A DNA stretch of 64,000 nt from the IMG/VR virus record IMGVR_UViG_3300008107_006173; one strand, 5' to 3'. Source of the stretch: a virus. Taxonomy: Duplodnaviria; Caudoviricetes. Positions 1-64,000 of this stretch are shown one piece after another. Made by a program: the position numbers and the translations under genes. The notes beneath the pieces are model-generated. The model ran no database searches. It saw only the letters and a program-made list of their open reading frames with translations, and was not told where the DNA came from. Each line of letters starts with the position of its first letter. Position 1 is the stretch's first letter.

Positions 1-540
1 ACAAATCTAACCAGGGCACCAACTGTTACTAGCGGTACAGGAGGTACCAGTCCTAGTACCGGAGGACCGGGCGGTCCCGGGGCTACAGGCACAAACAATC
101 CAACTGCTGCCGGCCCAACCGGTCACGCAAATCCAGTAGGTGACGCAACCGGTGTAAGAGTAACTTCAGAAGAAGGTTACCGTACAGATCCAATAACCGG
201 AGAACGAAAGTACCATGCAGGCATAGATATTGCTGGACCAGAAGGAACAAGAATATTCCCATCAGCACCTGGCACAGTTAGTAGAGTAGATACTGTTGTT
301 ACACCGGGTAAAGGTAATGGTTACGCTGTTTTTGTCAAGCATGGAAATGGCCTAGAGTCAGCTTATCTACATATGAATGCTGTACCTCTTGTACGAGTAG
401 GTGATCCAGTAACTGGTAATACAGTTCTTGGTGGTATAGGTAGCACCGGTAAGAGTACCGGAAATCACTTACATTATCAAATAAAATTAAATGGCCAGGT
501 TCAGAATCCAAGAAACTATTTACCCTTGCCTGGGCGATGA
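1..540 (+). CDS. C-terminal part of an M23 (LytM/lysostaphin-like) peptidase-domain protein, 5' end outside the window; probably baseplate-associated
   Basis: Not in the ORF track. Frame 1 is open from base 1 to TGA at 538-540: a G/T/P-rich linker, then ...KYHAGIDIAGPEG...SAYLHMN...GSTGKSTGNHLHYQI... This carries the M23 HxxxD and HxH Zn motifs. Confidence 0.9.
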   Translation, partial: TNLTRAPTVTSGTGGTSPSTGGPGGPGATGTNNPTAAGPTGHANPVGDATGVRVTSEEGYRTDPITGERKYHAGIDIAGPEGTRIFPSAPGTVSRVDTVVTPGKGNGYAVFVKHGNGLESAYLHMNAVPLVRVGDPVTGNTVLGGIGSTGKSTGNHLHYQIKLNGQVQNPRNYLPLPGR

Positions 541-588
541 TCTAAGAAGCTATTTAAAAATATAATAGAAATTAAGGTTTAAAATATT

Positions 589-2337
589 ATGGCGTTGAAA
601 CCACCTTTAGTAACAAATAATAGATTAACTAACGATCCTGTTGGTAGAGCAGAGCAATCTGCTGATAAAAAATGGGGTGTGTTTATTGGTGTTGTGCGAT
701 CGACGCAAGACGAAGCCTTTACTGGCAAGATACAGGTCTTTATTCCAGAATTGGGCAAAGACCCGGGATCAAACGACGGTGTATTTGATTGTTTTTGGAG
801 CAGTCCTTTTGCCGGAGCAACCACACCCAATGTGGGTACTGATATTAAAAATTATAAAAATACAAGACAAAGTTATGGCATGTGGATGCGCCCACCCGAC
901 AAGGACAATATTGTATTAGTTTGTTTTGCTGACGGTAATAGAAAGTTACCATATATTATTGGCTGCACATTCCCACCAATGCTTACGCATATGGTTCCTG
1001 GTGTACCTGCAGGTAAAAGTTATAGTGAATCGGGTATCAATGTTCCTGTAGCTGAAAAAAATGCTCGAGATGAAAAAACCACGCACAATGATGCTACACG
1101 CCCAATGCATGTTGACATCGCTGAGTGGATTGTTAAACAAGGACTTGTTAATGATCCTCTTAGAGGCGCAGGTACTAGCGGCTCTAGGCGCGAAACACCT
1201 AGCGAAGTATTTGGTATTTTAACACCTGGACCACCCGATCCTAAAGATCCAAAATCTAGAATGGGCGGACACAGCTTTGTTATGGATGACGGTTTAAGAT
1301 CCGGCTCACGCCATATTAGATTGCGTACTGCACAGGGTAATCAAATATTAATGGACGATATGTTAGGCCTAATATATTTGATTAATAAGAAAGGCAATGC
1401 TTGGTTTGAAATGGATATGAACGGTCATGTTCAGATCTACGCAGAAGGTGGTATCAGTATGCGTACCCGCGGTAATTTCAATCTCCGAGCAGACAAAAAT
1501 GTTAATATTGAAGCAGGTAACGACGTTCAAATTCGTGCTGCTGGCGACAATGTGGGTGTACTTTCAACCTATGACTATCTAGGACCAAATCCTATGAGTG
1601 CAGTTGGTAAAGGTCCACTAGGCACCGGCGGCGATGTGAGAATTGAAGCAGCAGGACAAATGAGTGCGCTGGCCACTACCAGTATGAAACATACTGCACT
1701 AGGCGGCGACTATGATCTTAGCGTTGGCGGCCTAATAAGAATGACAGCAGGTAATCCTGCGCCTGCCCCAACAGGTGGTATTACACTTACTACCCCTGGC
1801 GGAATATTATTAGATTCTGCACTAGAAACACGGGTGCAATCAAAAACAAGTGTAGGAATCTCAGCAGCAGCTGGTGCAGTAAATATCGTTGGCGGCCCAC
1901 TTATTAATTTAAACTCAAGTGTTCTACCTCCTATTATTCCCGTTCCGGCCAAAGCCGCAACACAAATGCTACTCACTGCAAGTAAAGATCAACCATTTGA
2001 CGCACCTAAATTTAATCGAGAGGCTGCATTAAAAGGTACCACAGCATTAGAGGGCGGAGGATTACGAACTGGTAAAGTAGACAATGTTCAAAGCATTGTA
2101 GCAAACTTTATTACTGCTGAACCGTTCTCCGGCCACTCAAACGCAGACCCAACTAAAGAAAACCCAAGAACAATTGGTAATAACAAAGCGTTCGTTCCAG
2201 GTGCACCTGGGGCAAGCCCAGGCAACAGATCAGTTCCTGCAACAGTAATTAATCCTAATGGCACAGTTTCTGTTGGTACGGGATATGCTGATGCAAACGG
2301 CAACTTAGTTACTGGTTCACGGCCAACTGGAGGATAA
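589..2337 (+). CDS. Baseplate hub/spike protein, gp5/Vgr-like (N-terminal OB-fold, beta-helix region)
   Basis: OB-fold signature (GKIQVFIPELG...SYGMWMRPPDKDNIVLVCFADG), then GHSFVMDDG...IRLRTAQGNQILMDD and beta-strand repeats (GGISMRTRGNFNLRADKNVNIEAG). Lies just upstream of gp25. Confidence 0.8.
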   Translation: MALKPPLVTNNRLTNDPVGRAEQSADKKWGVFIGVVRSTQDEAFTGKIQVFIPELGKDPGSNDGVFDCFWSSPFAGATTPNVGTDIKNYKNTRQSYGMWMRPPDKDNIVLVCFADGNRKLPYIIGCTFPPMLTHMVPGVPAGKSYSESGINVPVAEKNARDEKTTHNDATRPMHVDIAEWIVKQGLVNDPLRGAGTSGSRRETPSEVFGILTPGPPDPKDPKSRMGGHSFVMDDGLRSGSRHIRLRTAQGNQILMDDMLGLIYLINKKGNAWFEMDMNGHVQIYAEGGISMRTRGNFNLRADKNVNIEAGNDVQIRAAGDNVGVLSTYDYLGPNPMSAVGKGPLGTGGDVRIEAAGQMSALATTSMKHTALGGDYDLSVGGLIRMTAGNPAPAPTGGITLTTPGGILLDSALETRVQSKTSVGISAAAGAVNIVGGPLINLNSSVLPPIIPVPAKAATQMLLTASKDQPFDAPKFNREAALKGTTALEGGGLRTGKVDNVQSIVANFITAEPFSGHSNADPTKENPRTIGNNKAFVPGAPGASPGNRSVPATVINPNGTVSVGTGYADANGNLVTGSRPTGG

Positions 2338-2339
2338 AC

Positions 2340-3482
2340 ATGGCAAACACTACACCCACAGGAACTACCCCGGCTGGAACAGGCTCAACACCAGCTACAC
2401 CAGCCCCGGCACCTAGCGATAAAAATGTTTCTAGTGTAAAAGATTTCCAAAAAAATGTTACCGACCTTGATAGAGAAAAATTTAATCAAGCCCAGGCAGC
2501 ATTAGCGTCAGCGCAAGCTCTTTTAAATAAATTTGCTGATATTGCTAGGGATCCTCGAGGTGCAGCAATTGCAGCAGCACAACAGGCTGCTTCCGATGCT
2601 ATTAAAAACAGTCCTCTATATAAACAATTAAACAATATTATGAATAACACTGAGTTAGCAAATTTAAGAAATCTACTCGGCGTTGATAGAATTAGGGACC
2701 TTGCAAGATCGCTAAATGTCGTAATACCGCCAATTAGATTTCCAGTAACTAACGAAAACCTAGATAAAATTATTGGTATAGCCAAGCAGTTAAAAGAACT
2801 TGAAGCACAGTTAAGAGCATTTGCTATTGCAGGCAATACTGGCTTGCCCGCAGCACTAACAGACGCTGCATTTAGAAATATGATGAATGATATTAGAGAT
2901 ATCATGGCTACATCAAAAGATAATGCTGAAGCACTAAAAAGATTAGAGGATGCAGGATATAAAATTATTTCAGATCCTCCCGGCACTATTTTTGAAGACG
3001 CTAACGGTAATAAGATTGTTGACTTCTCAAACGGCCTAGGCCCAATTGGCACAAGTTTAGGTTTGCTAGCCGATCTTAATAAAGCATGGGAAGATGTGAA
3101 AGGAAGAATTACTGCCCCAATGAGTAATAACCAGACACTAGCGATGGCCAGTTTTTCAAATCATGTTGGTGCAGAAAACTTTTTAAACAGCGATGTGTTG
3201 ATCGCACTGAACGAACTAGCCTATGCTGAAGTGCCAAGACTGCTAATGGGATGGGTGATGGGTTCACCTCCAGGCGGCGTTGGCGCTGCTGTGTTTAGGC
3301 AAGATTATTATGATAGACGACTATATGAAGCTGAGCTATTCCAAACGCCTGACGACGTGGACATTTCTCCACCACCCGGTGTCAATCCAGGCGAGTTAAC
3401 ATTTGCACAGTTGGCAGCAATTTTAGAACTTAGACGAACCAGCTACATTGAACAAAAAATAAGAGAATTTGGTTCTAGATAA
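2340..3482 (+). CDS. Baseplate-associated protein with a C-terminal phage lysozyme (GH24)-like domain
   Basis: AMASFSNHVGAENFLNSDVLIALNELAYAEVPRLLMGWV...RRLYEAELF matches the C-lobe pattern of GH24 lysozymes. The catalytic region is divergent (LEDAGYKIISDPPGT). Confidence 0.65.
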   Translation: MANTTPTGTTPAGTGSTPATPAPAPSDKNVSSVKDFQKNVTDLDREKFNQAQAALASAQALLNKFADIARDPRGAAIAAAQQAASDAIKNSPLYKQLNNIMNNTELANLRNLLGVDRIRDLARSLNVVIPPIRFPVTNENLDKIIGIAKQLKELEAQLRAFAIAGNTGLPAALTDAAFRNMMNDIRDIMATSKDNAEALKRLEDAGYKIISDPPGTIFEDANGNKIVDFSNGLGPIGTSLGLLADLNKAWEDVKGRITAPMSNNQTLAMASFSNHVGAENFLNSDVLIALNELAYAEVPRLLMGWVMGSPPGGVGAAVFRQDYYDRRLYEAELFQTPDDVDISPPPGVNPGELTFAQLAAILELRRTSYIEQKIREFGSR

Positions 3483-3483
3483 G

Positions 3484-3513
3484 AATATAGGGCCTTTCGG
3501 CCCTATATTTTTT
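3484..3513. terminator. Bidirectional intrinsic terminator between convergent genes
   Basis: AATATAGGGCC-TTTC-GGCCCTATATT, an 11-bp perfect stem followed by a T run, between the + gene ending 3482 and the - gene ending 3541. Confidence 0.85.
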
Positions 3514-3540
3514 CTGCTCTCTTACATAACCATTTAGTGC

Positions 3541-3801
3541 TTACGCACGCTTGATCATATTTTCCATTTCAGCAAATTCGTTTGGCAGGATGTTGTTGTT
3601 GTAACGGAAGTTGCCTGTTAGATTGATTGTATCAAACAACACATACTTCTTAGTTACAGAATCATACAGTCCCATGCTAACGAACTTTCTGCTCTGATCA
3701 AACATACGCAAGAATCGATCAGTACGGTGTTCCTTATTGTACTTCTCGGCGCTAGCGCAGATTTCATCAAACTTCTTTGAAAGTTTATTACGCATTTTCA
3801 T
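3541..3801 (-). CDS. Hypothetical protein, 86 aa; the only convincing minus-strand gene
   Basis: Fills the gap between + genes, has a GAGAG upstream of the ATG, its own sigma70-type promoter and a downstream terminator. Confidence 0.8.
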   Translation of the reverse strand: MKMRNKLSKKFDEICASAEKYNKEHRTDRFLRMFDQSRKFVSMGLYDSVTKKYVLFDTINLTGNFRYNNNILPNEFAEMENMIKRA

Positions 3802-3876
3802 GCTCTCAACTTAGGGTTAAACCAATAGTGATCTATTTCTAAATCACCGCCCATGTAGCTATTCACTACAAGTCTT

Positions 3877-3905
3877 AATATACATGTTTTTAAATTTTTT
3901 GTCAA
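3877..3905 (-). promoter_or_regulatory. Sigma70-type promoter for the minus-strand gene
   Basis: The minus strand reads TTGACA-N17-TATATT (3905-3900, spacer 3899-3883, 3882-3877). Confidence 0.85.
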
Positions 3906-3944
3906 GCGAAAAATGGCCTAATTAAAATATCTGTTAAAGAATAT

Positions 3945-3952
3945 GATAAATA
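3945..3952 (+). promoter_or_regulatory. T4-late-like promoter GATAAATA
   Basis: A variant of TATAAATA 5 nt before the ATG at 3958. The same core recurs before other genes. Confidence 0.6.
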
Positions 3953-3957
3953 ATTGT

Positions 3958-4332
3958 ATGGCAAAATTCAAAGGTCTCAGTACAGTTGACAAGGTTAGAG
4001 CACCATACACTCTAGTCGATAGTGCGCTTGTAAAGCGAGATTTATTGAATACCTTTTATACAAAGAAGGGCGAAAGACTAATGCGTCCTAACTATGGTAG
4101 TATCATTTGGGACTTGCTAATGAACCCCGAGGATAGTTATACCAACAGTGAAATTATTGATGATGTAAAAAAGATAATTGACGCTGATCCCCGAGTAGAA
4201 TATATTGATGCAACAATTTATACACTAGAACAAAGTATCAGAATTGAAGTAGTTTTAAAAATTCTTCCATTTAATAATCCTGATACATTGTATCTAGAGT
4301 ACACAAGAAAGATCATTGAGGGCGCAGACTAA
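3958..4332 (+). CDS. gp25: Baseplate wedge subunit gp25-like
   Basis: LVKRDLLNTFYTKKGERLMRPNYGSIIWDLLMNP...DPRV is the GPW/gp25 pattern. Start moved from 3943 to 3958 because the late promoter overlaps the first ATG. Confidence 0.9.
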   Translation: MAKFKGLSTVDKVRAPYTLVDSALVKRDLLNTFYTKKGERLMRPNYGSIIWDLLMNPEDSYTNSEIIDDVKKIIDADPRVEYIDATIYTLEQSIRIEVVLKILPFNNPDTLYLEYTRKIIEGAD

Positions 4333-7300
4333 TGTCTCTAGTAGTAAGACAAAATAACTTATTTGCGGCAGAAGACTGGACCGTAGCCTATAAAGCATTC
4401 ACTAGTGCTGACTATCAAGCCTACGATTATGATACAATTAGAGCAGCTCTAGTAAATTATGTTCAGCAGAATTTCCCAGAAAATTTCAATGACTATTTAG
4501 AAAGCAGTGAATTTATTGCTATCATTGAAATGTTAGCATATCTATCTCAAACACTAGTGTTTAGAATGGATCTAAACACCCGAGAAAACTTCTTAGAGTC
4601 AGCTGAAAGACGCGATAGCGTATTCAAACTAGCTCGTATGTTGGGGTATAATCCTAAGCGTAATTTTACATCAAGTGGATTAATGAAACTTACTTCTGTG
4701 CGTACCACAGAGCCACTAACAGACAGTTTAGGTAATAATCTAAGCAATCGCCAAATTTATTGGAACGACTCTAATAATCCACAGAGTTACGAACAGTTCA
4801 TTACTATTGTAAATGCCGCCATGGCAGGATCAAATCGCTTTACTTCTCCTTATAAGGTTGGTAGAGTTGGTGGAATTGATACCGAACTATACAGAATTGC
4901 AACACCGGTTACTGCACCTATTACATATAATATTGAAGTGAATCTTAATGGTGCAAGCACAGCATTTAATATTATCAATCCAAATTTTGTTGACAGCGGC
5001 TTCTTTTACGAAGAAACCCCCGATCCAACAAACTTGTTTAATTTAATTTATAGAAATGATGGGCTAGGATTACAAAGCAGTGATACTGGTTTCTTTGTTA
5101 TGTTCAAACAAGGATTGTTAGATTTCGTAGATTTTGAATTTACATCACCAATTCAAAACAGATTTGAAGATCTAGCTGTACCAAATATTAATGAAACTGA
5201 TGTGTTCCTACAAAAGATCAACACTTCAGGTGGTGTGCTAGAACAATGGGTACAGGTACCAAACTTAATTGGTCAAACCCTAAACTATAACAGCGAATTG
5301 TTTAATACAAGAAACTTGTATTCTGTTGAAAACCTAAACAACGGCGGCATCAAATTAAAATTCTCAGACGGTAACTTTGGTAATATTCCAATTGGTGTTT
5401 ATCGTTTGTGGTATCGAACCAGTTTGCCTGAGCGTTATGTAATTCAACCTGAGGATGCTCGTAATTTAACAATTACAATTCCTTATGTGAATAACAAAAA
5501 TCAAGGCCAAGCACTAACTGTAACTTTCCGTTTAGAAAAGAAAGTTTCTAATAGCTTGCCTGCAGAATCGCTGCAATCTATTAAACAGCGAGCACCGCAG
5601 GTATATTATACCCAGAATAGAATGGTTAGCGCACAGGACTATAATGTATTTCCATTAAGTCAAAGCACTAACATTACTAAGATCAAAGCTATTAACAGAA
5701 CTCATGCAGGCCACAGCAGATACATTGATATCAACGATCCAACCGGCACATTTCAAAATGTTGATATGTTTGCCCGTGATGCTATTCTGCTCACTGAAGA
5801 ATTTAATAAAACAGATACCATTATTATCAATGATAATACTACACCTGCAGAAGTAACTTCGGGTATTTTACCTAACCTATTGAAAACACAAAGTTTGAAT
5901 AACTTTGTTTATTACGGCTTGAGAAATCTTTGGAGTGATTATACTACTAATAAGTTTAAAGTAAACAGCTTAAACATTAGATGGGAACCCCTACCGCAAA
6001 AGCTCAGTAGTGATGTTGGTTACATGACAGAAACTTTTAGTAGCGGTACTAAAGTTGTTATGACTAATAACGACACTAGAACAGCAATGTTCAGAGAAAA
6101 TAATTTTATTAAGTTTGTTAGTTCTGAGGATTTAAGTTACAAGTGGGTTAGAATTTTAGGTGTTACTAATAATGGTGCATTAACAAGCGGTCTGACATCA
6201 GGTACCGGATCATGGACTTTAAGCAGTGAAATCCCACAGGGTTGGTTCGCTGACGAAATGATCACAAGTCTGAGAAAACTGTTTACAGGCGCCGAAGCAT
6301 CAATCATTCAATTTGCTATCACAAATAGACAAACTTTTGGTTTAGGCTACGATATGACGCTAGATCAATGGTATGTAATTGAAAGTCAAAACTTAGATAA
6401 GGCCAGCAACTTTAGTCCAGCTAATGCTAAAAATACTTCCGGTTTAGGAAAAGATTCTTCATGGTTAGTATTAATGGAATACTCACCAATTGATAATTTT
6501 AGATATCGATATAATGTAACACTTCGCGGCGAACACTATGTTGTACAAAGCCGCGACGAGTTAAAATTCTATAATGTAAAGAATATTAAAGTTGTTGATG
6601 TAACAAATAAATCCTCACAGGATTCAATTACATTCACAACACTGAATACTGCACCAGGTTCAGCTGAAATGTTTGAATGGTACAGAAAGGACAGTGAAAC
6701 ATATGGTTGGAGAAATACATCAACTGGATCATTTCACATTCCTAGAGCTTATGCTACTGACATTGCACTAAAAACTCGAGATACTAAATGGTTTGACATT
6801 AGTGTTTCGTGGAAAAGTAATTTTGGCTTATTTGATGTGTCCGCCGCAGGAACCAGTTCAAACCCAGTAACGAGAATCGCAAATATCATTAATCCATCAA
6901 CAGGTAATCGATATGTAGGCGAAGCCACAGTTGCGCTGAATACATATTTTGACGACGGCACACAATCTGCACTTACAAGTAATATAACTATCGCAAACAA
7001 TACCGGTCAAATTTCTAGAATACCAAGTTCAATTGTAATACCGTTTGATTCTACAACATTTGGTAAAAACATTTTAGATGCCAACGGTAATATCACTTAT
7101 CGCCAGTTTGCAAACAGTAGCGTCAATGAACTTATTTTTCATGGCAACGCAGTATGCTATTCATACGGCGCATCAGGTACAGTAATTGATACTACACAAA
7201 ATGGACGACTATTTTTGGCCAATGCTAATGTTGCCGCAGGTACCGGCAATCTAGTATATAGTAGACTGGAAGAAAACGATTATTTTATTTCCAAAGATAA

Positions 7301-8531
7301 GTTTACATCATACAAGGATCAGATAATTGTAAACTACAAAACCAGCAAAGACAAGATTGTAGAACCAATTGAGTGGCAAGTTGTAGATGTTTACAAATAC
7401 GCAGACGGATATGTTGATCCTCGTAAAGTAATTGTTGCACCAGTAGACAGTGATGGTGATTTGGTTCCTGATAGACCATTACAGTTTAGCGAATATGTAG
7501 ATCGCGATGATGTAATGGCATACGAGTACTATACCGATTTTGACGGATATAATTACGATCGGCCGGTATATAATGTAATATTAGATTATCGTAACGAAAA
7601 CTCATTGAATATTAATTTTGCTGATAATACAGTTAGTGCCAGCAGTTATAAACTGGAATACCGATTATCTGCGGTTGATTGGCTATTAGTTAAGGAATTA
7701 AATGTTATTGCAGCCGGCGGCTCATCAGCCCAGCCTTTAGAAAATAATCAAGGTAAAGCAGCCGGCATTAAAGTTTATGCTGAAAAAGAAGATAAAGTTT
7801 ATCTGATGACGCAGCAGAGCACTGACCCAATGAGCGTATATCCTGTTGAAACCACAGACTTCTTTGTAGTGCGCGGCCGCGGCCCAACACAAAATACTGC
7901 TGCAAGTAATTTTGATCAAAGCATTATTCGTTGGGAGCATGTTGCACCTAAGGATGTGCGTATTGATCCAAGCATAAGTAATATAGTTGAAATGATTGTA
8001 TTAACTAATACCTATTCAAATTTAATTAATGAGTGGAAAGCTGCACCTAGCAGAACAACATTCCCTCTACCACCTACCAGTGCCGAATTAGCAAATGAAT
8101 TCAGCAAACTAAACGAATACAAATCAGCTAGCGATACATTAGTATTTAGAAGTGCTAAATTTAAATTACTGTTTGGGTCTCTAGCAGATATGAACTATCA
8201 AGCTAAATTCCGTGTAGTTAAACTTAATAATCAATTAAGTGACAACGAAATTAAAACTAGAATTTTATTAGCAATCAATGAATATTTTAATGTTACTAAC
8301 TGGGAGTTTGGTGAAACATTCTACTTTACAGAATTAAGTAGTTACATACACCAGCAACTTGGAAGTGCTATTGGTACAATTGTAATTGTGCCTCGAATAT
8401 CTACAGGAACTTTTGGAAACTTATTCCAAGTAAAGGCAGATCCAAATGAATTATTTTTAAGTGTAGCAACTGTTGACGATATTGAAATAATTGAAAAATT
8501 AAATTCAAACACTTTAAGAACTGATCGTTAA
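4332..8531 (+). CDS. Baseplate wedge subunit gp6-like, extended to 1,399 aa
   Basis: DYQAYDYDTIRAALVNY...FRMDLNTRENFLESAERRDSVFKLARMLGYNP; LKFSDGNFGNIP; ESLQSIKQRAPQVYYTQNRMVSAQDY. It follows gp25 directly. Confidence 0.85.
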   Translation: MSLVVRQNNLFAAEDWTVAYKAFTSADYQAYDYDTIRAALVNYVQQNFPENFNDYLESSEFIAIIEMLAYLSQTLVFRMDLNTRENFLESAERRDSVFKLARMLGYNPKRNFTSSGLMKLTSVRTTEPLTDSLGNNLSNRQIYWNDSNNPQSYEQFITIVNAAMAGSNRFTSPYKVGRVGGIDTELYRIATPVTAPITYNIEVNLNGASTAFNIINPNFVDSGFFYEETPDPTNLFNLIYRNDGLGLQSSDTGFFVMFKQGLLDFVDFEFTSPIQNRFEDLAVPNINETDVFLQKINTSGGVLEQWVQVPNLIGQTLNYNSELFNTRNLYSVENLNNGGIKLKFSDGNFGNIPIGVYRLWYRTSLPERYVIQPEDARNLTITIPYVNNKNQGQALTVTFRLEKKVSNSLPAESLQSIKQRAPQVYYTQNRMVSAQDYNVFPLSQSTNITKIKAINRTHAGHSRYIDINDPTGTFQNVDMFARDAILLTEEFNKTDTIIINDNTTPAEVTSGILPNLLKTQSLNNFVYYGLRNLWSDYTTNKFKVNSLNIRWEPLPQKLSSDVGYMTETFSSGTKVVMTNNDTRTAMFRENNFIKFVSSEDLSYKWVRILGVTNNGALTSGLTSGTGSWTLSSEIPQGWFADEMITSLRKLFTGAEASIIQFAITNRQTFGLGYDMTLDQWYVIESQNLDKASNFSPANAKNTSGLGKDSSWLVLMEYSPIDNFRYRYNVTLRGEHYVVQSRDELKFYNVKNIKVVDVTNKSSQDSITFTTLNTAPGSAEMFEWYRKDSETYGWRNTSTGSFHIPRAYATDIALKTRDTKWFDISVSWKSNFGLFDVSAAGTSSNPVTRIANIINPSTGNRYVGEATVALNTYFDDGTQSALTSNITIANNTGQISRIPSSIVIPFDSTTFGKNILDANGNITYRQFANSSVNELIFHGNAVCYSYGASGTVIDTTQNGRLFLANANVAAGTGNLVYSRLEENDYFISKDKFTSYKDQIIVNYKTSKDKIVEPIEWQVVDVYKYADGYVDPRKVIVAPVDSDGDLVPDRPLQFSEYVDRDDVMAYEYYTDFDGYNYDRPVYNVILDYRNENSLNINFADNTVSASSYKLEYRLSAVDWLLVKELNVIAAGGSSAQPLENNQGKAAGIKVYAEKEDKVYLMTQQSTDPMSVYPVETTDFFVVRGRGPTQNTAASNFDQSIIRWEHVAPKDVRIDPSISNIVEMIVLTNTYSNLINEWKAAPSRTTFPLPPTSAELANEFSKLNEYKSASDTLVFRSAKFKLLFGSLADMNYQAKFRVVKLNNQLSDNEIKTRILLAINEYFNVTNWEFGETFYFTELSSYIHQQLGSAIGTIVIVPRISTGTFGNLFQVKADPNELFLSVATVDDIEIIEKLNSNTLRTDR

Positions 8532-8544
8532 GGGTATAAGAGTA

Positions 8545-11500
8545 ATGTCAGAGAATAAAATTTATAAAAAACTACCAGGTGTATTACAAACAACTGCTAT
8601 CAAAAACTTTTTTGAAAGTACAGTTGAGCAATTGTTTAGTAAAGCCAATTCAGAAATCATCAACGGTTTCGTTGGCGAAAGAAGTCCTGAAAATCATAAA
8701 TCAGGTGCTGCGTTCTTACAGGAAGAAACAGCAACTAGACAGTTTTATAGTCTTTCACCAGTGGTTAATACTATCAATGTTGCAACTGGCGACAGCGAAA
8801 ACTTAATCTTCTTTGATGAACTACTTGACACACTAAAAACCTATGGTGTTGATACTAAGAATCAAAATAAGATTTTTGGAGAGAACTATTACTCATATCT
8901 TCCACCAATTAATACTGATAAAATTTTAAACTATCAAGAATATTTTTGGTCTCCAGAGGGGCCACCAAGTATTCGAATTCAGGGTACCTTAGCAAATCCA
9001 ATTGACATTGAACAAGATATTATTGGGGCGGTTTCTTATACACCAGCTTCCGGTGTTGCTCTCAAAAATGGCATGATTGTTCGATTTGTTGGCGATTATG
9101 TTATTCCTAGAGCATATCTCAATACAGACTATATTATTGAAGGTGTTGGCGAAAAGATTCGCATAGTTGAAAAAGACGATAGCTTTGAAAGTTTTGCAAG
9201 CACATCATATACTGCACTTCCAGATCCTGCTGATCAATATGACTCGTCAACTTATAGTTTAAGTGATTCTAATGTTGTATTCAGTGCAGCAAGTATTTCA
9301 AATGTAATTGTTGTAAATGCTGGTATTGGCTATGTAAATCCAACTGTATCATTTATTGGTGCAAATGATTCACCTGCTGCTGCAACCGTAACACTTGATA
9401 GTAACGGAAGTGTTACATTGTTTACTATTACCAACGGCGGTGTAGAATACAGCGGCCCGGTTGGCGTTATACTCAACGACATTAGCGTAACAGCCAATGT
9501 TACTGTTGGCGGTTTTGCTTCTTATGGACTAAATCCTATTGTATCTAAAGAATTTACTCTAAGTACTAATACAAATATTAAAGTTGGACAAGTAGTAACA
9601 GGTTTCGTTTCAGGTATTGTTGATACAATTTCATCAGCTTTTGATTCAAACGCTAATACTTGGGTACATACATTAACACTAGAAGACGCACAAACTTTTA
9701 GTTACGCTGAAGCAAACACAAATCCAACATTATCATTTACTGGTAGAGATTTCCTAGGCGAAGTACGCAGAAATCTAATGCATACGATTACTAGTAGTAA
9801 TGTTAATATTTTAGACTCACAGGTAGTTACGGGTATTAATCCGCGTACCGGTGAATACTACTTTAGAGGCGGTCAGTATTCTTTTGATAAGAACTTAGAT
9901 CCAAATGATGGCGGCGACGAAGATCCGCTAACAGGTGATCTAGCTTGGGGCGGCAGCAAAAGTGAAATTGCGCCTGATTATATTTTAATTGCCCGGGGCG
10001 CCAAAAATAAAAATGTGTGGAGCCGCACAAACTTTTGGTTCCACAAAGACAACTTTATTGACGCTGGCGTAGAAGTCCCTGAGAACACATGGCGAGCCAA
10101 GAGACCAATTGTTGAATTTCAACACAACATAGAATTATATAATCACGGTGTCCAGCACATTGGCGCCGCTACAATTGCAGCAACTGAGTATAAGAAAGAT
10201 CAACAGTACACTGACGGCGGCAATATTGAAGTTGGCGGTGGCGTAGTAGGCATGATGTCAGGTAGTACCATTGACGATGTTCCTGTTGAAAATGCAACGC
10301 TAATTTTCCCAAATGAAGAATTAAATATTGCAAAATATGTGTATTTGTCATATACCGACACCGAAACCGGTAGCCCACCATTTAGAATAAAAGTTCGCCG
10401 CCTAGGCCACCCAACATTGAATCCGCCAACTTTACTTGATGGCGATGTTGGGTTTGTTCCGTGGGAGGTTGAGGTAGGTGATGTTATTCAAATTACTTCA
10501 GGTCGATTTAATATTGGCAGCGAGTACTATTGGACTGAAGAAGGCTGGAAACTAGCTCAACAAAAAATTAGCAGTAATCAGGGTCCTTTATTTAATTTAT
10601 ACGACGATCAGGGCAACTATTTAGGCGATGAGGGTATATATCCTGCCAGTAGTTTTGCTGGTAACGAAATCTTTAGCTATAAAGTTTCAACTACAGTAAA
10701 CGCACCTGACGATAGTATTCTAGGATTTCCGTTATCTTATAGATCTTTCAAAGCCAGTAGTGAAATTGAATTTGAAAATGACATCATTAATCAAACTGTA
10801 AACTATACCCCAATTGGTACCGTCGACGCTCAATCAATTGGCGGTTATTATTTTTATAAGAATGTTGATACTGGCCTGCTCGAAACTCACTGGAAGCCAA
10901 GCACAGAGAATAACAAACAACGAATTATAACAACCTATACCATTGATCAATATGATGTTGACGAGCAGCAAACTGTATTTTATATTGGTGCAATACCCAA
11001 TGAAAAAATAACAGCAAACAGCGGCTACGATATTATTGTAACCGTTAACGGTGCAAAACGCGAAGACTTTACCTACAGTGAAGATCCGTTAAAAGTAGGA
11101 TTTATTAGATTTGATAATTTTAATTTTAGTTTAAATGATTTTATTGAAATCAGTGTTCTAAGCGACACAGGATTAATTTCTCTAGAAAGAATCAGTAAAT
11201 TTGAGTTGCCAATAGCATGGAGACAGGATCCAAGTAATGTAGTCGATGTTATTTCAATTTCAGAACCAGAGTTTCTACCTCACTTTAAAAATTACATGGA
11301 ATCTCAAGAAGGTTTCCAGGGAAATCCTTTAGGTTCAAATAACTTTAGCAACACACCAAAAGACAGTAAACATGCAAAAAACATTGTTTACACAGATCAT
11401 AATCTTGTATTGGGTGCGTTCCTACTAGACGATCAGCCACATAACTTAGTCAATTCATTAAGATTTAACTCAGCTGAATACGAAAAATATAAGAACAGAT

Positions 11501-13323
11501 TAAAGAAAGAAATCAGTAATTATTACAATTCTTTCTCAGTTGAAAACTTCTCTAACGAATATGTCCTAGAGCGTGTTCTTCGAAATTTGATTTCTTATAG
11601 AACAGGTACAAATGTCTTTAACAGAACTTATGTTGTTCCGTTTGGCGACAACTACTCTGAAGAAGTGTTTGTTATTAACGATGTAACAAGAACAGAATTT
11701 GTATCAGACGTTGAAACAGATTTAGACAAAATTGAAAATAGTTTGCTTGTTTATAAAAAATCAAGCAGCGACACTGAGTTATTAACTGTTGACAAAGAGT
11801 ATACTATAACTGGATACAGTCCTATTACAGTTGAAGTAACTAATGAAGTTACTTTCTTACTAGGCGATCAAATTATATTTAAGATCTACAATGAAAACAG
11901 AGATAGCGCACAATGTCCACCAACACCTAGTGTTACAGGATTATATCCATTAACAAGACCTGAAATCATATATGATAACACATATGAAACACCAATCCAG
12001 GTAGTCTTAGGTCACGACGGATCACGCACACCTGTATTTGGCGACCGCCGTGATGAAATATTACTTGAGTTCGAAAAGCGTGTATACAACGCTGCTAAAG
12101 CTGAATTCCGAGAAGCTAACAGTTTACCAGAACTAAACTTTACATCTGTAAAGAAAGGCGCATTCCGCGAAACAGGATTTGCTAACCGTGAGTGGTTTGA
12201 TTTACTAAGATTTAGTTTTGCTAACTGGGTTTCACAATATAATTTAGACTTCGTTAAAAATGAATACTTTGACGAAAATGACAGTCTTTCTTGGAACTAC
12301 AGAGGTAGTTTAGATATTCCAGGTCACTGGCGTGGCTGGATGGAATATTACTATGACACTTATGAACCACATCGCCATCCGTGGGAAATGCTAGGTTTCT
12401 TCGAGCAACCAACATGGTGGGAAGTTGAATACGGTACAGATTATAGCAGCATGAATATGCAGCTCTGGGATGACCTAGAGTATGGTATTATCCGTCAAGG
12501 ACCAAGAGAAAATGTCACCGACGACAAATATCTAGTTAATAATCCTTTCAGTAGACCGGGTCTACACATGATTCTTCCTGTTGATGAAAACGGAGACTTA
12601 AGAAGTCCGTTTGATATTATTTCAACTGGCACAACTCTTAAGACGCAAGAATGGACAAATTCTAGAAGCACTTCTGCTATCACAAGTTTAGGTTCTAGTG
12701 CATATAAAGCCAATAGCTTCTTGACTGTAAATGGCTTAAATGTAAGCCATGATACTAACAATGTTTATGTTCAAGGCCGCGCCATAATTAATCATGAGAT
12801 TACAAATAGAGTAAACGCAGTTGGTCATAGCGAAGTTATGGAACAGGATATATCATTTGTATATCCAAGAACTTCAGCTGGTGCAGCATCAAACATGCCA
12901 GCAAAGGCTGTTGCAGTTCTAGTAAACGGATTGCCATTACACAATCCAACTGATGTTAATACTTGGAATAACGAAGGCGTTTGGCATTACAATAAAGGCA
13001 AGTCTGAAGCACATAGCGATTTAACCTACGGTCATGCTGGAGATGATGGTGTACTTCACTATTATTATGTAGATCCAGTAATTTTAGGCCTTGAAGAATG
13101 GGATACAGCTAATCACTCACCAATTGTTGGCTGGGCATTTGATGGCTTGCCAATTTATGGTCCTTATGGTTATAAGGATCCATTAGATCCAACTAGTGAA
13201 ATAGTAAACATTAAGAGTCCATTTAGGCTACGTCAAGGTACTCGCATTGGTGATCTAGCAGGCGCCCATAGCGGCATGTTTGTTGAGGACTATGATCTAA
13301 ATGCTGCTGTAATCCCCAGTTGA
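8545..13323 (+). CDS. Large virion structural protein (N-terminal part) ending in an apparently truncated YHYH-like domain
   Basis: 1,592-aa ORF in the late block. The C-terminus has HSPIVGWAFDGLPIYGPYGY...FVEDY, typical of YHYH-family domains, and stops abruptly. Confidence 0.75.
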   Translation: MSENKIYKKLPGVLQTTAIKNFFESTVEQLFSKANSEIINGFVGERSPENHKSGAAFLQEETATRQFYSLSPVVNTINVATGDSENLIFFDELLDTLKTYGVDTKNQNKIFGENYYSYLPPINTDKILNYQEYFWSPEGPPSIRIQGTLANPIDIEQDIIGAVSYTPASGVALKNGMIVRFVGDYVIPRAYLNTDYIIEGVGEKIRIVEKDDSFESFASTSYTALPDPADQYDSSTYSLSDSNVVFSAASISNVIVVNAGIGYVNPTVSFIGANDSPAAATVTLDSNGSVTLFTITNGGVEYSGPVGVILNDISVTANVTVGGFASYGLNPIVSKEFTLSTNTNIKVGQVVTGFVSGIVDTISSAFDSNANTWVHTLTLEDAQTFSYAEANTNPTLSFTGRDFLGEVRRNLMHTITSSNVNILDSQVVTGINPRTGEYYFRGGQYSFDKNLDPNDGGDEDPLTGDLAWGGSKSEIAPDYILIARGAKNKNVWSRTNFWFHKDNFIDAGVEVPENTWRAKRPIVEFQHNIELYNHGVQHIGAATIAATEYKKDQQYTDGGNIEVGGGVVGMMSGSTIDDVPVENATLIFPNEELNIAKYVYLSYTDTETGSPPFRIKVRRLGHPTLNPPTLLDGDVGFVPWEVEVGDVIQITSGRFNIGSEYYWTEEGWKLAQQKISSNQGPLFNLYDDQGNYLGDEGIYPASSFAGNEIFSYKVSTTVNAPDDSILGFPLSYRSFKASSEIEFENDIINQTVNYTPIGTVDAQSIGGYYFYKNVDTGLLETHWKPSTENNKQRIITTYTIDQYDVDEQQTVFYIGAIPNEKITANSGYDIIVTVNGAKREDFTYSEDPLKVGFIRFDNFNFSLNDFIEISVLSDTGLISLERISKFELPIAWRQDPSNVVDVISISEPEFLPHFKNYMESQEGFQGNPLGSNNFSNTPKDSKHAKNIVYTDHNLVLGAFLLDDQPHNLVNSLRFNSAEYEKYKNRLKKEISNYYNSFSVENFSNEYVLERVLRNLISYRTGTNVFNRTYVVPFGDNYSEEVFVINDVTRTEFVSDVETDLDKIENSLLVYKKSSSDTELLTVDKEYTITGYSPITVEVTNEVTFLLGDQIIFKIYNENRDSAQCPPTPSVTGLYPLTRPEIIYDNTYETPIQVVLGHDGSRTPVFGDRRDEILLEFEKRVYNAAKAEFREANSLPELNFTSVKKGAFRETGFANREWFDLLRFSFANWVSQYNLDFVKNEYFDENDSLSWNYRGSLDIPGHWRGWMEYYYDTYEPHRHPWEMLGFFEQPTWWEVEYGTDYSSMNMQLWDDLEYGIIRQGPRENVTDDKYLVNNPFSRPGLHMILPVDENGDLRSPFDIISTGTTLKTQEWTNSRSTSAITSLGSSAYKANSFLTVNGLNVSHDTNNVYVQGRAIINHEITNRVNAVGHSEVMEQDISFVYPRTSAGAASNMPAKAVAVLVNGLPLHNPTDVNTWNNEGVWHYNKGKSEAHSDLTYGHAGDDGVLHYYYVDPVILGLEEWDTANHSPIVGWAFDGLPIYGPYGYKDPLDPTSEIVNIKSPFRLRQGTRIGDLAGAHSGMFVEDYDLNAAVIPS

Positions 13324-13393
13324 GTATGCTTGGAAGAGCTCACCGGTATATCCATTTGCTGTAGCTGAAGCACTATTACTAGCTAAACCTGGA

Positions 13394-16300
13394 TTGTTTG
13401 CTGCTGAATTTTCAGACCCAACAAATATTCTAAGACCTACAGCAAATCCACTGTTGTTGTTAAACAAGGTCTCACGCAAGCGTTGGGATTTTGCTAGCGA
13501 AGCTGATTTTAGAATTCATGGAACATTTGATGCTGATGATAACTTTATAACAAATATTGGTTACACTCAGTTTATTAATTCCTGGATTAACTTCCAGGGA
13601 TTAGATCAAACAGATGATTTCGCTAAGAAGCTACGGTCTCTAAATGTTAAACTTGGTCATAGAATGGCCGGCTTCATTGATGAAGACACAACCGTTGTAA
13701 GAACTGACCAGTATAGTACCACAGGTAAAGCTACAAGTCTAATTGTTCCTAAAGAAAATATTACTGTTCAAGTTCATAATTCACCGTATAAGACACGCAA
13801 CTTCTACAGCGGTGTAATCATTGAAAAGACTTTAACTGGCTATAAAGTAAGAGGCTTTGATAAGAACTACGGATATTTTGATACTTTTGAAACTGATAAA
13901 ACAAAGGGAAGAGAAAGAATTCAAGTAGGCGGTAAGCCTGCAGATTTTGTTGCTTGGGATCCAGGTGTACCTTATAAGAAGGACACAATCGTACAGTGGC
14001 AGAACGGCTTCTATAGAGCACCTAAATTTATTAATGCTACCACAACATTTGACGCTAGACAGTGGAAGAGACTTCCTTCACTACCGCAAACAGGCGGTGC
14101 TAGTGCTACACTTTATCAAGTACCAACAGAAAATATTGTCCGCGTAGATTACGAAACAGAATTTACAAGCGTAGATGATCTTTACGATTTCTTGATTGGC
14201 CTAGGATATTATCACCAGTCACAGGGTTATGATCTAAACGATTTTGATGAATCAATCAATGAGGTTCGCAACTGGTCTTACGCTGCAAAACAGTTCTTGT
14301 TCTGGACTACAGGACGTTGGGAAGTTGGCAATACATTAGAACTTAGCCCACTCGCAAGAAAGATCGCGTTTGAAGCACCGCGTGGATTTATTTCTAAGAT
14401 TAACAGAACTGATAGAGAGCAATTTACAATTCTAGACCAGGATGGTATTGCTATTACTCCAACAGAATGTGAAATTCTGCGTGAAGATAACAGAATTGAA
14501 ATAACACCTCCCGAAGGCAAGCAGATCTATGGCCTTGTATTGTTTACTAAAGAAATTGAACATGCTATTACTGTTGACAACACAACTATCTTTAACGATG
14601 TTATCTTTGATACTAGATTTAATCAGCGTCATACACGTCTAAAGATTAAGGCAACAAGAACCAAGGGCTGGAAGGGTCGCTTATTAACAGAAGGTTTCAT
14701 TGTTAACGGCAGCGAACTATTACCTAACTTAGACAACATGGCAGAGAGTTTAGGCCGATACCACGAACTAGGCTTTATTCCTGTTGAAAAGGCTATCTAC
14801 AAAGCTGCTAGAGGAATGTTTGGGTTTGAAGAACGCGATTATCTTAAGGATCTAGATATTTCCGAAGACGATCAGTTTGAATTTTACCGCGGTATGATTC
14901 AAAACAAAGGTACATCAGAAAGCCTAAGAAAAATTGCAGCAAGTAACATTGTCGTACAGGGCAATGTTGCAGTATATGACGAGTGGGCATTAAGAGTAGC
15001 TGACTTTGGTGATACAGACAATAATCAAAGCGTTGAACTAAAACTTGAAAAAAGTGAGATTGTTAACGATCCACAATTAATTACACTGGCTTTCCCAGAG
15101 GATATTACTGGTATTGTTGAAAAGATTGATGTTATTAAGAGACGATACAAGTATTATGGTGCACCAGAAATTGTTATTAGTGCGCCAACAACAGGTACTA
15201 CTCGAATACAAGCTATTGCTACTGCTACATTAAATGCAAGTAGAGAACTTGATTCTATTACAGTTATAGATCAGGGTGCTGGATATGCTATACCAGTAGG
15301 CGTAACAATCATTGCAGGTAATGTTGTCACCGATACAGTTGATACAACTTTCCAGCGTGTAACAGCCATCAGCACAGGAGATTGGATTGCTACAACAGGT
15401 GCTGAACTATCAGGTAATGTTATAATTACTGATCACTTTGGCAATAGCAATGTAAGCGTTAACTTATCAAATGTAACTAGTGCGGCTGATATTGTCACTG
15501 CTATTAATAGCAGCCCCGGCCTAGGCGGAAATATTACTGCTGCTGCGTTTAGAAGTGAAGTTGAAGAAATATTTAATGCAAATGCATTAACGGCCGGTGT
15601 AACTTATCAAATAGTCAGCGTTGGAAGCACTAACTTTATGTTAATTGGTGCTGCTAACAATAATGTTGGTACAGCATTTGTAGCATCGGGTCCTGGCACA
15701 GGAACTGGTACAGCAAACGCAGTTGTAGCAAATTATACCTTAACTATTACAGGTAACGATTTCAGCATCGTGAGTGCTGCTGCAAATCTACATCTAACAC
15801 CTGGCAGATATCAACCAGCGCAACGATATTCAGTAGTTGGTGCAAATACCACAGTTGCTGGTAATATTACAGTAACCGTTGACGGTGTTGAAGTAAATCA
15901 ATTTGTTAATGGTGCAAACTCATCAGGCGGATATAACTGGACATTTGACGAGGGCGACAGATGGCGCCATGAACTACAAGGCCAGTTAGGCCCAAGCGGA
16001 TCATTTACCTATACATTAGGTACCGGTACTGAGCATAGTAGCTCAAACATTGCAGCTGAAAATAATTATGTAGTTGACGGTGAATACAATCACCTAAAAC
16101 TTTATATCAATGGTTTCCATACCGGTTATACCGATGTTGAAGTTCCAAATCAATTATTGTTAGAAAATTCAGCAGTCGCAGGCAGCACAGAATATCAAAA
16201 TGTTTGGGAAGTAAATGGGTCAGGCAACGAGATCACACTTTATATTGATCGACTACCAAACTCAGTAAAATACTTCTCCGCTACTTCAAACAACAGTTGG

Positions 16301-19300
16301 ATATTACCTGCTACTAACCCAAACAAAGTATCAGATCCAAAAACACTTATTAAAGTAGTCGAAGATGGTACCATACAGTTTACAAATGACTATCGAGGTG
16401 ATCTGCCAAACAGCGTGTTAAACATTGTTGTTAAGGTACAGGACGGCATCGCAATCAAACTTGGTGCCGGAAGATCATATGAAATTACACCTGAGATAGC
16501 CGGCGACGATATTATCCTGTTTGATATTGACGACGCCGACAGATTCTTAAAGAAACCCTCTGGTGTTCGTGAGTACAACCTATGGCCAACTACAAAACAA
16601 ATAAACTTCACAGGTATTTGGGATAATGCATTCCTAAGAATACCAAATGCTGGATATGTAAATCCTGCTAATGTAAACTTCATGTCTTATAGTATAGCTG
16701 ACCTTCCAGATCTATTCAGCGATAATATTATTGTCAAACCAGCCGGTGGACATTTAATTCATGTTGCTGTTTCTGAAAATAAAGATTGGAATGTTTATAA
16801 GTTAGCGCCTATTGACTCAAGAATTTCATTCCTACATCAGGCTCAAGGTTCAGATAGTGCTAAACTTGTTACAAATAACAGTTTGTTTAACTATCTAGAC
16901 TCAAACATGATCGGCGAGGCTGATACCGCTAGATATCTAGACTACTTCCTAACTCTTAAGAATGCTGATGTTAGCGACAATGTAGTAGTTTGGACTAACG
17001 AAAGAATTATTCAGCAGCGACAGGCTGATATTACAAATCCAAAAGCCCCAAGAATGATCGAAGCTCGCATTAAGAGCATTGGTCCTGCTCCTGGTAGTAA
17101 TATTGCTATTGCTGATTATAAACCAATTACAACTAAAATTTATGCTGATGTGCAAGTAAGCAACTCAGCCGCAGCTAATACACTGGTATTAAATTTTAGA
17201 AATGTACACAATATCAAAGAAAACGATGCTATTACACTAGCAGCAACATCTGGTGTACAATATTACTCAAATGCTACTGTTGTACTAAACAGCGCAGGTA
17301 ATGTTACATTTACTAGCGTAAGTTCACTACCAAGCGAGTTTACTGCGCCTGCTTATGTAACTCTCTACACTGAAGATGCAAATATTTACAATAAATCTGT
17401 TTATGTTCAGAGTGTTAATGTTGCTGCCGGTACATTCACTGTAACAAACAGCTATTTTGCTGATTCAAATGTGCTGGTTGGACTAGGTAATATTGATTAT
17501 CTATTAAATGTTACACCTAATTATGACGCTGGTAATACAGATGTATACTATCTAGCATCAAATGTAACCAGTAGAAAACTTGAAATATCAGGTCCTGAAC
17601 TAGCTAATATTGTTTCAGGTGTTCAATATAATGCTGTTGCAAGTAATGTATTCTTTAACGGAAACGGCAATATCTCAATTGAAACATTCGACTTTATTCC
17701 TACTAACTTTAAGGTTCCTGGAAACATTACACTTTATGCATCAGGTGATTCCACTGCTAACGGTAATGTGTATTATGTTGAAAGTATTGATCGCAGAGGC
17801 GGATTTATTCAGGAAGAAGATATGGCTTTCCCTGTAGCTACTTCTCTAGTAGTTAAGGATCCGTATTTCTCTAACGCTAACATAATCTATAATGCTAATG
17901 CTAATGTGACCTTTAATAGTTATGGTAATATTACAATTAATAGTGCCGGTGCTATTCCTGCTAACTTTGCAGTACCCGGTTATGTTAAACTGAGAATTGG
18001 TCCGGGAGGACTAACTAGCTCAAACAATCGTCCTGTATATGTTACAGCCGCAAACCTAACAACAAATACTTTTACAGTAATCAATGACGGATTATTTACA
18101 ACTGCTAATGCAACAGCAAATCTAAATGTTGTTGGATACAGTTTAGAACTACCATCAAATACAGTAAGTGGCTTAGGTAATGTTTCCTTTACTCTAACTG
18201 TTCCATCAACTGTTGAAGTTCAACATATGGATCGCACTAAGATTATTACTGATGATGCTCATAGTGTCGAGATTGGTCAAGTAGTAAGAATCTTCTCAAA
18301 TGCATTTACTGGAACATATACTGTTCGTAGTACACCGGATGATCGTTCAATTGAAATTGATGCTCCGTTTACTTACAACGATGACAGAACAGGGTGGTTG
18401 ATCAAGAAGGGTCTTCAGATTAAGACCACTGATCCTCACGGTATTAGTCCCGAATATGCAAGAAATAGAAAGAGAATTGCAATTCACTTTGCTGATCCTA
18501 GATTATACAATGACATCTATTTCATTGATGAAATCACACCAGATAGCATTATCGTAAAAGATAGAATGCCCCTAGAAGGCATCGCGTCTGTATACTTAGA
18601 TCGTGTTCAGGCTTATGTTAGAAATGCCAACCTTTCAACAAGAACTGTACAGATTACAAATAATGGTTTGCTGTCAGAAACTACAATTATCTACACAGCA
18701 AACAGTCAGTTAGTACCTGCTAATGCATATTCTATTAACTCAACAAACATTGTGTTTGATGCAAATATCTTAGATGCTAATTCTAGTGTATCAACCGGCT
18801 TTACAATCTTTAGAGAAATGGATGTTGCAGAGGATCGCTATCCAATTCTAACAACACTAGATCATGGTGTTGTTAAACTAAACGGTATTGACCTATCTAT
18901 TACTAGCTATAACAACCTACAAGGTACGGTTGATGCTATTAATAGAGAAATGAATCTACGTCGAGCTGCTATCAGCTCTAGAGGCAACACAATGTCAGTA
19001 TCATTTAATATGCTTTCTGACATTCATACAGAATTACCAGTACCAGCCGGCACTAAGAACTTTGTTCCTTCTAGACAAGTTAATAATTCAACTGTTGGTA
19101 ATTTACCTATCAATTCTGTAGCAAATGGCTCTCAGCTAGGGACTAATACCACAGCGGCGTCATTTGCTCCAGCATACCAAATTGGTAATTACGGTCCATA
19201 TGTTAGAGACGAAAATACAATTATAGCATTAAGCAATAGAGACGTTATTACTGGTAACTTGATTCTAAGCTCAGGTAACGAAACCTCAATTGACCCAACA

Positions 19301-22300
19301 TTTAATAAAGGACCAATTAGAGTAGGTCCGCTACGCGGAATTACCTACACTGATTTAATGACAGGTCAGCGATACCTATGGAACTTTGAGATCGGTAAGT
19401 ATGTTAGAATTCAGCAGCCACGAGCATATACTGCTGATCCTGCAGACGAATTCTCAATTGGTTTAGATACATTAAGATCAGAAATTGCTTATAATCCTGA
19501 TCCAGCATTTTCAGATGGTACAGATACCGGTGCAGGTGTGAATCCTGAACACGAACGGGATTTAATTGCAGATCCTACCGAAGAAGATCAGGATACAACA
19601 GAGTTACCACAACAACCACCTAATCATGTTGATACTGCACCAGTCTTAACAGTACTAGCAGGCAACGGACCAACATCATATATTGACCCTACTGCAATGG
19701 GCAAAAAGCGTCCTATCTATGATCTAAGTGCTACCCGCGGCGGCAATGTAAGTACATCACCAAACGGTGCTGATACTGCATTTAGTGTGTTTGCAAATCC
19801 GCGCTGGGCTCTTAAGGCTGTGTCGACTTCAGCTGGTTGGTTAATTGAAGTTTATGAAAATGTTAAGAACAATAAAACACCATTTGCAAACTACTACTGG
19901 ATACTAGTTGATAAAGTTTGGCCACCATCATTCCCACATGACTTCTGGGGCACAATTAACGCAAATAGTGAGTTTGGTGAAGAACCTATAGAAACATCTT
20001 ATTATTATACAGATACTGAGTTTACTGGTAATATTGATCTACAAACTGATAGCGTATCAGCTAACGAAGCATATTACATTGATATTCCGCCAGTTGAGCC
20101 TGCATTCTACATTGGTAAGCAATTGATTCCAGAACCATTTGCTGTGTCTGGCGGTAACAACGCTAATGCAGCAGTGACTTGGGCAAAACTACCGCCAAGT
20201 GTTATTGGCGCCTCTGCACCAAATCTAAAAGATACAAAGATCACTGTTAATGCAACTGGCTACAATTCATTCCTAATGTGGGCACCAGGTTTAACTCCTG
20301 GTAAATGGGATCCACAAGTTGAAGGTCCTGGTCACTTAAACGGTTTTGCTGGATATCCAACATTTTGGGGTTACGGTGTAGGTTACTACGATAATACTGG
20401 CGGCGGACAAAGCCCAACATCATTTATCAGTGGCGGCACTGATCCTTATCCAGGCGCAGCAACCGAAGGCTGGTCAACAAGACAGCCACGATTCAAGTAT
20501 AGCAAAAACTTTACAGTATTCCCACTAAAGAATAACGATGTAAACGAACTAGCTAATTCTGTAATATTAGACGGTCAAACTAATCACGACAATCCAGCTA
20601 ATACACTGGTACGAGCTGATGATATTTTTGTCGCATGTTTCTGGACCGAAGCTCACACTTATAAGAAACAGTTAGTTGGATATAACTATAAGAATTTTGA
20701 TGCTGAAGGCAATCCTGCTCCAATTTATAAGGATTACAACGGTACAGTAACACGAGTCAAATATATTAGAATAAGTGAATTGCCCGCTAATGCAGTTCTA
20801 CGCCGTCCAATTCCTGACACAGGTTGGGGCGGCAAAGGCTGGAAGAATCTTGTTACCGATACAGTTAAACTACCTGGAGAATATAACCCAGTACCAGGTG
20901 ATGCAAATAATCCATGGTCTACATTTGATTTAACTTCTCTACCAAGTGGGTCAACTGGTGAAGATGCTGATGATACAACTCCAGCACCAATTGGTGATCC
21001 GCAAGTAATTGCACAAGGTGATCAAACAGCACCACTAAGTGGCGGCAGAGGATTAGGTAGAGCTAACAATGATTTATCGCTAGCGGTTCCTGTATCGCCA
21101 ACTGGGCCGTTCTTACACGGTGGTGCATTAGAAGCGTTACCGGGCCCATGTCAATTGAGCCCGGTTGTTATACCTCCTTCAACAGATCTACCCTGTTACA
21201 ACAGACCATCTCAAATTTATACCACATTAAAAACAGAACTTGACGGCAACGCATTAACTAAAACTGGAATTGTTGCTGCTGCTAATATTTCAAGCAATAG
21301 TGCAACTATTTCTAAGGGTTTAATTATTGATTCAGTTAGAATAGCTAGTACTAATGCGCTAGTACTTGCTAATGCATACACATACGCTCCAGCTAACGGA
21401 ATTCTAACATTTAGTAACTCTGTTCTAAGTGCTAATGCAAATGTTAATACAGATTTCTTAGTTAACGGCAGTATTCATGAAGAACACACAGTTATTGTTG
21501 TTGGTAATAATCCATTCTATGTATTCTTTGATTTTAGTAGTCCTGACATTGTTGCTAACGGTGTTACTATTGAACAATCAGATGACATTAGTTTTGGTAA
21601 GAGCAATGTTACAACTGCTGATATCAAACTGGTTACCACAACAATGCAAACTCCGATCAGTGAAGGCGGCGTTTCTAGAGTTAATGATGGTCAACAAATT
21701 GGCGTATATGGTGTAACAAATATACCACGCTTCTCAACAAACTTGTTACCGGAAGTTAATTCAGCATTTGGTATCGATAATCCAGTAGCTATCGGTGAAA
21801 CTAAGAGATTGAAGCTAGAAAGATTAGAAGCTATTGATCGTTACGGTCAATATAACGGTGTTAAGAATATTGGTTTCATAGCTAGGACTATCGACTGCCG
21901 CAATGGTCAATATGTTCGTGTTAGTGTAAACAAGGGCGCTGGCAATAAGACAGGTAAGTATAAACTACTCTTAATTTATACTGGCGTAGAAGAGGATCCA
22001 ATGGATCCAAACAATGGCTTCCTAGCAACTTGCCCTGATAGAGCAGCACCTTCCCGTGTATATCGCGCTGGCGCTAGAATTGAACAGTTTACCTACTCAG
22101 ATGCTAAAAGAAAGAAACGAGTAAGTAGCACAACCGGTGCTGCTGTAGGTGCTGTTGGTGGTGTAGCAGCAGCAGCAGCCGGTGTAACAGCCGGTGCCGC
22201 AGCAGTTGGTGCTTCTGTTGTTGGTGCAACAATTGCAGCAGCTATTCCAGTGATTGGTATTGGTTTAGCAGTAGGTGCGCTACTCAGCGGCTTATTTGGT

Positions 22301-25300
22301 AAGAAGAAGAAAGGTTTAGGCGACGGCTACTTTGGCGGTAAAAATCCTGCAGATGACAACATTTATTATCCATATGGCACCGGCAGCAATTCAACAACAC
22401 ATAAAACAGTTAGTGGTGTAAACGCTAACGGTAAACTAAGTGGTAAGAGCGTTGGTATTCCTATTGTTGACGTACCAACAGTCCCTACTTATTCAACTTA
22501 CGAATTTAAGGGTTACTATCGCGCACCAGTTGACGGCACTTATACCTTTAGCACTACATCAGACGATGCGTCATATGTTTGGATATCACCAAACGATGAT
22601 AAATCAGATGACGAGTACTATAAGGATAACGGATATCAACCAGGTAATCCAAAGAATTATACTCAGCAAAATGCTATTGTTGCTAACGGTGGTCTACATG
22701 GCGCAGTAACAAAATCCGGCACTATACAATTGAAGGCCGGCAACTATTACTTTGTTCGTGGTATCTTTGGTAATAACAAGGGACCTGGTAGCTTTATCTT
22801 TAGAGTTAAGCCACCCAACTCACCAGAAGAACCAGTCAGGTTTACTGGTAGAAAGTGTCCTAGTGATGATGGATATGTAGATCCGGCTACTTTAGCTGCT
22901 AATGATACAGCATTATATAATGTTGCGCCGGGGTCAAATACAGGCGGCGTTAGCAGCAACGATGGTCCTCTGCCTGATGATTTGCAGCGGGCAGTTAATG
23001 AAGCTATTGGCGTCCTTAACTTCTCTGGTTATTCACAGCCAGAAATGACTGGCACTACTTATATGCCAGCTAGCTTTAAGATTAGAAACACTAAGAAAGT
23101 TATAGACCCTCAAAGCTATGGATATTCTGTTGCACTCGACGGTAATAGATTCGTAAATGCTACTAGTCAGCGAGTTACGGGCGGATTTGTTATTCCTTTA
23201 GCTAAAAAGCTAACCGTTGTTTCAAGAACACCTCGTCCACTAGAGTCATCACAGGTTTCTTCGCAGCCATGGTTTAAGACATCGCAGTTAAATCTAGACA
23301 ATACATTTAGAGCTGTTAATTATAGTCCAAAGCGAATTGGCAGTACCTTTATGCTTGACACTATGGCAGTTCCGATTACCAATGTGGTTAACGGCATGGT
23401 TGTTACAAATAATAACAATGCTGGCGGCATTACATTATCACCTACCGGGCCGACCGTTCCGGGTACAGGTGTTTCCGAAAAACAAGTAATCGCAGAAACC
23501 AACGGCGGACTAACAGCCGCCACAAATAATACAATTATTGAAACTCCGCTAGCGGAAGCACCATTTGAAAATAGACAAGATAAAATTAAGTATACAGCTT
23601 TCCCAACTATTAACATTACCCCGCTCGTATATGATGCAAATGGTGCCCTTGTTCCAGCTGGTGCTCCTGCTATTGCTAGAATGGTAAAACCAACACCTAC
23701 CGCAAGTGTATCGGCACAGAATCTTGCAAACATACCACAAGGTTCTGAGCTTGTAATCAATGGCCGTACAATAATACCTGGTACAACAGCAGAAACATTT
23801 AAGGCACAAATTAACTGTGCTGACATTGGTATTCGCGCAGATATTAATAAAGCTACAGGTAACCTTGTACTAAGATCATGCTCAGATAATCCTTTCAATG
23901 TACAGAATGGTTGCGGACCAGGTAAACTAAAACAGGTAGCTGACTTCCATATCAGCAGAGGTTTTGATCAAAGCAGATCCGTAACTGCCGGCGAGAGCTA
24001 TACAGATAGAGCTCTAAATGTGTATGGTGTTGGCGACGAAGAAGGACTACCCATAGATACTGAATGGACTCAATTTGACAGTGACGATGAACTAGAATCA
24101 GTATTGAATCTAGGTAATTCAATTATTGGTGCTAGAACAACTACTGCTACAACCACAACAAACTTCTCTACTGGTGGTAGTGGATATAGTGTAGGCGACA
24201 GACTGAGACTAATTGGCGGTACACCTGTAAACAATACTCAAGGTCCACTAACATTAATGTGTATCGATGATCCAGGCTATGGATACACCGATGTAGGTAA
24301 TCTTCGCGTAGTAATCGGCGGCAATGACGCCCCTGGTTTTGGTGCTGAAGCTATTGTTACAGAGCTAGACGAATCAGGCGGTATCAAATTTATTGAAATG
24401 GTAAACTGGGGTATCGGTTACGATTCTCAAACACCACCAGATGTAAAGATTGTTGATATTGGTGAAAGATTTAATGGCCAGTACACTACAATTAATGCTC
24501 AGGATTTGGCATCAGTAGCTGGCTCTGTTTATAGCAGAGGCACTATCTTACTAGTTCAGGACACAACACAGCAAAACAATACGACTACTGTTAGAGAAAA
24601 GTTTTATAGAGTTGCTGCTGCAAACATTACAGTTTCTGCAACCACTTACAATGCTTCAGCTAATGCTACATTCTTAAGCAACAGTAATATTTCAATTAGC
24701 GGTAATGTTGCGACAGTAAAAGCCAATACTTGGGTAACATTGTTGTTTGCAGCATCAAATGAATATGCAAATGCAGCTAATAACTTTAACTTCTATGTAA
24801 GCAATGTAAATGTATCTAACACATTTACAGGCGCAGGTTCATTTACAGTTTCCGATAGATTCTTTGCTAATACAACTGTAGTAAATGCTCTAAACACAGG
24901 TGCTATTCAGTATACTGTAGTCGAACCATTAAACTACAGAGGACTAGTTGAAATTTGCGATCCTCGTTTAGGACGATCAAGCCCAATGGTTCATGCACGA
25001 ATTGGTATCGATCCAGCAACAGCCGAAGCAGGTGATGCAGGTGATGGCACAACAGATACAACATCACGCACTAAGGTACAGATGCTTGACAACTTTAGAT
25101 CACTAAACGGTCCATTGCGTATTGCTAAATTTATTGTTACTGGTACAGATGCTGAGGGTTCAATTACTGCTCTAAGAGTTATTGACAGAGGATTATATAA
25201 GGTATTCCCATCCGATCTAACAATGGGTATCCCACTAGAGTATGATTATGAACCAATTGGCCAAAACTCGTTCCCAGAACAAGCATTGGGCTTAGTTGAT

Positions 25301-28300
25301 CCTCTAAGAAATAATATTCTATACGGCGGTAGCCACCCTGAATATCAACAACCACCGTTTGTCAACACAGACGGGTCAAACATTAATCAAAATAACAAGC
25401 ATCCTGATTGGGCAGATCTAGACGAATATCGTCGAGTACTTGATCCAACAGCATTTAAAGGTTATAGACTTGTAAACGGTCAGCGTGTTAACGACCCTCT
25501 AGCATTTAATGACGGTGGTATCGGATACCGTTATGAATTGTTTAACGGCACACCTGGTGCATACGATCCGCTAACTTTTGTTTACATTGGCGGTCAATTT
25601 ATCAGCAAGCAACAGATTATCAATACTGATCCTGCTGATATTGATTTTGGCAACTACTTTGAGCCACGAGCAATTGCTGGCGGTTCAGGTGCAAGACTGT
25701 TCTTAACAGCAATGGAAGTTCCGGATTGCTCAGAAAAGGGCACAGCGAAGGAAGCATTAGGTTTACCAGATACGGTAGCAGATGTTAGTGCGCCAGAAGT
25801 TGTTGCTTTACAAATGAACAACGCACTTGCTGATGCAGGCTATCGACCTAGAGATATTTCAGTAGATGTTGTACCAGTTGGTGTTGGCATTGATCAAGTT
25901 GATATTAAAACACCTGGCTTCCCTGGAGTTCGAATCACTGGCACACCCGGCTTCCCAGAGAAATTAGGTATACCTGTTGGTGACTATTTCAACGGTATGC
26001 TATGTATCGAAGCTACATTAAGCACACCAAATCTAACAGGTCAGCAGGCTACTGCACAAATTGAAGAACTATATAAGAATAGTGCATTTGGGCTCTTAAC
26101 ACCAGAACAGGATGCAGCAAATTATGGCCCTGAAGGTTATAATACTGTTGAACCACCACAGGTACTATCACTGTTGTGCGTTAACAGTATCCAAACTGAT
26201 CCAAATAGCTGGTTTGGCAATCTAAACAAGGGTTCTGCACAGAATCCAACTGATTTTAGACTAAAACCACCTGTTGAAGGGCTAGACACTGGCCTAGGCC
26301 TACCAGGCGATTTAGAGTTCATCAATGAATTGTATGAATATGATATTCAAACTATCTTTGGTGAAAATGTAAACTTAATCGGTAACACTAATAGACAAAC
26401 AACCAATGTGTTTGTGTTTGAAAGCAAGCGTTTCCTCAATGTTGATCTTGTTGAAGAAGTCGATGCTACAGATACTTCAAATATTAGTTTAGCTACAGAA
26501 CCTAAAGTTTGGATCGACAGTTACTTTAACACTGATCCTGCAAATGTATCCATGACAGGGTTCACAGACGGTGGTTGGGCATATCTAGAATACGGTGTCC
26601 CTAAGCGTTGGCAGACACCGCTAACCAATCCTAACTATGTGAAGAATGTAATTCTTTATAATCAGGATGATGGTGCTAAGATTACAGACTTTGAATTTTG
26701 GGATCCGTTTAAGGGTATTATTCCAGGATTTATTCGCAACGAAATACATTTCGTTGGAACTAGCGATCCAGTAAACTATAATAATGCTCGCACTAACTTT
26801 GGCCAAAACAATATTGGTAAGGTATGGTGGGATACCAGCACACTTCGCTACATGTGGTACGAACAGGGCAGCGATATTGAGCGTTGGAAGAACTGGGGCA
26901 GAACCTTCCCGGGAAGTACAATTACAGTATGCGAATGGGTAGAAAGCCGCGCACTACCACAAAACTGGACAGGTGACGGTACCCCTCGTTGGCTAGATAG
27001 ATATGTAACTGAAAGAAGATACGATGAAGTAAATGAGAAGTATGAAAACTTCTACTATTACTGGGTACAAAATCGTGCTAAACTAGATCCTAGATTAGTA
27101 GAGCAACTGGGTAGAAAACATGACACTGAAACATTAGCTAAGTTTATCGCTAACCCAAGTGGTTACGGTCTAAACTTAGTTAGCTTTGTTAGTGAAAACT
27201 CATTTGTTCTAAACAACATTGGGCAGATACTACCTGAGGATAGCGGTGTAATTCAAATCAATCTAAGCCGTAATTTAAATGCAGATGGCATTAAGCATAC
27301 TGCATGGAAACTAATGCGCGAAGGCGACAACAACAGCATAGTACCAGAACACTTATCTGAGAAACTAATTGACAGCCTATGCGGTGAAAACGCTGTTGGC
27401 GAATTTGTTCCAGATAGACGACTAAGCAATGTAGAGCGTTATGGCATCAGTTTCCGTCCACGTCAAACTATGTTTGATGACATGTGGGAAGCAAGACGAG
27501 TAATGACATATGTGCTAAATGAAATTCTAGCAGATATTAAGCTAAACTCAATCTATCCAAACTGGGATGCTAATTTAGAACCTAGCAATGTATTTGAATC
27601 CGCCACTTGGTACGAAGTAAGATACATTGATCAGTCAACTAACACTAAAGTAAGATACGATAGCAGTTATAAGCCAATTTACAATGTTTCCAGCATCAGT
27701 GAACTTGAATCTAATCTAAATGTTCCTGACGGTACTGTATTGCAGGTCAAAGGATCAACCGGAGACCGGGCACAGCTTTGGATGTTTGATTATGAATCGC
27801 AGTCATACAAATTGATTGCTATTGAAAATGAAACTATTAAGATTAAAAATTCAGTATACAATTCATCGTCATTCCCAGAAACAGAGCCGGCAGATTTAAG
27901 AAGCCTGCTAGAAGCTCTGAGAGATAATGTATTCAATAATACTCAGTATTGGAATGTGTTGTTCTTTGCTCTAATGAAACATGCTTATATGGAGCAAGGT
28001 GAACTATCATGGGCATTTAAGACTTCATATGTTTATGTAGAAAAGGATGAAGAAGATCTAATTGAGTTCGTTGGCTTCAAGCCAGAGAACTTTGAAAAGG
28101 TTATCGAATACATGAACGAAGCCAAGCCGTTCACTGCTAAGATTCGTGAGTACAAGGACGGCAAGCGAGCACCAACAGAAGTTATTGGTGTTGGTATGAT
28201 CAGTGACTTTGATAAGCCACCATATCCAGATCCATTGACAGGCAATATTAGAATACTCGATGACTTCGTGTTAGATGATGCTAATATTTTAGCCAACGAC

Positions 28301-30028
28301 GATAGATACATCAATTACAACAGTATTCTAGACAAGAACGCTGCACCATTTAGACGCAGTACAACAACAATTGTATTTGATAGAACTAACTGGGAAATGA
28401 CCCAAACTGGATTCAATGCAAATACAACAACAATAAATCGCAGCATCGCTAGAAACATAGCGAACCTATCAATGCAGTCAAATGCAGAAGTTTCAGCTAA
28501 TGCTAATACTAGAGCTGTTGATCGTATCTTCAAGTTTGATTCAGAAGTGCAATCAATGTTCGTTGAAGAAGTCATTGCACACGATCCTGCAAATAACATT
28601 GCTAATTTCAACAATGTTGTAATAGATGCTAACTACCTAACAGATGTTATCAATCTTGGTAACTTGTCATTGACATTAGCACTAGTTAAGGATAAAGTTG
28701 GTGGTAACTTCAGAGGCGATGTTCTAGATGCAAATGTCTTTACTAATGCTGTATTTGGACTAGATACAACAACAGATTACTTGGATGTATTTGCCTGGGA
28801 TACTGCTGCATGGGACAGCTTTGAATGGGATGAAAGAATTGATGTAATTAACTATCAAGGCATCTTCAGTGAGAGTGTTCAGGGCAATATAACTTTCCGT
28901 AGAAACAACACTACCTATGAAGGCTTCGATGGCGTAACATTCAAGCGTGTTCTCTACGGTGAAGAGCGTCCAGAAGAAATGGTAATGTTAAGCCCGCTGG
29001 AATCAATGATCATGCGTGTTACAACAAATATCTATCCAAGCGGTAATAATTTAACTATCTCAAATGTAACAACAACATTAGTATCTTTTGATGCTGCTGG
29101 TTCCCCATATGATTCTGCAAGTTTAGCAAACTATGATTATAGCGGAAATATTACGCTGTTATCTAATGGTATTGTATCAGTAGGGTCGAGCAATGTATTC
29201 TATGTAAATGCAACAATGAGTAATGCTACTGTTACATTCCCTGCAGATAGGGATACTACATTCCCTGCACTGGTGCAATTGTATGCAAACGGTAACTTGA
29301 TTATACCTCAGGGTACATCAACAAACACTCTGTATATACCAAGTGCAAATGCAAATACATTCTTCTATGTAAGCAATGTAACAGCAAATACAATTACTGG
29401 AGCAGGTACATTTACAATTGAGGATGATTACTTTACAAGCGCAAATATTGCAGCACTAGCAAATGCCAATGTGCAGTATAGAATTGGTGTTTACACATCG
29501 ATTGATCTGTTTGATGAAGCTGTAACAAATGCAACAATAGTATCAGCTAACACAGCAAGTGCTAATGCAAGTAATGTTCAGTATCAAATACATCAAAATC
29601 TATTTGGTCAGACAGAATATTTGAGAATCCTAGAAAACAATAAGACTACACTAGCAGCTAATGTGTTCAATTACTCTACAGAAATTACAGTAGTTGACTC
29701 TAGCGGTTTCGCTGATCCAAGACCACAAGTTCCTGGTGTATTGTGGCTAGGCTCTGAAAAAGTACTATACGAAAGAAAAACTGGTAACACATTTGGTGGA
29801 TTAACCAGAGGTGTAGCAGGTACTGCTATACAAAATTGGGTAGTTATGGATGTTACTGGCGCCCCAATTGCAGTAGAAGTATTCCCCGGCGACGGCGAAG
29901 AAACATTTAATGACTTGAACCCCGAATCTAATGTTTGGTTAGATACAGGGGCAAGCAGTCTAGCAGATCTTGGTAATGCAGACGTTTCAAACGTCACAAG
30001 TATTATGAAATTCTTACACGATCTATAA
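13394..30028 (+). CDS. Giant virion/tail-associated protein (5,544 aa) with repeated beta modules, a PA14-like domain and a hydrophobic segment; probably the continuation of 8545..13323
   Basis: Uninterrupted 16.6-kb frame, open from 13313 (SPVEYAWKSSPVYPFAVAEALLLAKPG). The TTG at 13394 has no Shine-Dalgarno; the first in-frame ATG is 13664. Confidence 0.8.
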   Translation: MFAAEFSDPTNILRPTANPLLLLNKVSRKRWDFASEADFRIHGTFDADDNFITNIGYTQFINSWINFQGLDQTDDFAKKLRSLNVKLGHRMAGFIDEDTTVVRTDQYSTTGKATSLIVPKENITVQVHNSPYKTRNFYSGVIIEKTLTGYKVRGFDKNYGYFDTFETDKTKGRERIQVGGKPADFVAWDPGVPYKKDTIVQWQNGFYRAPKFINATTTFDARQWKRLPSLPQTGGASATLYQVPTENIVRVDYETEFTSVDDLYDFLIGLGYYHQSQGYDLNDFDESINEVRNWSYAAKQFLFWTTGRWEVGNTLELSPLARKIAFEAPRGFISKINRTDREQFTILDQDGIAITPTECEILREDNRIEITPPEGKQIYGLVLFTKEIEHAITVDNTTIFNDVIFDTRFNQRHTRLKIKATRTKGWKGRLLTEGFIVNGSELLPNLDNMAESLGRYHELGFIPVEKAIYKAARGMFGFEERDYLKDLDISEDDQFEFYRGMIQNKGTSESLRKIAASNIVVQGNVAVYDEWALRVADFGDTDNNQSVELKLEKSEIVNDPQLITLAFPEDITGIVEKIDVIKRRYKYYGAPEIVISAPTTGTTRIQAIATATLNASRELDSITVIDQGAGYAIPVGVTIIAGNVVTDTVDTTFQRVTAISTGDWIATTGAELSGNVIITDHFGNSNVSVNLSNVTSAADIVTAINSSPGLGGNITAAAFRSEVEEIFNANALTAGVTYQIVSVGSTNFMLIGAANNNVGTAFVASGPGTGTGTANAVVANYTLTITGNDFSIVSAAANLHLTPGRYQPAQRYSVVGANTTVAGNITVTVDGVEVNQFVNGANSSGGYNWTFDEGDRWRHELQGQLGPSGSFTYTLGTGTEHSSSNIAAENNYVVDGEYNHLKLYINGFHTGYTDVEVPNQLLLENSAVAGSTEYQNVWEVNGSGNEITLYIDRLPNSVKYFSATSNNSWILPATNPNKVSDPKTLIKVVEDGTIQFTNDYRGDLPNSVLNIVVKVQDGIAIKLGAGRSYEITPEIAGDDIILFDIDDADRFLKKPSGVREYNLWPTTKQINFTGIWDNAFLRIPNAGYVNPANVNFMSYSIADLPDLFSDNIIVKPAGGHLIHVAVSENKDWNVYKLAPIDSRISFLHQAQGSDSAKLVTNNSLFNYLDSNMIGEADTARYLDYFLTLKNADVSDNVVVWTNERIIQQRQADITNPKAPRMIEARIKSIGPAPGSNIAIADYKPITTKIYADVQVSNSAAANTLVLNFRNVHNIKENDAITLAATSGVQYYSNATVVLNSAGNVTFTSVSSLPSEFTAPAYVTLYTEDANIYNKSVYVQSVNVAAGTFTVTNSYFADSNVLVGLGNIDYLLNVTPNYDAGNTDVYYLASNVTSRKLEISGPELANIVSGVQYNAVASNVFFNGNGNISIETFDFIPTNFKVPGNITLYASGDSTANGNVYYVESIDRRGGFIQEEDMAFPVATSLVVKDPYFSNANIIYNANANVTFNSYGNITINSAGAIPANFAVPGYVKLRIGPGGLTSSNNRPVYVTAANLTTNTFTVINDGLFTTANATANLNVVGYSLELPSNTVSGLGNVSFTLTVPSTVEVQHMDRTKIITDDAHSVEIGQVVRIFSNAFTGTYTVRSTPDDRSIEIDAPFTYNDDRTGWLIKKGLQIKTTDPHGISPEYARNRKRIAIHFADPRLYNDIYFIDEITPDSIIVKDRMPLEGIASVYLDRVQAYVRNANLSTRTVQITNNGLLSETTIIYTANSQLVPANAYSINSTNIVFDANILDANSSVSTGFTIFREMDVAEDRYPILTTLDHGVVKLNGIDLSITSYNNLQGTVDAINREMNLRRAAISSRGNTMSVSFNMLSDIHTELPVPAGTKNFVPSRQVNNSTVGNLPINSVANGSQLGTNTTAASFAPAYQIGNYGPYVRDENTIIALSNRDVITGNLILSSGNETSIDPTFNKGPIRVGPLRGITYTDLMTGQRYLWNFEIGKYVRIQQPRAYTADPADEFSIGLDTLRSEIAYNPDPAFSDGTDTGAGVNPEHERDLIADPTEEDQDTTELPQQPPNHVDTAPVLTVLAGNGPTSYIDPTAMGKKRPIYDLSATRGGNVSTSPNGADTAFSVFANPRWALKAVSTSAGWLIEVYENVKNNKTPFANYYWILVDKVWPPSFPHDFWGTINANSEFGEEPIETSYYYTDTEFTGNIDLQTDSVSANEAYYIDIPPVEPAFYIGKQLIPEPFAVSGGNNANAAVTWAKLPPSVIGASAPNLKDTKITVNATGYNSFLMWAPGLTPGKWDPQVEGPGHLNGFAGYPTFWGYGVGYYDNTGGGQSPTSFISGGTDPYPGAATEGWSTRQPRFKYSKNFTVFPLKNNDVNELANSVILDGQTNHDNPANTLVRADDIFVACFWTEAHTYKKQLVGYNYKNFDAEGNPAPIYKDYNGTVTRVKYIRISELPANAVLRRPIPDTGWGGKGWKNLVTDTVKLPGEYNPVPGDANNPWSTFDLTSLPSGSTGEDADDTTPAPIGDPQVIAQGDQTAPLSGGRGLGRANNDLSLAVPVSPTGPFLHGGALEALPGPCQLSPVVIPPSTDLPCYNRPSQIYTTLKTELDGNALTKTGIVAAANISSNSATISKGLIIDSVRIASTNALVLANAYTYAPANGILTFSNSVLSANANVNTDFLVNGSIHEEHTVIVVGNNPFYVFFDFSSPDIVANGVTIEQSDDISFGKSNVTTADIKLVTTTMQTPISEGGVSRVNDGQQIGVYGVTNIPRFSTNLLPEVNSAFGIDNPVAIGETKRLKLERLEAIDRYGQYNGVKNIGFIARTIDCRNGQYVRVSVNKGAGNKTGKYKLLLIYTGVEEDPMDPNNGFLATCPDRAAPSRVYRAGARIEQFTYSDAKRKKRVSSTTGAAVGAVGGVAAAAAGVTAGAAAVGASVVGATIAAAIPVIGIGLAVGALLSGLFGKKKKGLGDGYFGGKNPADDNIYYPYGTGSNSTTHKTVSGVNANGKLSGKSVGIPIVDVPTVPTYSTYEFKGYYRAPVDGTYTFSTTSDDASYVWISPNDDKSDDEYYKDNGYQPGNPKNYTQQNAIVANGGLHGAVTKSGTIQLKAGNYYFVRGIFGNNKGPGSFIFRVKPPNSPEEPVRFTGRKCPSDDGYVDPATLAANDTALYNVAPGSNTGGVSSNDGPLPDDLQRAVNEAIGVLNFSGYSQPEMTGTTYMPASFKIRNTKKVIDPQSYGYSVALDGNRFVNATSQRVTGGFVIPLAKKLTVVSRTPRPLESSQVSSQPWFKTSQLNLDNTFRAVNYSPKRIGSTFMLDTMAVPITNVVNGMVVTNNNNAGGITLSPTGPTVPGTGVSEKQVIAETNGGLTAATNNTIIETPLAEAPFENRQDKIKYTAFPTINITPLVYDANGALVPAGAPAIARMVKPTPTASVSAQNLANIPQGSELVINGRTIIPGTTAETFKAQINCADIGIRADINKATGNLVLRSCSDNPFNVQNGCGPGKLKQVADFHISRGFDQSRSVTAGESYTDRALNVYGVGDEEGLPIDTEWTQFDSDDELESVLNLGNSIIGARTTTATTTTNFSTGGSGYSVGDRLRLIGGTPVNNTQGPLTLMCIDDPGYGYTDVGNLRVVIGGNDAPGFGAEAIVTELDESGGIKFIEMVNWGIGYDSQTPPDVKIVDIGERFNGQYTTINAQDLASVAGSVYSRGTILLVQDTTQQNNTTTVREKFYRVAAANITVSATTYNASANATFLSNSNISISGNVATVKANTWVTLLFAASNEYANAANNFNFYVSNVNVSNTFTGAGSFTVSDRFFANTTVVNALNTGAIQYTVVEPLNYRGLVEICDPRLGRSSPMVHARIGIDPATAEAGDAGDGTTDTTSRTKVQMLDNFRSLNGPLRIAKFIVTGTDAEGSITALRVIDRGLYKVFPSDLTMGIPLEYDYEPIGQNSFPEQALGLVDPLRNNILYGGSHPEYQQPPFVNTDGSNINQNNKHPDWADLDEYRRVLDPTAFKGYRLVNGQRVNDPLAFNDGGIGYRYELFNGTPGAYDPLTFVYIGGQFISKQQIINTDPADIDFGNYFEPRAIAGGSGARLFLTAMEVPDCSEKGTAKEALGLPDTVADVSAPEVVALQMNNALADAGYRPRDISVDVVPVGVGIDQVDIKTPGFPGVRITGTPGFPEKLGIPVGDYFNGMLCIEATLSTPNLTGQQATAQIEELYKNSAFGLLTPEQDAANYGPEGYNTVEPPQVLSLLCVNSIQTDPNSWFGNLNKGSAQNPTDFRLKPPVEGLDTGLGLPGDLEFINELYEYDIQTIFGENVNLIGNTNRQTTNVFVFESKRFLNVDLVEEVDATDTSNISLATEPKVWIDSYFNTDPANVSMTGFTDGGWAYLEYGVPKRWQTPLTNPNYVKNVILYNQDDGAKITDFEFWDPFKGIIPGFIRNEIHFVGTSDPVNYNNARTNFGQNNIGKVWWDTSTLRYMWYEQGSDIERWKNWGRTFPGSTITVCEWVESRALPQNWTGDGTPRWLDRYVTERRYDEVNEKYENFYYYWVQNRAKLDPRLVEQLGRKHDTETLAKFIANPSGYGLNLVSFVSENSFVLNNIGQILPEDSGVIQINLSRNLNADGIKHTAWKLMREGDNNSIVPEHLSEKLIDSLCGENAVGEFVPDRRLSNVERYGISFRPRQTMFDDMWEARRVMTYVLNEILADIKLNSIYPNWDANLEPSNVFESATWYEVRYIDQSTNTKVRYDSSYKPIYNVSSISELESNLNVPDGTVLQVKGSTGDRAQLWMFDYESQSYKLIAIENETIKIKNSVYNSSSFPETEPADLRSLLEALRDNVFNNTQYWNVLFFALMKHAYMEQGELSWAFKTSYVYVEKDEEDLIEFVGFKPENFEKVIEYMNEAKPFTAKIREYKDGKRAPTEVIGVGMISDFDKPPYPDPLTGNIRILDDFVLDDANILANDDRYINYNSILDKNAAPFRRSTTTIVFDRTNWEMTQTGFNANTTTINRSIARNIANLSMQSNAEVSANANTRAVDRIFKFDSEVQSMFVEEVIAHDPANNIANFNNVVIDANYLTDVINLGNLSLTLALVKDKVGGNFRGDVLDANVFTNAVFGLDTTTDYLDVFAWDTAAWDSFEWDERIDVINYQGIFSESVQGNITFRRNNTTYEGFDGVTFKRVLYGEERPEEMVMLSPLESMIMRVTTNIYPSGNNLTISNVTTTLVSFDAAGSPYDSASLANYDYSGNITLLSNGIVSVGSSNVFYVNATMSNATVTFPADRDTTFPALVQLYANGNLIIPQGTSTNTLYIPSANANTFFYVSNVTANTITGAGTFTIEDDYFTSANIAALANANVQYRIGVYTSIDLFDEAVTNATIVSANTASANASNVQYQIHQNLFGQTEYLRILENNKTTLAANVFNYSTEITVVDSSGFADPRPQVPGVLWLGSEKVLYERKTGNTFGGLTRGVAGTAIQNWVVMDVTGAPIAVEVFPGDGEETFNDLNPESNVWLDTGASSLADLGNADVSNVTSIMKFLHDL
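22495..22815 (+). other. PA14-like carbohydrate-binding domain within the giant protein
   Basis: YEFKGYYRAPVDGTYTFSTTSDDASYVWI...NGGLHGAVTKSGTIQLKAGNYYFVRGIFGNNKGPG, including the PA14 SDD motif. Confidence 0.8.
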
Positions 30029-30063
30029 TTAAGTAGAGTTATAATACAGAGAATGAAAAAAGT

Positions 30064-30071
30064 GATAAATA
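30064..30071 (+). promoter_or_regulatory. T4-late-like promoter GATAAATA
   Basis: Lies upstream of the ATGs at 30080 and 30113. Confidence 0.55.
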
Positions 30072-30079
30072 AACACAAT

Positions 30080-30739
30080 ATGCTAGCAAGTAATGAAAAG
30101 GGTGATAGTTTGATGAATAGCGAAAAAGATACACAATCTGAGCGCGAACCAGACGATACAGCCGGTCTTAATATGAGCGGTCACATTCTTATCCGCGATA
30201 AAAAAACAGGCGAAGAGTTGGTTAATAAGCGTAACGCTATCCACTACGGCAACATGGCAAACATGGTTGCCAACGCATTAAACAACGCTCAGGGTGCATA
30301 TCTACAATATTTGGCTTTTGGCAATGGCGCTACTAGCGTTGATACTTCTGGACGAGTAATTTATAAAACTCCGCGTGTTAGCGAAGCATACGAAAGTAGT
30401 GCTAGCTTATACAGTAGAACCTATAAGAAAATTATTTCAGGCGGAACTGCTACAGATAAAATTGAAATTTTACCTGGCCCAAGCTATACAGATATTAAAG
30501 TAACATGTACACTAGGATACGACGAACCCAACGATCAAGACGTATTTGACCAGAGTACAACAAACGAAGGCGATTATATTTTTGATGAGATTGGATTATT
30601 CAGTTATCCATCAGATCCAACCGCTGCCGACCCGATCGATACCAGTACCATGCTAACACATGTTATTTTTCATCCTGTGCAAAAATCACAGAATAGAATA
30701 ATTGAAATCATTTATACTGTTAGAATACAGTTGAGCTAA
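30080..30739 (+). CDS. Conserved structural protein, probably a tail-fibre/baseplate adaptor
   Basis: GHILIRD...LVNKRNAIHY...LAFGNG...YIFDEIGL...MLTHVIFHPVQKSQNRIIEIIYTVRIQ; sits directly before the fibre gene. Start could be 30080 or 30113. Confidence 0.7.
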   Translation: MLASNEKGDSLMNSEKDTQSEREPDDTAGLNMSGHILIRDKKTGEELVNKRNAIHYGNMANMVANALNNAQGAYLQYLAFGNGATSVDTSGRVIYKTPRVSEAYESSASLYSRTYKKIISGGTATDKIEILPGPSYTDIKVTCTLGYDEPNDQDVFDQSTTNEGDYIFDEIGLFSYPSDPTAADPIDTSTMLTHVIFHPVQKSQNRIIEIIYTVRIQLS

Positions 30740-30753
30740 TTGAGGAAAAAGAA

Positions 30754-32382
30754 ATGCCATATACAGTCAGTAATGCAGATGGTAGCATAACAATTAGTGT
30801 AGCCGACTCAACGGTTGATACAAGTACTTATTCGCTCGCGCTAGTAGGTAGAAACGTATCCAACTACGGCGCATACTTTGTACAAAACTCCATCCGTCAT
30901 CTAGAAAACTTTGCCAGTGCTACTGCGCCAACCCCCGGAACCACACTTACAGGCCAGCTTTGGTATGATAAAGCTGAAAGCCTGCTAAGAGTTTACGACG
31001 GAACAAATTGGAAGCGAGCAACAAACATTGTTGTTGGTACACAGCCAACTACAAATCTTGTAGCAGGTACTGCTTGGTTCAATACCGTACTTGACAAACT
31101 TTATGTATATGATGGAACCTCGTTTAAAACAACAGGATACTCAGGTGAAGTATCAAGCGCATATAGCTCAACCACAAATATTGGCTCACCTACTAATTAC
31201 GGTACAAAACTACGAAACATTTTCCTCAAAGACAGTAGTGGTGTTGACCGGGCCGTTCTAGCATTAGTATATGTAAATGATTCTTCTGATGGTGCAGTAA
31301 ACCAAGGCACAACTACTACAGTTAACGGTAAAGAAACTATCATGGGCATCTTCAGTGACCATGCTGTATTTACAGTTGCTAATGCTGCAAATAATACCGA
31401 AGGCGAAAGTATCAACTGGTATACTGAATTAGTAGCTTCTGGTAGTATTGGTGCTACAATCCGTCCAGGTCTGAATCTTCGTACAGAATATAATACAACA
31501 GCATTAGCACTATCTGAAAGATCATATAGAGCAGATGCTGCTTATAGATTAAATACTGGTAGCGTTGGTGCCGACGGCTCAAACATTACAGCAAGCACCG
31601 TATGGCACGATGATAAACTAACATATTCCCCAACCAGCGACAATACTGCTACACTTGGTGGTAGTAGTGCTAAATTTGCTAGTGCATATGTTGGTACAAT
31701 CTATTTAGGTAACGGTACATCAGGCTCAATTTTAACAAACGGTACAGTTTCAATTGGTGCAAACACCGCAACGGCTGTTAACCATGTATATGCTAATAAC
31801 ATCACAGTTAATGATGTAATAAACTTTAACACAGCTGATCTTGCAACCAGCGGATCACCAGTACAAAATGCTTTCGCTGCTAACATAACTGTAAGCACAG
31901 CATTAAATACACCATCAATTACTAAAACAGGTACTGACGGTACTGGCGATATTGGCCAGAGCGGTAACAAGTTTGGTACAATTTATGCTACTACATTTAG
32001 CGGTACAGCAACAACAGCACGATATGCTGACTTGGCAGAAAAATATCTAGCAGATGCTGACTACGAAGTTGGTACTGTTATGGTAGTCGGTGGAGAGAAA
32101 GAAGTTACAGCTTCTTCAGGATTTGGACAACGTGCAATTGGTGTAGTATCAGCTAACCCAGCTTACATGATGAACAGTGAGCTTGAAGGCGGAACCTACG
32201 TAGCACTTAAAGGTCGTGTGCCAGTTAAAGTTACTGGCGTCATCAATAAAGGTGACAGACTCATAGCTTCAAACAATGGCTGTGCAACTGCTGGCGTTAT
32301 GCACGCAAATGATGTATTTGCTATTGCACTAGAATCAAAAGCAGATGCAGGCGACGGTGTAGTTGAAGCAGTAATACTATAA
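30754..32382 (+). CDS. Tail fibre protein with a C-terminal Peptidase_G2/intramolecular-chaperone-like domain
   Basis: N-terminal anchor (LVGRNVSNYG...LENFASATAP...GQLWYD). C-terminal ARYADLAEKY...GVVSANPAYMMN...VALKGRVPVKVTGVINKGDRL. RBS GAGGA. Confidence 0.75.
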   Translation: MPYTVSNADGSITISVADSTVDTSTYSLALVGRNVSNYGAYFVQNSIRHLENFASATAPTPGTTLTGQLWYDKAESLLRVYDGTNWKRATNIVVGTQPTTNLVAGTAWFNTVLDKLYVYDGTSFKTTGYSGEVSSAYSSTTNIGSPTNYGTKLRNIFLKDSSGVDRAVLALVYVNDSSDGAVNQGTTTTVNGKETIMGIFSDHAVFTVANAANNTEGESINWYTELVASGSIGATIRPGLNLRTEYNTTALALSERSYRADAAYRLNTGSVGADGSNITASTVWHDDKLTYSPTSDNTATLGGSSAKFASAYVGTIYLGNGTSGSILTNGTVSIGANTATAVNHVYANNITVNDVINFNTADLATSGSPVQNAFAANITVSTALNTPSITKTGTDGTGDIGQSGNKFGTIYATTFSGTATTARYADLAEKYLADADYEVGTVMVVGGEKEVTASSGFGQRAIGVVSANPAYMMNSELEGGTYVALKGRVPVKVTGVINKGDRLIASNNGCATAGVMHANDVFAIALESKADAGDGVVEAVIL

Positions 32383-32385
32383 ATA
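32378..32385 (+). promoter_or_regulatory. Consensus T4 late promoter TATAAATA
   Basis: Exact consensus overlapping the fibre stop codon, followed by RBS AGGAGA and the ATG at 32411. Confidence 0.7.
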
Positions 32386-32410
32386 AAATATAAGGTTTTA
32401 GGAGAAAACT

Positions 32411-33457
32411 ATGCCATCAGGCTCAACAGTTACAATAACAGGCGGTACTAATATGACGCAAGTCGTAGCAGCTACTGACACCGTTCAAGCGGTTGATTTC
32501 AACAACGCTAGAACCAATGTTAATAACCTGCTTGGAACAGCACAAGATGTTACGCTAGGCACTTATACTGCTTCTAGTACTTTTGGATACACTCAAGGCG
32601 GTACAGCACTTACTGCTGCTAGCGCCAGCGGCTTAGTATATGCTGATAATGCTACTGGTGGTTTTAAGCGACTACAGGACGAAGTGCAGTCCCTATGTGC
32701 ATTTTTAGGTCAAACGCTAAGAACAGGCGTTGGTACTGACGTAACAACAGCAACCTCAATCACTGCTGCAACTTGGAACAACTTGATGTTAAACATCAAA
32801 GATTGTTGGGACAACAGATTTAGTCCTGCTTCTAGAACTTTATCAACACCAAGCTCAGTTACTAGGTCTACTGCATGGACTAGTTCACTATCAGAAGAAA
32901 CAACATTTACTTGGGCAAGTGAAGGTGCATGCCGTGGCTATTTTAATGCAGGCGGACGTATTGGGTTTAGTTCAAGCAGAACTGGCGGTTCTGCTACTAC
33001 ACAAAATACAAACTGGGCATCACTGTTAAGTTCTATGGCTGATGTATTTTTAACTCATGATGACACAATTTGCACAGGTTCAACTGGTACTATTGCAGGA
33101 CTTGGATTTTATGAGTTAACTGCATCCTATCAGCAATTGTATATTAAATATGGTTCAGGTGCTTACGCATCAAACTTCTTTAAAGTTGAAGGAAAAGTTG
33201 ACAGTATAACTAACCCAACTGTGGTTACACTAAGAGCTACATATAGTGATCCTTATACTGCTGCTGCCGCAGCAGCGGCCGACGGTGCTATTGGTCCGGA
33301 TGGCGTTCCAAGTTCAGGTGATGAAGCAAGTGGTTACACTGACAGCATTGACGGTACATTAACTCTAAATTCTAGAAGAGCACTACCGGACGCTAGCGGT
33401 TCAACTATTACTGTTGCTGCTCCAACTGTTTCAATGGGCGCAATTAGCGGTTCATAA
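32411..33457 (+). CDS. Virion structural protein (T/S/G/A-rich, fibre-associated)
   Basis: Late promoter and strong RBS. Motifs FTWASEGACRGYFNAGGRI and W..LL..M are typical of proteins encoded next to fibres in large phages. Confidence 0.65.
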   Translation: MPSGSTVTITGGTNMTQVVAATDTVQAVDFNNARTNVNNLLGTAQDVTLGTYTASSTFGYTQGGTALTAASASGLVYADNATGGFKRLQDEVQSLCAFLGQTLRTGVGTDVTTATSITAATWNNLMLNIKDCWDNRFSPASRTLSTPSSVTRSTAWTSSLSEETTFTWASEGACRGYFNAGGRIGFSSSRTGGSATTQNTNWASLLSSMADVFLTHDDTICTGSTGTIAGLGFYELTASYQQLYIKYGSGAYASNFFKVEGKVDSITNPTVVTLRATYSDPYTAAAAAAADGAIGPDGVPSSGDEASGYTDSIDGTLTLNSRRALPDASGSTITVAAPTVSMGAISGS

Positions 33458-33475
33458 TAGAATTTAAATAAAAAG

Positions 33476-33506
33476 AAAAAGCCAGTTTTTTAACTGGCTT
33501 TTTTTT
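33476..33506 (+). terminator. Intrinsic terminator 1 (bidirectional)
   Basis: AAAAAGCCAGTT-TTTT-AACTGGCTTTTT plus a T run. Confidence 0.9.
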
Positions 33507-33557
33507 GCTTGCGTAAATATAACGAAGATTTGTAAAAATAATAGGAGTGAATACTTT

Positions 33558-33749
33558 ATGAAGTCATTTGCAATCGTTTCAGCTTTAGCTCTTTCACTAG
33601 CTCTTACTGCTTGCGGTAAGAAGGAAGAAGCTGCCCCAGTAGAGGCTGCACCAGCTGTTGAGGCTCCGGCCGAAGCTGCTGTTACCGAAGCTGCACCAGC
33701 TGATGCTACTGTTGCAGCAGAAGCTGCACCAGTTGAAGCTGCTGAGTAA
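33558..33749 (+). CDS. Small lipoprotein with an Ala/Glu/Pro-rich acidic tail
   Basis: MKSFAIVSALALSLALTAC-GKKEE: signal peptide II with lipobox LTAC. RBS AGGAG; CGTAAATA at 33512-33519. Confidence 0.85.
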   Translation: MKSFAIVSALALSLALTACGKKEEAAPVEAAPAVEAPAEAAVTEAAPADATVAAEAAPVEAAE

Positions 33750-33793
33750 TTTTACCTGGGTCAAGCCCAAGTAATTACATAAAAGAGTAGATT

Positions 33794-33827
33794 AAAAAGC
33801 CAGTTACTTCGGTAGCTGGCTTTTTTT
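33794..33827 (+). terminator. Intrinsic terminator 2, near-duplicate of terminator 1
   Basis: AAAAAGCCAGTTAC-TTCG-GTAGCTGGCTTTTT plus a T run; TGTAAATA follows at 33831-33838. Confidence 0.9.
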
Positions 33828-33843
33828 ATTTGTAAATATTGAT

Positions 33844-34203
33844 ATGAGTACACGATTAGAAAAAGCACTAGAGTTTTCAAACTACAGAACATCTCTAAAT
33901 AATCAACAAGCACAATTACGAGCTAAGACGCAAAGTCTTTTGAGTTATAGTGTTAACGGCGGAACTTTTACTATTGATACTACATTGATCAATTTTTGTA
34001 AACTATTAGTTGATGCAAATAAGGACACAGCAATATTGCTGGACATCTATGATAATCCTGTTCAAGTAGAAGTTAAACCGTTTTATGAAGAAATACTTAG
34101 TCGTTATTTTGAAGTTACTAACGATTACTATGCTGAGTACGAGAAACTACGCAAAGCCCGCAAAGTACACAAGGTATTAGATCTCAATGAAAAAGGAGAA
34201 TAG
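33844..34203 (+). CDS. Hypothetical protein, 119 aa
   Basis: Follows a late-type promoter and overlaps the next gene; helical, charged composition. Confidence 0.75.
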   Translation: MSTRLEKALEFSNYRTSLNNQQAQLRAKTQSLLSYSVNGGTFTIDTTLINFCKLLVDANKDTAILLDIYDNPVQVEVKPFYEEILSRYFEVTNDYYAEYEKLRKARKVHKVLDLNEKGE

Positions 34204-35092
34204 TCGAGGCTTTATAATGTTCGCTCACAATAACGCAGAGATTGATTATTTTAAACTTGCGGTTATTAACAGCTTACTCATACAAAAGCATCTAGGTATA
34301 AGCAACATCACTGTAGTTACAGATCCACACAGCTATAGTTACGCTGTCGAATCGCTTGGCGAAGATTTAATTAAATCTGCGATTAACAATTTAATTGTAG
34401 TTGAAAAAGACAAAGAATTCAAATCTCAAAATATTAGAGTGTTTAAAGATACTAGTCACACCGCAAAACAATTACCATTCTATAATATAAATCGCTGTGA
34501 TGCTTATGACCTAAGTCCCTACGACGAAACGATTTTACTTGATGTTGATTATCTGATACTTAGCGATACGCTTAACCAGTGTTGGGGACACAATGAAGAA
34601 ATAATGATGAACTGGCGGTATCAAGATATAATGTTTGACCGCAAAGATTATACTCTAGATAGATTAAATCCTTTTGGTATTACTATGTATTGGGCAACTG
34701 TTGTTTATTTTAAAAAGTCTGCTTATGCTGAAACATTTTTTAATTTAGTTAAGCATGTAAAAAACAATATTGCTTACTATAAAGATTTGTACAGGTGGTC
34801 TGGTAACTTATATAGAAATGACTATAGTTTCAGTATCGCAGCTCATGTTATGAGCGGATTTGTTGATAAGGGTATTCCACAGTTACCAACAACGCTATAT
34901 AAAACATTTGACACAGATGATATACATAAAGCTATAGATGAAAAAACACTAATCATGTATTTAGAAAAGCCTCGCAGCCCTGGAGACTTTATACTAACTA
35001 AATGGAGTGGCGTAGATTTGCATGTTATGAATAAATGGGCAATAAACAGAATAAGCGAGGAAATGTTAGATCATGTTAGAAACAATTTGTGA
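34187..35092 (+). CDS. GT-A-fold glycosyltransferase-like protein
   Basis: YDLSPYDETILLDVDYLI (DxD), YWATVVYFKK and RNDYSFSIA. Paralogous to 35875..36738. Confidence 0.65.
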   Translation: MKKENSRGFIMFAHNNAEIDYFKLAVINSLLIQKHLGISNITVVTDPHSYSYAVESLGEDLIKSAINNLIVVEKDKEFKSQNIRVFKDTSHTAKQLPFYNINRCDAYDLSPYDETILLDVDYLILSDTLNQCWGHNEEIMMNWRYQDIMFDRKDYTLDRLNPFGITMYWATVVYFKKSAYAETFFNLVKHVKNNIAYYKDLYRWSGNLYRNDYSFSIAAHVMSGFVDKGIPQLPTTLYKTFDTDDIHKAIDEKTLIMYLEKPRSPGDFILTKWSGVDLHVMNKWAINRISEEMLDHVRNNL

Positions 35093-35705
35093 TACACTAG
35101 TAGAAGCATATAAGCGCAACTGGATTACCAGTCGCGACGGCAATGTAAGTATTCGTCACCATGACCGTAATCATTTCTATATTACGCCTAGCGGTGTGCG
35201 TAAACAAACTCTACAGCCCGATCAATTTAAGAAGATTGGGTTAATGGATACTGGTACGGAAACAATCTGCAAAATTCTACCTTATACTTCTATCTCTAGC
35301 GAGTTGCAACCAAGCGGTGAAATTCCACTGCACTTTGGGTTACAAAAAGCATTAGGACAACACAAAGACGATGTACGAGTAGTTATGCACTTGCACCCTA
35401 CATATTGTGTAGCAGCTATGCACGCCGGCATTGAACTAGCTGATTTAGTAAAATATTTTCCTGAACTAGGACGCTATACGCGAGTAGCACCTAATGTGCC
35501 AGACGTTCCGCCCATCAGTGAAGAACTAGCCACAAAGTGTCATGAGAACTTACAACTTGATAAAGATGGCAACATTGCCTACGACATTGTGGGCATTAAA
35601 GGACATGGTGTGGTAAGTATCGATACAAGTCCGTGGCGTGCCATGGAACACATTGAACGCCTAGAACATATTTGTAAGATTGTGTTAGCTAGCGGTGTAA
35701 AGTGA
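35073..35705 (+). CDS. Class II aldolase/adducin family protein (FucA/MtnB/DrdA-like)
   Basis: SRDGNVS, ITPSG, PSGEIPLH, HLHPTY and GHG: phosphate pocket and Zn-binding His triad. Confidence 0.9.
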   Translation: MLETICDTLVEAYKRNWITSRDGNVSIRHHDRNHFYITPSGVRKQTLQPDQFKKIGLMDTGTETICKILPYTSISSELQPSGEIPLHFGLQKALGQHKDDVRVVMHLHPTYCVAAMHAGIELADLVKYFPELGRYTRVAPNVPDVPPISEELATKCHENLQLDKDGNIAYDIVGIKGHGVVSIDTSPWRAMEHIERLEHICKIVLASGVK

Positions 35706-35878
35706 AATACAAAACCAAGTGGAACAGTTTAAGCGATTTTAAAAGTTTCTTAGAAAAAGAAAGCAAAGAAGAAATTGTCAGTTTCAATGGATACGAATTA
35801 ATAACTAAGAAAGCTAGATATAGTTTAGCATTCGGACAATTAACAGTAGAAGAAAAAAGTAAAAAGAAGAAAAAATGA
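35702..35878 (+). CDS. Small basic hypothetical protein, 58 aa
   Basis: Not in the track. GTG 35702 to TGA 35878 (MKYKTKWNSLSDFKSFLEK...KSKKKKK), with GTGA and ATGA overlaps to both neighbours. Confidence 0.7.
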   Translation: MKYKTKWNSLSDFKSFLEKESKEEIVSFNGYELITKKARYSLAFGQLTVEEKSKKKKK

Positions 35879-36738
35879 GTCGAGGTTATATTGTTATAGC
35901 ACAAAACACAAAGTCTGTTGATTATCTTCAACAGGCATATGCTCTTGCGCTTAACTTAAAACTTACTCAAAGCACAGTTAATAATCTAACTGTATGTGTC
36001 GATCCGGCAACAAAAAAACTAATTACAAGTAAACATAAAAAAGTGTTTGACCATATTGTTGATATTCCGTGGAACGACGAAGCTGAGCAGTCGGACTGGA
36101 AGATTAATAACAAATGGAAATACCTGTATATGACTCCGTATGATGAAACAGTCATACTCGATACTGATATGATATTCCCTACAGATGTCAGTCATTGGTG
36201 GGATATTTTAAGTCAGCGTGATATATGGGCTACTACTAAGGTACGCACCTACAAAGGTGAAATAGTAAGTAGTGACTACTATAGAAAGTATTTTACACTT
36301 AATAATTTACCAAATGTATATACAGCATTCTTTTACTTTAAAAAGTGCGAGTTAGCTAGTGAATTATTTGCTATGAACGAAATCATATTTCAAAATTGGC
36401 AGAGATTCTTTTTTAAATATATGCCTAAGGGTAAGCCAGAATTTTTAAGTGGTGACGTGGCATTTGCACTGGCTATGAAATTACTGGATATTGAGCACGA
36501 ATGTACTCGAGAGAATATTGACACAGTACCGACCTTTGTTCATATGAAAAGTCATATTCAAAATGTTCCCACAAGTTTAATCGATGAAAACTGGAGCAAC
36601 ACTCTACCCACTTATTATAGAAGTTATAAAGATTTTCATATTGGAAATTTTGCACAGCACCTACCCTTTCACTATGTTGAGAAGGATTGGCTTACATCTA
36701 ACATGATAAAACAAATGGAAAAAGATTATGGTATCTGA
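35875..36738 (+). CDS. GT-A-fold glycosyltransferase-like protein (paralog)
   Basis: MTPYDETVILDTDMIF (DxD), VYTAFFYFKK, SGDVAFALA and FVHMK. Confidence 0.65.
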   Translation: MSRGYIVIAQNTKSVDYLQQAYALALNLKLTQSTVNNLTVCVDPATKKLITSKHKKVFDHIVDIPWNDEAEQSDWKINNKWKYLYMTPYDETVILDTDMIFPTDVSHWWDILSQRDIWATTKVRTYKGEIVSSDYYRKYFTLNNLPNVYTAFFYFKKCELASELFAMNEIIFQNWQRFFFKYMPKGKPEFLSGDVAFALAMKLLDIEHECTRENIDTVPTFVHMKSHIQNVPTSLIDENWSNTLPTYYRSYKDFHIGNFAQHLPFHYVEKDWLTSNMIKQMEKDYGI

Positions 36739-37378
36739 AGCAGAAGAACGACGCCTTAAGTTTTTAGAAGCTAAAAAGGCTGCTGGCGGATCTGCCAGAG
36801 ACTTAATGAAGCAAGTCGAAGCAAGACCTTACATGGTATATTTTGACGATGCAGGTAATATTTTATGTGTTACTAAAGAAGATGTAATACCAGAACCGTC
36901 CTGGACTAACAGTCATGAATTCACATGGGAACAGGTTAGAATTCTAGAAGGCAAAAATATAAATCTATTTTATGTTAAAAAGGATCAGTTTGTAGATAAT
37001 CTTTACAGTATTGAGTCTAGACCCACTGAAAAGATACATGTGAGTGCAGACAACGACTTTTTGTATTTGATTACAGAAAACGTCTCGACGCCTGATATTA
37101 CATGTTCATTATCGCCAACAGAATTCACAGTTACACTAAGTGATAATATGCTGGATAAGTATTCTAAAATTGATAAAAGTCAAATAGCAATCAATGGTAA
37201 AAAAATATTAAAGTTTTTTCTTACAGCCAAAAACGATCCGCATTTCATGCTTACTACAATTTCAGTTGCCCTGCCAAATTTGGTAGAAAAGAAGACTATT
37301 AGTTTTAGCTTGCCCGACAACTACAGCCAATGTAGTATCTATACCTCAAAAGTGTTTGATAAATATGTGCGTACTTAA
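36728..37378 (+). CDS. Hypothetical protein, 216 aa
   Basis: Overlaps the upstream GT stop; coding-like composition; no motif recognised. Confidence 0.7.
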   Translation: MVSEAEERRLKFLEAKKAAGGSARDLMKQVEARPYMVYFDDAGNILCVTKEDVIPEPSWTNSHEFTWEQVRILEGKNINLFYVKKDQFVDNLYSIESRPTEKIHVSADNDFLYLITENVSTPDITCSLSPTEFTVTLSDNMLDKYSKIDKSQIAINGKKILKFFLTAKNDPHFMLTTISVALPNLVEKKTISFSLPDNYSQCSIYTSKVFDKYVRT

Positions 37379-37393
37379 TCACAGGACACACAT

Positions 37394-38392
37394 ATGGCTA
37401 AAATTGATGTTACCGAACTAGACATCTTCTATATCTCTTATGATGAGCCCAATGCAGAAGAAAACTGGGCCGACCTGCTAAACAAGGTGCCATGGGCAAA
37501 GCGTGTACACGGTGTCAAGGGATTTGATGCTGCCCATAAAGAGTGCGCCCGCCAAAGTGAAACTGAACGCTTTATTACAGTAGACGGTGATAACATCGTT
37601 ATGGACGAATTTTTTGAACAGGTTCTAGATGTACCTGATACGGACCATGACGGTAATGATATCAGTGAAAGCATCTTTAGCTGGAACGCTAAGAACTTGC
37701 TTAACGGCCTAGTATACGGCAACGGTGGACTAAAGTGCTGGCCCAAAGAATACGCACTACGAATGAATACACACGAGTCAGCTGATGACGGAGAGGGTAT
37801 GGAATTTTGCTGGAAGTTAAACTATATTCAGCTTAATGATACATTCAGCGAAGTACATCAAACAGCAAGCCCATTTCAAGCATTCCGCGCTGGCTTTAGA
37901 GAAGGTGTAAAGATGAGCTTGGATCAAGGTAAGCGTGTTCGTGCTGATGAGTTTATTCAAAAGATTTGGTGGCAGAATTACAATCGTTTACAAACATGGT
38001 GCAATATTGGCAGCGATGTAGAGAACGGACTTTGGGCGATCTACGGAGCCCGATTAGGATGCTATAAAACTGTTTTAACCGACTGGGATACTAATCAAAT
38101 TTCAGATTATGAATGGTTCAAAGACTTTTTTAACAAAGAAGTAGCACCGCAGTTTGTGGGCGATACAGTTTGCCGCTATACAAAGGTTGCATGGAACAAA
38201 GAAATGTTGTATAATACTGTATGCGATCTAGGTAAAGAGCTTAATGAAAGCATTAACGAAATGATGCTGTTTGATCCAGACACACAGATGTGTAAGTTCT
38301 TTAAAAAGACTTTTGTAAACCCACGTCGCTGGGGTGTAATGATTCGTGAAAAGCAGATTCAAGACTTGTTGGAAAAGGGCCTGCTTCAATGA
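37394..38392 (+). CDS. Glycosyltransferase-like protein (GT-A-type, DGD motif)
   Basis: DIFYISYDEPNAEENW...VKGFDAAHK...FITVDGDN...YGNGGLKCWP...AFRAGFREGVKM. Same family as the last module of 58685..61987. GATAAATA at 37358-37365; RBS AGGA. Confidence 0.6.
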   Translation: MAKIDVTELDIFYISYDEPNAEENWADLLNKVPWAKRVHGVKGFDAAHKECARQSETERFITVDGDNIVMDEFFEQVLDVPDTDHDGNDISESIFSWNAKNLLNGLVYGNGGLKCWPKEYALRMNTHESADDGEGMEFCWKLNYIQLNDTFSEVHQTASPFQAFRAGFREGVKMSLDQGKRVRADEFIQKIWWQNYNRLQTWCNIGSDVENGLWAIYGARLGCYKTVLTDWDTNQISDYEWFKDFFNKEVAPQFVGDTVCRYTKVAWNKEMLYNTVCDLGKELNESINEMMLFDPDTQMCKFFKKTFVNPRRWGVMIREKQIQDLLEKGLLQ

Positions 38393-39249
38393 GCAAAAAG
38401 AGGCTAGTTGTCTACGGCTGTAGTTTTAGTAGTGGCAGCGCAAATGCAGCTATCGGTGGTACTGAACATGACTCTGATTCAAAAACGAACTACGCAAACC
38501 TAGCAGGACAGAAACTTGGCTATGATAAAATTATTCTAAATGGCATTGGCGGTTTTTCTAACCAGCAGATCACAAGTAGAATTATTCATGATATACAAAA
38601 TGAAGTAATAGAACCAACCGATGATATATTAATACAGCAGACTTCACAGTGGCGTAAAAATATAGGTGATACTAGGTTTGATGGTGTCACAATGCACACA
38701 CCTGATGTTATTGATTATAATCATGTAAGATATTCCAATGATGATTTTTTAAGAGAGCTCGTTAATCATCAAACAGCTTTACATTGGTATACTAATGGTG
38801 CACAATATCTACCTTGGGGAGGTATAAGAGAGATTTCTTCCAATTTAGAAACTGTGTCAATAGTTAAAAAAACAATCGCAGAATGGGATCTTTTGTTAAC
38901 TAATCTATGTTTCTTAACTACTGCATTATCTGCTTTAGACATAAAGTTTCCTGGTAACAAAATATTTGTTATGCCGTTTGTGCCACTAACTAATGGTTCA
39001 TACGAAAAAGCTGTTGATGGTATAAACGGCCAACAGTTATTAAGTTTATTATATAGCGGTTGGGCGAGCAGTATTGATACACATAGATTTCACATTTTAA
39101 CTGTTAATCCCTTTAACTACTATCAAAATAATCCTAACTATTGGGATGAGAATAATAAGAATCATAGAAAAGTAGATCACAGCACAGAAGAATTCCATAG
39201 TAACTTTGCTGATTTATTGTACAAACAGATGAAACCATTTTATGACTAG
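38389..39249 (+). CDS. SGNH/GDSL-like protein 1
   Basis: VVYGCSFSSG (block I), GIGGFSNQQI (block II), C-terminal DH. Confidence 0.55.
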   Translation: MSKKRLVVYGCSFSSGSANAAIGGTEHDSDSKTNYANLAGQKLGYDKIILNGIGGFSNQQITSRIIHDIQNEVIEPTDDILIQQTSQWRKNIGDTRFDGVTMHTPDVIDYNHVRYSNDDFLRELVNHQTALHWYTNGAQYLPWGGIREISSNLETVSIVKKTIAEWDLLLTNLCFLTTALSALDIKFPGNKIFVMPFVPLTNGSYEKAVDGINGQQLLSLLYSGWASSIDTHRFHILTVNPFNYYQNNPNYWDENNKNHRKVDHSTEEFHSNFADLLYKQMKPFYD

Positions 39250-40777
39250 TCATTATGAAGCTGCCGCAGATGCAGCACAAAAAGAATTAGACACTATTAG
39301 TCCTACTATGTGTTATGCAAAGTGGGCGCAGGTATCTATGCATCTTACTAATGGAATGACGCATAGTTGTTATCATCCGCCAACGCATAAGATTCCTCTA
39401 GAGGAACTAGGAGTTAACCCCAGCGCACTTCACAATACCTTAGAGAAGAAAGAACAACGACGTGAAATGTTAGACGGTAAGAGACCAGCCGGCTGTAGTT
39501 ATTGCTGGCGTATCGAAGACGTTGGCGGGCGCAGTGATCGTGTTTACCGCAGTGGTGAGTACTGGGCACAGAATGCCAAAGAAGATATTAAGGCCGCCGG
39601 CTGGCAGGGTAATATTAATCCTCGCTATGTAGAAGTAAACTTTAACCAAGCCTGTAACTTTAAATGTAGCTATTGCAGTCCACATCTAAGCACTAGCTGG
39701 CATCAAGAGATTAAAGACCATGGCCCATATCAAATTGTGGGCGGCGAGCATAACAACACAGAAAGTTTAGCTCGCGCAGGACTAATGCCATTGCGTGTAG
39801 CACAGGATGAAAATCCATATGTAGAAGCGTTCTGGAAGTGGTGGCCCGAACTGTATAAAAGTCTAGAAGTGTTTCGTATGACTGGTGGTGAGCCATTAAT
39901 GGATGTAAACACTTTTAAAGTATTGGACTATGTACACAAGAATCCTAACGCATGGTTAGAGATGAGTGTTACAAGCAACATGTGTCCGCCAAAGCCACAG
40001 CTAATGGACAAGTTTATTGAATCGCTACAGAGACTAGAACAGATTCAAATTTGGGAAGATCCACAGAAGTTTAATCCAAACAGTGGAAACAACTGGTATG
40101 TAGCACCAGCTTGTAAGAACTTTGCTGTGTTTGTTAGCTGTGATGGTTTTGGTAAGCAAGCCGAGTATATGCGTAACGGCATGGACTTTGAAGTACTAAA
40201 GAAGAATGTGTTGCGTGTATTACGCGAAACAGACAACACTACTATCACATTTATTAATACATTTAATGCACTTAGCCTAACCAGCTTCCGTGAATGGCTA
40301 CAGTGGATACTTGAACTTCGTGAGGAGTTTGCTAAAGATCGTCAAGGTACAAAATATGTACCTATTCCTGATAATGGCGGGCATAAGCACCCGGACTACG
40401 AAATTAAACCAAAGCAGCGTATTTGGTTTGATATTCCATTACTTCGCGCACCATTATGGCAATGCATACAAGTAATGCCCGAATGGTATCAAGACTACCT
40501 AGAAGAAGCTATCGCGTTTATGGAAATCAACCGCGCAAACGAAGAACACATAGACTATAGAGGCTTTAAGGACTTTGAAATTGATAAAGCCAAAAGAAAC
40601 CTAGAATGGATGAAAGCAGGCAATAAGTTAACTGAAGAAGAAGTACTAAAAGCGCGAGCTAATTTTTATAAGTTCTTTACGCAACATGATCAGCGTAGAG
40701 ACACAGACTTTTTATCAGTGTTCCCGGAAATGGAAGACTGGTGGCAGATTTGTCAAGCAGCGGAGGCACTAGTATAA
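39242..40777 (+). CDS. Radical SAM enzyme 1 with N-terminal twitch/SPASM-like domain
   Basis: CNFKCSYC and GGEP; N-terminal CYAKW...SCYHP...CSYC. Confidence 0.9.
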   Translation: MTSHYEAAADAAQKELDTISPTMCYAKWAQVSMHLTNGMTHSCYHPPTHKIPLEELGVNPSALHNTLEKKEQRREMLDGKRPAGCSYCWRIEDVGGRSDRVYRSGEYWAQNAKEDIKAAGWQGNINPRYVEVNFNQACNFKCSYCSPHLSTSWHQEIKDHGPYQIVGGEHNNTESLARAGLMPLRVAQDENPYVEAFWKWWPELYKSLEVFRMTGGEPLMDVNTFKVLDYVHKNPNAWLEMSVTSNMCPPKPQLMDKFIESLQRLEQIQIWEDPQKFNPNSGNNWYVAPACKNFAVFVSCDGFGKQAEYMRNGMDFEVLKKNVLRVLRETDNTTITFINTFNALSLTSFREWLQWILELREEFAKDRQGTKYVPIPDNGGHKHPDYEIKPKQRIWFDIPLLRAPLWQCIQVMPEWYQDYLEEAIAFMEINRANEEHIDYRGFKDFEIDKAKRNLEWMKAGNKLTEEEVLKARANFYKFFTQHDQRRDTDFLSVFPEMEDWWQICQAAEALV

Positions 40778-40779
40778 CT

Positions 40780-41496
40780 ATGTCAAAGATAGTATTTTTA
40801 GGAGATAGTTTAACCGCAGATATTCCTTATGGTGAGAAAAAAAGCTGGGTTAAAAAATTCTGTACAGAGTATGATTTTTCTTATAAAAATCTAGCAGTAA
40901 CAGCTGGTAATAATAAAACTCAAGTTATCAAACTACAACATTATTTACTTAGTGATGAGTACGATAAAAATGATATCTTCTTTTGGGAAATAAATGCCAG
41001 CGGTAGAGTAAATGTATTATTCAATCGAAAACAAATAGTTGGCGATAAAACATTAGAAGATGCTGTAAACACAACTCGAGAATCTGAATTTAGTGAGCAC
41101 ATTACTAATGTAAGTAATGTTTTTAAAAATGATAATTATGGTATGATACTTTGCCATCCAAAGTTAAATCTATATAGAAGATTAGTCGATCCTTACGATT
41201 TACAGAATGTTGAAGAGTTTGTATTACAAGAAGTATTATCACAAATCAAACTATTATCACAAGCAGGGCATACAGTTATTGTAGTTTTGGGTTGGCGTGA
41301 TTGTTTAGCTGAAAATCACAAAGAAGTGTTCTTTCAACAATTAAATAAGACTAGCGCACACATAATAGATGCAGAAATTTTAGAATGGTGTATTGATCAA
41401 AATTTACCCATAGACGATGATGGGCTGCATCCCGATCAATTGAGTGCTACATTATTATGGGCTAAAGCACATCTATTACCAATACTAAAAAAATAA
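40780..41496 (+). CDS. SGNH/GDSL-like protein 2
   Basis: IVFLGDSLT...AVTAGNN...DDGLHP. Start moved to the ATG at 40780 after the upstream TAA. Confidence 0.7.
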   Translation: MSKIVFLGDSLTADIPYGEKKSWVKKFCTEYDFSYKNLAVTAGNNKTQVIKLQHYLLSDEYDKNDIFFWEINASGRVNVLFNRKQIVGDKTLEDAVNTTRESEFSEHITNVSNVFKNDNYGMILCHPKLNLYRRLVDPYDLQNVEEFVLQEVLSQIKLLSQAGHTVIVVLGWRDCLAENHKEVFFQQLNKTSAHIIDAEILEWCIDQNLPIDDDGLHPDQLSATLLWAKAHLLPILKK

Positions 41497-41511
41497 AGCA
41501 GAGGACAAACA

Positions 41512-43194
41512 ATGGGACGTAAGCAGGGCGAAAGCCACAGAGAATTTAAAAAGAGAATGATTGATCCGGTTTCGGAATCATTCTGTGCGGCTAAGTGGCT
41601 TAACGCTACTATTTGGCTAGGTCACGGTGGCACTACCAGTTGTCATCACCCTCCCGCACACCAAATCGATCTAGAAGAAATCAAAGAAAATCCCAGTGCT
41701 ATTCACAACACCAAGCACAAAAAGAAAATGCGTCAAATGATGCAGGAAGGCAAGCGTCCCAAAGAATGTGAATACTGCTGGAAGATTGAAGACATGGGCA
41801 AGGATGCTGACGGCAACGAGCCTGTAAGTGATCGCACATACAAGACTGTTATCTACGAAGATGAAGACTTGATGAAGATTGCCAAACTAAATCCTGATGC
41901 AGACGTTGGTCTTAAGACGCTGGAAATTTCCTTTAATAGAACTTGTCAGTTTGCGTGTAGCTATTGTAACCCTGCTTTCAGTACTACATGGGTAAAGGAC
42001 ATTCGTAACAACGGTGGATATCACAATATCCGTAGCGATGCACGTGGTCACTTTATTGACGACGCACCCTATGCTGAACCATTTGACAGAGATGACTTTA
42101 ATCCATATGTAGATGCTTTCTGGCGTTGGTGGCCTGAGCTTAGTCAAGAGCTAGAAGAAATTCGTGTTACTGGCGGCGAACCCACAATGACTCCGGACAT
42201 CTATAAACTGTTTGATTGGTTTAAGGAAAATGCTGATACGCCGCAAGCACAGAAAATGCGACTGGCTATTAACAGTAACTTGGGTTCTAAGAAAGACCTC
42301 ATTGACAAGTTGATTGCAGGCACACAGTATATTAATCGTTTCCACTTGTATACCAGTTGCGAAGCATACGGTCCACAAGCTGAATATATTCGCGATGGAC
42401 TAAATTGGACCGAGTGGACACATAACTTTGAACGTATGTGCAGTGAAGCTCGTATCGAAGGCCTGCACATGATGATGACCATTAATGCGCTGTGCTTAGA
42501 CAGTATTGTAGACTTCCTAAACTGGATGCTTTCAATGAAGCGCAAGTATGGACATAATCGTCCAGGCTTTACTTGCAACATCTTACGCTTCCCCAGCTTC
42601 CAGAGCGCACTAACACTACCAGATGAGTTACGCAAAAAGTATCACGATCAAATCTTTAACTGGCTCAAAGAAGTACGCGAGCGAGACGAGCGTGATGCAA
42701 ATGGACTACAGTTAGTACAACCTTGGGAACAGGATCAGCTAAGTCGTCTTATTGAGTATCTAGACGTTGTTAAAACACCGCATCGTAATACTGCTGATCG
42801 TGAACTGCTAGAGCATGACTTTAAAGTATTCCATGAGCAGTATGATGCACGCCGCGGCAAAGACTTCCGCAAAACATTTCCTAACCTAGTAGAGTTTTAT
42901 GATAACATCAAAGTTCTAGCACTGAATAAAAAAGAAATGGATATTCAACAGCCTAAGACATTAGCCAAGGACGGTGCCGTATATGCACACCGCACAGTCA
43001 GCGAAGATGGTGAAGTTGTTGTAGAGGAAGTACGACAGCGCGAGCGTAAGACTGGAGAAAGCGCAGATTGGTATGACAATCCACTAGACCCAGAGGCCCG
43101 CTCAGAACTTCTAAAGAAGATTGGCGGTAGTAGTATTGGTTGGGATACTGAAGTTGACGGCCTAGGCGGAACCGAAGACGATGAGAATCGTTAA
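41512..43194 (+). CDS. Radical SAM enzyme 2 with N-terminal twitch/SPASM-like domain
   Basis: CQFACSYC and GGEP; N-terminal CAAKW...SCHHP...CEYC. RBS GAGGA. Confidence 0.9.
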   Translation: MGRKQGESHREFKKRMIDPVSESFCAAKWLNATIWLGHGGTTSCHHPPAHQIDLEEIKENPSAIHNTKHKKKMRQMMQEGKRPKECEYCWKIEDMGKDADGNEPVSDRTYKTVIYEDEDLMKIAKLNPDADVGLKTLEISFNRTCQFACSYCNPAFSTTWVKDIRNNGGYHNIRSDARGHFIDDAPYAEPFDRDDFNPYVDAFWRWWPELSQELEEIRVTGGEPTMTPDIYKLFDWFKENADTPQAQKMRLAINSNLGSKKDLIDKLIAGTQYINRFHLYTSCEAYGPQAEYIRDGLNWTEWTHNFERMCSEARIEGLHMMMTINALCLDSIVDFLNWMLSMKRKYGHNRPGFTCNILRFPSFQSALTLPDELRKKYHDQIFNWLKEVRERDERDANGLQLVQPWEQDQLSRLIEYLDVVKTPHRNTADRELLEHDFKVFHEQYDARRGKDFRKTFPNLVEFYDNIKVLALNKKEMDIQQPKTLAKDGAVYAHRTVSEDGEVVVEEVRQRERKTGESADWYDNPLDPEARSELLKKIGGSSIGWDTEVDGLGGTEDDENR

Positions 43195-43936
43195 CACAAA
43201 TACCAAAGAAGCTATCGTATCAATGCCGCGTGTAGGCACATGGACATTGGTAAGATTCTTTAAAAATCTAAATCCTGCTGACTCAAACTGGGTTCATTAT
43301 AATGAAAAGGATGGATTTATGTACGACATAGATCCTGCAAATCCAGATTCATTTAAAAATAAAATGGCTTATAATGATTGGAAAATAACAGTTGTATTAC
43401 GAGATCCGTGGCAACGATATGTTAGCGGTGTATGTGAAGTATTGTTTGGCGGTAGCGCAACTGGATTTTTTCCAACTAGAGCATCCAATGATAAAGACTT
43501 TGCTAGAGCTAAACTGTCATATGAAAAGCAAACTGATACAGAATTAAAAATATTCTATGTTAGTGACGCACTAAGAGCTGACTATAATTTTGTACGAGGT
43601 ACTTTAGAAAACATGTATGCTTTTTGCAATTACGACATTAGTCTAAATGAAAATATGCATACACGAAATTGGCTTAGCAATATTGTTCACGGAGCAAAGT
43701 TAGGTGGAAATATACAGGTTGTCGATATTGCATCATTAGAGAAATATTTGAAACAGCAATGGCCCAAAACTCATTTTGATTCATATAATGTAACACCATC
43801 GGGTCTTAAAAATAATGTCGAACGAGCTCTGAGCGACATGATAATGCACGACAAAATTTTTAAAAATAGAGTTGGAGAATATCTCGATCGAGAAATTAAT
43901 AGATACAAAGATTTATTGTTTTACGAAGTTAAATGA
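43181..43936 (+). CDS. Sulfotransferase (family 2)-like protein
   Basis: SMPRVGTWTL resembles the 5'-PSB motif and VLRDPWQRYVSG resembles the 3'-PB RDPxxRxxS motif. Confidence 0.6.
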   Translation: MRIVNTNTKEAIVSMPRVGTWTLVRFFKNLNPADSNWVHYNEKDGFMYDIDPANPDSFKNKMAYNDWKITVVLRDPWQRYVSGVCEVLFGGSATGFFPTRASNDKDFARAKLSYEKQTDTELKIFYVSDALRADYNFVRGTLENMYAFCNYDISLNENMHTRNWLSNIVHGAKLGGNIQVVDIASLEKYLKQQWPKTHFDSYNVTPSGLKNNVERALSDMIMHDKIFKNRVGEYLDREINRYKDLLFYEVK

Positions 43937-44679
43937 CAAAGTTATATGCAAACATCAGTGTTGATCATCAAAATCAAAACCATATTCTAGAAGGTAGAAT
44001 AGTGGCCGCGGCCCAATGCAATGCTGATGCTGTTGTAATACACAAGACTACACCCGGACTAATTATACCTGAAGAAAAGAAATATGTGCCCGTGAGCAGT
44101 CGATGGGGTACAATATCCTATATTGATTTTGCAAAACGCTGTGAGCTCGACGATGAATGTGTAGATCATATTATTCAGCTATGTCGTCGAATTGGCATCC
44201 CTATAATCTGGTGTGTCACAGATAATACCAGTGCTGAGTATATAAAAAATCACACAGACTGTGATACAATAAAAATTCATAGCTCATCAGTTAACATCGA
44301 TGATCTAGCTGTGTTTTGTTCAAACAATTTTGATCATGTGATATATCCACATACTCTAGAAGAGTACACTCTTTCCTATTATAAAAAGAGCAAAGATAAA
44401 AACAAGTATTCATTGTATTACACACCCTCGGGTGATGTAATTAATTTAGAAACATTAAATTTTAAAATATTAGATAGTTTGACACATTCTCATCTGAATG
44501 TAGGCTACGAAAGTAGAACTAATACACTATTCCCCTGTGTTGCAACAGCCTACAAGGGCATAGAGTATATTGAAAAATATCTAGGCGATACTGATAACAG
44601 CAACGACAGCGTTATGAATCCTCAGCAGTTCTATGATCTATACAAAAACTTAGAAATATTAGAGATCGCCCATGGGTAG
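43933..44679 (+). CDS. Degenerate NeuB/PseI (nonulosonate synthase)-like protein
   Basis: KLYANISVDH...AAAQCNADAVVIH...RWGTISYIDFAKRCEL...GIP...IKIHS...IEYIEKYL follows the NeuB TIM-barrel layout, but AEIGxNH, KFQ and EKH are substituted. Confidence 0.55.
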   Translation: MTKLYANISVDHQNQNHILEGRIVAAAQCNADAVVIHKTTPGLIIPEEKKYVPVSSRWGTISYIDFAKRCELDDECVDHIIQLCRRIGIPIIWCVTDNTSAEYIKNHTDCDTIKIHSSSVNIDDLAVFCSNNFDHVIYPHTLEEYTLSYYKKSKDKNKYSLYYTPSGDVINLETLNFKILDSLTHSHLNVGYESRTNTLFPCVATAYKGIEYIEKYLGDTDNSNDSVMNPQQFYDLYKNLEILEIAHG

Positions 44680-44893
44680 AAATAATACATTAGATCTACA
44701 CGGCATAAGACATCATGAAGTAGACCGCTTAGTTGAAAATTTTATTTTTATGAATCAAGCTCATGCACCACTCACTATTGTCTGCGGTAACAGTCAGAAA
44801 ATGATAGATATTGTATATAAGGTTATTGATCGTATCAAACTTCGCATGGTAACTATGGATCAATATGGCGTTATCAAAATTTTAAAGGTATAA
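44672..44893 (+). CDS. Stand-alone Smr-domain-like protein
   Basis: TLDLHG...VENFI...LTIVCGNS resembles the Smr LDLHG...IxxGxG pattern. Confidence 0.55.
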   Translation: MGRNNTLDLHGIRHHEVDRLVENFIFMNQAHAPLTIVCGNSQKMIDIVYKVIDRIKLRMVTMDQYGVIKILKV

Positions 44894-44897
44894 ACAC

Positions 44898-45563
44898 ATG
44901 CAATTTGATATAGATATGACTAGGGGTAACGATAAAGCAGCATCGGATAATTATTTAACAATGCTTGTTGAAGATTACTTCCATGTTGCTCGAGATAAGA
45001 CAGTACTAGAGATAGCTGCACACACTGGAGCACAGACTTCTGCTTTGCTGATCAATGACCCCAAAAAAGTTATATGTGTTGAACCTGATCCCGATTCATG
45101 TAATTACAGTATATTTAAAAACCCCAAGATAGAATTTCATTCATGTACTGCAAACGATTATTATAAGTATCACAGTGAAAAAGTAGATGTTGTTACTTGC
45201 TTTGGGTTATTTTATCATCTGCACAGTCCGTTTCATTTAGTTGAGCAAATTGTAAACCACAGTGATCCCACATATATCATAATTGAAACTCTGTGGCAGG
45301 GTGATACAACTATGATTAATGAGAACAACAGTTATAAAGAACTTTTGGTTATTAATCACGAAGAACCTAATGCATCCGGCAACTTCTTTAAAGATAAAGG
45401 TGTGTTAAAACCAGTAAACTTAAATATTGAAATTAACTATAAGTACATACGACAAGCATTTATAGATGCAGGCTATCGCGTTGTCAATGAAACTGTATAT
45501 CGTGGAAAATACAATATAGATTCCAAGCAAGGTGCAGCCGTTACACTATTTGAAAAACTATGA
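44898..45563 (+). CDS. Class I SAM-dependent methyltransferase
   Basis: VLEIAAHTG (motif I), CVEP (motif II), DVVTCFGLFYHL. Confidence 0.75.
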   Translation: MQFDIDMTRGNDKAASDNYLTMLVEDYFHVARDKTVLEIAAHTGAQTSALLINDPKKVICVEPDPDSCNYSIFKNPKIEFHSCTANDYYKYHSEKVDVVTCFGLFYHLHSPFHLVEQIVNHSDPTYIIIETLWQGDTTMINENNSYKELLVINHEEPNASGNFFKDKGVLKPVNLNIEINYKYIRQAFIDAGYRVVNETVYRGKYNIDSKQGAAVTLFEKL

Positions 45564-46969
45564 CAAAAAGAATTAAACCAATTTGGGAACACGGGCGTAT
45601 GAGCCCTGAATCGCCTAACAAAACATTTTGTATGGCACCGTGGACGCACACATATATTAGCCCGCAAAGCGAGCGTCGTATGTGCTGTGCTAGTCGCGAA
45701 GAACACATGATGCAGCGTCAATATATTGATGCCAGTAATGACAAGAGCACAGGTAAATACAAGGAAGTTGGTACTATTGCTGACTATAAGCCAGTGAGCC
45801 TCGAGGAACACTGGAACAGTGACTACATGAAAGACATCCGCAAGAAACTGTTAGCGGGTGAAACTATTCCACAATGCGCTGTGTGCAATGACAGCATTCT
45901 AAGTCAAAGCACATACCGTCAGTGGTTCACAGGCCATCTATTTAAAGATAAAATAGAACAGGCCTTCGAGGAGACCGATGATGATGGCTATACTACTATG
46001 CCTCCTATTAGTTTTGATTATAGGGTCAGTAATCTATGCAACTTTAAGTGCAGAATGTGTGGAGAACCCCTCAGCTCAAGTTGGGAATCCGAAAAGCGAA
46101 AACACGGACTCTGGAGCCCAGAACATCAACCCTTTATGGTCCCGGAGAATAAGGCAATCATTGATCGATTCCAAAAAGAAGTTGTAGAGGAAGAGTTCTG
46201 GGCAGCTATCTGTAGCGGTGTTGTAGAAGAGATATATTGGGTAGGTGGTGAGCCGCTGATGTATGATATTCATTGGCGTGTTATGGATCGTCTAGCAGAA
46301 GATAATAACTTACGCAAAGTTCATTTGCGCTATAACAGTAACCTAAGCCGTGTGCGTTTTGGCAAACACTATTTGTATGATTGGTTACCACAAGCCAAAG
46401 ACTGGACCATGTGTGCTAGTATCGACGGCACAGGCAAGATTGGCGAGTTTATTCGCACAGGTCTCAAGTGGGACCAGTGGGACCAAAACTTCCGCGAAGG
46501 TGTAGCACTACCCGGTGGTAAAGATCGTATGCTAATGGATCTTACACTAACTGGTCCTGGTATGTTTGATCTTAAAAACTTCTTTGACTATGCACTAGAA
46601 CTAGATGTTAAGATTGAAACCAAGCGCATGTTTGCGTTTCACCCTGACATTGTGTTTAGTCCTATGGCTTGGCCACGACATATTTTAAATCGTATTGTTA
46701 ACGATAATTTAGATTATATTCGACCTCGGGCCACAGACAAACAGCAAACTCTCATACGCGAATTAGAAAACATGCTGGTAACACCCACATTCCAAGAGCA
46801 GTGGCCTGATAGTGCTGAAACAGCTTTCTTTAAAGGCCGCAACTGGCAGGACAAGATCGCTGATATACGCAGCGGCGAAGGCACTACTCGCATTGAGCAT
46901 ATATACGCAGCGGATCCAGAGTTACTGGATTGGTGGATGCGTTTAGATCCTAAACACAATCAACTTTGA
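45560..46969 (+). CDS. Radical SAM enzyme 3 with N-terminal twitch/SPASM-like domain
   Basis: CNFKCRMC and GGEP; N-terminal CMAPW...MCC...CAVC. Confidence 0.9.
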   Translation: MTKRIKPIWEHGRMSPESPNKTFCMAPWTHTYISPQSERRMCCASREEHMMQRQYIDASNDKSTGKYKEVGTIADYKPVSLEEHWNSDYMKDIRKKLLAGETIPQCAVCNDSILSQSTYRQWFTGHLFKDKIEQAFEETDDDGYTTMPPISFDYRVSNLCNFKCRMCGEPLSSSWESEKRKHGLWSPEHQPFMVPENKAIIDRFQKEVVEEEFWAAICSGVVEEIYWVGGEPLMYDIHWRVMDRLAEDNNLRKVHLRYNSNLSRVRFGKHYLYDWLPQAKDWTMCASIDGTGKIGEFIRTGLKWDQWDQNFREGVALPGGKDRMLMDLTLTGPGMFDLKNFFDYALELDVKIETKRMFAFHPDIVFSPMAWPRHILNRIVNDNLDYIRPRATDKQQTLIRELENMLVTPTFQEQWPDSAETAFFKGRNWQDKIADIRSGEGTTRIEHIYAADPELLDWWMRLDPKHNQL

Positions 46970-47001
46970 CATCAAAAATTAACAGGACCGTAAAACTCTC
47001 C

Positions 47002-47009
47002 GATAAATA
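47002..47009 (+). promoter_or_regulatory. T4-late-like promoter GATAAATA upstream of ugd
   Basis: In an ~90-bp intergenic gap, followed by RBS AGGAGA and the ATG at 47059. Confidence 0.55.
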
Positions 47010-47058
47010 ACAGCGTACTTTATAAAAGGTACTTTAGTTAACATATTAGGAGAAGAAA

Positions 47059-48381
47059 ATGGCCTCAATTGGATTTATCGGAGTGGGCAAGCTAGGACAA
47101 GCCTGCGCCGAGATGGTTGCCGAGGTCCATGATGTTGTAGGGTATGATATTTCACCCCGCAGTCCTGAAAACTTTAAGATGGTTCCCACCTTAGAGCAGG
47201 CTGTACTGGGGCAGGATATTGTATTCATCGCAGTGGAAACACCGCATGACCCACAATATGATGGCAAGGCACCAACCAGCCATTTACCCAACAAAGACTT
47301 TGACTACACGGTAGTCAAGGATGTTCTGCGTGAAGTAAATGCTGTTGCAACACCATCTCAGTTAATTGTTCTTATCAGTACTGTGCTACCAGGTACAGTA
47401 AGACGTGAGTTGGTACCACTTATCCCCAATGCACGCTTTGTTTACAACCCATACTTGATTGCTATGGGTACTGTTAAGTGGGATATGGTCAACCCAGAAA
47501 TGGTTATGATCGGTACCGAAGACGGCAGCGAAACAGGTGATGCAAAGGAACTTGTGGACTTCTACAAGACCATTATGCAGAACGATCCTCGCTATATCGT
47601 AGGCACATGGGATGAGTGCGAGTGCATTAAGGTGTTCTACAATACCTTTATCTCAGCCAAAGTAAGTCTAGTAAACATGATTCAAGACGTAGCTGAAAAG
47701 CAGGGCAACATCAACGCAGAGTTGGTGTGTGATGCTCTAGCTGCCAGTGATCGTCGTATCATGGGTCCAGGCTACATGAAACCGGGCATGGGCGATGGTG
47801 GTGCGTGTCATCCCCGCGACAACATTGCACTACGCTGGATGGCGGATAACCTAGGACTTGGCTACGACCTCTTTGACGCTGTGATGCACAGCAGAGAAAT
47901 ACAGGCTCGTAACATGGCAGAGATGCTGGTAGAGCTAAGTCAAGCTGGACGAGGTGTTACACCGGATCTACCAGTGATCATTGTGGGCAAAGCCTACAAG
48001 CCATTGGTACCCTATGAAGCAGGTAGTGCCAGCATGTTAGTAGGACACTATGTGGCTGAACAGGGCGCAGAACTATACTATCTAGATGAAGTGATTGGAG
48101 AGTCACCCAGTCCAGCAGTATTAAGCAAGCCCGCTGTATACTTACTAGCACACAATCCACAGATCACTTATGGTGAGCAGTTGGACTTTGTTAAGGGCTG
48201 GTATAACAACCACAGAGTAACAGGAGCAGACGAAGCTCTTACTGTGGCCACAGCAAATGGTACTGCACTGAACTTCGCAGAGGGCAGCGTAGTAGTAGAT
48301 CCATGGCGTAAGACTCCCAACACCATTCCGGGTGTAAGAGTAGTACACTATGGTAATACCCGCAAGGAATCACCACGCTAA
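47059..48381 (+). CDS. ugd: UDP-glucose/GDP-mannose dehydrogenase family protein
   Basis: GVGKLG NAD-binding motif, FIAVETP, STVLPGT, YNP, KVFYNTFISAKVSLVN and GDGGACHPRD (catalytic Cys). Confidence 0.9.
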   Translation: MASIGFIGVGKLGQACAEMVAEVHDVVGYDISPRSPENFKMVPTLEQAVLGQDIVFIAVETPHDPQYDGKAPTSHLPNKDFDYTVVKDVLREVNAVATPSQLIVLISTVLPGTVRRELVPLIPNARFVYNPYLIAMGTVKWDMVNPEMVMIGTEDGSETGDAKELVDFYKTIMQNDPRYIVGTWDECECIKVFYNTFISAKVSLVNMIQDVAEKQGNINAELVCDALAASDRRIMGPGYMKPGMGDGGACHPRDNIALRWMADNLGLGYDLFDAVMHSREIQARNMAEMLVELSQAGRGVTPDLPVIIVGKAYKPLVPYEAGSASMLVGHYVAEQGAELYYLDEVIGESPSPAVLSKPAVYLLAHNPQITYGEQLDFVKGWYNNHRVTGADEALTVATANGTALNFAEGSVVVDPWRKTPNTIPGVRVVHYGNTRKESPR

Positions 48382-48384
48382 GGC

Positions 48385-49518
48385 ATGTCTAATAACAGCG
48401 AAGTGGTCATAGGCAACACAGCTCGCAGCCACTTCGCTGTTTATGACTTAGGTACACATATTCAAATAAAGATTCGTGGGGGCTATATTGGGGATGCTCT
48501 CAGCAAGACTCAGCTTAAAAGATTACTAATTCGTGCAGCAGCAAACAAGAAACTGCTGATCCTAGACCACTCTAACGAAATACACCTGTGGTGGAAAAAC
48601 AACCATCAAGAAAGTGTGTTTGATATACTGCATGGTATTGCAGACAATATATGTGTAGATCCCAGTATTATTACTTTACAAACCAGTAACTTACTCTGCG
48701 CCAAAGCCTATACAGATTGGGCAGCAATCAACAACACTCAGCCTTCAATGGTTATAGAATCACTGATGAGTCATGCAGCAATCATATACTCAATGATGGG
48801 CACAGAGTTTGATGTTAACACCTACGCAGACTCGCCTAAGCCCAGTGTGTTTACCTGTTGGTTAGGTCGAACCAAGCAGCACAAGTTAGCTGTAGCAAAG
48901 TGGTTGTACAGCGCAGGATTTCTAACCAGTCGTAAACAGGCTGCGTGTGTGTCACTGCTATCAGATTATACAGAACTGTATCCCCATATTGAAACCGTTG
49001 ACCTTGAACTGCATCACATACTCAGTAACTATCGCAGCATAGAGGGTACAGCAACTATAGCTAGATGGCAACCTGGTCCTAAGTTTTATCAAGCGCATAT
49101 GAATACATATTTTGATTTTATAGTTGAACCTATCACCGAAGAAGACAGCAGTAAACCCAGCGAGTTAGCACAAGCGCACGCATGGAATCAAACCCTGTGT
49201 GCAGTTGAGCGAGTATTTAGGGCTATACTGTTACGCCGGCCTTTTATACTATTGGGTAATGCTAATACGCTAAAATTATTACACAATCTAGGATTTAAAA
49301 CCTTTCCCACACTATTTGATGAAAGTTACGATTCACTTAACTATAGCGATCGCTTTGATCACATAACCAAGCAAATAGAATCTCTAGTAGTAGATCCGCA
49401 GCTACATGCCAAAGTATATAACAAAACTATAGCAGACGCAGTACTGCACAACTACGAAAATCTAAAGCATTACGGTCCCAAACCAGTAAAGTATTTAGAT
49501 GCGCTGAGCCACTATTAA
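48385..49518 (+). CDS. Putative GT-B/GT10-like sugar transferase 1
   Basis: C-terminal FIVEP...AVERVFRAILLRRPFILLG...GFKTFPTLFDESYD; paralogous to 51907..53460. Confidence 0.45.
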   Translation: MSNNSEVVIGNTARSHFAVYDLGTHIQIKIRGGYIGDALSKTQLKRLLIRAAANKKLLILDHSNEIHLWWKNNHQESVFDILHGIADNICVDPSIITLQTSNLLCAKAYTDWAAINNTQPSMVIESLMSHAAIIYSMMGTEFDVNTYADSPKPSVFTCWLGRTKQHKLAVAKWLYSAGFLTSRKQAACVSLLSDYTELYPHIETVDLELHHILSNYRSIEGTATIARWQPGPKFYQAHMNTYFDFIVEPITEEDSSKPSELAQAHAWNQTLCAVERVFRAILLRRPFILLGNANTLKLLHNLGFKTFPTLFDESYDSLNYSDRFDHITKQIESLVVDPQLHAKVYNKTIADAVLHNYENLKHYGPKPVKYLDALSHY

Positions 49519-49567
49519 ATACACACATAATACCATGCGTAGTGGTGGTCAGTGTTATAACATAGTA

Positions 49568-49598
49568 GCGGCGAAGCCGCCCTTTAAAAAATTTTTTT
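49568..49598. other. GAA-triloop mini-hairpin followed by an A6T7 tract
   Basis: GCGGC-GAA-GCCGC at 49568-49580, then AAAAAATTTTTTT at 49586-49598. Confidence 0.7.
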
Positions 49599-49610
49599 GA
49601 GAACGCCTAA

Positions 49611-49778
49611 ATGAAACAAACATTTAAACACAACATAAACCGCAACTTGTTTAGACTTAAACCCAAGCAGGAACAGCGTCGTACACTATTAGGGGCTGTG
49701 GTATTGATTATTCTGCTGTATGGGCTAGCAGACTATGTGGACTATCAAGAATATACTAGTGTAGAGTTAGAACAATGA
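49611..49778 (+). CDS. Small single-pass membrane protein, 55 aa
   Basis: Not in the track. MKQTFKHNINRNLFRLKPKQEQRRTLLGAVVLIILLYGLADYVDYQEYTSVELEQ; ATGA overlap with the next ORF. Confidence 0.65.
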   Translation: MKQTFKHNINRNLFRLKPKQEQRRTLLGAVVLIILLYGLADYVDYQEYTSVELEQ

Positions 49779-49933
49779 GCGAAAGTGATAATTGGATGTA
49801 CAGTCGTATAGCAGAGCTTGAAGCAAGACTAGAACTAGCTAATAGTGCGTTGTGGGCTGCAGAACAGCGTATAAGAGAGTTAGAGTCTATCAATGATGAC
49901 TATGTGCAGCGTATGCAAGATGATCTCAAATAA
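49775..49933 (+). CDS. Small coiled-coil protein, 52 aa
   Basis: Not in the track. MSESDNWMYSRIAELEARLELANSALWAAEQRIRELESINDDYVQRMQDDLK shows a heptad pattern. Confidence 0.65.
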   Translation: MSESDNWMYSRIAELEARLELANSALWAAEQRIRELESINDDYVQRMQDDLK

Positions 49934-49943
49934 CACACATAAC

Positions 49944-50141
49944 ATGATTAACCGCAGCAAAATCAAAAATATGAGCAATCAAAATAACCCGCAAAACCCT
50001 GGTCCATGCCACCTGTGCAAAACAACCACCACCCCTGGACAAACTCTAAAACAAGGTTTGATTGTAACAGTGATAGCACTAGCTGCAATAGTTGCAATGA
50101 GCGCAGCAATAACATATGTAGAGGCATTATGGCAACAATGA
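49944..50141 (+). CDS. Small membrane protein with CxxC (start 49944 or 49971)
   Basis: PCHLCK followed by a hydrophobic LIVTVIALAAIVAMSAAITYV segment; ATGA overlap with the next ORF. Confidence 0.55.
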   Translation: MINRSKIKNMSNQNNPQNPGPCHLCKTTTTPGQTLKQGLIVTVIALAAIVAMSAAITYVEALWQQ

Positions 50142-50293
50142 AGAAAACTGTGCAGTTCTTAAAGGAATTGACTCTGTTCAGTGCAATACTAGCTGCGGGT
50201 ATCATAGTGTTTATAGCTGTGAGCCCATGGATACTAGCAGCGTATATAAGAAATAAACGCAGAGTAGACAGTTATATAAACATGAAATACTAA
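50138..50293 (+). CDS. Small membrane protein, 51 aa
   Basis: MKKTVQFLKELTLFSAILAAGIIVFIAVSPWILAAYIRNKRR...: TM segment and basic tail. Start chosen from the ATGA overlap. Confidence 0.55.
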   Translation: MKKTVQFLKELTLFSAILAAGIIVFIAVSPWILAAYIRNKRRVDSYINMKY

Positions 50294-50302
50294 AGAGAAC
50301 TA

Positions 50303-50503
50303 ATGGAAACACAGCGTAGAACCATAGTTAAAACACTGATATACCGATGTTGGGTACTGCTGAGTACATATATACTATTGGTGTTAACAGGACAAAGTTT
50401 AGATAATGCGCTGATACCCACAATAGTTATTAACTGTGTATGGATGACTTCTTATTACTGTTATGAACGATTGTGGACAAGAATACAATGGGGTAGAGAT
50501 TAA
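50303..50503 (+). CDS. DUF2061-like small membrane protein
   Basis: RRTIVKTLIYR...YYCYERLWTRIQWG matches the DUF2061 pattern. Confidence 0.7.
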   Translation: METQRRTIVKTLIYRCWVLLSTYILLVLTGQSLDNALIPTIVINCVWMTSYYCYERLWTRIQWGRD

Positions 50504-50645
50504 ATGACAGAGATGACCTGTAGTATGGGAAAAAATTTAGAATTTGGACAAGCCGCCCCAAGCTGGTCCAGCCCACCTTCACAAAAGAGCCACCTGGGTA
50601 TGGAAGATTCACTCGAGCGAAAAAAATTTTTAAAGAGCCGATCCT

Positions 50646-51902
50646 ATGACAAAGTCTAATACATACTGTGCGCTACCATGGATACACTTGGGTACACACC
50701 CACATGGAGGGGTTACACCCTGCTGTATAAGTGATATGACCGCGGGTAAGAACCGTGCTCGTAACTATACTAACAGTAATGATCAGTTCCTTAACTTAAA
50801 TGAACATAGTATAGATGCTCACATGAACAGTGATTACTATAAGCAAATAAGATTAGAAATGCTGCGTGGTCTCAAGCCCGCTGCATGTATGAGGTGTTAT
50901 GATGAAGAAGCTAAGGGTATCGTATCAAAGAGACAGTACGAGCAAACGCAATATCCTGATCGTGATATTGGATGGGCTAGCAGTACTACTGCTGGTGATG
51001 GCTCTATTACTACCAGTCTTGAGTTTGTTGAGCTTCGTCTCGGTAATGTATGTAATGTTCAATGTCGTACATGTAATCCAGCAAGCAGCAGTAAATGGCG
51101 TCGAGACTATGAAGAAGTGGTTGAGAAGCTAGAGTTTGTTAATGATGGCTATTCGTGGTTAGATCACAAGCGTGACTTTAAGTGGCCTGAAAATGATAGC
51201 TTCTATGAGGACTTGTATGAGTGTGCGCCTAGTATGCGTGTGCTGTATATAAATGGTGGCGAGCCTACATTAATTAAAGCACATTGGCGTTACCTGCGTA
51301 AGCTGGTAGAGTCGGGTCGCAGTAAGAATATAGTGTTATGGTATAACATTAACATGACTAACTTGCCCGATGAAGCACGCGAACTGTGGAGCGAATTTAA
51401 AGAAACTCGACTGTGTGCTAGCATAGATGATCTAGATCTACGCAATCATTACATACGCTATCCTACATTTTGGAGTGATGTTAAGACTAATCTAAACACA
51501 GTATTAGAGTGGAGTCGAGCTTGTCCCAGTATAGTTGTGCGTATTACCACAACTGTTAGTGCATATAACTTCCCCTACTTGGATCTGTTTCTTAAATGGG
51601 CGCCCTGTCCAGTGGATCTAAACTATGTGTATGATCCTCATTACTTGAGTCCAATGGTACTGCATCCTGATATACGAGCTCGTATATTTGATCGCTATAG
51701 GACTACCATGGGCAATGATCCTCATCTAGGGTCACTGTTAAGCATGTATAACAACTGTGATTGGAACCCGGAACATTGGGCTCAATACTGCCGTTACAAT
51801 CATGTACTAGACGCTCAACGCGGTGCTGTTACTTGGGATCGCGTGTATCCTGACATGGCTGCGCTGTGTGATCAGATGAACATTAAGTGGGATTATAAAT
51901 AA
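50646..51902 (+). CDS. Radical SAM enzyme 4 with N-terminal twitch/SPASM-like domain
   Basis: CNVQCRTC and GGEP; N-terminal CALPW...PCC...CMRC. Confidence 0.9.
   Translation: MTKSNTYCALPWIHLGTHPHGGVTPCCISDMTAGKNRARNYTNSNDQFLNLNEHSIDAHMNSDYYKQIRLEMLRGLKPAACMRCYDEEAKGIVSKRQYEQTQYPDRDIGWASSTTAGDGSITTSLEFVELRLGNVCNVQCRTCNPASSSKWRRDYEEVVEKLEFVNDGYSWLDHKRDFKWPENDSFYEDLYECAPSMRVLYINGGEPTLIKAHWRYLRKLVESGRSKNIVLWYNINMTNLPDEARELWSEFKETRLCASIDDLDLRNHYIRYPTFWSDVKTNLNTVLEWSRACPSIVVRITTTVSAYNFPYLDLFLKWAPCPVDLNYVYDPHYLSPMVLHPDIRARIFDRYRTTMGNDPHLGSLLSMYNNCDWNPEHWAQYCRYNHVLDAQRGAVTWDRVYPDMAALCDQMNIKWDYK
51894..51901 (+). promoter_or_regulatory. Consensus T4 late promoter TATAAATA
   Basis: Exact consensus 5 nt before the ATG at 51907. 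Confidence 0.55.
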
Positions 51903-51906
51903 GCAC

Positions 51907-53460
51907 ATGGACAGAATACAAACATTTTTAGACGTGTTGGCGCGGGAATACACCAACAATGGCTACGAGGGCCGCTACACACAGTTACTTAAATCAGCAT
52001 TTGATCGTGGTTGGAACAGCTATAGCATGACCGCACAGTACGAGCCCTTGCTTATAGCCATAGAAGACATGCGCTATAATCCCGATGGCAGTCAGCGTTT
52101 GGGCATACCCAACGGCTGGCCCAAGGGCAGATTAGAACTACAGCAGTTTCTAGATGAAAACTGGGCTGTGGGTAACCAGGGTCAAATTTGGGATTTGCAG
52201 ATTGTGGATCAGGTAGAAGCACTGGTAGCATCGGGTCGTATGCACATGAACAGTTGGTTTATCACACAGTGGGACATGGAGAATCGCGAGCCTTTGGGTC
52301 ACGCAGGTCGATTGGCTGCGCTGGATACTATACCCCAGGGTGAACGCTATGTGTTTCCAATCAGCATCAACGGGTCAGCACACTTTGTTTTAGCCAGCGT
52401 ACTGGATCGTGGTGTGTGGATTCCACAGCGTGTGGTAGAGGATTGCAGACAGGGCCTGGCTCGCATACTGTTTCATGAAGTATATGAGGGTCACGGGTTC
52501 AACGACACACATGTTAAAACATTCCTAGAATCCCACAGTCGTGCCTACAACATTCCCATGAACACCATGGCATTTATGGATGCTAACTTTCTCACACCTG
52601 CGCTACAAGCAGAATATGGCAGCGTGGGCTTTTACTATCCCTATTGGGAGAATCATGTGGGCAGCGGACACGAATGGCATCATAACAATCGTGTTAAAGT
52701 AGACAGTCATATTAAACGATTGCGAGCAGGTGAATCTCGGCATCCCCACAACATCGTACATCTAAATCGTCGTCCTCGCTGGCATCGTAGTGTAAGCACA
52801 GCAGCCTGTTTCTATCGCATGAGTGATGCTAGTGTGCTGTGGACCTATACTGAACCTCCCAATGACTGGACTGCGGTAGGACCCTATGCGGGCAACAATC
52901 TCCGGGGCGATCCAGATTGGGATGCAGAGCGTTTTGTTAATGCCAGCCGCGGTGAGGGTGGTTATCCTCCCATTATTGATGATGACTATTTGAGCATAAT
53001 ACCCAAGCTATACGATGTGGACTGCTCTGTAAACGACACATTCCTCAACTGTGATGTACAGTATCAGGGCGCTGTTAACTGGACCAACGAAACTATGTTT
53101 GTGGAACCTAACACAGTATTCTTCAGTGAAAAGACATTTAAGCCAATACTAGCAGCTCAGCCCTTTATACTAGCAGGTAATGCGGGCATGATGCGTCACT
53201 TACATGACTTGGGTTATAAGACTTTCCACCCCTATATTGATGAAAGCTACGACATGGAAACCAATCCCGCAAAGCGTATGAGCATGATATTAACAGAAGC
53301 AGAGCGTATAGCACGACTCAGCCCTGCCGAAATGCGAGTGTTTTTGAAGCGTGTTGCGCCCACGGTCATACACAACTATGAACTAATACAACGTCGCATG
53401 TTGGAATGCACACCTAAAACCAAGATCATCAACGACATTTATCAATGGGTACACAGTTAA
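51907..53460 (+). CDS. Putative GT-B/GT10-like sugar transferase 2
   Basis: HLNRRPRWHR...ETMF...FFSEKTFKPILAAQPFILAG...GYKTFHPYIDESYD. Confidence 0.45.
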   Translation: MDRIQTFLDVLAREYTNNGYEGRYTQLLKSAFDRGWNSYSMTAQYEPLLIAIEDMRYNPDGSQRLGIPNGWPKGRLELQQFLDENWAVGNQGQIWDLQIVDQVEALVASGRMHMNSWFITQWDMENREPLGHAGRLAALDTIPQGERYVFPISINGSAHFVLASVLDRGVWIPQRVVEDCRQGLARILFHEVYEGHGFNDTHVKTFLESHSRAYNIPMNTMAFMDANFLTPALQAEYGSVGFYYPYWENHVGSGHEWHHNNRVKVDSHIKRLRAGESRHPHNIVHLNRRPRWHRSVSTAACFYRMSDASVLWTYTEPPNDWTAVGPYAGNNLRGDPDWDAERFVNASRGEGGYPPIIDDDYLSIIPKLYDVDCSVNDTFLNCDVQYQGAVNWTNETMFVEPNTVFFSEKTFKPILAAQPFILAGNAGMMRHLHDLGYKTFHPYIDESYDMETNPAKRMSMILTEAERIARLSPAEMRVFLKRVAPTVIHNYELIQRRMLECTPKTKIINDIYQWVHS

Positions 53461-53461
53461 T

Positions 53462-54295
53462 ATGTGGCAACATCTAGTAACCAGTGGATGCAGTTTCAGT
53501 GATAACCTGCGTCCCCCCAATGGCGATCTTACTCGTTGGCCCATGTTTCTCGCAGACTATACAGGTATGAAGCTGTATAACCGAGGACAGGGCAGCGCGG
53601 GCAATGATTGGATTGCAGACAGCACTATATATCAGCTTAGTGAACTGTTAAACCAAGGCTGCAAACCCCAGGAAATCATAGCCATAGTTATGTGGAGCGG
53701 TATTGATCGCAACAGTATCTTTATCAGCAGCGATGGTACACCTAAATACGCGGATCTGCATGTGGAACAGTTTATGAGTAATCCCGCTAGTTTCACAGCT
53801 AATCCTGCTAATGAATACTATAATCCTCCCCGAGAAGGTTCAGGATGGCTGTTAGGGTCTGCACATTGCAGTTTCCCCAACGATAACATACAGCAGTACA
53901 AGCAGCTATTGGTAGCTCGCTACTTAAATGACGAAGCATTAATGATTCGCAGCCTAGATAATTGGTTAAAGCTGCAATGGTTCTGTGCTGCACGGGGAGT
54001 TAAGTTAGTTAATTTAACTTATATGAATATATGGCACTATCCAGGCTACGGTTATATCAGTGATAAAGATCAGACTTTAGAATCAATCCCCTATTTTTAC
54101 GATCATTATGGTTCTAACATACAACACTTATACAGGGAATTAGATCAAAGTCAATGGTTATTTTATGGTGATCGAGGTGGTATGTATGAATGGTGCAGAG
54201 CAGAAGGTCTGGGCTTTTACAGTGATCTCGTGCATCCCAGTATAGATAGTCATCGCAAGTTTGCAGAGGAGTGGCTATGGCCAAGAATATCATAA
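53462..54295 (+). CDS. SGNH/GDSL-like protein 3
   Basis: LVTSGCSFSD...GQGSAGND...MWSGIDR...DLVHP. Confidence 0.65.
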   Translation: MWQHLVTSGCSFSDNLRPPNGDLTRWPMFLADYTGMKLYNRGQGSAGNDWIADSTIYQLSELLNQGCKPQEIIAIVMWSGIDRNSIFISSDGTPKYADLHVEQFMSNPASFTANPANEYYNPPREGSGWLLGSAHCSFPNDNIQQYKQLLVARYLNDEALMIRSLDNWLKLQWFCAARGVKLVNLTYMNIWHYPGYGYISDKDQTLESIPYFYDHYGSNIQHLYRELDQSQWLFYGDRGGMYEWCRAEGLGFYSDLVHPSIDSHRKFAEEWLWPRIS

Positions 54296-55101
54296 AGCGT
54301 TTAGGCGTATGTGGGGACAGTTGGATGAGTGCTGTAAAGCCTCCCCGTGATGGTCACAGCAGACATTTCACACAGCAGATTGCTGAATATTTCGGTAGTG
54401 AATATGTAACATATGCTCGCGGCGCTTGTAGTAATCCCGTAATTAGACTGCAAATAGATGCGTGTATAGCTGCGGGCTGTGATTATGTTATAGTAAAAGA
54501 TACTACACCAGATCGAGGTGAATTCCCCATTGGGGGCGGATATAGATTCAGAGATGGTATATTAAATGTATTATATCACGGTGATGATGTAAGCTGCGAC
54601 AACAGTGACTTCAGCAGTATTGGTGTACAGCGTAATGCTAGTCTATTAAGCAATACATATAATAACATAGTTAAAGATGATGGTAGTGTGTTTAAAGACC
54701 CCAACGGACAGTTAATGGCCAGTGATTATCACGGTTTTGATAGATTAAGTAACGGACAAGTGGGTAACCTACACAAGTATATACTATACTATCACGAGAC
54801 TAATTGGCGACTGCATCAGGACGCTTGGATATTGCGTGACGGACTGCGAGCATTAGATGATGCAGGTATAGCCTATAGCTACATCAGCAGCTATACTTAC
54901 GGTGTGGGACTATTTGAACAAAGCGAAAAGATTATATTACCCAATAGTCCGCTTAATCCCGCACACAGTGACTATGAATGTGCAGAAGGTGATCCACGCG
55001 GCTTGCCCAAAGCTCGTTATCATACGCATGTAGAGGAACAGGACGTGATAGCCAAAGCGTGGATAGATGTATTGCGAGGCAAGGGATATGGCAAAGTTTA
55101 A
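54277..55101 (+). CDS. SGNH/GDSL-like protein 4
   Basis: LGVCGDSWMS...ARGACSN...RYH. Start at ATG 54277 (GGAG upstream). Confidence 0.6.
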   Translation: MAKNIIKRLGVCGDSWMSAVKPPRDGHSRHFTQQIAEYFGSEYVTYARGACSNPVIRLQIDACIAAGCDYVIVKDTTPDRGEFPIGGGYRFRDGILNVLYHGDDVSCDNSDFSSIGVQRNASLLSNTYNNIVKDDGSVFKDPNGQLMASDYHGFDRLSNGQVGNLHKYILYYHETNWRLHQDAWILRDGLRALDDAGIAYSYISSYTYGVGLFEQSEKIILPNSPLNPAHSDYECAEGDPRGLPKARYHTHVEEQDVIAKAWIDVLRGKGYGKV

Positions 55102-55858
55102 AATACTAGTAGTAGGCGATAGTTTTGCACTATTAGATAAAAAGCACAGTCACTGGGCTCGATTATGGGCTCACAAGCTAAATGGTGAAACTGAGCATGT
55201 AGCAATGAGCGGCGGAAGTCATGTAAGCATAGTTAATCACGCTATGGCAGTTAAACCCAATTTAAGTGAATATGCGGGCGTTATGTACTTTATTACGGAT
55301 CTATTTAGACTAGAGGGTGTGGATCACAGTCAAAAGCCACCCGATGCGCCCTACAGTGATCACAACGCTATAGATGCACTACTACGCTTAAATGACTATA
55401 AAGATGAACGTCACGATCGTGATTGGAATAATGCACTAGATTGGCAGCAGCGAGACCCACCTTTGGATTGGATACAGGCTTATAGCGGTTTTAGTGCTAT
55501 GCCCACACTATACAGAGAACATCGTGTGCCCACTGCGCTATACGATAATATCAGCTTGAGATGGCTAGCCACTGCTAATGCTACTGCACTACGCTACTAC
55601 ATACAGTTCTGTACTGCTCAGAATGTACCCTTTATCGGCATAAACAGCGCATGGGAGCAGGGTATTGATGTAATTAAGAGTACTACACCCTATAACAGTT
55701 GGTTAATGACCACTACGGGAGAGCATCGCAGTTTGATCGCTTATCATACCAGCAGCAGCAGTAATCACGTGGATATCGATACCGCAATGACTATGAGCAA
55801 GCGTTTCCATACTACTGCATACTCTGAGGGCTTGTTTCCCATAGCTATACAGAGTTAG
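55088..55858 (+). CDS. SGNH/GDSL-like protein 5
   Basis: ILVVGDSFA...AMSGGSH...SNH. Start at ATG 55088. Confidence 0.55.
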   Translation: MAKFKILVVGDSFALLDKKHSHWARLWAHKLNGETEHVAMSGGSHVSIVNHAMAVKPNLSEYAGVMYFITDLFRLEGVDHSQKPPDAPYSDHNAIDALLRLNDYKDERHDRDWNNALDWQQRDPPLDWIQAYSGFSAMPTLYREHRVPTALYDNISLRWLATANATALRYYIQFCTAQNVPFIGINSAWEQGIDVIKSTTPYNSWLMTTTGEHRSLIAYHTSSSSNHVDIDTAMTMSKRFHTTAYSEGLFPIAIQS

Positions 55859-56147
55859 ATCGCCGAGAACCGTCACGAATAGAAAGGCGGTAGGCTGTGG
55901 TGATTTTACACCTGCGTGTTGAGCTGTATTTACAGTCAATTATAGTGTAATAAGATTGGATTACGCTCTAATAACTCTTATTTACTATGTAATTAGCTGT
56001 GCATTACGGGAGTTTAACTCTCAATTACACAAGTTATTTTTGCATTTAAACGTGATAAAAATCAATTAAATGGGAAATAAATTGGTTTAATTTCAATATT
56101 AAATAATTAAGCTGAATAATTTCGCTAAGTAATACAAGGAGCAGACT

Positions 56148-56309
56148 ATGAGCGAACAGAATAAAAATGATTTACCGCAGAATTATGTGCCGCAGGATCA
56201 GGTGATTCCGCCCACACCCTTAGACAGTGATCTTACTCCTGAAGAGGAAGAAATCCTCAAGCGTAAGCTAGCAGAGCTACGTCGTCGAGACCCATTTATA
56301 TACCGTTAA
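56148..56309 (+). CDS. Small protein ending RRRDPFIYR, 53 aa
   Basis: Not in the track. RBS AAGGAG, ATTAAATA at 56098-56105, and a C-terminal KRKLAELRRRDPFIY motif I recognise from small proteins of large uncultured phages. Confidence 0.8.
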   Translation: MSEQNKNDLPQNYVPQDQVIPPTPLDSDLTPEEEEILKRKLAELRRRDPFIYR

Positions 56310-56310
56310 T

Positions 56311-57012
56311 ATGCGATTAGTGTGCTTTGGAGATAGTTTTACTGCTAGTGCAGGTATACCCGCTGAGGATATTCTCTCGGGTCGTCCACCCAGTTGGATT
56401 GACTTACTGGCAGAGCGTTGGGGCTGCGCGGGCATTACACGGGGTATCAATGGAACGGGGCCTTTAGAGCTATTACATCAACTACAGAATTTTGGTGAAT
56501 TTCTTCCGGGGGATCGTGTATTTTGTGCATTTAGCAGCGTTAAGCGTTTTTGTCTAAGTCCTTATACACCCACTATACATCATTTAAGTGAATTAGCAGA
56601 TCCGCATGAACATTATAATAATAAAAATTCTGCTATGGTCACGCAGCGGGAAATAGATATGGCTATACCTAACGTTAGTCGAGCAGATATGCAGCGTATT
56701 ATTCAAGCACATGGTTGGTATGAATTATTTCTAAATACTGAATATCGTGAACGAAGTCTGCACTATGCAATATTCACGGCATTGGATGGTATAGCAGCAG
56801 CTAATCCACAAGCAGAGTTTTATGTGAAATATTGTTTTATTCAGGATTATGCTTTACATCGCGAGATGAATTTGCAGAGTAAATTCTTTAAATTATTAGA
56901 AGGTGATATGTTCAGCATCTGCGGCGAGCAAGAGGGCATGGACATTACCAATCATTTTACTGTGGACAGCGTGGGGGATTTTGTGAATTATCTAGATGGA
57001 GCGATGCGATGA
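56311..57012 (+). CDS. SGNH/GDSL-like protein 6
   Basis: LVCFGDSFTA...GINGTG...TNH. Confidence 0.6.
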   Translation: MRLVCFGDSFTASAGIPAEDILSGRPPSWIDLLAERWGCAGITRGINGTGPLELLHQLQNFGEFLPGDRVFCAFSSVKRFCLSPYTPTIHHLSELADPHEHYNNKNSAMVTQREIDMAIPNVSRADMQRIIQAHGWYELFLNTEYRERSLHYAIFTALDGIAAANPQAEFYVKYCFIQDYALHREMNLQSKFFKLLEGDMFSICGEQEGMDITNHFTVDSVGDFVNYLDGAMR

Positions 57013-58523
57013 TAATTTGGGGTATCAGCAGCATGTATCACGACGCTGCGCTGTCAGTATTGGATAATAATAAAATCCTATTTGCGGGTCACAGCGAGCG
57101 TTATAGTCGTGAGAAAAACGACGCATTTTTAAATCGCAAATTAATTAATGCGGGCCTGGATGCAGGGTTTCCTGAGGTTATAGCACTACATGAAACTGCT
57201 TGGGCTAAACGATTGCGCTGTGCTTATAGCAGAGATTGGCAGGGTCTGCGTGAGCCCACACAAACTGATTGGATTCGTCGCTTTTATCCAGAACTGCGAG
57301 ATGTGCCCATTGTAAACTATTGGCATCATCAAACACATGCGGCTGCGGGCGTTTTAACGTCAAAGTTTGATGACTGTGCTGTTATGGTAATTGATGCTAT
57401 AGGTGAATGGGATACTGCTAGTATTTGGCACTGGCGTGATGGTAAATTGCGTAAGCTGCACAGAGTTCGCTATCCTCATAGTCTAGGACTATTTTATAGT
57501 GCTGTTACACATCGCGTGGGACTCAAGCCCAATGAAGATGAATATATTTTGATGGGTATGGCAGCATATGGTAATCCTGATCGTGCGCGACAACTGAGCA
57601 GCGAAATTGATCGCGATTATTTTAAGAGTAGTGCTGGTCCTATGGCAGGTGCTCGTGCTGTGCTGACTCGTAAGAATCTACACAGGGGTTTAAGTCCCAA
57701 TAGTTTCCCTGGCGTGGATCACTTTGACCTAGCATGGGCTGCACAGGATCAAGTGGAACGACGAGTTATTGCATATGCAAATTATGCAAAACAATTAACA
57801 GGTTCAGACAATTTGGTATTCATGGGAGGGGTAGCCCTTAACTGTGTTGCCAACAGTAAATTGTTTGATGTATTCTCAAATGTTCACATCATGCCCAATC
57901 CGGGCGATGCGGGCAGCAGCTTGGGTGCAGCGGCTCTGCACTTATATAACACATCAGGTAAGCATGTGGATTGGCGTGGTCCTTATTTGGGTCATAACAT
58001 TCCAGGTGCATATCCTGTGAGCAGAGCCCTGCAGAGTTTGTCCGCAGGTGAAATATTTGGGATAGCAAATGGGCGAGCTGAATTTGGTCCCAGAGCATTG
58101 GGTAACCGTAGTCTATTAGCAGATCCACGAGGAGGTGACATTAAAGAACGAATGAACGCTATCAAGCAGCGTCAGCAGTTTCGCCCATTTGCACCAGTTA
58201 TATTAGAAGAGCAAGCAGACAAGTATTTTGATATGCCTCAAAAGAATTTGGCTAGTCCCTATATGCAGTTTGTGGCTCGTTGTAAATATCCGCAGGCCTT
58301 CCCTGCTATTATACATGCAGACGGAACCAGCAGAGTACAAACAGTTAATCAACGTCAACACCCAGGACTGTATATGCTGTTGCGTGAGTTTTTCAAACGC
58401 ACAGGCTGTCCAATGTTGGTGAATACCAGCCTTAATATCAAAGGTCAACCCATAGTGAATACTATAGAAGATGCGGCAGCATTTGCCAAACACTACGGCG
58501 TAAATGTACACACCCATGAATAG
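57009..58523 (+). CDS. Carbamoyltransferase, NodU/CmcH/NovN family
   Basis: HDAA, ERYSREKND, HHQTHA, IDAIGE, EYILMGMAAYG, GGVALNC, GDAG, EFGPRALGNRS, RPFAP and NTSLN. Confidence 0.95.
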   Translation: MIIWGISSMYHDAALSVLDNNKILFAGHSERYSREKNDAFLNRKLINAGLDAGFPEVIALHETAWAKRLRCAYSRDWQGLREPTQTDWIRRFYPELRDVPIVNYWHHQTHAAAGVLTSKFDDCAVMVIDAIGEWDTASIWHWRDGKLRKLHRVRYPHSLGLFYSAVTHRVGLKPNEDEYILMGMAAYGNPDRARQLSSEIDRDYFKSSAGPMAGARAVLTRKNLHRGLSPNSFPGVDHFDLAWAAQDQVERRVIAYANYAKQLTGSDNLVFMGGVALNCVANSKLFDVFSNVHIMPNPGDAGSSLGAAALHLYNTSGKHVDWRGPYLGHNIPGAYPVSRALQSLSAGEIFGIANGRAEFGPRALGNRSLLADPRGGDIKERMNAIKQRQQFRPFAPVILEEQADKYFDMPQKNLASPYMQFVARCKYPQAFPAIIHADGTSRVQTVNQRQHPGLYMLLREFFKRTGCPMLVNTSLNIKGQPIVNTIEDAAAFAKHYGVNVHTHE

Positions 58524-58692
58524 AACGCAAAAATTAGTAGTTAAAGAACGCTGCCCTGTGTGTGCTGCTACTCAGGGCAAGCCACATGATCTTGGCTGCG
58601 TGTTTGGCAATGTTATTGCTGACTCACGATATTTAGAATCACAATTAGACGAGCTGCTCAAGCAAGGCGGTCCCGTAGAATCTGATGTTTGA
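58516..58692 (+). CDS. Small putative Zn-binding protein
   Basis: CPVC...H..GC; overlaps both neighbours by 8 nt. Confidence 0.55.
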   Translation: MNRTQKLVVKERCPVCAATQGKPHDLGCVFGNVIADSRYLESQLDELLKQGGPVESDV

Positions 58693-61600
58693 TGTTTATT
58701 ATCTTGGCGAAAATCCTCAGTTAAAAGCCACGCTGCCTTTTGCGCGAGCTGTGAGCAAACTAACTGACATTCAGCCCGATACTAAAATGTATTGGCTCAT
58801 TGAGCCCAGCATTGAAGTCATAGACTATAGTGTGTTTGAATATCGTCCGCCTGACTATGATCAAACCTATGAGCATGTTTGGAAATGGAACAGCAGTAAC
58901 TACGGCGGCATTAAATTGTTGCCTAAAACCGAGCCTGCAGGAACTAAACAGATAAATCGTGTGGTATGTCGCAAAAGTTTTGACATATTATATACGCTCA
59001 CACCAGAAGAGTATTTTGACGAACATCCGTATGCTAGCCATGTGTGGTGCGTGGATCCTGAATATAAATTAAACAATAATATTGAATGGGCTCCGGATAA
59101 CTTTGAACCTAAGTTCATACATAGTTTTCATTTACGAGGCCAATTGGAGCACAAGTACCCACAGGCCGAGGGCGGTATTAAATTATATCCGCGTAATTGG
59201 AGAACCTGTGCAGTTAAATATCATAGCTTTTTAGATGCAGGTGTTGAGTATCCTGTGTTGTATGTTAGTGATGTAGAAGATTATGCTCAGCGGGATAAGT
59301 TTGCTGATGAATATGTTTGGCTTATAGATCGCGATCACAGCATTAATCCTGCTACACTGGATTGGGTACCCAGCCCGTTTGAACACAACTATATTCATGT
59401 GTTTCGTATGCCCTATCAGCTTGGAGAAAAGTATCCACAGGCTATGGGAGGAGTTAGACTTGTACCCCGCATTTGGCAAGACGCAGAAATAAAAATACAT
59501 CCTGCATGTCCAGTAGCCGATGCAGAATATGATGTATTTTATATTGATGAAGATCAGTTCAACAGCGATACCTACAGCGAATATGCTGCTAGAAGCAAAA
59601 CAGATTGGTTCTGGATTGTGGATAGAGATCATGACTTTAACGGAAAACTATTGTATGTTCCTGCACCGCACGAACAAGAATATATTCATGTGTTTAAGAT
59701 ACCAGATCACCTAGACGATAGATACCCTCAGACTGTTACTGAGCCATGGGATAATCGATGCGGTGGTGTGCGTCTTGTGCATAAGAACTACGACATGACC
59801 AAGCACAAGTATCAAGCAGGTATTGTACCAGTTCGCTATGATATTTTTTATACCAACGACATTAATAACTATGAAGCTTATGCTCGCAAAAGCAGAACTA
59901 AGATGTTTTGGTTAGTGGATCAGGAGCATGAGCTTAACGACGTGTTTAACTATGTTCCTCATCGTTATGATCAAAAGTATATTCATATATTCAAAATACC
60001 AGGTCAACTACAGCACAAATATCCTTTGAGTATTACTAATGTAAGCGACAACCGCACCGGTGGTGTTAAGTTAGTGCCTGTTAAGTACAACGAAACAGAC
60101 GCAAAATACATATCAGGCTCTCCCACAGGCAACAAACAATATCCAATTCTTTATGTAGCTGACCCCACTGATTATTCTATTGTTACACAGGACTGCTGGC
60201 TTATTGATAAAGAATATAAACTAGACAGTGATGTATCATGGGTGCCACCAGACTTCCAGCGCAATATGATTCATACTTTTCATCTTGGTGGCCAGCTTAA
60301 ACACAAATATCCAGAAGCAATGGGCGGCATCCGTTGGGTTCCAAAGTCATGGAGCAATGCAGAGCTGGTAATACACAGCATCAGTCCATTTAGGGATTTA
60401 GAGTTTGAACGGTTCAGCAGCGAAGAAGAAGGCCGTGTTAACAGTAAAAATAACTGGTTCTGGGTAATAGACCCAGATGTTGATGTATTAGATAATTTTA
60501 ACTTTGACTTTATTCCTGAGACATGGGACGAAGGCAAAACACATATTTGGCAGAAGCTAAATCCAATCACAGGTAGACAATATGATTATGCCGGGGTCAT
60601 GTTGTGTCCGAAAGTACCGCAGGCCAAAGGGCGTCCCAAATACATCCGCGAGCCTGCATGTACTCAAAAGCAATATCCGGTAATTTACTTAGATCCACAA
60701 CTCAGTATCGTTGAACAACTTACACACACAAACAGTACTGTAGCTAATTCCATGTATTGGGTTGTGGATCCTTTTACTAAAGTGCAGCCAGACTTTAAGT
60801 TTGACTACTATCCAACACAATGGGATCAACAAAATGTTCATGTATTTGCTGACGAGGACGGTAATTACAGAAACATTAGACTGTATCCTAGGGGAACTTT
60901 CAACAAAGATTATTCGTTAGCTGAGATTGAAAACAACAGTTTTGAAAAGCTCAAGCAAATAAATACTATTGGTAGTCTGCGTCCCACATGGCCAGTTGTG
61001 CATCTACAAGATGTAACCAAAACCGAACTGACCAATGCACTACAGGAAGCGATGAATCGGGGAGTACCGTTCCTGTGGACCATTGACCCCGATGTGCGTG
61101 TCGAACAATGCATTTTGGATGCAGGCTACCTTCCACAAATATCAAACATTGATAAGGTTCATGTGTGGCAGAGAATAAACCCGCACAACAGTAAAACTCA
61201 TAGCTACGGTGGGCTACGATTGTGGCCAACTAATATTAATGTTGATGCGTTGACCACTGATGCAATAAGATTAAACAAGATAAAGAACTTGCAATATGTG
61301 AAGCAAACAGGCAGCACTATTAAACCCTATGACATTGTGTTCTTAAGTTACCACGAGCCTACTGCACAAAGCGCCTACGAGCGTCTTACAGCGCGATTCT
61401 CTGCAACCTGGATCAAAGATGTTCAGGGTATCTTTGATGCACATAAAGCTGCTGCTAGCAGCGTAAACAGTAAAATGTTTTGGGTTGTAGACGCTGATGC
61501 TGACATTGCTGATGACTTTGATTTTAGTTATATTCCTGATGTTTACGATCAAGAAGTAGTGCATGTATGGGCAAGTAGGAATCCTATTACAGGATTGGAA

Positions 61601-61987
61601 TATGGCTACGGCGGTGTTAAACTGTTTAATACGGCGCAGGTGCGTACAGCAACTAGTTGGGGGTTAGACTTTACTACAGGTCTTAGCACTCGTTTTAAAG
61701 CAATGCCGCAGGTAAGTTGCGTTACGCGATTTAATACAGATTCCTATAGCACATGGCGTAGTGCTTTCCGTGAATGCGTTAAGTTAACACTAAAGGAAGA
61801 TGCTGAAAGCAAGGATAGATTAGACGGCTGGTTACACCCTGTTCCCGATGCATTCTTTAGACATGATGCTAAACAGGGTGCAGAAGAAGGCCGTGCTTAT
61901 GCATTAGCTAACAAAAACAATGTAGAAGCATTAGCAAAGATAAATGATTACGAATGGTTATATGAGCGATACAATCAAACTAGATAA
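58685..61987 (+). CDS. 1,100-aa protein of 10 tandem glycosyltransferase-like modules
   Basis: Ten copies of [FW]W-x-[VI]-D...P...H...GG[VI][KR]L. The last module is a full homolog of 37394..38392. Confidence 0.75.
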   Translation: MFDVYYLGENPQLKATLPFARAVSKLTDIQPDTKMYWLIEPSIEVIDYSVFEYRPPDYDQTYEHVWKWNSSNYGGIKLLPKTEPAGTKQINRVVCRKSFDILYTLTPEEYFDEHPYASHVWCVDPEYKLNNNIEWAPDNFEPKFIHSFHLRGQLEHKYPQAEGGIKLYPRNWRTCAVKYHSFLDAGVEYPVLYVSDVEDYAQRDKFADEYVWLIDRDHSINPATLDWVPSPFEHNYIHVFRMPYQLGEKYPQAMGGVRLVPRIWQDAEIKIHPACPVADAEYDVFYIDEDQFNSDTYSEYAARSKTDWFWIVDRDHDFNGKLLYVPAPHEQEYIHVFKIPDHLDDRYPQTVTEPWDNRCGGVRLVHKNYDMTKHKYQAGIVPVRYDIFYTNDINNYEAYARKSRTKMFWLVDQEHELNDVFNYVPHRYDQKYIHIFKIPGQLQHKYPLSITNVSDNRTGGVKLVPVKYNETDAKYISGSPTGNKQYPILYVADPTDYSIVTQDCWLIDKEYKLDSDVSWVPPDFQRNMIHTFHLGGQLKHKYPEAMGGIRWVPKSWSNAELVIHSISPFRDLEFERFSSEEEGRVNSKNNWFWVIDPDVDVLDNFNFDFIPETWDEGKTHIWQKLNPITGRQYDYAGVMLCPKVPQAKGRPKYIREPACTQKQYPVIYLDPQLSIVEQLTHTNSTVANSMYWVVDPFTKVQPDFKFDYYPTQWDQQNVHVFADEDGNYRNIRLYPRGTFNKDYSLAEIENNSFEKLKQINTIGSLRPTWPVVHLQDVTKTELTNALQEAMNRGVPFLWTIDPDVRVEQCILDAGYLPQISNIDKVHVWQRINPHNSKTHSYGGLRLWPTNINVDALTTDAIRLNKIKNLQYVKQTGSTIKPYDIVFLSYHEPTAQSAYERLTARFSATWIKDVQGIFDAHKAAASSVNSKMFWVVDADADIADDFDFSYIPDVYDQEVVHVWASRNPITGLEYGYGGVKLFNTAQVRTATSWGLDFTTGLSTRFKAMPQVSCVTRFNTDSYSTWRSAFRECVKLTLKEDAESKDRLDGWLHPVPDAFFRHDAKQGAEEGRAYALANKNNVEALAKINDYEWLYERYNQTR

Positions 61988-62639
61988 TTGGCAGGCTGTA
62001 TCTGATTTTGTTGATGCACATATAAGTATCAAGCCCAGTTACTTCGAGCGAGCTGTGCAGGGTAACTATCCTAAAGACGCATTTAGCAAAGGGCAGTTAG
62101 CCAGCAAAGCATGGTTGTTATCTAAATTAGATAGTAGCATAACAAATCATTTGCCATTTGATTCAGTTATCGCAGTTCTAGGCTGTTGGATTGGTACATT
62201 AGTTGAGCCTTTATTGGATGCAACAATGGTATCTAGAGTGTACGGCATTGATCTTGATCCTAGAGCAATTGAATTGGCAGAGAAGTTTAATCAGCATCTA
62301 GTACAGGATGATTGGAGGTTCAAAGGTGTAGTAGCTGATGCTTCTACCTTAACAACATCCAATATGGAATTTGAAACTGCTGGCGAACTAATAAGGGTTA
62401 CACCTAAAGTAGTAATTAATACCAGTTGCGAGCATATGGACACTCATTGGTTTGAAACAGCTAATTCAGATCAATTGATTATTATGCAAACCAATGACAG
62501 TGAAGGGTACGACGGTCATATCAACATTTGTAAGGACCTAGCTGACCTCAATGCTAAATATCCTATGTCCACCATACTTTATCAAGGACAACTAACTATC
62601 CCTGCATACACAAGATTTATGCAGATTGGATACAAATAA
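61962..62639 (+). CDS. Class I SAM-dependent methyltransferase-like protein
   Basis: VLGCWIG (motif I variant), GIDLD, ADA and INTSCEHM. Confidence 0.65.
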   Translation: MSDTIKLDNWQAVSDFVDAHISIKPSYFERAVQGNYPKDAFSKGQLASKAWLLSKLDSSITNHLPFDSVIAVLGCWIGTLVEPLLDATMVSRVYGIDLDPRAIELAEKFNQHLVQDDWRFKGVVADASTLTTSNMEFETAGELIRVTPKVVINTSCEHMDTHWFETANSDQLIIMQTNDSEGYDGHINICKDLADLNAKYPMSTILYQGQLTIPAYTRFMQIGYK

Positions 62640-62648
62640 GAGAACACA

Positions 62649-63977
62649 ATGACTTTTAAGCCACCACACAGTTTCCCAATTAACACAGCAACATCATGCC
62701 AATTCAAGTGGACATGGAGCACAGTATTTCTATCAGTAGGCACAAGTTCCAGCTGTCATCGTTGTAAAGGTTGGGACGTGAGTGAGATTATGGACGACTT
62801 CCATAACCACCCTGGTAAGCTAGAAGATAGAAAGCAAATGCTCGACGGTAAGTGGCCTGGAAATGGTTGTGAGTATTGTCGTGATATTGAAGTAGCAGGC
62901 GGCACCAGCGAACGAACTGCATATATTAATGATATGCAAGTAAGTCCACCAGAGCTTGACGTTGATCCTACTGCTGTAAAAGTCACACCAAGAATCTTAG
63001 AAGTTTATTTCAACAATGTCTGTAACCAAAAGTGCGTTTACTGTTCTCCTTTCTTTAGCAGTCTAATTCAAAAGGAAGTTGAGAAGTTTGGACCTTTAGA
63101 AAACGAATATGATCTAATGGGCTTTAAGGAAAAACCAGGCTACGAACAACGCAAAGATAAGTTTTGGATATGGATGGACAAGAATTCACATCACTTGTTA
63201 CAGTTTCAGATCCTAGGTGGCGAACCTTTGTATCAAGATGAGTTTGAAGAATGCTTAGAGTTCTTTGAACAGCGTAGTCATCCTAATTTAAATTGGAAGA
63301 TCTTTAGTAACCTAAAACACCGGCATGATCTCTTTAAAAAGAAGATTGATCGTATTTCTGCTTTGATCAGAGAAGGCAAGCTCAAGAGCTTTGAAATTGT
63401 TTGCAGTATGGATTGCTGGGGACCACAAGCAGAATATAGCCGCTATGGTGTTAAGCTAGACGAGTGGGAGCAGAACTTCCAGTACCTAGTTGATAATCAT
63501 CTAGTAGATATCAGCGTACACTCAACTATTACCCCAGTGTCACTACCAACTATGGCAGAGTTCTATAGAAAGATTATGGCATGGAACACATATCGCATTG
63601 AGAAGCAGGGTGCTATGGGCTTAGTTGATACACAGATTAAAGTTGTTAACTTTGGTTGGAATATTGTAGTAACACCAACGCATATGGATCCGTGTATGCT
63701 AGGCGAATATGCTGCACCATTCTTTGACGAACTGCTATCAGTTATTCCCGACGACGATAACCGTAAGCTCTATCTAAAGGGCTTTAAGACCAAAGTAGTT
63801 AAGAGTCCTATTGATCCTATTCGTTTGCATCGTTTAGCAAACTATCTAGATAAGATTGACTTTAGAAGAAAAACAAATTGGCGTTCATTGTATCCTTGGC
63901 TTGAGGAAATTGTTAATTCATATATTCCAAACGAGCCTGTTCCTGAAGTAAACGCTACACTAATCAAAAACATCTAA
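62649..63977 (+). CDS. Radical SAM enzyme 5 with N-terminal twitch/SPASM-like domain
   Basis: CNQKCVYC and GGEP; N-terminal CQFKW...SCHRC...CEYC. Confidence 0.9.
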   Translation: MTFKPPHSFPINTATSCQFKWTWSTVFLSVGTSSSCHRCKGWDVSEIMDDFHNHPGKLEDRKQMLDGKWPGNGCEYCRDIEVAGGTSERTAYINDMQVSPPELDVDPTAVKVTPRILEVYFNNVCNQKCVYCSPFFSSLIQKEVEKFGPLENEYDLMGFKEKPGYEQRKDKFWIWMDKNSHHLLQFQILGGEPLYQDEFEECLEFFEQRSHPNLNWKIFSNLKHRHDLFKKKIDRISALIREGKLKSFEIVCSMDCWGPQAEYSRYGVKLDEWEQNFQYLVDNHLVDISVHSTITPVSLPTMAEFYRKIMAWNTYRIEKQGAMGLVDTQIKVVNFGWNIVVTPTHMDPCMLGEYAAPFFDELLSVIPDDDNRKLYLKGFKTKVVKSPIDPIRLHRLANYLDKIDFRRKTNWRSLYPWLEEIVNSYIPNEPVPEVNATLIKNI

Positions 63978-64000
63978 TACACAGTCAAAAAGAAACCCTC

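Follow-up and report, generated by a model that had tools for sequence, protein, structure and literature searches.

A frame change in a giant baseplate gene of a freshwater phage is best read as a 329-nt deletion relative to intact relatives, not as a programmed frameshift

The closest described relatives of the locus are gp128 of Pseudomonas phage PA5oct (EST35_0128, QCG76010.1; 3,857 aa) and its homologs in RaK2-like jumbo phages, including AUZ94962.1 of Agrobacterium phage Atu_ph07. PA5oct gp128 falls in phrog_10938, its gene follows that of a baseplate wedge protein, and its record carries an ESI-MS/MS flag; it has been named among the largest PA5oct proteins (PMC7318152). In both PA5oct and Atu_ph07 the gene is a single coding sequence. 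Phage T4 offers a parallel in gene order only: its wedge protein gp7 is a putative positional counterpart of the giant gene, which comes directly after one that is gp6-like. Cyanophage proteins annotated as gp7, baseplate wedge, virion structural or YHYH domain-containing resemble our locus in the YHYH domain only. Programmed +1 frameshifts, the other relevant precedent, are known from E. coli prfB, at CUU-UGA-C, and from the capsid and tail genes of Listeria phage PSA, at CCC beside a stop.

Here we consider a 64,000-nt stretch of phage DNA (the window) in which a gene of this kind is divided between two reading frames. Its features are collected in Table 1.

Table 1. Predicted features around the frame change, in window coordinates
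Feature	Position	Strand	Remarks
gp6-like baseplate wedge gene, 1,399 aa	4332..8531	+	upstream neighbour; phrog_10646 'baseplate wedge subunit' (E = 0), phrog_219
Predicted N-terminal 1,592-codon part of giant virion/baseplate gene	8545..13323	+	premature TGA from frame change
Predicted remaining 5,571 codons of giant gene	13313..30028	+	+1 frame, without own start; PA14/GLEYA domain
YHYH domain (PF14240)	12874..13305	+	Pfam; C-terminal end apparently cut off by deletion
Deletion junction	13312..13313	none	AT dinucleotide common to both former flanks; 329 nt of relatives absent
CCC-A, proposed +1 slip site	13315..13318	+	ordinary coding sequence, no recoding signal

The divided gene lies directly 3' of the wedge gene, as in PA5oct; PF27647 was called on the identical wedge protein of other contigs. 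Both window ORFs are collinear on phrog_10938. In the upstream ORF the match begins at profile position 18, its best stretch covering 18-468 (E = 4e-142) and others following at later positions; this ORF is also collinear with PA5oct gp128 over the N-terminal third of that protein. In the downstream frame, residue 2 onward matches positions 1066-1695 (E = 5e-105), followed by positions 1799-2135 and later (E = 5e-72), and the PA5oct and Atu_ph07 proteins align to it from residue 1. Around the junction, identity between these homologs and the window ORFs is 34-42%. Judging from sequence, the two ORFs belong to one and the same giant virion/baseplate gene, about 7,300 residues long when intact. 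The window shares the collinear layout of the phrog_10938/PA5oct gp128-like family, but its copy is interrupted by a 329-nt deletion, unlike the single gene of PA5oct and Atu_ph07. The freshwater lineage to which it belongs also differs from the PA5oct gp128 group in having a gene of roughly double the length (7,331 aa intact), with an inserted YHYH domain (about 340 aa) that separates ...QEW from WKFGD, and with a PA14/GLEYA domain.

The upstream frame ends ...GCT GTA ATC CCC AGT TGA, the stop occupying 13321-13323. The +1 frame is closed on its upstream side by TAA at 13310-13312, opens at 13313 with SPVEYAWKSSPVYPFAVAEALLLAKPG, and contains no stop over its whole length, which chance cannot yield at 40% GC for 5,571 codons. 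The two frames overlap by only 8 nt. The earliest canonical in-frame start in the downstream frame is a TTG at 13394, 71 nt past the upstream stop and an internal Leu codon in relatives, and the earliest ATG is at 13664. No spaced Shine-Dalgarno sequence precedes the TTG (the preceding sequence is ...AAACCTGGA), none was found at the candidate starts of the frame, and there is no usable start codon downstream of the junction. A +1 slip at CCC-A would yield a product of 7,160 aa. The first-pass annotation had reported the upstream stop, the opening at 13313, the TTG and the ATG, this product length and the missing Shine-Dalgarno sequence before the TTG, all of which were borne out. Reassignment of the TGA at 13321 as a sense codon was rejected: the upstream frame would be closed again within about 65 nt, by a second TGA and also by a TAA.

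Homologs carry the gene in one piece. Seven metagenomic relatives (26-98% amino acid identity) have one open frame covering 500-1,000 codons upstream of the frame-change point and the whole downstream part, PA5oct and Atu_ph07 read through the point as well, and in one contig, L004, the entire gene is a single 7,331-aa ORF. Protein-database searches for close fragments spanning the junction (n = 2) returned relatives only, at no more than 57% identity, and those reaching the region are continuous. Two short proteins on long contigs, P0022 and P0018, were considered as natural splits and rejected: in their assemblies, one of them labelled as having 3.87x coverage, the gene is shattered into many pieces, and we read these splits as assembly errors. 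It had been proposed that homologs occurring consistently as two genes would speak against a fusion. All homologs are one gene, which refutes a natural two-gene split and does not rescue recoding.

The most informative relative is L043, a contig from another freshwater metagenome (JGI sample 3300008110). Strains 99.7-99.9% identical to the window occur in this sample and in samples 3300008448, 3300008111 and ERZ27248034. Window positions 1-13313 correspond to L043 5670-18982, and 13312-18202 to L043 19310-24200, at 99.9% identity and without gaps (blastn). There are 14 mismatches in the 13,313 nt left of the junction and four in the 4,891 nt to its right; none lies within 400 nt of the junction on either side, and no other indel occurs over the 18.2 kb compared. 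Exactly at 13313, L043 has 329 additional bases, across which its gene continues in one frame, with no stop over the 3,329 codons examined. Its flanks read GCTGTAAT/TGGCGC on the left and GATCTAT/CCCCAG on the right, and the window junction reads GCTGTAAT/CCCCAGTTG, so that microhomology at the junction amounts to a 2-nt AT. The same gap appears against L003 (95.5% nucleotide identity) and L004 (about 80%), and the missing segment was not found elsewhere in the window by blastn or tblastn. A length of 329 (3 x 109 + 2, affecting 110 codons) is not a multiple of three, so the downstream part is moved to the +1 frame and the upstream frame meets a TGA three codons on. These comparisons indicate that the frame change is the result of a 329-nt deletion relative to intact relatives, and not of a programmed frameshift. 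A deletion or misassembly had been thought at least as likely as recoding, and this part of the earlier proposal is upheld by the loss of 329 nt, or 110 codons, exactly at the frame change relative to a 99.9%-identical contig; the programmed +1 frameshift offered beside it is not.

The lost 110 codons encode the last part of the YHYH domain together with the first half, WKFGD, of a conserved WKFGDxxPVExAW motif. The piece is conserved at 57-98% identity in relatives, and the Phe and Asp of WKFGD are invariant in an alignment of nine sequences. In the window PF14240 scores 78-81 bits (cut-off 25) over a partial profile, positions 11-153 of 193, compared with 10-182 of 193 in both L003 and L004 (Pfam). 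Two suspicions raised from the window alone, that the YHYH-like domain stops early and that the PVExAW segment is the middle of a conserved region, are thus confirmed, the WKFGD half of the motif sitting in the missing piece.

How the deletion came to be in the contig is a separate question. We lean, with somewhat better than even confidence, toward the view that the sequenced DNA did contain the deletion, as a real allele of very recent origin. Illegitimate recombination or slippage during replication at the 2-nt AT microhomology could have given rise to it, and it would leave a truncated product of 1,592 aa in which the YHYH domain is damaged, while the remaining 5,571 codons would be translated little or not at all. 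Such an allele of what is probably an essential baseplate gene would be defective, caught ahead of further decay and with no recoding involved. The deletion is not flanked by a direct repeat of the kind that could lead to graph misassembly, and the junction must therefore exist in reads. Downstream of the junction, nonsynonymous to synonymous changes (N:S) number 13:65 in the window lineage and 9:65 in the L003 lineage (Fisher p = 0.49); neither this test nor the 5,571 codons without a stop gives a sign of relaxed selection in the window lineage. This lack of relaxed constraint fits a very recent lesion or an artefact alike and cannot separate them. A consideration against a real allele, favouring artefact or tolerance, is that a structural gene of this kind is probably essential, and an out-of-frame loss in it would not be expected to reach a frequency at which it enters the assembly of a 280-kb contig.

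It is quite possible, if short of probable, that the junction is an artefact and that the phage in the sample was intact like L043, the junction stemming from a library molecule that was chimeric or had switched template, for example during amplification, or from an error of consensus or assembly. The junction is private to this one contig. Its 24-mer is absent from IMG/VR and from JGI metagenome contigs, a degenerate gapped pattern is absent from IMG/VR, and the exact truncated 1,592-aa protein is present on a single 280-kb JGI contig, the remaining two members of its cluster being fragments that end short of the junction. An artefact would also suit the intact gene in a 99.9%-identical genome from another sample, a lesion that should be lethal, and the absence of visible relaxed constraint. 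A weak inverted repeat near the endpoints in L003 (18 nt, 78% complementary, its arms lying 5 nt within the left end and 28 nt beyond the right one) could favour polymerase jumping. However, the endpoints have nothing longer than 2 nt in common, whether k-mer or direct repeat, and a de Bruijn graph therefore needs reads containing the junction in order to make it. The sequence is also clean for 400 nt on each side, and no other gene in the 64-kb window is broken, in contrast to the many-piece splits of L036 and L037. The assemblies of these two contigs are error-ridden, with the giant gene in many pieces.

That the deletion is real and abundant in a viable phage, the giant protein being made as two polypeptides or through chance +1 slippage at C-CCC-A or reinitiation, is improbable. 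If it were true, a baseplate protein of about 7,300 aa would tolerate both splitting and the loss of the invariant WKFGD motif. Such tolerance, with a 1,592-aa polypeptide and a C-terminal part made from TTG 13394 or by reinitiation, or with chance slippage joining the two, seems to us quite unlikely on its merits. The 16.7-kb frame is still open and the allele was abundant enough for assembly, and bacterial termination-reinitiation without a Shine-Dalgarno sequence is known, at low efficiency. But a very recent lesion predicts the open frame equally well, and no homolog is split at this point. The position of TTG 13394 well past the stop, its lack of a spaced Shine-Dalgarno sequence and its role as an internal Leu codon in relatives speak against its use, and the invariant motif residues are gone regardless of how translation proceeds.

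An evolved, programmed +1 frameshift at CCC-A that joins the ORFs into the 7,160-aa protein is very unlikely, and on sequence grounds we regard it as effectively refuted. The site does resemble those of prfB and PSA in having a proline CCC near a stop with the +1 frame open past it. A tRNA-Pro could re-pair from CCC to CCA, the short overlap of the frames and the start of homology at the first codon of the downstream frame count in its favour, and the PSA structural genes supply a precedent. Unlike those sites, however, the break is not conserved: it is seen in no relative, even at 99.9% identity, with the seven metagenomic relatives, L043, PA5oct and Atu_ph07 all in a single frame, and the 329-nt loss explains it completely. 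The CCCC run is present in L043 as well, where it is read in frame (CTA TCC CCA GTT, Leu-Ser-Pro-Val), and it is not conserved in L003 or L004 (TCC CCA in L043, GCT CCG in L003, TCA CCT in L004). The stop is one codon away from the CCC, a sense AGT intervening (CCC AGT TGA), whereas a programmed site would be expected to have a stop or a slowly decoded codon directly after the slippery one. No stimulator was found either: the upstream sequence AATGCTGCTGTAAT contains no Shine-Dalgarno-like run, and the 121 nt spanning the site (13300-13420) form no stable fold (-22.2 kcal/mol, z = +1.42; 186 of 200 shuffles fold equally well or better). A frameshift product would, moreover, still lack the 110 conserved residues, the invariant ones included. 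The first-pass proposal of recoding at CCC-A thus fails on the relatives, on the in-frame CCCC of L043 and on the missing stimulator.

A one-base homopolymer error (CCCC for CCC) atop an in-frame 330-nt deletion has a negligible chance of being right: removing one C would give an in-frame ...AAVI-PVEYAW... with exactly 110 codons removed, but the same CCCC stands in frame in L043 and rules the error out, four Cs being the true sequence, the 329-nt loss alone suffices for the shift, and there are zero other indels relative to L043 in 18.2 kb.

For annotation, it would be best to keep recoding out of the record for this site and to treat both ORFs as one disrupted gene. The comparison also illustrates that a near-identical contig from another sample can decide between a frameshift and a deletion without reads. 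Should the deletion prove real, the window would catch a natural freshwater phage population at a moment when it carries an essential giant structural gene in defective form, which is of modest interest. The intact gene, a single ORF of 7,331 aa, is noteworthy in its own right as encoding a very large phage protein.

A contig 99.9% identical to the window, Ga0114343_1000168 (L043; JGI sample 3300008110, another freshwater metagenome), was identified by searching for exact copies of the gp6-like protein encoded by the adjacent gene. The two sequences differ at 14 of 13,313 nt left of the junction at 13312/13313 and at 4 of 4,891 nt to its right; neither stretch needs a gap, and for 400 nt in each direction from the junction every base agrees. 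Exactly between the matching flanks, L043 carries 329 extra nt, and the 3,329 codons examined in its giant ORF contain no stop. In L043, GCTGTAAT is followed by TGGCGC and GATCTAT precedes CCCCAGTTG, whereas the window joins GCTGTAAT directly to CCCCAGTTG, indicating a clean loss of 329 nt at a microhomology of 2 nt (AT). Because 329 is 3 x 109 + 2, the loss produces precisely the +1 frame change. The first-pass annotation had leaned towards deletion or misassembly, and so far as 329 nt are missing relative to L043, that lean is confirmed. The CCCC run is also present in L043, where it is read in frame within Leu-Ser-Pro-Val; it is therefore neither a signal made for slippage nor a sequencing error, which we reject as the cause. 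Several independent metagenomes contain strains that share 99.7-99.9% identity with the window (L043, L030, L033 and L028; JGI 3300008110, 3300008448 and 3300008111, and ENA ERZ27248034), so the phage is widespread and read sets exist.

The frames, stop and start codons are at every coordinate as first described. ORF 1 (8545-13323; 1,592 aa) ends GTA ATC CCC AGT TGA, the TGA occupying 13321-13323. After a TAA at 13310-13312, the +1 frame opens at 13313 with TCC CCA GTT GAG (SPVE) and runs 5,571 codons to 30028; at a window GC of 40%, a 16.7-kb open frame is not explicable by chance. Its earliest canonical start is TTG 13394, before which no spaced Shine-Dalgarno sequence was found, and its earliest ATG is at 13664.

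Two IMG/VR relatives, L003 (95.5% nucleotide identity) and L004 (~80%), both cross the junction point in one frame. By blastn, window 10642-13313 matches L003 1-2672 and 13316-15000 matches L003 3004-4688, with no indel in either segment, so ~329 nt are absent from the window. In both relatives the absent piece encodes, between AAVI and PVEYAW, G(T/K)(Q/P)GYTD.YNTRYGYTPDSP.TPIRYYVATIDD.GEPMFPY.VGGGVKSHTGS...ETQEITGDT.AQWKFGDL(A/S), and it is also present in the relatives L008 and L009 (57% identity). The YHYH domain (PF14240) had been suspected of ending early, and indeed, of the 193 positions in the Pfam profile, it covers 11-153 in the window versus 10-182 in L003 and L004. PVExAW likewise proves to be the middle of a conserved region: in a wider alignment, WKFGDxxPVExAW...YPFA.AEALLL.KP is the region's most conserved stretch, and the first half of the WKFGDxxPVExAW motif, with its invariant Phe and Asp, is lost from the window. 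Downstream of the junction, a three-way protein alignment (window 13313-17800, L003:3001-7488, L004:3001-7488) has 92 gapped columns, so the giant gene also differs by in-frame indels between strains.

The alternative of two separate genes did not survive alignment with homologs, which have one frame or one CDS. In all seven metagenomic relatives compared, a single frame stays open over the 500-1,000 codons that lead up to the junction point and throughout the sequence beyond it; on L004's contig (IMGVR_UViG_3300005758_000035) the whole gene is one ORF (63399-85394). When phage genomes were searched by tblastn, the final conserved portion of ORF 1 and residues 1-485 of the +1 frame both landed in a single annotated gene in PA5oct-like Pseudomonas phages and in Agrobacterium phage Atu_ph07; in E. 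coli phage EJP2 both matched a gene of identical annotation. Only 69 nt separate the two matches in PA5oct, where the gene is a single CDS, EST35_0128 (gp128; 3,857 aa), directly after a 'baseplate wedge' gene; its record flags detection by ESI-MS/MS, and gp128 is named among the largest PA5oct proteins (PMC7318152). The Atu_ph07 homolog is a single CDS of 4,449 aa. One PHROG profile, phrog_10938, matches both window ORFs collinearly, and +1-frame homology begins at the very first codons (window SPVEYAW, PA5oct SPVEEAW, Atu_ph07 APAEAAW). By this homology, the two ORFs are parts of one gene, not two. The giant gene is a member of the PA5oct gp128/phrog_10938 family of giant jumbo-phage virion proteins, enlarged relative to it by the YHYH insertion and a PA14/GLEYA domain. 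The intact ortholog on L004's contig (G001:C1:63399-85394; L041:200-19999 and L042:2-5395), a single 7,331-aa ORF, has roughly double the length of PA5oct gp128 and is very large for a phage protein. The frame change is a lesion, not a system or a recoding element, and the two ORFs should be annotated together as one disrupted gene.

Coordinates of the giant gene, its upstream neighbour and an internal domain
Feature	Coordinates	Strand	Position	Basis
Disrupted giant gene	8545-30028	+		329-nt deletion at 13312/13313, comparison with L043
gp6-like wedge subunit gene	4332-8531		upstream of giant gene in window	PHROG profile match
PA14/GLEYA carbohydrate-binding-type domain	~22480-22840 (giant protein P0009 residues ~3057-3175)		inside giant protein	Pfam E = 2e-11 and 4e-9

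We consider it somewhat probable that the deletion is a real, recent, defective allele. No repeat longer than 2 nt linking the endpoints was found, so an assembler could not have invented the junction, which must be in the reads. A library or assembly artefact, a substantial though lesser possibility, is further opposed by an otherwise clean window, whose 18.2 kb aligned to L043 contain no further indel and whose 64 kb contain no second broken gene, in contrast to the ENA contigs L036 and L037, where the giant gene is in many pieces. An artefact or a dead-end variant is favoured by a junction with no second occurrence in the IMG/VR and JGI metagenome contigs searched, by the expected inactivation of a probably essential baseplate gene, and by the absence of relaxed constraint: polarised N:S is 13:65 in the window lineage versus 9:65 in the L003 lineage (p = 0.49), and none of the 5,571 codons of the +1 frame is a stop. 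That the lesion is real but tolerated, through two pieces or chance slippage, seems improbable. Programmed +1 frameshifting at CCC-A (13315-13318), as first proposed, we regard as very nearly refuted, since the frame break is private to the window even at 99.9% identity and is explained by the 329-nt loss, the slippery bases vary synonymously in relatives (TCC CCA, GCT CCG, TCA CCT), CCC and the stop have a sense codon between them, no Shine-Dalgarno-like element lies upstream of CCC, shuffled sequence folds at least as well as the region around and after the site (z = +1.42), and 110 conserved residues would be missing even from a trans-frame product.

Near both deletion endpoints, the intact relative L003 has an imperfect 18-nt inverted repeat (L003:2678-2695 and L003:3029-3046; 78% complementary) that could draw the endpoints together in replication or amplification, a weak signal that may be chance. 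In L036:536-13470 and L037:1-10770, the orthologous giant gene is called as many short genes. This splitting looks like indel-rich assembly, and we read both contigs as low-quality assemblies; L036 carries a coverage label of 3.87x. They yield misleading 'short' homologs, such as the protein P0022, whose first residues are MFSDGAPVENAW.
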